From Planctomycetota bacterium (GTDB lineage Bacteria > Planctomycetota > UBA11346), in NCBI GenBank assembly GCA_038213805.1, contig JBBQSO010000067.1:1-29392 (forward strand): a stretch of 29,392 nt of DNA, given 5' to 3'. The notes below the pieces were generated by a model, which did no database searches, was not told the origin of the DNA, and worked only from the letters and a program-made list of their open reading frames with translations. The first letter of the stretch is position 1, and the number at the start of each line of letters is the position of its first letter. Below are positions 1 through 29,392 of this stretch, in pieces. The position numbers were made by a program, and so were the translations under genes.

Positions 1-43
1 TAACCATGTTTGACTGAAGCTGTCTGGTGTCATTATCGACCCC

Positions 44-1117
44 ATGCCCCAAGCCCGCAAACGCATCATCGACCCATCGCAGCCGACCTGGGTCCACTGC
101 ACGTCTCGCTGCGTTCGCCGCGCCTTCCTGTGCGGCGGCGCGTTCGACCACCGTCGATCCTGGGTCGAGGAGCGGATGCGTCTGCTGTCCGGGATCTTCG
201 CGGTCGACATCGCGGCATATGCGATCATGGCGAACCACCTGCACGTGGTCTGCCGCATGCAACCGCAGCGTTCTCAAGGCATGGCCGACGAAACGGTGGT
301 CCGGAACTGGTATGCGATCTATCCAGCAGATTATTATGCGGATGGAACGCCAAAACCTCCAGCCGAGGCATTGATCCAGGCACGGATGCATGACCAGGAG
401 TGGATCGGGATCCGGCGTCAGCGCCTCGGTGATCTCGGCTGGTTCATGAAGGCGTTGAAGGAAGCGATCGGTCGGCGCGCAAATCGCGAAGATGGGTGCA
501 CTGGCGCCTTCTGGGAGGGCCGTTTCCACTCGGTGCCGCTTCTTGACCAGGCGGCTTTGATCGCCTGCATGGCCTATGTGGATCTCAATCCGGTACGGGC
601 GCGGGTGAGCGAGACTCCGGAGCGATCCCATTTCACCTCGGGATATCGCCGCATCCGCGCCAGGAACCGGCATCGCGCCGCGACCAGGATCCGTTCGCGC
701 CATCCGGATCGGGCCGAGCGCATGCTGGCCAGGGTCGGACTCACCCAAACTGCGGTTCATCCGGAAGATGGTCTCTGGTTGTGCCCCTTGTCCCAGTGCG
801 TGGTCGGTGAGGTGCTGGCGAACCGTCGTTTCGCGGTCGATGATTACCTGACCGTGCTCGATGCGACCGGACGATTGGTGAAGGCCGGCAAGCGCGGCCG
901 AATCCCACCGGAACTTGCGCCCATCATCGCGCGCCTGGACCTGTCGGTGGATGCCTGGCTGGCGACCATGCTGGGCTGGCGCATGTTCGCCTTCGCTTCG
1001 GCCATCGGTTCGGCAGCAGCGCGGGCCATCGAGGCGGGGCGACGCAACGTGCGTTGGATCAAAACTCATTGCCCCTTGTTCGCGGGGAATGCTGGAGGGG
1101 AATCAGGCGCGGCGTGA
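44..1117 (+). mobile_element. Y1 HUH transposase, REP-associated tyrosine transposase (RAYT/TnpA-REP)-like, IS200/IS605 superfamily; 357 aa
   Basis: N-terminal HCTSRCVRRAFLCG, HUH motif in AYAIMANHLHVV, GAFWEGRFHS, catalytic Tyr in AYVDLNPVRA; long C-terminal extension (DYLTVLDATGR..GKRGRIP). No tnpB next to it. Confidence 0.88.
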
Positions 1118-1349
1118 CGAGAGGTCTCGGGGCTGGTCGAATGGCAGTGCCGACATAGGCTCTCATATACGCCTATGCCTCATTGTTTTTGCGGTAGCAC
1201 TCCATGAAGTCCTCATTCTTGGCTTCAATGGCCATGTAGATTTCCAATTGCGGTGTTGATATGGGATATGCCGACCGTCGGCCCATTTCTACCGAGCAAC
1301 CTGAATTATTGCATGTCCATGAATGGCCAAATGCTCATGATCCCGATCA

Positions 1350-1398
1350 GCGGTTCTCGCTGAGAGGCGGTTTCAAGCCCGCCCCGTAGCGAGACCGC
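1350..1398. repeat. Imperfect inverted repeat/hairpin with REP-like core
   Basis: GCGGT(T)CTCGCT 1350-1361 pairs with AGCGAGACCGC 1388-1398; inner GGCGG 1366-1370 pairs with CCGCC 1379-1383 around TTTCAAGC. Confidence 0.6.
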
Positions 1399-1420
1399 CT
1401 TCCTTCGAGCGAGACCAGGA

Positions 1421-1482
1421 GGACGAGCCGGTTTGCGTGGCGGCATAACCGCAGCTCATGGTGCGCGTCAAATGGCTCGTCT
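1421..1482 (+). ncRNA. Structured RNA candidate resembling the Rhodopirellula-1 motif
   Basis: About 18-bp stem GGACGAGCCG(G)TTTGCGTG / CGCG(T)CAAATGGCTCGTCT with three G-U pairs favouring the + strand, enclosing a GCGG-CATAA-CCGC hairpin. The family match is from memory of the GGAYGAGCCG..TTGCGTGGC..TAACCRC pattern. Confidence 0.5.
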
Positions 1483-1553
1483 GACGCAGTCGCGGCTGAC
1501 GAGAGCCGGGCACAAGAGGAGGGGGGTGGTTAAACCGCCACTTGAGGTCTCCA

Positions 1554-1760
1554 TCAGCGCATCGCCAGGGACCCCGCCATGCCGAGCGCCAGGCACCCCG
1601 CGAGCACCCAGAGCATTCCGATGCCGAAGCGCAGCATGGCCATGCAAGCTGCGGTCGAAAACGCCAGCGACGCCCAGTCGATTGTCGACCAGCGCGGCAG
1701 CGACAGGTCCAGCGGTCCGACGTGAATGTTGGTGACCGCGCCGAAAAGCGTACGCAACCA
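1554..1760 (-). pseudogene. chrA: C-terminal remnant of a long-chain chromate transporter (CHR/ChrA family)
   Basis: WLRTLFGAVTNIHVGPLDLSLPRWSTIDWASLAFSTAACMAMLRFGIGMLWVLAGCLALG matches the typical ChrA C-terminal tail. In-frame sequence upstream of about 1760 is not membrane-protein-like. Confidence 0.7.
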
Positions 1761-2029
1761 AGCCACCGCCGGCCATTGCTCCCGCAGGCGTCTCGACGCT
1801 TGCTCTTTCCGTCGTTCAGATTGTAAGCTAGCTAACGAATCCTCACCTGTCGGGAGCTTTTCGTGGCGCGAGCATATGCCATCCAATTTCCTGGCACGAC
1901 CCGCGACCGGCGTGGCCCGGATGCGGGCGGCCTGGTTCGCGCAACCGCTCGAGTCGGCGACTCCGCGACCCCCAACGGTGATCGCTGCCAAGGCCGGTTC
2001 CTGCGCATACCACGTGGACTGCCGCCGCT

Positions 2030-6091
<4,062 letters not shown>

Positions 6092-6173
6092 ACGGACGCA
6101 TCTGGCCGGTCCTGCGACGCGCATGCCCGCGAGCATCGGACCCGCGACCAGCCGCTGGAAGCAGGACCTGAAG

Positions 6174-7847
6174 ATGTCGAAAGTCCTGGTCGTCGACGAT
6201 AATCCGTCCATTTGCACGTCTCTCGCCGCGATCTTGGATAGTGTAGGGCACGATATCGAGACGGCGCTCAGTGGAGAGGCGGCCAGGTCGCTGCTCGGAA
6301 ACGCTCATTTCGATGTGGTCATAACGGACATCTCCATGGGCGGCATCACCGGGATCGAATTGCTGGATCATGTCCAGCGGTCGAATCCCGATACCTGCGT
6401 CCTGATCATGACCGGCGATCCGACCATCGAGACGGCGACCAAAGCCCTGCATGGCGGCGCCTTCGACTACCTGGTGAAACCGATCCATCCCGAAGTGGTG
6501 CGACGAGCGGTCACGCGGGCTGCTGGCATCAAGGAACTGAAGGCGCAGAAGCGACTACTCGAACGTGACAATCTCGCCTACCAGAATCGTCTCGAGCAGA
6601 TGGTCGGTGAGCGAACTGCCGCGCTGCGCGACAGCGAGGCGCGACTTGCGGGAATCATCGGCGTCGCCCCGGTCGGGATATACGTCAGTCACGGCGGGAT
6701 CATCCGTGATGCGAATCCGGCCTTCTGCACCATGCTCGGTTATACCAAGGGTGAGCTCATCGACAGCGACGAGCGGCTGCTCTACCCGTCCAGGGAACAC
6801 CATGAGCGCATCAATGGAGAACGCGATCACGCCATCACCAGGGAAGGCGTAGCCCGTCTGACGGTCGATATGCAGAGCAAAGATGGGGAGATCCGGAAAA
6901 TCCACATGCAAGTGGCTCCTATGACCGGCCACGGCGAGGACGCAGCTCTCACCCTCGTCGCCCAGGACGTGACCGACCAATTGCGCCTGCAGGCCGAACT
7001 CGATCACGGCGCTGCTGCGCTGCGCCAAGCGCAAAAAATGGATAGCATCGGACGATTGGCCGCCGGCATCGCCCATGAGATCAATACGCCATCGCAGTTC
7101 GTGCTCGACAATCTGCACTTCATGCGCGATGCATTCCAGGATATCCTACGTCTGCTGTCAGCGGATGCGGACCTGCGTGCAGCCGCGATGACTCGCGGAG
7201 AACCGCTGGCTGAGGCGGCCGCCGAGATCGCGGCGACGATCGACATCGGATACCTGGCCGAGGAAGTCCCCAAAAGTCTGGGCCAGACGATGGAAGGGAT
7301 GGAGCGCATCGCGAAGATCGTGCTCGCGATGAAGGAATTCTCCCATCCCGCGGAATCCAAGTCGTCGGCTGACATCAATCACCTCATCGAGAATTCCCTC
7401 ACCATCAGTCGCAATGAGTGGAAGTACGTGGCGACCGCCACCCTCACGCTCGATCCCGGATTGCCACGGGTCGATTGCGTCTCAAGTGAGATAAGCCAGG
7501 TCCTGCTCAACCTGATCGTCAATGCCAGCCATGCGATCGCTGAAGCCATACCGCGAGATGCGAAGGAGCTCGGAACGATCGACATCATGACGAGCCACGC
7601 TGACGCATGGGTTGAGATACGCATTGGCGATAGCGGCTGCGGTGTCGCCCCAGACATCCGCGAGCGGATCTTCGAGCCGTTTTTCACCACCAAGGCGATC
7701 GGCAGGGGGACCGGGCAGGGGCTGGCCATGGCATGGTCGGTCATCGTCGACAAGCACTTCGGAACGATCGACCTGGAGAGCCAGGTCGGCGTTGGCACCG
7801 TGTTCATCATCCGGCTGCCGATCGACGGCCAGAAATCCGCGTCATGA
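6174..7847 (+). CDS. REC-PAS-HisKA-HATPase hybrid kinase (NtrB-like kinase core)
   Basis: VLVVDD..ITDISM..YLVKP receiver; PAS ending QDVTD; H-box LAAGIAHEINTP; NLIVNASHAI; FFTTK; GTGQGL. ATG 6174 preferred over 6123 because AGGA lies just upstream and the receiver starts there. Confidence 0.93.
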   Translation: MSKVLVVDDNPSICTSLAAILDSVGHDIETALSGEAARSLLGNAHFDVVITDISMGGITGIELLDHVQRSNPDTCVLIMTGDPTIETATKALHGGAFDYLVKPIHPEVVRRAVTRAAGIKELKAQKRLLERDNLAYQNRLEQMVGERTAALRDSEARLAGIIGVAPVGIYVSHGGIIRDANPAFCTMLGYTKGELIDSDERLLYPSREHHERINGERDHAITREGVARLTVDMQSKDGEIRKIHMQVAPMTGHGEDAALTLVAQDVTDQLRLQAELDHGAAALRQAQKMDSIGRLAAGIAHEINTPSQFVLDNLHFMRDAFQDILRLLSADADLRAAAMTRGEPLAEAAAEIAATIDIGYLAEEVPKSLGQTMEGMERIAKIVLAMKEFSHPAESKSSADINHLIENSLTISRNEWKYVATATLTLDPGLPRVDCVSSEISQVLLNLIVNASHAIAEAIPRDAKELGTIDIMTSHADAWVEIRIGDSGCGVAPDIRERIFEPFFTTKAIGRGTGQGLAMAWSVIVDKHFGTIDLESQVGVGTVFIIRLPIDGQKSAS

Positions 7848-7986
7848 CCGACGCGGTGCAGTCGACGGGCACCGCGCCGCGCAGCGCCCGACGGCCCGTG
7901 AGGCCGTCCAGTCGCCGGGACCGACCGGCACATCCATCAGTGGATTGCGGCTTCCTCCGGATGCGCGCAACGATTAGGGTGGGGTT

Positions 7987-10900
7987 GTGAGTACCGAACC
8001 CACTGCGATTGGGATGCCAGGCAGTGAGTTGGCCGCTTTGTTGCAATTGCTCGGGCAAGCGGAAGCCGCCCTGAGCACGCACCTGGTAGAGGCCGACAGT
8101 CCCGGCCAACATGGCGCGACTGCAGCACTGCGGGCAGTGGGAGAGCGCCTGCGCGCCACGGTTGAGAGGCTCCAGAAGCAGGTCGATCTCCAGACCGCGA
8201 TCATCGAAGCACTGCCTTCCCACATCGCCTTGGTGGGCGCCGATGGGGTCATCACCGCCGTCAACGCCGCGTGGCGCCGTTTCGCCGCGGCCAATCACCT
8301 TCCGGACCCGGCCTGCGGCGTGGGACAGCATTACCTGCTGGTATGTGAGCGGGAGCGCCACGACCAGCCAACCGGCGCACAGGTCGTAGGCATCGGCCTC
8401 CGCCGTGTGCTGGAAGGTCAATTGCAGGATTTCACCCACGAATATCCCTGCCACGCGCAGAATGAACGGCGTTGGTTCCTTTTGACGATCACGCCTCTGA
8501 GCGCCGAACGACGAGTCGGTGCCGTAATCGCCCATACCAACATCACCGAGCGGAAGATCGCTGAAATCGCGTTGCAGGAAAGTGAGATGCATTTTCGCAC
8601 CACCTTTGAGCAGGCCGCCGTCGGGGTCGCCCACGTCGCCGCCGACGGTCGTTTCCATCAGGTGAACGAGCGGCTTTGCGCCATGCTCGGATTCACCAAC
8701 GAAGAACTCTGCCGACAGACATTCGCAGAACTCAGTTTCCCGGATTGCCGTGCCCTAGCCGAAGCCGCACGCCAGGAGATGCTGGCAGGAAACCAATCGT
8801 CATACTCTGCGGAAATGCGCTATCGACGCAAGAATGGCGAGGCGCTCTGGGTCAACCTGGTCACCACCGTGGTCCGCCGCCAATCCCAGCCTCCGTATTT
8901 CATCTCCGTACTGGAGGATATCACCGCGCGCAGGACTGGGGATCTCCGCCTGCAGCGCATCAATCGGCTGTATCTGGTGCTGAGCAAGATCGGTGCGGCC
9001 ATCGTCAAGGCGAAAAAACCCGCTCAGCTCTACGGCCAGGTGTGCCGGATCATGGTCGACGATGGGCGGTTCCGCATCGCACTCATCGCCGAGGCGGAGC
9101 CGGACGACGAGAAGGTCCGCACGATCGCCGTGGCAGGCGAAACCGGTGACTACCTGAACAGCTTCATCAACTCCCAGGAACAGCACGGCGTCCACTCCAA
9201 TGGGCCCCTTGGCACGGCGCTTCGCAGTGGTCGCTATGATGTCTGCAACGACTTCACGCAGGATCCGCGCATGGCATCCTGGCAGGCTGCCGCGGCCACC
9301 AACCACCTGCGCGCGGCGGCGGCGTTTCCTCTCGCCGCTGATGGCGTGGTCACCACGGCCCTTGTGCTGTTTTCTGAGGAGGTGGATTATTTCCGCGAAG
9401 ATGAGATCGCCTTGATGGTCGCCGTCGGCGACAATATCTCGTTCGCCCTCGATGCCATGCTCAAGGAGCGGCTGCGCATCGCGGTCGAGCGATCCCTGCG
9501 AGACAGCGAGCGCCGGTTCCGCGCCCTGAGCGACCAGAGCGCCGATGGAATCTCGCTCATCGATGCCAACAACCACATCCTCTACCTGAGTCCTTCCGTT
9601 GCGACCATCGAAGGGTATTCCCCGGCAGAACTCGTCGGCCGGCAGGGGTTGGAGAACACCCATCCGGACGACGTCCCATTCGTCCAGCGGACCATCGCCG
9701 AGCTGCTGGCCAGCCCCGGAAAGCCGGTACCGGTCCTCTGGCGAAGGCGCCACAAGGACGGGCATTGGCTGTGGCTGGAGGGAATCTCCACCAATCTGCT
9801 CAATGACCCCGCGGTATCCGCCATTGTGACGAACTATCGGGATGTGACTGAGCGGAAAAGCGCCGAGGCCGAGCTGCAGCACAGCCAGGGTCTGCTGCGC
9901 ATGGCGAGTCGACTCGGTCGCATAGGCGCCTGGACACTCGAGGTTCCGACATTGACCGTGACCTGGTCCGACGAGATCAAAGAGATCCACGAGGTGCCAG
10001 GCGATTTCGTCCCGGTGATCGATTGCGCGCTCGACTTCTATCCGCCTGAACATCGGCCACAGATCACCAGCGCCGTCGATGCATGCCTGCGCGAAGGGCA
10101 GCCTTTCGACGTCGAACTGCAGATTATCACGGCCAAGGGACGCCGCGTATGGGTGCGCAGCATCGGCGAAGCGGTGCGTGACCAGCGGGGGACGATCACG
10201 CGTATCCAAGGGGCATTCCAGGACATCTCCGAACGCCGGCAGGCGGCGGAGGACCACCGGCTTATCGCGGAACGGCTCACCACCACCCTGGAAAGCATCA
10301 CCGAGGCATTCTACACCATCGATCGGGATTGGCGCTTCACCTACGTGAACCAGCAGGCCGAGCTGATCCTGCGCCGGCATCGGCGCGCGCTCATCGGGAG
10401 GGTGATCTGGGATGAATTTCCGGAATTCCGGGAAACCACCCTGCGTCGCCGGGTCGAACAGGCGATGCACGACAACGCTTCCGTGCAATTCCAGGATCAT
10501 CATGCGCCATTCGATGCCTGGTACGATATCCGGATCTATCCGTCAGCTCAGGGATTGGCCATCTACATCAGCGATATCACCGAGCAGCAGCGCGCGCGCG
10601 AGGCAGTCAGGATCAGCGAAGAGCGCTTCCGCCTTCTGGCCAAGGCGACCAACGACGCGATCTGGGATTGGAACGTGGTCCGCAATGACCTGTGGTGGAA
10701 TGAGGGGTTGGAGACACTCTTCGGCTACGGGTCCGAGGAGGTCGATTCGACGCTCGAGTTCTGGTCCACGCGCATCCATCCAGAGGATCAGCGGCGCGTG
10801 ACGGACAGCGTCGACCACGCCATCCGGACAGGCGCCCAGGTCTGGTCCCAGGACTATCGTTTCCGCCACAAGGACGGCAGTTACGCCTACGTCACGGATC

Positions 10901-12489
10901 GCGGGCACCTCATCCGCGATGCCGCCGGGCAGGCCATCCGCATGATCGGCGGGATGAACGACCTCACAGCGCGCAAGCGGGCGGATGAGCGGATCGCTGA
11001 ACAGGCGGCTCTCCTGGATGAGGCCAGGGATGCCATCTCGGTACGCGACCTGCGCCATCATACCACCTACATGAACAAAGGCGCCGAGCGGGTCTATGGC
11101 TGGACCGCGGCCGAAGTCATGGGCAGGTCATTCCGCGACCTCGTCTACAAGGATCCGACCGCATTCAACACGGCCATCGCAGCGGTCCTGGAGCACGGCG
11201 AGTGGATAGGTGAGCTGTCGCCGATCAACAAGGCTGGCCAACAGCTGCTGATCGAAGCTCGCTGGTCATTGGTCCGCGATCATGCCGGACAGCCAAGCGC
11301 GATCCTGAGCATCTGCACTGATATCTCCGAGAAGCGCAAGATCGAGAAGCAGTTCCTGCGGGCCCAACGCCTGGAGAGCATCGGCACCCTGGCCGGCGGA
11401 ATCGCGCATGATCTCAACAATGTGCTGACCCCCATCCTGCTTTCCATCAACCTGCTGATGACCGGTGAGACCGATAAGCGCCGACTGCGCACCCTTTCCA
11501 TCATCGATGCCAGCGCTCAGCGTGGCGCAGACATGGTCAAGCAGGTGCTATCCTTCGCCCGCGGCGTCGAAGGCCAGCGGCTGCCGGTGGACATCAGGCA
11601 GCTGATCCGCGACATCGAAAAAGTCATCAATGACACGTTCCTGAAGAACATCCAGGTGCGCACCGCCATCGACCCCGAGATCGATGCCGTGATCGGCGAT
11701 GTGACGCAGATCCATCAGGTGCTGCTCAACCTGTGCGTCAACGCGCGTGATGCCATGCCGGATGGCGGGGCGCTGACGCTGTCGGCGGAGAACGTCGTCC
11801 TGGATGAGCATTATGCGCGGCTGAATGTGGATGCGAAGGCCGGGTCCTATGTGCTCATCCGGATCGAAGACACCGGGACCGGCATCCCCACCGATATCAT
11901 GGAGAAGATTTTCGAGCCTTTTTTCACCACCAAGGATATCGATAAGGGCACTGGCCTGGGATTGTCGACGTCGTTGGCCGTGGCGAGGAGCCATGGTGGA
12001 TTCATGCGTGTGTACAGCGAACCAGGTCGGGGCTCCACTTTCACCCTCTACCTTCCATCGGTGACCGCTGCGAGCGCGGGGGTCTCCTCGAGGGAGGGCC
12101 TGGCGCTGCCCAGGGGCAACGGTGAGCTGATCCTGGTTGTCGATGATGAGGAGGCCGTCCGTCAACTGACCCGGCAGATCCTCGAGGCCTTCGGGTACCG
12201 GGTCCTCCTCGCCATCGATGGCAGCGATGCGATCGCGCTTTTCGCCGTGCAGCAACACGACATTTCCCTGGTCCTGACGGACATGATGATGCCCATCATG
12301 GATGGAAACGCGGTCATCCGCGTGCTGATGAAATTGCGACCCGACGTGCGCCTCATCGCCGCCAGCGGCTTGCATGAAAATCATGTGGTGGCCAAGGCGA
12401 TGAGCGGCGGGGTGAAGCACTTCCTCACGAAGCCCTATACTGCCGAATCATTGCTGGTGCTCATCCGCAAGGCGCTTACCGCGACGTGA
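7987..12489 (+). CDS. Cytoplasmic multi-sensor hybrid kinase: 2 PAS-GAF-5 PAS-HisKA-HATPase-REC (CckA-like core; 1500 aa)
   Basis: Seven PAS/PAC units ending NITERK, DITAR, DVTERK, DISERR, DITEQQ, DLTARK, DISEKR; GAF after the second; H-box LAGGIAHDLNN; NLCVNARDAM; receiver LTDMMMP..FLTKPY. GTG start is uncertain. Confidence 0.94.
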   Translation: MSTEPTAIGMPGSELAALLQLLGQAEAALSTHLVEADSPGQHGATAALRAVGERLRATVERLQKQVDLQTAIIEALPSHIALVGADGVITAVNAAWRRFAAANHLPDPACGVGQHYLLVCERERHDQPTGAQVVGIGLRRVLEGQLQDFTHEYPCHAQNERRWFLLTITPLSAERRVGAVIAHTNITERKIAEIALQESEMHFRTTFEQAAVGVAHVAADGRFHQVNERLCAMLGFTNEELCRQTFAELSFPDCRALAEAARQEMLAGNQSSYSAEMRYRRKNGEALWVNLVTTVVRRQSQPPYFISVLEDITARRTGDLRLQRINRLYLVLSKIGAAIVKAKKPAQLYGQVCRIMVDDGRFRIALIAEAEPDDEKVRTIAVAGETGDYLNSFINSQEQHGVHSNGPLGTALRSGRYDVCNDFTQDPRMASWQAAAATNHLRAAAAFPLAADGVVTTALVLFSEEVDYFREDEIALMVAVGDNISFALDAMLKERLRIAVERSLRDSERRFRALSDQSADGISLIDANNHILYLSPSVATIEGYSPAELVGRQGLENTHPDDVPFVQRTIAELLASPGKPVPVLWRRRHKDGHWLWLEGISTNLLNDPAVSAIVTNYRDVTERKSAEAELQHSQGLLRMASRLGRIGAWTLEVPTLTVTWSDEIKEIHEVPGDFVPVIDCALDFYPPEHRPQITSAVDACLREGQPFDVELQIITAKGRRVWVRSIGEAVRDQRGTITRIQGAFQDISERRQAAEDHRLIAERLTTTLESITEAFYTIDRDWRFTYVNQQAELILRRHRRALIGRVIWDEFPEFRETTLRRRVEQAMHDNASVQFQDHHAPFDAWYDIRIYPSAQGLAIYISDITEQQRAREAVRISEERFRLLAKATNDAIWDWNVVRNDLWWNEGLETLFGYGSEEVDSTLEFWSTRIHPEDQRRVTDSVDHAIRTGAQVWSQDYRFRHKDGSYAYVTDRGHLIRDAAGQAIRMIGGMNDLTARKRADERIAEQAALLDEARDAISVRDLRHHTTYMNKGAERVYGWTAAEVMGRSFRDLVYKDPTAFNTAIAAVLEHGEWIGELSPINKAGQQLLIEARWSLVRDHAGQPSAILSICTDISEKRKIEKQFLRAQRLESIGTLAGGIAHDLNNVLTPILLSINLLMTGETDKRRLRTLSIIDASAQRGADMVKQVLSFARGVEGQRLPVDIRQLIRDIEKVINDTFLKNIQVRTAIDPEIDAVIGDVTQIHQVLLNLCVNARDAMPDGGALTLSAENVVLDEHYARLNVDAKAGSYVLIRIEDTGTGIPTDIMEKIFEPFFTTKDIDKGTGLGLSTSLAVARSHGGFMRVYSEPGRGSTFTLYLPSVTAASAGVSSREGLALPRGNGELILVVDDEEAVRQLTRQILEAFGYRVLLAIDGSDAIALFAVQQHDISLVLTDMMMPIMDGNAVIRVLMKLRPDVRLIAASGLHENHVVAKAMSGGVKHFLTKPYTAESLLVLIRKALTAT

Positions 12490-12603
12490 TGCGCGCAATC
12501 GCACAGGGTATCCGGCAGGCATTGCACCGCTGACCGCGCTTCGCGAGCAGCCGCTGAAATGCGACAGCGATGAGACGACGTCATCCAGGGTCAGGATCGT
12601 CGG
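12490..12603 (-). pseudogene. Frameshifted N-terminal remnant of a receiver domain
   Basis: Minus strand reads PTILTLDDV, then after a 1-nt shift LIAVAFQRLLAKRGQRCNAC..AIARI, the beta1-alpha1-beta2 pattern of REC domains, directly after the HATPase fragment. Confidence 0.5.
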
Positions 12604-12605
12604 GC

Positions 12606-13094
12606 CTACCTCACGGGTCCCGCGAGGGGCAGGCGGATGATGAAGACGGTGCCCCTGCCGATTCCGGTTTCGTAGGCCAGCGTGCCGCCGTGCTTCGTCA
12701 CCACCACGGTGTTGGCGATGTAGAGCCCCTGGCCGGTGCCCTTGCCTACGTCCTTGGTGGTGAAGAAGGGATCGAAGATCTTGTCGCGCACGGCCTCGGG
12801 GATGCCGGTTCCGGAATCGCGGATGCGGACTTCGGCGCAGGCCCCGTCTCGCCGTGTCGAGATGGTGATGGTGCCCTTACCGCCTGATGTGGCGATGACG
12901 TCGCCGATGGCATGCGCGGCATTGACCAGCAGGTTGAGGATGACCTGCTTGAATTCGCCAACGAGCAAGGGTACCGCAGGCAGATCGTCGGAGAACTCGG
13001 TGATCAGCTCAGCAACGGATTTGTATTCGTTGCGGGCGACGATCAGCGTGTTTCTTATGGACTCGTTCAGGTCGGTCGGTTTCATTTCGCCCTG
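12606..13094 (-). pseudogene. 5'-truncated histidine kinase (HATPase domain only)
   Basis: QGEMKPTDLNESIRNTL..ARNEYK..NLLVNAAHAI..DSGTGI..FFTTK..GTGQGL..GTVFIIRLP, same subfamily as the C-terminus of 6174-7847. No H-box upstream in frame; kinase-like sequence stops at about 13094. Confidence 0.85.
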
Positions 13095-13309
13095 GCGTCG
13101 TCGCCAGAGGCGGTCATCACCACCGGCTTGGGCCGGTCGGCAGCGCCGAAGCCCGCCACGCGATCGCTCAGGTGGATGATGGTTTTCGCCCGACTCTGGC
13201 CCTGACGGGGTGCTGGCTTGGAGGGGTGTGGCGATGATCCGATATGGGCGGTACAGTTTCCCATGGGTCGGACATATCCCCATGAACCCCTATGAAAGGA
13301 ACCCCTCCC

Positions 13310-13636
13310 ATGACCATCCGCACCTGCGCCATCCCGCTCCTGACCCTGGTTTTCGGCCTGTCCATGCAGGCTGCAGAGGGGGATGGAGCGCATGCCACTG
13401 CCACTGCAACTGCCACCGGAACCGTCAGCGCCGTCAACGTCGAGAAGAAGTCCTTCACCCTTGTCGAAGATGGTTCGCAGAAGACGGAAGCGTACCGGCC
13501 GTTCTACGCGGGCGGTGACCAGGGCAAGATGGCCGTCAGGATCCCCACGCTGACCGTTGGCGAGCACGTTGAGGTGGCCTATACGATCAAAGAGGGGCGC
13601 CGCGCCCTGGCCATCACCGACGTCGCCGCGAAGTGA
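13310..13636 (+). CDS. Small secreted protein (108 aa): signal peptide, Ala/Thr linker, about 70-aa beta-rich (OB-fold-like) domain
   Basis: AAAGGA 9 nt before ATG 13310; N-terminus MTIRTCAIPLLTLVFGLSMQA-AEG looks like a Sec signal; domain TGTV..FTL..VGEHVEVAY..EGRRAL. Its similarity to the anti-sigma C-terminus supports that it is a real gene. Confidence 0.85.
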   Translation: MTIRTCAIPLLTLVFGLSMQAAEGDGAHATATATATGTVSAVNVEKKSFTLVEDGSQKTEAYRPFYAGGDQGKMAVRIPTLTVGEHVEVAYTIKEGRRALAITDVAAK

Positions 13637-13660
13637 CGGACGCGGACGTCCGGTTCCACC

Positions 13661-14188
13661 ATGACCCAACCTGACGTCCCTGCAGCGGCGCACCGGCCGC
13701 CGCTGCAGGTCCTGCTCGCGGAGCGCGGCATCCTGCTGGCCTACATCAACGTGATGCTGCATGACCTGCACGGCGCGGAGGACATCCTCCAGGAAGCCTT
13801 GCTGCTTGCCATGGACCAGGATTTCGGCGACGCCGACCACGCGCGTGCGTGGATCCGCGTGACCGCGCGGAACCTTACTTTCGCGGAACGACGCCGACGT
13901 GGGCGCGGCGCCTATTTGTCCGATGATCTTCTGGACCTACTCGACACCGCTTGGCGCGAAGAGACTGTGAACGCAGCGCACGCCGACCGGATCGTTGCAC
14001 TACAAGCCTGCCGTGATGCGTTGTCGGCGGCGGCGCGGCGCCTCATCGACCTGCGCTTCGTCGAGGGTCTCGACGGACAGGCCATCGCTGCGCGCCTGGG
14101 TCGGCCGCTGAACACCGTCTACGTCGGTCTCAGCCGCACCTACCGCCGCCTGGCCGACTGCATCCAGCGCCGCCTGGGGGACGCATGA
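13661..14188 (+). CDS. ECF RNA polymerase sigma factor (Rhodopirellula/Verrucomicrobium-type)
   Basis: Region 2 LAYINVMLHDLHGAEDILQE..AWIRVTARN; region 4 HTH LDGQAIAARLGRPLNTVYVGLSRTYRRLADCI; ATGA overlap with the anti-sigma gene. Confidence 0.93.
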   Translation: MTQPDVPAAAHRPPLQVLLAERGILLAYINVMLHDLHGAEDILQEALLLAMDQDFGDADHARAWIRVTARNLTFAERRRRGRGAYLSDDLLDLLDTAWREETVNAAHADRIVALQACRDALSAAARRLIDLRFVEGLDGQAIAARLGRPLNTVYVGLSRTYRRLADCIQRRLGDA

Positions 14189-15276
14189 ACTCGCGCAGCG
14201 ACGACGACCTGATGGTCCGCTACATTGAAGGCGCGGCTTCCGCGGAAGAGGTGACGCTGCTCGAGACCAGGCTGCGTACCGATCCCGGTGCGCGCCGCGA
14301 ATTCGTGCGCCTCGCCCACGTTCAGGCGCTGTTCGTGGATCTGCCGAGGGCTTCGGTGGTGATCGACGCGACCTCACCTCCCTTTCGGCGTTGGCATGTG
14401 GCGCGCGCGGCCGGCCTCGTCGCGGCCGCACTCGTGCTTGTCGCGATCGCACTCGTCGCGCGACCAGCGCGCTCCGGCGTGGCGACCGTCACCGCCCTGC
14501 AGGGCGCGGTGCGGTGCCTGCGTGAGCAGGATGTGGTACCGCTCCGCGTGGGAGACGCCGTGCAGCCCGGTGATCAGTTCGCACTCGCCGGATTCTCGAC
14601 CCTCAGTGTGTCGTGGGCTGGAGAGGTCAGCGTCGACGTCGAGCAATACAGCATTCTGACCGTGGGCGGCGAGGGGGCATCGACCATCTATCTGTCGAGT
14701 GGTGCGGTGCACGCCGTGGTCATCAGCCATAGCGGGAACGCGTTCGCCATCGCCACCGCGGATGGCGTCGCCCGTGACCTTGGCACGGACTTCATCGTGC
14801 ACTGTGATGCGGGTGGCACGGCCGTCCAAGTCGCGGCCGGTCTGGTCATGCTGGAAAACGCGCTGGGACGGGTGACGGTCCCGGCGGGGAGATCGGCTTC
14901 CCTGCACGCAGGTCGCGCACCAGCGTTGGAGATTGTGCCCCCGCACGGGCAGTCCGCAGGCCAACGGCAGCCCGCGCCAGCGACGATTCCGGCGCCCGCG
15001 GTCCGTCCGCCACCGCCACCGCCACCACTCGTCGACGTCACATCTCCGTCGTCCACCGGGACGGTCACGCACCTCGATGGGCAGCGCCGCGCATTCACCC
15101 TGCGTGACGACCGTTCTGGAGAAACCAGCGAATACCGTGCGCATTTTGCCGGCGGACATGCCGAGGCCATCGTCGCTCGCATCGCCTCGCTCCAGGTCGG
15201 GGAGCACCTGACCGTGGGCTACATCGAGCAGGAGGGGCGTCGGGCGCTGTCCATCGTCACTACACCTCCGCCGTGA
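14185..15276 (+). CDS. FecR-type transmembrane anti-sigma factor with Pro-rich linker and C-terminal copy of the upstream secreted domain
   Basis: N-terminal anti-sigma helices (LMVRYIEGAASAEEVTLLE..DPGARREF); TM AAGLVAAALVLVAIALVA; FecR signature LSSGAVHA..FAIATADGVARDLGTDF..VQVAAGLV; PAPA..PPPPPPP linker; terminal domain TGTV..EGRRALSI. Confidence 0.9.
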   Translation: MNSRSDDDLMVRYIEGAASAEEVTLLETRLRTDPGARREFVRLAHVQALFVDLPRASVVIDATSPPFRRWHVARAAGLVAAALVLVAIALVARPARSGVATVTALQGAVRCLREQDVVPLRVGDAVQPGDQFALAGFSTLSVSWAGEVSVDVEQYSILTVGGEGASTIYLSSGAVHAVVISHSGNAFAIATADGVARDLGTDFIVHCDAGGTAVQVAAGLVMLENALGRVTVPAGRSASLHAGRAPALEIVPPHGQSAGQRQPAPATIPAPAVRPPPPPPPLVDVTSPSSTGTVTHLDGQRRAFTLRDDRSGETSEYRAHFAGGHAEAIVARIASLQVGEHLTVGYIEQEGRRALSIVTTPPP

Positions 15277-15339
15277 GAGAGATGACGGCCGGCGCGAATG
15301 CTCATGGCCATTCGCGCGAGCCGACACTCCCGCTCTGCG

Positions 15340-15566
15340 GCGATGAAGTGGTCCAATAGATTGCAGAGGAGGATCGTCATCTCGCCAATGCGGGTTGGCT
15401 TCTCGATCCACCCGCTGCGCACCGGGGCATCCGCGCGTGGCGCTGCGCCGCCAACAACCATGGTCGCGAGGTTGTTGAAGGCCGGCTCCGCGAGCATCCA
15501 CGCGCCCAGTTGCGCGTCCCGTGAGCGGGACAGGTACTGATCGCGGATGACGAAGTCGAGCGCGAC
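15340..15566 (-). pseudogene. Degenerate receiver-domain remnant
   Basis: Minus frame VALDFVIRDQYLSRSRDAQLGAWMLAEPAFNNLATMVVGG..GWIEKPTRIGEMTILLCNLL follows REC beta3-alpha5 (D-x-x-x-x-D and KP). An in-frame TAA at 15567-15569 lies immediately upstream; no intact N-terminus. Confidence 0.55.
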
Positions 15567-15617
15567 TTATTCAAGTCATTTAAAGGCAATGAATTACACA
15601 GCCTCTAGTCGATAAGG

Positions 15618-15646
15618 TTTGCATACTAATGATTCGCTCTGATATT
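15618..15646 (+). promoter_or_regulatory. Putative sigma-70 promoter (TTGCAT-N16-GATATT) overlapped by pseudopalindromic MarR operator TTTGC-AT-ACTAA
   Basis: AT-rich patch in high-GC DNA directly upstream of the MarR gene; TTTGCATACTAA 15618-15629 is pseudopalindromic; -10-like hexamer 15641-15646 ends 7 nt before ATG 15654. Confidence 0.5.
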
Positions 15647-15653
15647 GATTTTC

Positions 15654-16193
15654 ATGCTCGAAAATGTCACGCATGAGGAGCAGACGACCGCTTCGGAGCC
15701 GTGGGTCATCACCATCCTGCGCTCGCTGCGGCAGATCCTGCGCCGCGTCGAACTCGGGTCGCATGATCTCGAAGTCGCGCACGGGGTCACCCAGCCGCAG
15801 CTCATCTGCCTGCGCACCATCGCCACGTCGGAGCGGTTGACCCAGGTCGAGCTCGCGCGCGCCGTCTACCTCAGCGCCAGCACCCTGGTCGGCATCATCG
15901 ATCGGCTCGAACACAAGGGGCTGGTGGAGCGGACCCGCGACCACGCGGACCGCCGTCGTATCTTCCTGACCCTCACCAGGTCAGGGAAAGAGAAGGTGCG
16001 CGTGGCTCCGGAGCCCTTGCATCAGCGCGTCCAGCGCGCGCTCATCGGCATGAATCCCGATGAGCTGGCCACCATGGCATCGTCCCTGGGGCGCCTCGTC
16101 GAGCTGCTGGAAGCGCGTGACGAAGACGCCACGCCCATCCTCGCCAGCGGCCCGATCCCCAAGCCCGCCGCGCTCGACGGCGGTCCGCACTGA
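15654..16193 (+). CDS. MarR-family regulator, EctR/CosR-like
   Basis: ILRSLRQILR..GVTQPQL..ELARAVYLSASTLVGIIDRLEHKGLVER..DRRRIFLTLT..G winged helix; APEPL and C-terminal DATPIL resemble the EctR/CosR subfamily. Confidence 0.9.
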   Translation: MLENVTHEEQTTASEPWVITILRSLRQILRRVELGSHDLEVAHGVTQPQLICLRTIATSERLTQVELARAVYLSASTLVGIIDRLEHKGLVERTRDHADRRRIFLTLTRSGKEKVRVAPEPLHQRVQRALIGMNPDELATMASSLGRLVELLEARDEDATPILASGPIPKPAALDGGPH

Positions 16194-16239
16194 CGTGCTG
16201 ATGGTTTCGGCGCACCTCATCCCTCGCAGATCCCCTGCC

Positions 16240-16902
16240 ATGACCAGCCACTCGACCAGCCATCCGGTCCGCCTGACCGTCGGCCACCATCCGCGTCCAG
16301 CATCCGGCCCCATCGCGCAGCTGCTGAGCACGGACGTGGTCACCATGGACTGGACGGTTTCACGCCTGACCGGAGCGCCAAGCACGACCCGCCACGCTGC
16401 GACCGTGCTGGCGATGATCGAAACTGGCGAACCGCGCCTGACGGCGCAGCTCGCCGACGAATTGCGCCGCGGCATCCTGCCGCTGGTGCCCGCCGCCTTG
16501 GACCACCCCGGACTTATCCGGGACGCCTTCGCGCGCATCATCGGCGACCTCGCGGAGGATGAGTCCGCGGCCCTGGCGATCATCACTTGGCCGCGTTGCC
16601 GCATCGCCGCGGTCGGCGGCGGCCGCATCGCCATCCAGCGACAGCGACGGGTCAATGTCATCGAGCCGCAGCCCGAGGCGCGCATCCGCACGCAGTCTCT
16701 GGAGCTGCGGCGCGGCGATTGGCTGGTGATGCTGGCGCCGTCGACTGCCGCGGCCCTGCACCTTGGGGCGATCGGCATCGCCACCGGTCGCCAGACCGGC
16801 GCGGCGGCGGTCTGCCGCGCGCTGGTCGACCGGGCGGCGGCGGACGACCCACCCGGGCCGCACGCCGCCATCGCCGTGCACGCGGCGCCACTGCTGGACT
16901 GA
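16240..16902 (+). CDS. Hypothetical protein with degenerate PP2C/PPM phosphatase-like pattern
   Basis: IAAVGGGRIAIQR (cf. VGDSR), LELRRGDWLVMLAPS (cf. GD.lll.SDG), AAAVCRALVDRAAADDPPGPHAAIAV (cf. LV..A...GG.DNIT). Alternative in-frame start at ATG 16201. Confidence 0.65.
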   Translation: MTSHSTSHPVRLTVGHHPRPASGPIAQLLSTDVVTMDWTVSRLTGAPSTTRHAATVLAMIETGEPRLTAQLADELRRGILPLVPAALDHPGLIRDAFARIIGDLAEDESAALAIITWPRCRIAAVGGGRIAIQRQRRVNVIEPQPEARIRTQSLELRRGDWLVMLAPSTAAALHLGAIGIATGRQTGAAAVCRALVDRAAADDPPGPHAAIAVHAAPLLD

Positions 16903-16985
16903 CGGCGGGGCGCGCCGGGTTCCGCTGCGCGTCCGCGACCGTCCCGCCACCGCATCCCCGCACGGATGCCAGACAAGGCCAACGC

Positions 16986-19154
16986 ATGTCGAAGACCTGG
17001 ATCGTCTCCAACCGTCTGCCGTGGACCTGCGCGCGCGATGCCGCGGGCCTGCCGCATCTGGTGCGCAGCCCCGGCGGACTGGTCGCGGCCATGCTGCCGG
17101 TCCACCAGGCGGGCGCTGCCCACTGGGTCGGGCACGGCGGCTTTCCCGCCGACACCCCGGGTCTGGCGCAGCTGTTGGAGGAGCAGCGGCTCATCGATGT
17201 GGTCATCAGCGCCGACGACTACGCGGGCTACTACAATGGCGCGGCCAATGGCTGCCTGTGGCCGATCTTCCACTACTTCCCCGCCCTCGCCCGCTTCGAT
17301 CAGGCGGGATGGGAGGCGTACCGGCGCGTGAACCGGGTCTTCGCGGCGGCGCTGCTCGAGAAGGTCGGGCCCGGCGACCTGGTGTGGATCCACGACTACC
17401 AGTTGATGCTCCTGCCTCAGTTGCTGCGCGAAGCGCTGCCCGACCTGCGCATCGGCTATTTCCACCACATCCCCTTCCCGGCCTCGGAGGTGTTCAAGCT
17501 GCTGCCCTGGCGCGAAGAGATCGCCAATGGCCTGCTGGGCGCCGACCTGGTCGGCTTCCACACTCTCGAGTACGCGCGCCACTTCGCCTCGGTGGCCGGG
17601 CGCCTGATGGGGCTGGAGGTCCGCGGCGAGGACATCCACCACGGCGACCGCACGGTGCGCACCGGCGCCTTCCCGCTCGGGATCGACGTCCATGGCCTCA
17701 CCGAGGCGATGCGCAGCGACCGTCACCGCGAAACCCTCGCCGATCTGGAGCGGACCTTCACCGGGCGTCGGCTGGTGCTGGGCGTCGATCGTCTCGACTA
17801 CACCAAGGGCATCCGCGAACGCCTCGAAGCCTTCGCCCACTACCTGCGCGCCCACCCCGAGGCGCGCGCCGACACCGTCCTGCTGCTGTTGTGCGTCCCG
17901 TCGCGCATCGAGGTCGGTCCCTATTCCGACCTGCGTCTGGAGATCGAGCAGCTGGTCAGCCGCATCAACGGCGAATTCGGCACCACCGCCAATCAGCCGG
18001 TCCACTACCTCTTCCAGAGCCGCGGGCTGCCGGAGCTGACCGCGCTCTATCGGCGTGCCGACGTCTGCCTGGTGACGCCTCTGCGCGACGGCCTCAACCT
18101 GGTGAGCAAGGAGTATTGCGCGGTGCGCGAGGACCTCGAAGGCATGCTGATCATCAGCGAGTTCGCTGGCGCCTCAGAGGAGCTGGGTGAGGCGCTGGTG
18201 GTCAACCCCTTCGCCACCGGCGAAGTGGCGGCGGCCATCCATCAGGCCCTGCACATGGATCAGCGCGAGCGTCGCGCGCGCATGGCGATCCTGCGCCGGC
18301 GCGTGCTTGAGGCGGACAACCGCGCCTGGGCCAACCAGTTCATCACCGCGCTGGACGCGGTGGCCACGATCAACCGCCAGCACGCCTCGCGCCGCCTGGA
18401 GAACCCCGCCGAGGCCGCCGAGCTGGTCGCGCGCCTCGATGGCGCGGCGCGGATCCTGGTCGCGATCGACGGCAGCGCCTTCGAGGCGCGGCCCGCCCAG
18501 CGTCACGAGCTTGAGCGCCTGGTGGCGTCGCTACGCCAGCGTTATGGTGCCCGCTGCGCCATAGTGCTCATCGCCGGCGCAGAGGTGGACGTCGGCTGGC
18601 CCCTGAAAGCGCTGTGGCTGGCTGGCGAGTTCGGGGCGACGCTCCAGCCACCAGGGGGCCCGGTGGTTGAACAGGCCGCTGGCCTGGGTGACCTCGGCTC
18701 GCACCATGGCGAGATCCTGCGCATCCTGGGCGAGTTGGAGCGCAAGGTGCCGCGCTCCCGCACTGTGGCCGGCCGCGCCACCCTGACCTGGACGATGGGC
18801 CGGACGACTTCGGACATGGCCAAGGTCATGCTCAACGAGACCCGCCACGCCATCTCGCTGATGCTCGAGCGCAGTGCGTGGTTCTGCGCCGGCATCCACC
18901 GCGGCCTGGCGGTGCGCTGCGGGACGTGCGGTCCGGCGCAGGCCATCGAGCGGGTGCTGGCGGCCCTGCCGGACGGGGAGGGTGCCACCCTGCTGAGCAT
19001 TGGTGATCGCTTCACCGACGAGGCGGTCTTCAACCTGCACCGTGAACGCAACTGTTCGGTGGCCATCGCCACTCCGGCGACGACCGCGGACTACCTGGTG
19101 GCGGACGCGCACGCGCTGGCCTGCATCCTTGCAGCTCCTGGAGAGCGGTCATGA
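16986..19154 (+). CDS. otsA: Trehalose-6-phosphate synthase (GT20) fused to a degenerate trehalose-phosphatase-like HAD domain (722 aa)
   Basis: [62 protein letters not shown]-terminal HAD remnants [21 protein letters not shown]. Confidence 0.95.
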
Positions 19155-19909
19155 ACGCCCGCGACCTCGACTGCGCGGAGGGTCTGGCCATGCTCCGGCG
19201 CGCGGTTGGGGACCGCTGGTTGCTCGCCTTCGACTTCGACGGCACCTTGGCTCCGCTGGTCGATGACCCGCATGCCGCCGCCATGCCGGCGGCGCTGTGC
19301 GCGGACCTGACCGCGCTGGCGCATTTGCGGCAGGTGGCGGTGGTCACCGGCCGGGCGCGCGCCGACGTCCTGCCGCGCCTGCCGGCCAGCCTCGCGCAGG
19401 TGGTCGGCAATCACGGCTGTGAGCGCGGGGAGGGCAATGCCGCCGGCCTCGCAGCCGCGACCGCGATGGCGGCGGGGTGGCTCGTGCGCCTGGACCATCT
19501 GCTGCGCGGCACGGGCCTGCGCGTCGAAGCGAAGGGGCCGAGCCTGACCCTGCACTGGCGTGGCAGCCGCGATCCGCTGGCCAGCGCGATCCTGGCGCAT
19601 GACCTTGCTCTGCAGCTGTCGCCGCGACCTGATCTCATCCCTGGCGACCACGTGTTGAATCTGATTCCGCCCGGTCTGCCGGACAAGGGTGCGGCCATGC
19701 GCGATCTGCTGGCCCGGTGCGATTGTCCGGCGGCGCTGTTCGTCGGCGACGATCTGACCGACGCCGCGGTGTTCAGGTTGGATGATCCGCGCATCGTCGG
19801 CATCGCGGTGGGCAGTCGGCCGCTGGGTGCGCAGTGGCGCGTCGCCGATGCCGGGGCGGTCGCCGCCCTGGTCCGAGATCTGGTGCTGATGTGTGGTGCC
19901 GGCCCATGA
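19151..19909 (+). CDS. otsB: Trehalose-6-phosphate phosphatase (HAD IIB)
   Basis: FDFDGTLAP, VVTGR, VGNHG, DKGAA, FVGDDLTD all intact; ATGA overlap with otsA. Confidence 0.93.
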   Translation: MNARDLDCAEGLAMLRRAVGDRWLLAFDFDGTLAPLVDDPHAAAMPAALCADLTALAHLRQVAVVTGRARADVLPRLPASLAQVVGNHGCERGEGNAAGLAAATAMAAGWLVRLDHLLRGTGLRVEAKGPSLTLHWRGSRDPLASAILAHDLALQLSPRPDLIPGDHVLNLIPPGLPDKGAAMRDLLARCDCPAALFVGDDLTDAAVFRLDDPRIVGIAVGSRPLGAQWRVADAGAVAALVRDLVLMCGAGP

Positions 19910-19964
19910 GCGCCACCGCCCCGAAACGCGCGGGTGCTTCCGGATCGTGGTGGGATTCACGACC

Positions 19965-21182
19965 ATGATGCCGCTCCTGGCGTCCTTCAATCCGGACGAT
20001 TTGCCGCCGGAGCTCTGGTACATCCTGCTCGTCCTCGGGCTGTTTTTCGTGCCGCACATCCTGCAGCGTTGGCGCCTGCCGGTGCCGCTCGGTGCGCTCG
20101 GACTGGGCGCCCTTGCCGGCATGGGCTGCGGCTGGTTCCAGCAGGACGGCACCGTCCACCTGCTCGCCACCTTCGGGATCGTTTCGCTGTTTCTGCTCGC
20201 CGGCCTTGAGGTGGACTTCTCGGAACTGCGCCGTCATGCCCACGTGCTGGTCCGCCACCTGCTGCTGCGCGCCGCGGTGCTGGCCCTGTCCGCCTGGGCG
20301 CTCGGCGTCGTCCTGCACCTGGAACCCCGGCCGGCGCTGATCATGGCGTTGGCGCTGCTCACGCCATCGGTGGGCTTCATCCTCAGTTCGCTGCCGCGCC
20401 TCGGTCTGGCACCCGAGGAGGCGCTCCAGGTCAAGCTGCACGCGATCGGCGGCGAAATGCTCGCGCTGACCGTGCTGTTCTTCTGCGTGCAGTCGGTCAC
20501 CGGGCAGCGCCTGGCGGTTAACTCCGTCGCCCTGGTGGGGTTGATCGCGGTGTTGCCGCTGGTCTTCTGGCTCTTCGCCCGCCACATCCTGCCGCATGCG
20601 CCGCGCACCGAGTTCGCTTTCCTGCTCATCATCGCGATTGCCTGCGCGTGGACGACGCGCGCCCTGGGCGCCTACTACCTGCTCGGCGCCTTCATCGCCG
20701 GCTTGGTGGCGGCGCGCACCGGACGCCTGCTGCCGGAACTGGTCGAACCACGTCTGCTGCACGCGATCGAGCTCTTCGCCGCATTCTTCATCCCCTTCTA
20801 CTTCTTCTCTGCCGGACTCGACCTCGGGCCTGAGGATTTCTCACCCACCGCCCTCGCCACCGGCGGCATCCTGCTCGCCGCGTTCGTGCCCACGCGCATG
20901 GTCCAGGGGCTGATCATGCGCAGCTGGCGGTCGGGACGGCCGGTGCGGCCGGATCTGCGCATCGCCACCGCGCTGCTGCCCACCCTGGTCTTCACCTTGG
21001 TGCTGGCGCGCATCCTGCGCGACCAGTTCGCGCTTTCCGCGGACCTCTACGGGGCGCTCATCGTCTACGCCCTGGTCACCACCCTGATCCCCGGTTTCCT
21101 GCTCGCCGTCGCGCCGGACTACACCACCCCGACCGCGACCATCGCCCGCGGCCGCAGCGGCGATGGCGGGGGGGCGCCATGA
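19965..21182 (+). CDS. Cation:proton antiporter (CPA2/Kef-like, no C-terminal RCK domain)
   Basis: Many hydrophobic helices; LATFGIVSLFLLAGLEVD, LLGAFIAGL, FFIPFYFFSAGL signatures. Start at ATG 19965 or 19968. Confidence 0.88.
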   Translation: MMPLLASFNPDDLPPELWYILLVLGLFFVPHILQRWRLPVPLGALGLGALAGMGCGWFQQDGTVHLLATFGIVSLFLLAGLEVDFSELRRHAHVLVRHLLLRAAVLALSAWALGVVLHLEPRPALIMALALLTPSVGFILSSLPRLGLAPEEALQVKLHAIGGEMLALTVLFFCVQSVTGQRLAVNSVALVGLIAVLPLVFWLFARHILPHAPRTEFAFLLIIAIACAWTTRALGAYYLLGAFIAGLVAARTGRLLPELVEPRLLHAIELFAAFFIPFYFFSAGLDLGPEDFSPTALATGGILLAAFVPTRMVQGLIMRSWRSGRPVRPDLRIATALLPTLVFTLVLARILRDQFALSADLYGALIVYALVTTLIPGFLLAVAPDYTTPTATIARGRSGDGGGAP

Positions 21183-23113
21183 GCGTCGCCAAATGGCGCA
21201 GCCTGCTCGTGAACTGGCTCCTCGCGCACCCGACCGGGCGCTGGGTGGTGCTGGCCGGCGGCGTCGGCCTGCTCTGTGGCGTCGTCGCCGCGATCTTCGA
21301 GGTCGGCACCGACCTGGTCGGGCGCTGGCTGCTCGAAGGTGTATGCGGCTTGCCTTCGGCCGTTGCCGCGACCCACCCGACGGCGCCGAATCTGGGCGGC
21401 GCGGTCGCGTTGCTGCCGCTGCTCGGCGTGCTTACCGCCGGCGGCCTGCTCGCCGGGCTGGTCATCCAGCACTGGTGCGCCGCGGCGCGCGGCGGCGGCA
21501 CCGGCGTGGCGGTGGAGGCCTTCCACCAGCAGCGCGGCGTGATCCCGCCGGCGATCCCGTGGGCCAAGTTCGCCGCCTCGATCCTCAGCCTGGGCAGCGG
21601 CGGCAGTGGCGGCCGGGAAGGGCCGATCTCGCTGATCGGCGCCGGCATCGGCAGCTGGTTCGGCGGACGCATGCGCCTGACCCCGCGCGACCGGCGCATC
21701 CTGCTCGCGGCCGGCATCGCCGGTGGCATCTCCGCGGTGTTCCACGCGCCGCTGGCCGCAGCGATCTTCGCCGCCGAGGTGCTCTACCTCGGCCCAGACA
21801 TGGAGGCTGACGTCCTCATTCCCGCCTTCATCTCCGCCATCATCGGCTACCTCTCCGGGACCATGGGTGCCGACCTGCTCGGCCCGCTGGTGGGGCTGCC
21901 GGGCGTGGAGGCCTCGACCCTGTTCCAGCCGCCGGCGGTCGCGTTCCACGTCGGAGACTGGATGCAGCTCGCGGGGTTCACCCTGGTCGCGCTGGCGGCG
22001 ACCCTGGCGGCGCGCCTGCTCATCGCGCTGGTGCGGCGCACCGGCGCCGGCTTCACGCGCCTGCCGCTGCCGCTGTGGGTGAAGCCAGGGATCGGCGCGC
22101 TGGCCTCGGGCCTCATCGCCGTCGCGCTCTACCTCGGTTCCGTGCTCGTGCTCGGCGACGCCGCCGAGGCGCGCCTCGCCCTTGGCGTCATTGGCGGCGG
22201 CTACGGGATCCTGCAGTGGCTTTTCGTCAGCGGCGCGAACGGCGCGCAGCACCACCTCGTCATGGCCGTGCTGCTCGCGGTGGTCGCGGTGGGCAAGTCG
22301 GTGACCACCGCACTGACCGCCGGTTCGGGTGGTTCGGTCGGGTTGTTCGGTCCGAGCATCGTCATCGGTGGATGTACCGGTGGCGCCGTCGGCTTCGCCC
22401 TGGCGGGACTGCCCATCGGGCCACCACCGGCGGCCTGCATCCTGATGGGCATGGCCGGCGTGCTCGCCGCCACGCACCGCACACCTGTGGCGGCGCTGCT
22501 GATGGTCTCCGAGATCGCCGGAACCTGGCTGCTGCTGCTGCCGGCGATGTGGGTCAGCGGGCTGGCCTTCCTGCTCACCGGCCAGCGCAGCCTGATCGGT
22601 GGCCAGGTCATCGGCATCCAGGACAGCCCCGCGCACCGCAGCCACCTGCTGCGCGACATCCTCGCGCACACCACCGTGCGCGAACTGCTCGGCACCGGGC
22701 GTGTCTGGGTGGCGATCCCGGCGGGCGCCGGGATCGAGGAATGCCGCACGCTGGTGCTCGGCGCCCACCAGGAGCACTTCCCGGTCATCCGCGACGACGG
22801 GCGCCTGGTCGGCATGATCGATCGTCTCGAGATCGTGCGCCTGGCGCCCGAGCCGCTGCTCCACGGGGTGGTGCTGGCCGCCGATCTCGCCAGCGGCGCA
22901 GGCATGGCCCTGCACCTGGAGGACACCCTGGCCGACGCGCTGCGCCACATCCACCACCAGCGCATGGAGGAACTGCCGGTGGTGGACGGCGCTGGCGGCT
23001 ACCTTGGTATGCTGACCAGCGGCATGGTGATGGAGCACTACCGCGGCGCGATGGAGCGCGCGCATGCGGAGCGTTCCGCAGAGGGTTTCACCCACGATCG
23101 CGGACGGACGTGA
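21179..23113 (+). CDS. ClC-family chloride channel/transporter with C-terminal CBS pair
   Basis: GSGGREGP, AGIAGGISAVFHAPLAAAIFAAE, GGSVGLFGP, GMAGVLAA..TPV; CBS motifs FPVIRDDGRLVGMI and LPVVDGAGGYLGML; ATGA overlap with the antiporter. Confidence 0.93.
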   Translation: MSVAKWRSLLVNWLLAHPTGRWVVLAGGVGLLCGVVAAIFEVGTDLVGRWLLEGVCGLPSAVAATHPTAPNLGGAVALLPLLGVLTAGGLLAGLVIQHWCAAARGGGTGVAVEAFHQQRGVIPPAIPWAKFAASILSLGSGGSGGREGPISLIGAGIGSWFGGRMRLTPRDRRILLAAGIAGGISAVFHAPLAAAIFAAEVLYLGPDMEADVLIPAFISAIIGYLSGTMGADLLGPLVGLPGVEASTLFQPPAVAFHVGDWMQLAGFTLVALAATLAARLLIALVRRTGAGFTRLPLPLWVKPGIGALASGLIAVALYLGSVLVLGDAAEARLALGVIGGGYGILQWLFVSGANGAQHHLVMAVLLAVVAVGKSVTTALTAGSGGSVGLFGPSIVIGGCTGGAVGFALAGLPIGPPPAACILMGMAGVLAATHRTPVAALLMVSEIAGTWLLLLPAMWVSGLAFLLTGQRSLIGGQVIGIQDSPAHRSHLLRDILAHTTVRELLGTGRVWVAIPAGAGIEECRTLVLGAHQEHFPVIRDDGRLVGMIDRLEIVRLAPEPLLHGVVLAADLASGAGMALHLEDTLADALRHIHHQRMEELPVVDGAGGYLGMLTSGMVMEHYRGAMERAHAERSAEGFTHDRGRT

Positions 23114-23131
23114 GCCCATCCTGCGGCAGAG

Positions 23132-23422
23132 TCAGGCGTCGGGCGCACCGCGGCGCGGCAGGTTCTTGTCGACGATCGCCCAGATGATGAGCAGGAAGGC
23201 CGCGAGGCGCGGCAGGTAGAAGTAGGCCCTCTCCCCCGATATCTGCCACAGGCTGACCATCGCGTGGTTGCCGGCCATGAGCAGGAAGGCGACCGCGAAG
23301 AGCAGGAACAGGCGGTCGCGGGTGCGCCGCCAGAAGCGCAGGAAGAACAGCGCAGCGCACAGGAAGCCCAGTACGACCGCACCTTCCATGAACATGGCGG
23401 TGGTGATGAACGGGTCAGTCAT
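23132..23422 (-). CDS. Small 3-TM membrane protein, DUF5985-like
   Basis: ALFFLRFWRRTRDRLFLLFAVAF..YLPRLAAFLLIIWAIVDKN; strong GGAGGAG RBS; overlaps upstream paralog. Confidence 0.85.
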   Translation of the reverse strand: MTDPFITTAMFMEGAVVLGFLCAALFFLRFWRRTRDRLFLLFAVAFLLMAGNHAMVSLWQISGERAYFYLPRLAAFLLIIWAIVDKNLPRRGAPDA

Positions 23423-23678
23423 GGCTCCTCCAGATCAGCCCGACGAGCAGCACTAGGACGCTGCCCAGCGCCAGCGCGTCGCGGATCAGACGCAGGTCGG
23501 TGCCGGGCAGGACGATCATGTCGATGAACAGCACACCGTTGGTCAGGGCCAGACCGGCGAAACACCAGGCGCTCCACATCAGCAGCGCCGCGCGCGTCCG
23601 CCGGTAGCCCCGCCAGAGCAGCGCTGCGCAGGCCGTAGAGGTCACCGCACAGAGCAGGTACACGAGGTAGGCCATCAT
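23415..23678 (-). CDS. Small 3-TM membrane protein, DUF5985-like
   Basis: VYLLCAVTSTACAALLWRGYRRTR..LLMWSAWCF..N..LFID..P..DL..R..LIW; ATGA overlap with upstream gene. Confidence 0.85.
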   Translation of the reverse strand: MMAYLVYLLCAVTSTACAALLWRGYRRTRAALLMWSAWCFAGLALTNGVLFIDMIVLPGTDLRLIRDALALGSVLVLLVGLIWRSHD

Positions 23679-24070
23679 CGCGGTTCATCCTTTCGCAGAC
23701 GGAAGGCGTCGGAGAACGAGCGCAGCGGGTCGTGGGGCTTCTCGTAGATCAAAGTGATCATGGCGATGCGCCGCTGGCGGTAGGCCAGGACCACCGCGTG
23801 CAGCGCTTCGGCAAGCGCGGTGGTCGCCGGAGCGTAGGCGATGTTCGGCGATCCGACCCCGGGGAAAGGGGCGATGATGCCGAGCGCGGCGAAGCCGGAG
23901 GCGCGGCGGATGATCGATCCCGGTGTCGAGCCCAGTTCTTTCGCGAGCGCCTCGGGCGTCCAACCCTGATCGGGTCGCGCATGCAGCACCATCAGCAGTT
24001 CGAGTTCCTCGACCGATGAGAACGAGGTCTGGACGAAGGTTGCGACCTCGCTGGGGATGCCCGGATTCAT
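23675..24070 (-). CDS. Conserved hypothetical soluble protein, winged-helix-like
   Basis: FVQTSFSSVEELELLMVL..WTPEALAKELGST..YRQRRIAMITLIY..LRSFSDAFRL, a pattern I recall preceding DUF5985 pairs; translationally coupled to them. Confidence 0.8.
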   Translation of the reverse strand: MNPGIPSEVATFVQTSFSSVEELELLMVLHARPDQGWTPEALAKELGSTPGSIIRRASGFAALGIIAPFPGVGSPNIAYAPATTALAEALHAVVLAYRQRRIAMITLIYEKPHDPLRSFSDAFRLRKDEPR

Positions 24071-24529
24071 GGAATCTGCGCCGGGATCGGAGGCTTGGGC
24101 TGCGCTGATGCTCCGCTAGGACGGGCGATGATTCTCACGCCCGTAGTTTTCCAACCAATGACTTTTCCGCAAATCAAAATCTCCGTGAAAGCCAACTTCT
24201 CCGCTCCAGGGGAACCGGGCTACTTCGACTCGGCATTCAGCTGTTCTCACCACGCGAAGGAAGCTGTTGGCTTGGTCGCCGCACCCTGCGTCGTTCGGCG
24301 GTCGAGTTGACGGATGAGCCCATCATGCCGGAACACGTCAACTGCAGGCGTCGCGTTTAACTCGATCCCCAAGGAGGCTCGAAGCGACAGCGGCATTGCC
24401 GCTCCGCCTGGCGGGGCTGCGGTCAGGGCTGATCCTATCGGGTCCAGCACTGAGGAAGGCGCAGGCTTCCTGGATCGGACACCGATCATGGTCGAACCGC
24501 AGCGCCGCTGCGGGCTGGAGTCTACGCCG

Positions 24530-25060
24530 CTAGCCTTTGCGCAGGCACACCTCCAGCGACAGCCCGCCCAGGGGCGAGCCAAACTTGACGACCACGCAGG
24601 GCACGCCACGGGTGGGCATGGTGATGTAGTTGCGCCCGGCGACCACGCGCGGCAGGCCGATGTCGAACGAATAGCCCTTGGTGCGCAGGCGGTTCTTGGC
24701 GTCGCCGGCGATGATGTTGGTCAGTTCGCCGACGCCGTCGATGACGTCCGAAGTCAGCGTCTGGTAGGCGGCGCCGGTGAATTTTCCGACCACGTTGCGG
24801 GCGGTGTCCTCATTGAGGTTGAGCACCACCGAGCCCGCTGCCTCGCCGGCCAGGCCGATGATGCCGCTGACGCCGAAGTTCTCGTCGCCCTCGGTCTTGA
24901 GCATGACCTTCTCGCGCACTGGTGACTCGCCGACCATGGTCGAGAAGGTGCTGACCACCGCCTCGATGAAGAAATTTATGTAGTCGACGTTGAGAGCCGC
25001 CTTAGGCGCGGCGGCCCTGGGCGGGGTGGCGGGGGGACGGGCGGGATTGATGCTGCTCAT
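24530..25060 (-). CDS. cheX: CheX-family CheY-P phosphatase
   Basis: YINFFIEAVVSTFSTM, GVSGIIGLAG..GSVVL, E-x-x-N motif in DGVGELTNIIAG, IGLPRVVAG. Confidence 0.92.
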   Translation of the reverse strand: MSSINPARPPATPPRAAAPKAALNVDYINFFIEAVVSTFSTMVGESPVREKVMLKTEGDENFGVSGIIGLAGEAAGSVVLNLNEDTARNVVGKFTGAAYQTLTSDVIDGVGELTNIIAGDAKNRLRTKGYSFDIGLPRVVAGRNYITMPTRGVPCVVVKFGSPLGGLSLEVCLRKG

Positions 25061-25428
25061 GCCAGGACCTTGCTCAATTTCTCTTTGAAGCGCTCGGGGG
25101 TGAAGGGTTTGACCAGGTAGTGGTTCGCGCCCGCCAGGACTGCCTCCTTGACCTTGTCGGGCGAGTCTTCAGTGGTGATCATGATGATCGTCGCCAGCTT
25201 CGCCGGATCGCACTTGCGGATCTCGCGCACCAGGGTGATGCCGTCCATGATCGGCATGTTCCAGTCGGAGAGCACGACGTCGATGCCGCCGCCCTTGAAC
25301 TTCTCAAGCGCGTCCTGACCGTTGGGGGACTCGAGGATGTTCACCACCAGGCCGGCGGCCGTGAGGTTGTGGATGACGACCTTGCGCATCATCGCCGAAT
25401 CGTCGACGACCAGGACGGTCTTGGGCAT
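25057..25428 (-). CDS. cheY: CheY-like single-domain response regulator (123 aa)
   Basis: MPKTVLVVDDSAMMRKVV..LSDWNMP..MITTE..YLVKPF; GGAG RBS; ATGA overlap with cheX. Only the last 123 codons of the 886-aa ORF in the track are real. Confidence 0.92.
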   Translation of the reverse strand: MPKTVLVVDDSAMMRKVVIHNLTAAGLVVNILESPNGQDALEKFKGGGIDVVLSDWNMPIMDGITLVREIRKCDPAKLATIIMITTEDSPDKVKEAVLAGANHYLVKPFTPERFKEKLSKVLA

Positions 25429-25474
25429 GGGGGTCTCCAGGGTGGGCGGCCCGGGCGGTCCGCTGACCGGGAGT

Positions 25475-25490
25475 TGCACGCCGCGTGCCA
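25475..25490 (-). promoter_or_regulatory. Sigma-54 (-24/-12) promoter for cheY-cheX
   Basis: Minus strand TGGCACGCGGCGTGCA fits TGGCACG-N4-TTGCW with correct GG/GC spacing and one mismatch, ending 46 nt upstream of the cheY start codon. Confidence 0.7.
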
Positions 25491-25752
25491 GCGAGGCGAT
25501 CTTGCAATCGCCCTTTCCGGACAATGCTTTACCGGGTCTGGTCTGCGGCAGCGTGACGCCCAACGCCAACTGTTGGGCGGCCCGGCCCAAGGATTGTGGT
25601 GGCGGTGGTCCCGGCCCGGCCGGGAGAACGGAGCGTAGCGCGGTGAGTCTCCATCCGGCACCGTCCACAGCGCTGCGGCAGGGCATGACGCGGGGGGAGC
25701 GCGGCACGCAAAGCAGCGGGCGCGCGCCGCTGTGGGTTGCGGGTGGCAGCCG

Positions 25753-27939
25753 ATGAGCGCCGTGACCGGCAGCGCGGGTCCGCAGCGCGCGCCCGGCGCG
25801 AGCGCGCCGCTTGACATCGACCTGCGCGAGAGCATCGCCCGCCAGCTGATGGGCGTGACCCTGCCGATCGGCCTGGTTGCTTGCACGATCGCCATCGTCG
25901 TCTCGCTGGTGAGCATGCCCGGCGACCACCAGCGCCTGGTGTCCCTCGCCGTGTGCGTCGCCGCGCTGGTGCTTGCCGCGCTGGTGGCGCGCCGCGGCCG
26001 CGCCCGCCTCGGGGTGACCATCGTGGTCGCGGGCCTCGCGGCCGGCATCCTCCACGGCATGTACTTCAACGTCGGCGTGCACGGTCCGGGCTTCGCCGGC
26101 GTGGTCGCGCTGGTCATCCCGGTGGTGGTGGTGCACGGGCTCGGTCCGGCGCTGACCTTCATCGCCCTGATCACGGTGGCCAGCGGCGTAGCCATGGCCG
26201 GTGAGCGCGGCGGCTGGCTGCCCCCGCCCAACGCCACGCCGGGGCTGCCGGTGTGGGTCATGATGGTGATCTGGATGGTCGTGGCGCTGACCTTCTGCAT
26301 CATCCCGGTGCGGCGCATGCGCCAGGCCCTGGAGGAGCGCGACGCCGAGATCGTGGCGCGTCGCGTCATCGAGGACGAGCTGGCGCGCCACCGCGAGCGC
26401 CTCGAGGAGGTGGTCGCGCAACGCACCGCCGCGCTGGCCGCGGCCACCAGCGCCGCCGAGGCGCTGTCGCGGGTCGCCGACGCGGAGCGCGCCAAGGCGG
26501 TCGCCGCGCTCGCCGAGGCGCAGCGCATGGAGTCCTCGCTGCAGGCCGCCAAGGAGGCCGCCGACCGCGCCAACCGCGCCAAGAGCGACTTCCTGTCGAG
26601 CATGTCGCACGAGATCCGCACGCCGCTCAACGCGGTCCTGGGCTACGCCCAGCTGCTCGGCCGCGACCAGGGCCTCGACGCGGGGCAGCGCAAGGCGGTG
26701 GCGGTGATCACCAGTTCCGGTGCGCACCTGCTCGAGCTGATCACCGACATCCTTGAGATGTCGCGCATCGAGGCGGGGCGCAGCACCTGCGACGCCAGCG
26801 AGGGCGACCTCCACGCCCTGCTCGATAACCTGCGCAGCCTGTTTCTGATGCGCGCCCAGGACGCGGGCCTGGAACTGGTCCTGTCGTTCGATCCTGATCT
26901 GCCGCGCTTCGTGCGCACCGACCAGCGCAAGCTGCGCCAGGTGCTGGTCAACCTGCTCGCCAACGCGCTCAAGTTCACCAGTCGCGGCGGCGTCACCATC
27001 GCGGCGTCGCTGCGCGGGGAGCGCCTGATCCTGGCGGTGCGCGACACCGGCTGCGGCATCGCCGCCGCGGAGCAGGCGCAGCTCTTCCAGCCCTTCAGCC
27101 AGACCACGTCGGGGAAGCTGCGCGGCGACGGCACCGGGCTCGGCCTGGCGCTCAGCCAGGGCTTCGCGCGCATCCTCGGTGGGGGCCTGTCGGTGGTCAG
27201 CGCGCCCGGCGCGGGCTCGACCTTCACCCTCGACATCCCGGTGACGGTGGCGGCCGGCGCCGCGCCCGTCCCGGCGGCGCGCCGCCAGATCATCGGCCTG
27301 GCGCCCGGCCAGCGTCCACCGCAGATCCTGATCGCCGAGGACCACACCGGCAGTCGCGAGGCGCTCGCCGACCTGATGACGGCCGGCGGCTGCGCGGTGC
27401 GGGCGGTCGGCGACGGCGCGGCCGCGGTGGCCTGCTGCGCCGAGCAGCGCCCCGACTTGGTGTGGATGGACATCGACCTGCCGGTGCTCGACGGCCTGGC
27501 GGCCGTGCAGGCGATCCGCGCGCAGCCAGCGGCGCCGCCGGTGCTGGTGGCGCTGACCGCGGCGGCATTCGCTGACGACGTCGCGCGCCTGCGCGCCGCC
27601 GGCTGCGACGCGGTGGTGCACAAGCCCTACCGCGAGGACGAGCTGTTCTCGCTCATGGAGCGGCTGCTCGGCGTGCGCTTCGCGTGGCGCGAGCCGGCGC
27701 CCGTGGAGCCGCCGCACACGTACGACGAGGAATCCCTGCGCCGCGGGCTGGCGGCGCTGCCGGCGGCGGCGCGCGCCGGGATGCGCGAGGCGGTGGTGAC
27801 CGGCGACCTCGCCGCGATCTCCGCGCAGAGCGCCGCCTGGGCGGACCAGCAGGTCGGCGCGGGCGTGCGCGCCCTGGCCGACGCCTTCGCCCTGGAGCGC
27901 CTGCAGCGCCTGATCGCCGGCAGCGAGGAGCGCCCATGA
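25753..27939 (+). CDS. Membrane-bound hybrid sensor kinase (multi-TM input, coiled coil, HisKA-HATPase-REC, helical tail)
   Basis: Several N-terminal TM helices; FLSSMSHEIRTPLN; NLLANALKFT; GTGLGL; receiver IAED..WMDIDLP..VHKPY. Confidence 0.92.
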   Translation: MSAVTGSAGPQRAPGASAPLDIDLRESIARQLMGVTLPIGLVACTIAIVVSLVSMPGDHQRLVSLAVCVAALVLAALVARRGRARLGVTIVVAGLAAGILHGMYFNVGVHGPGFAGVVALVIPVVVVHGLGPALTFIALITVASGVAMAGERGGWLPPPNATPGLPVWVMMVIWMVVALTFCIIPVRRMRQALEERDAEIVARRVIEDELARHRERLEEVVAQRTAALAAATSAAEALSRVADAERAKAVAALAEAQRMESSLQAAKEAADRANRAKSDFLSSMSHEIRTPLNAVLGYAQLLGRDQGLDAGQRKAVAVITSSGAHLLELITDILEMSRIEAGRSTCDASEGDLHALLDNLRSLFLMRAQDAGLELVLSFDPDLPRFVRTDQRKLRQVLVNLLANALKFTSRGGVTIAASLRGERLILAVRDTGCGIAAAEQAQLFQPFSQTTSGKLRGDGTGLGLALSQGFARILGGGLSVVSAPGAGSTFTLDIPVTVAAGAAPVPAARRQIIGLAPGQRPPQILIAEDHTGSREALADLMTAGGCAVRAVGDGAAAVACCAEQRPDLVWMDIDLPVLDGLAAVQAIRAQPAAPPVLVALTAAAFADDVARLRAAGCDAVVHKPYREDELFSLMERLLGVRFAWREPAPVEPPHTYDEESLRRGLAALPAAARAGMREAVVTGDLAAISAQSAAWADQQVGAGVRALADAFALERLQRLIAGSEERP

Positions 27940-29392
27940 CCAGCGGTGGCGAGATCCTGCTCGTCGACGACACCCCCGAGAACCTGCGCGTGCTCGGCGA
28001 CCTGCTGCGCGGGCACGGGCTGACCGTGCGCGTCGCCTCGAGCGGGGCGATGGCGCTGCGCTCGGTGCAGGCGCGCCCGCCCGACCTCATCCTGCTCGAC
28101 ATCCGTATGCCCGAGATGGACGGTTTCGAGACCTGCCGGCAGCTGCGCCGCACGCCGGGAGTGGTCGGCGTGCCGATCCTCTTCCTGAGCGCCAGCGACG
28201 CGGTCGCCGACCGCGTCGAGTCGTTCCGCGTCGGCGGCGAGGACTTCATCAGCAAGCCCTTCCAGAGCGAGGAGGTGCTGGCGCGCGTCACCACCCACCT
28301 CGCCCTGGCGCGCGCGCGCCGCGAACTCGACCTGGCCAATGACCGCCTCGCCGGGCAGGTGGTCGCTGAAGCGCACCTGCGCAGCGCTGCCGAGACCGTG
28401 GCCGCCGACCGCCAGGTGCGCCTCGACCTCAGCCTGGCCGCGGCCAACATGGGCATCTGGGAGGTCGACCGCGAGAGCGGCCTGCTTGGTGCCGATGGGC
28501 GCGCGCGGCAGATCCTTGGCCTGCCGCCCGGCCACCGGCCGCAGTGGCGCGACGTGCTGGCGGTCATCGCCGGGAGCGGCGCCGATGGCGGCAGCAAGCG
28601 CTGGACGCGCGCAGCGGCGGGCCAGGAGCTCCACGACGTGGAAGGCTGGTGGACGCTGCCGGACACGGCCGCCGCCACGCCCGCTGAGGCCCGTCGGCGC
28701 CGCATCCGCCTGCGTGGTCGCCGCCTCACCGAGCCGGCGGCGGCGCCCGGGAAGTTGGTCGGGGTGATCTGGGACGTCACCGAGGAACACCAGCTGCGCG
28801 AGCGCCTCAACCAGGGCGAGCGCCTCGAGGCCCTCGGCCTGCTCGCCGGTGGGGTCGCACACGACTTCAACAATCAGCTGGCGGTGATCCTCGGCGAACT
28901 CGAGATCATCGAGCTGGCCGGCCTCGCGGTGCCCGAGGCGCGGCTGCACCTCGACACCATCACGGCGGCGGCCGAATCCTCGGGCGCGCTGATCCGCGAC
29001 CTGCTCGCCTTCGCCCGCCGCCGCGACATGGTGCGCGCACCGCTCGACCTCGCCACGCTGGTGCGCGGCGCGGCGCGCATCGCCGCGCGCTCGCTGGGCT
29101 CGGCGATCCGCATCGCCGCCAGCGCGCCCGAGGCCCCGCTGTGGGTGTCGGGCAATGCGGGGCAGCTCGAGAACGCCATCCTCAACCTCTGCATCAACGC
29201 GCGCGACGCCATGCCGGAGGGGGGCGAGCTGCGTCTGGAGCTGGCTGTGGACGCGGCCGACCACGCGCACTGCGAGGCCTGCAACCAGGAATTCTCCGGG
29301 ACCTTCGCGGTGCTCACCGTGGCCGATACCGGCAGCGGCATCCCCGCGGACGTCCGTGGTCGCATCTTCGAACCCTTCTTCACCACCAAGCC
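27936..29392 (+). CDS. REC-PAS-like-HisKA-HATPase hybrid kinase, 3' truncated by the window edge (absent from the ORF track)
   Basis: Translated by hand: MTSGGEILLVDDTPENL..LLDIRMPEMDG..ISKPF..AANMGIWE..WDVTEE..LAGGVAHDFNN..NLCINARDAM..DTGSGI..IFEPFFTTK; ATGA overlap with the upstream kinase. Confidence 0.93.
   Translation, partial: MTSGGEILLVDDTPENLRVLGDLLRGHGLTVRVASSGAMALRSVQARPPDLILLDIRMPEMDGFETCRQLRRTPGVVGVPILFLSASDAVADRVESFRVGGEDFISKPFQSEEVLARVTTHLALARARRELDLANDRLAGQVVAEAHLRSAAETVAADRQVRLDLSLAAANMGIWEVDRESGLLGADGRARQILGLPPGHRPQWRDVLAVIAGSGADGGSKRWTRAAAGQELHDVEGWWTLPDTAAATPAEARRRRIRLRGRRLTEPAAAPGKLVGVIWDVTEEHQLRERLNQGERLEALGLLAGGVAHDFNNQLAVILGELEIIELAGLAVPEARLHLDTITAAAESSGALIRDLLAFARRRDMVRAPLDLATLVRGAARIAARSLGSAIRIAASAPEAPLWVSGNAGQLENAILNLCINARDAMPEGGELRLELAVDAADHAHCEACNQEFSGTFAVLTVADTGSGIPADVRGRIFEPFFTTK

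Follow-up and report, generated by a model that had tools for sequence, protein, structure and literature searches.

A rare three-gene sigma factor operon from uncultured bog planctomycetes, in which the anti-sigma factor ends in an old copy of the operon's own secreted protein

Several signalling systems are known in which a membrane anti-sigma factor senses the outside of the cell through its C-terminal end. In the SigI/RsgI systems, according to the accessible part of the source, the extracytoplasmic C-terminal sensor of the membrane anti-sigma factor is a paralogue of a secreted protein of the regulon and the sigma operon is autoregulated; for example, the GH10 sensor module of RsgI6 of Clostridium thermocellum is 57% identical to Xyn10D, and the xyn10D promoter is recognised by sigma-I6 (PMC4711584). 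In the FecI-FecR-FecA and FoxI-FoxR-FoxA systems, an ECF sigma factor is paired with a single-pass anti-sigma factor that has a periplasmic FecR domain and a C-terminal part that serves as the sensing end. Such systems rely on a TonB-dependent transducer with an N-terminal STN signalling domain, and their anti-sigma factor cleaves itself at a periplasmic Gly-Thr before proteolysis by Prc and RseP. In Fox-type signalling, as far as the accessible text of the source describes it, a protein encoded by a target gene of the sigma factor binds this C-terminal end and protects the anti-sigma factor from proteolysis, and FoxR cleaves itself at Gly191-Thr192 (PMC11637429). The RpoE-RseA-RseB and AlgU-MucA-MucB systems combine a sigma factor and a membrane anti-sigma factor with a co-transcribed periplasmic protein. 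RseB shields RseA from outside, is unrelated in sequence to the periplasmic domain of RseA and belongs to a system with a large regulon. Small periplasmic OB folds that are found both free and fused to larger envelope proteins are known from CusF, SilF and the C-terminal domain of SilB; the metal site of CusF consists of His/Met/Met(/Trp) and lies on strands 2-3. In CopZ/CopA, a ligand is handed over between homologous free and tethered chaperone domains. In addition, the putative anti-sigma factor TcdC of Clostridioides difficile has a C-terminal domain that is described, in the accessible part of the source, as an OB fold exposed at the cell surface (bioRxiv 10.1101/872283).

The window analysed here is a stretch of 29,392 nucleotides from a planctomycete genome (G000). 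It contains an operon of three genes that encode, in this order, a secreted protein of 108 aa, an ECF sigma factor and a FecR-type anti-sigma factor (Table 1). Judged by its sequence, the locus, which comes from uncultured bog planctomycetes, is a rare three-gene switch whose sensor carries, as its outer domain, an old copy of the switch's own secreted output. The sigma gene starts 24 nt past the stop codon of the first gene, its own stop codon overlaps the start codon of the anti-sigma gene (ATGA), and 15276 is the last base of the anti-sigma stop codon. The start at 13310 that had been proposed for the first gene is likely the true ATG, as every homologue and the database gene call (P0004, 108 aa) begin at that methionine. 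AAGGA-like stretches are found at the position equivalent to the putative ribosome-binding stretch in a species of the same genus (G004) and before both free-standing copies of the gene in another genome (G026). A possible attenuator hairpin between the first gene and the sigma gene scored no better than shuffled sequences (z 0.43 in the window and -0.16 in G004).

Table 1. Positions of the operon's features in the window, with the basis for each
Feature	Position	Strand	Basis
Candidate ECF-type promoter, GTACAG-N14-GACATA	13251..13276	+	33 nt upstream of ATG 13310
Putative ribosome-binding stretch, purine-rich AAAGGAA	13295..13301	+	9 nt before ATG; read from sequence
Gene for free secreted OB-fold protein, 108 aa	13310..13636	+	ORF, translation, homologue starts
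Signal-like segment of free protein	about 13310-13372	+	N-terminal, hydrophobic
OB domain of free protein	about 13403-13621	+	AF2 model
ECF sigma factor, 175 aa	13661..14188	+	Pfam / NCBIfam matches
FecR-type anti-sigma factor, 363 aa	14185..15276	+	Pfam FecR match and homologues
Three-helix cytoplasmic anti-sigma domain, residues 3-51	14191..14337	+	AF2 helices 3-14, 20-32, 34-51
Single transmembrane helix, residues 72-91	14398..14457	+	Sole hydropathy peak (2.42); AF2 helix
Periplasmic beta-rich FecR domain, residues 100-249	14482..14931	+	AF2, Pfam
Disordered Pro/Ala-rich linker, residues 252-286	14938..15042	+	pLDDT <50
Tethered OB-fold copy, residues 289-359	15049..15261	+	Profile match E 2.2e-33; BLASTP to free protein E 2e-18

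A sequence-only reading had described the locus as an ECF sigma/FecR-type anti-sigma operon, and the Pfam and NCBIfam profiles agree with this. The sigma protein matches Sigma70_r4_2 (1.4e-7, 31.5 bits, cut-off 25.7) and TIGR02937 (sigma70-ECF; 48.3 bits, cut-off 42.9), while Sigma70_r2 (2.3e-4, 21.3 bits) falls just below its cut-off of 24 bits and TIGR02989 (98.5 bits) below its cut-off of 124.55. By these profiles the protein is a sigma factor of the ECF type, with sigma-2 and sigma-4 regions only. The anti-sigma factor is a single-pass protein with an N-terminal helical cytoplasmic domain and a periplasmic FecR domain, and its gene adjoins that of the sigma factor. The three-helix N-terminal domain is the best-conserved part of the anti-sigma alignment. 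The FecR domain matches PF04773 (6.7e-8, 33.3 bits, cut-off 24) over residues 146-221, and its Gly200-Thr201 is invariant in all eight aligned anti-sigma factors. In its residue pair this recalls the self-cleavage site that the accessible text gives for FoxR. The linker differs in length among the homologues, and the C-terminal copy is kept in all four that are of near-equal length.

The same reading had aligned the segments 13415-13615 and 15055-15255 without gaps. The 31 identities over 67 positions are confirmed, the translations match the quoted peptides, and the identities cluster as described, in TGTV, FTL, YR..AGG, L.VGEH and EGRRAL. With the whole proteins, BLASTP gives 31/69 identities and 48/69 positives without gaps (E 2e-18), and in 100,000 shuffles of one peptide the 31 identities were never reached (maximum 16). 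This indicates, at the sequence level, that the C-terminus of the anti-sigma factor is a paralogue of the secreted protein. The duplication is old, since the third codon positions of the two copies are only 36% identical and in the tree the free and tethered copies, now 45% identical, do not group as sisters. Both copies had been expected to be extracytoplasmic, and the predictions support this: the free protein starts with a signal-like segment, and the tethered copy lies beyond the single transmembrane helix, the FecR domain and the linker. In total, 13 positions are invariant in free and tethered copies alike, including the polar residues Y68, R69, E101, R103 and R104. In the AF2 model these five sit on strand 3 and the beta4-beta5 turn, which we infer to be the usual ligand face of OB folds. 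Their presence in both kinds of copy points to a shared ligand, but a contact surface for another protein or a structural salt bridge would explain them just as well.

The free protein consists of an N-terminal hydrophobic signal-like segment, an Ala/Thr-rich stretch and the OB domain. In the AF2 model the blocks of the domain mostly have a pLDDT >90, with an average of 73 for the block of residues 71-80, and the topology is beta1-3, helix, beta4-5. The tethered copy has the same beta-beta-beta-alpha-beta-beta order. The best structural matches of the free protein are the single-stranded DNA-binding protein SSB (4dam, Z 10.0, rmsd 2.2 over 76 residues) and PriB, which outrank the C-terminal domain of SilB (Z 8.4) and SilF (Z 7.7). 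Structure prediction and comparison, which the sequence-only reading had proposed, thus predict an OB fold for both copies, which belong to an unnamed family. The suggestion that the domain family is undescribed is borne out as well: neither copy matches a named Pfam family by sequence, no NCBIfam profile matches the free protein, and the literature search found no paper that places the domain in anti-sigma factors. A Foldseek search against the PDB gave no match at E 1e-3 or better, with SilF and CusF at E about 1e-2, and a sequence search of the PDB with the family profile gave two rows only, both at chance level (E 0.52 and 0.71). In the ESM Atlas the best score was 0.89 (lead level 0.9) and all matches were named "hypothetical protein"; DUF5666 ranked 15th, with 25% of members. 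DUF1344 (PF07076) was rejected, as the match covered just 23 residues and its 16.9 bits fell below the cut-off of 23.1. CusF_Ec (PF11604) did not match P0001 (the free protein) or P0003 at E up to 1, and a distant 140-aa relative in G003 reached 25.3 bits, under the 27-bit cut-off. Residues 54-72 of P0001 (strands 2-3) contain no Met and no Trp, as read directly from the sequence. The presence of SilF, CusF and the C-terminal domain of SilB among the fold matches hints at a metal ligand; the lack of CusF-type Met/Trp in strands 2-3 and of a CusF_Ec match in P0001 counts against one.

Free and fused copies occur together in two species of one genus, counted over three genomes (G000, G004 and G026). 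The expectation that homologous loci keep the pairing holds for the congener G004 and fails for G026, in which the orthologous anti-sigma factor lacks the copy and the free gene is still a predicted target of the sigma factor (63% identical to that of the window). Searches of the genome contigs found no related locus with the free protein alone as the query, only G004 and G026 contigs with a six-row alignment (A7), and only a G004 contig with the anti-sigma alignment. In metagenome contigs the latter found two copies of the G004 contig and one distant FecR-OB locus, in which no free copy was present within its 9 kb. A 421-aa "fused" frame on G026 contig C59 was dismissed, as it is really a 131-aa free copy within a long spurious frame. 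At E 1e-10 or better, the narrow subfamily with the EGRR motif numbers only 18 representatives in a set of 1.84 billion proteins. The wider family is modular: the domain stands alone, in tandem repeats or fused to FecR, sigma, kinase and DUF2271 proteins. In G022, G051, G048 and G027, where no free copy was found, FecR anti-sigma factors end in a distant relative of the domain. Membrane-tethered ECF sigma factors and a Ser/Thr kinase likewise end in distant relatives. One of the G026 free copies closes an ApbE-PepSY_TM-DUF2271 cluster, and in G028 DUF2271 is fused to the OB domain, both of which hint at a metal or iron ligand. Clusters of the ApbE-PepSY_TM-DUF2271 type have been implicated in iron reduction and assimilation (PMC8238504).

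The suggestion that the operon is autoregulated fits the sequence evidence, which points to a dedicated candidate promoter conserved in relatives. In the 5.5-Mb genome, the pattern GTACAGN{13,15}GACAKA occurs once on the forward strand and not on the reverse strand (reversed-pattern control, 0 and 1), and the candidate promoter is still the sole match when up to one mismatch is allowed (control, 1 and 1). In G004 the free gene has the motif 31 nt upstream; in G026 the motif precedes each of the two free-copy genes, by 49 and 30 nt, as well as the sigma gene, and its definition did not draw on the second of these free copies. The only other match, in G004, is due to chance, lying inside an ATP-grasp gene on the opposite strand. 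No sigma-70-type promoter was found in 12900-15800. A search for RNA sequencing runs over 13200-15300 gave none. As the motif is unique in the genome and precedes the free-copy genes of relatives, the free protein appears to be the main, perhaps only, target of the sigma factor.

The locus resembles the SigI/RsgI systems in design only. Sigma-I is not an ECF sigma factor, RsgI is not of the FecR type, and these systems belong to Firmicutes and use CBM/GH modules instead of an OB fold. They also have large regulons with the paralogue elsewhere in the genome, whereas here the paralogue is encoded in the sigma factor's operon, as its first gene, and is apparently its only output. The claim that the arrangement had not been described therefore stands for this domain, of which the literature search found no account in anti-sigma factors, but not for the design, as RsgI6/Xyn10D is a precedent in the accessible part of the source (PMC4711584). 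In contrast to the FecIRA-type systems, no TonB-dependent transducer is present among the window ORFs scanned, in agreement with the sequence-only reading: none matches Plug, TonB_dep_Rec or STN. The C-terminal part is an OB fold past a disordered linker, and the candidate partner, a soluble protein, is paralogous to the sensor. Across the whole genome (90% complete), 24 FecR frames stand against one STN signalling-domain match; therefore, an outer-membrane partner is not evident for most of its FecR-type anti-sigma factors. As with RseB, the co-transcribed periplasmic protein could modulate the anti-sigma factor, but here it is paralogous to the sensor domain and its gene comes first, directly behind the candidate promoter. 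CusF, SilF and the C-terminal domain of SilB differ from the domain in that it has no significant sequence match to them and no evident Met/His/Trp metal site, and with cytoplasmic SSB and PriB as best fold matches the likeness may be that of a general OB fold only. The CopZ/CopA chaperones share the combination of free and tethered homologous domains. TcdC, likened by its description in the accessible text, has no paralogous secreted partner and belongs with another sigma family.

The account that we favour, tentatively and as a little less than probable, is a self-contained autoregulated ECF signalling operon in which the tethered and free OB domains bind one periplasmic ligand, with negative feedback. 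The anti-sigma factor would retain the sigma factor at the membrane and sense the periplasm through its C-terminal OB domain, without a TonB-dependent transducer. Ligand on the tethered copy would inactivate the anti-sigma factor, probably by regulated proteolysis by analogy with other FecR-type anti-sigma factors, and the released sigma factor would transcribe the operon from GTACAG-N14-GACATA. Its sole non-regulatory product would be the secreted free paralogue of the sensor domain, which, once induced, would bind the ligand as a buffer or carrier and so lower the signal. The leading guess for the ligand is a metal or iron species. The tethered form can probably sense alone, because distant FecR anti-sigma factors without a detected free copy, as well as sigma and kinase fusions, exist; the free form can probably act alone, because free copies are predicted targets of the sigma factor in G026, whose anti-sigma factor lacks the copy. 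These solo forms point to a shared ligand rather than mutual binding.

Mutual binding is nevertheless the main competitor, and we consider it rather unlikely. The free protein and the tethered domain would form a pseudo-homodimer that shields the anti-sigma factor from periplasmic proteolysis; a signal that strips or consumes the free protein would expose the anti-sigma factor, and the sigma factor would replenish the free protein. Comparable shielding is exerted by the signalling domain of FoxA on FoxR-C and by RseB on RseA. That the copies might oligomerise was suggested from the sequence, and a predicted complex of tethered residues 286-363 with free residues 36-114 gives this weak support, with a median score of 0.54 against 0.04 for the best of three controls, agreement between runs in at least 94% of contacts and partner pLDDT of at least 79. 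However, at this size a score is wrong in more cases than it is right, unless docking was already likely on other grounds: 116 of 157 solved complexes and 2 of 215 mismatched pairs reached the mark, but at 0.60 or under only 18 of the 157 did so, along with both mismatches. Paralogues may also be laid together merely through their likeness. The prediction counts, weakly, against a shared ligand. SSB and PriB, the top fold matches, are homo-oligomers, and the free gene opens the operon and is its only apparent output, both of which favour docking. A precedent is known in which, in the accessible text, a sigma-target gene product binds and protects the C-terminal domain of a FecR-type anti-sigma factor (PMC11637429). 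On the other hand, the G026 anti-sigma factor has no copy although two free genes there are still predicted targets, distant tethered domains are found where no free copy was detected, and the non-sister, diverged copies give no sign of concerted evolution. A closed extracytoplasmic homeostat, in which the docked free protein stands in for the signalling domain that a TonB-dependent transducer supplies in classical FecR systems, so that the anti-sigma factor reads how much of the sigma factor's single product is present or how far it is occupied by ligand, is unlikely. It is more doubtful still that the copies share ancestry without functional coupling, the OB domain being a common planctomycete envelope block, the anti-sigma factor sensing something unrelated and the free protein acting as an effector only. 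The modular wider family with its many fusions, the age of the duplication and the G026 free copy, which works together with a sigma module without a tethered copy, would all fit this. The tethered copies and free targets, however, fall in the one narrow EGRR subfamily with the same 13 invariant positions, and this subfamily is so small that independent recruitment for an unrelated function would be a coincidence. Long spurious ORFs are common at the 64-69% G+C found here, but chance similarity or an annotation artefact is already refuted by the E-value and shuffles given above, by homologues of both genes with conserved length and motifs, by confident structure models and by the Pfam matches of the neighbouring sigma and FecR domains.

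The locus is about the smallest system of its kind, consisting of a single promoter, a single output gene and a sigma/anti-sigma pair in which the sensor domain is the paralogue of the output. It offers a compact model for FecR-type sensing without an outer-membrane receptor and a new extracytoplasmic OB-fold sensor module, which is likewise found at the end of membrane-tethered sigma factors and of a Ser/Thr kinase. The predicted sigma-promoter pair is unique in the genome and may serve as an orthogonal switch. If docking were true, what the circuit measures would be its own product, by level or by occupancy, and a homeostat of this type would parallel, on the envelope side, the partner switching by mimicry that is known from cytoplasmic sigma regulators and could explain sensing by the dozens of receptor-less FecR anti-sigma factors of Planctomycetota. 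With this locus, a design known from the clostridial SigI/RsgI systems, in which the sensor is a copy of a protein of the regulon, is extended to ECF/FecR systems in a distant phylum.

The operon consists of three genes in the same direction, encoding a secreted free protein, an ECF sigma factor and an anti-sigma factor. The free protein starts with a hydrophobic, signal-like segment, and an Ala/Thr-rich stretch separates this from the domain. An ATG at 13292 is an unlikely start for this gene, since all homologues and the database gene call start at the Met of 13310. The sigma factor matches Pfam Sigma70_r4_2 (the r2 match is sub-threshold) and exceeds the cut-off of NCBIfam TIGR02937, and it reaches 98.5 bits, under the cut-off, for TIGR02989 (Rhodopirellula/Verrucomicrobium subfamily). 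Residues 146-221 of the anti-sigma factor are assigned to FecR by Pfam, and its AlphaFold2 model was built from 8 homologues. In the model of the free protein, the order of elements is the same as in the tethered domain, with pLDDT blocks mostly above 90 and an average of 73 for residues 71-80. Both the tethered and the free domain are predicted to face outward.

Features of the operon and of related loci (G026, a relative in another genus; G021, G028 and G034, further genomes; P0081 and P0082, sigma factors with the domain)
Feature	Position	Strand	Remarks
Free protein gene	13310-13636	+	108 aa
ECF sigma factor gene	13661-14188	+	begins 24 nt past free gene
Anti-sigma gene	14185-15276	+	363 aa; ATG overlaps sigma stop
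Anti-sigma N-terminal three helices	residues 3-51		AlphaFold2
Anti-sigma TM helix, single	residues 72-91		AlphaFold2; sole hydropathy peak
Anti-sigma periplasmic beta-rich domain	residues 100-249		AlphaFold2
Anti-sigma linker	residues 252-286		pLDDT <50
Anti-sigma C-terminal domain	residues 289-359		AlphaFold2; beta-beta-beta-alpha-beta-beta
G026 anti-sigma tail	L025:7130-7880	+	~250 residues, predicted from open frame, no Pfam match
G026 second free copy	L026:5596-5991	-	start overlaps stop of DUF2271 gene 5988-6992 (-)
G028 DUF2271-OB fusion	L036:4475-5389	+	
P0081	G034, L007:1314-2516	-	ECF regions 2+4, TM-like segment, Pro-rich linker, one distant OB domain
P0082	G021, L035:1689-3089	-	ECF regions 2+4, TM-like segment, Pro-rich linker, two distant OB domains

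Response regulators and hybrid histidine kinases are densely encoded in the surrounding DNA (2030-12489 and 25732-29390). One product of 1,353 aa combines two kinase cores with two receivers (2030-6091), and another, of 1,500 aa (7987-12489), joins PAS repeats, with each PAS model matching five or six stretches, to GAF, HisKA, HATPase and receiver domains. An open reading frame at 12606-13283 on the reverse strand, which overlaps the promoter region on the opposite strand, has a complete HATPase_c (residues 111-221), no HisKA and an Arg-rich N-terminal third unlike coding sequence; this is probably what truncation has left of a histidine-kinase gene, and its start likely lies near 13085. Directly downstream of the operon, 15645-23113 encodes a MarR regulator, trehalose-6-phosphate synthase (GT20), trehalose phosphatase, a Na+/H+ exchanger and a ClC channel with CBS; these genes appear to form a cluster for osmotic or ionic stress.

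The sequence-only reading proposed that the C-terminus of the anti-sigma factor is a copy of the free protein, and this is borne out. Its two peptides are exact translations of 13415-13615 and 15055-15255, and the 31/67 gap-free identities were reproduced, the maximum in 100,000 shuffles of one peptide being 16. BLASTP of the two whole proteins gives 31/69 identities and 48/69 positives with 0 gaps (E 2e-18). At the DNA level, 111/201 positions are identical. Only 24/67 third codon positions match versus 46/67 second positions, which marks an old duplication held by protein-level selection and neither a recent repeat nor gene conversion. A domain tree was made of 30 rows (16 free, 8 tethered and 6 distant outgroup copies, the remaining distant multi-domain matches being excluded), with the close relative P0012 standing in for the tethered domain of G004, a congener of the window's species. 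Six window-type free copies form one clade in this tree (support 97/98) that is free of any tethered copy, and the window's tethered copy and its operon-mate are not sisters. The best tree implies 3 changes for the origin of the tethered copies and the strongly supported branches force only 1, so that a single origin is neither forced nor excluded.

The models point to an OB fold for the domain. The best match among 48,161 PDB representatives (VIA-align) is the SSB of Streptomyces coelicolor (Z 10.0, rmsd 2.2, 76 residues), followed by further SSB and PriB proteins and, below these, by the periplasmic metal chaperone domains of SilB (C-terminal, Z 8.4) and SilF (Z 7.7). Foldseek gave no match at E 1e-3 or better; the OB folds that it lists, SilF and CusF among them, come at about 1e-2. 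By sequence, the family has no name: in Pfam only DUF1344 was reached, sub-threshold (16.9 versus 23.1 bits), and no match to the domain was obtained in NCBIfam, in the PDB or, at 0.9 or above, in the ESM Atlas. A 140-aa distant relative in genome G003 reaches Pfam CusF_Ec below the cut-off. There is also a hint of a link to iron. G028 encodes a DUF2271-OB fusion protein within a Fer4-ApbE-PepSY_TM cluster, and one free copy of G026 closes a similar cluster, where it is translationally coupled to DUF2271. Clusters of PepSY-like, ApbE and DUF2271 proteins have been implicated in reducing iron outside the cytosol and in assimilating it (PMC8238504).

A common pattern of GTACAG, 13-14 nt and GACATA lies upstream of the free genes in the window's genome and in G004 and upstream of the sigma gene in G026. 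Genomes were scanned with GTACAGN{13,15}GACAKA, the K being taken from G026 free copy 1. In the 5.5-Mb genome of the window, the pattern occurs once, at 13251-13276, 33 nt before the ATG (reversed-pattern controls 0 and 1), and allowing 1 mismatch gave no further matches (controls 1 and 1). G004 has two matches. One precedes the free gene by 31 nt; the other falls within an ATP-grasp gene encoded on the opposite strand and was taken as chance. All three matches in G026 fall in the module, 49 nt before free copy 1, before the sigma gene and 30 nt before free copy 2, the last being on another contig and not used in defining the pattern. This last motif overlaps the DUF2271 gene, lying inside its 3' end. 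Alignment of the five motif regions gives 16 invariant columns, including the run GTACAGT and GACA. The conserved motif is restricted to the module, and no sigma-70-like promoter was found at the locus. The motif is predicted to be the promoter that this sigma factor itself recognises, in which case the operon would be autoregulated, with the free protein as its only output besides regulators in the window's genome.

The pairing of free and tethered copies, which the sequence-only reading expected in homologous loci, is only partly retained. G004 has the identical operon order of free gene, sigma factor and FecR anti-sigma factor with the copy. In G026, the sigma factor is 63% identical to that of the window and the anti-sigma factor is 41% identical over residues 1-250, after which an unrelated tail follows that lacks the domain copy. 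The full pairing was observed in two species, both belonging to one genus. A free copy (P0010) adjoins the G026 sigma/anti-sigma pair in divergent transcription, and the second, a 131-aa secreted protein, lies on another contig within an ApbE-PepSY_TM-DUF2271 cluster; what appeared to be a 421-aa fusion is actually this protein. The sigma factor and the free protein are thus linked more widely than the fusion occurs.

A profile of free copies and the window's tethered copy, searched against 1.84 billion representative proteins, matched 72 proteins at E 1e-3 or better, of which 18 reached 1e-10 and 2 reached 1e-30. The tight subfamily, with the motifs G-T-V, F-T-L, Y-R and E-G-R-R, comprises small secreted proteins (P0007, P0010, P0015-P0018, P0021-P0024) and 350-375-aa FecR anti-sigma factors ending in the domain (P0003, that of the window, P0011-P0013, P0019, P0020, P0025); all 4 near-length homologues of the window's anti-sigma factor (4/4) keep the copy. 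It was found in 3/48 genomes of the window's class (class, order and family coincide in the collection), and an even sample of 401 phylum genomes returned the same three at strong scores. Among the species representatives reachable with the patterns used, only G004 and G026 contigs were recovered. Among whole genomes, the subfamily is rare. Distant relatives have motifs such as Y-x-P-x-W-x-G-G and E-R-K-R and occur as tandem repeats in secreted proteins; the metagenomic P0027, P0028, P0030 and P0031 carry 2-3 such domains with Pro/Ala/Lys-rich linkers between them. Distant domains also end other FecR anti-sigma factors (G022, G051, G048 with 3-4 repeats, G027, P0029, P0038), and no free copy was found at E 0.01 or better in G022, G051, G048 and G027 (79-98% complete). 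Two weak-match loci, L015 (G027:C291) and L034 (G055:C10), have 43% and 31% G+C, against 58% to 73%, mostly 63-73%, for the other loci from the same family or phylum; this may reflect bin contamination or foreign DNA. In P0081 and P0082, each a single open frame, distant domains end an ECF sigma factor behind a TM segment, which suggests one-component sigma factors that are tethered to the membrane and have a sensor facing outward. The metagenomic P0046, a 1,151-aa Ser/Thr kinase (Pkinase 17-272), ends in a distant OB copy (1071-1148), so a kinase also uses the module.

How the two copies are coupled can be read in several ways. It is tentatively favoured, at somewhat under even chances, that the tethered and free domains bind the same ligand. 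Either form can evidently function alone, since some relatives have only the tethered domain and G026 only free copies. Both forms share the invariant polar residues Y68, R69, E101, R103 and R104, which lie in strand 3 and in the beta4-beta5 turn. The main rival, in which the free copy docks on its tethered counterpart, is rather unlikely. In a complex prediction for one pair (tethered 286-363 and free 36-114, each with its own alignment), the median score of 0.54 against 0.04 for the best of 3 controls points faintly to such a complex; at least 94% of contacts agree between runs, and partner pLDDT is at least 79. The calibration mark was reached by 116/157 solved complexes and 2/215 mismatched pairs, yet scores of 0.60 or under include only 18/157 solved complexes and both mismatches. 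That the domain was reused without any coupling is improbable.

The tethered domain would be the sensor, and activation would proceed via proteolysis, as in other FecR proteins. The invariant Gly200-Thr201 of the anti-sigma factor recalls the self-cleavage site of FoxR (PMC11637429). Under the shared-ligand reading, the ligand would be buffered or carried by the free protein, which would thereby exert negative feedback.

The closest known design is the clostridial SigI/RsgI system, where the sensor module resembles a regulon product: RsgI6 has a C-terminal GH10 module sharing 57% identity with Xyn10D, and the promoter of xyn10D is recognised by sigma-I6 (PMC4711584). By homology, the closest systems are those of FecI/FecR cell-surface signalling, which are defined by a transducer partner; no such partner was found among the scanned open frames of the window. 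The window's genome has 24 FecR frames (23 over the cut-off) versus one STN signalling-domain match, so most of its FecR anti-sigma factors lack an evident transducer partner. The terms CusF and TGTACA are absent from an ECF re-classification paper covering FecR and Planctomycetes (PMC7826278), and a full-text literature search gave no description of this domain in anti-sigma factors, although supplements could list such groups. The general design is known; the sensor domain and the proposed minimal closed-loop arrangement appear to be new. Judged from its more distant relatives, too, the domain looks like a sensing module.
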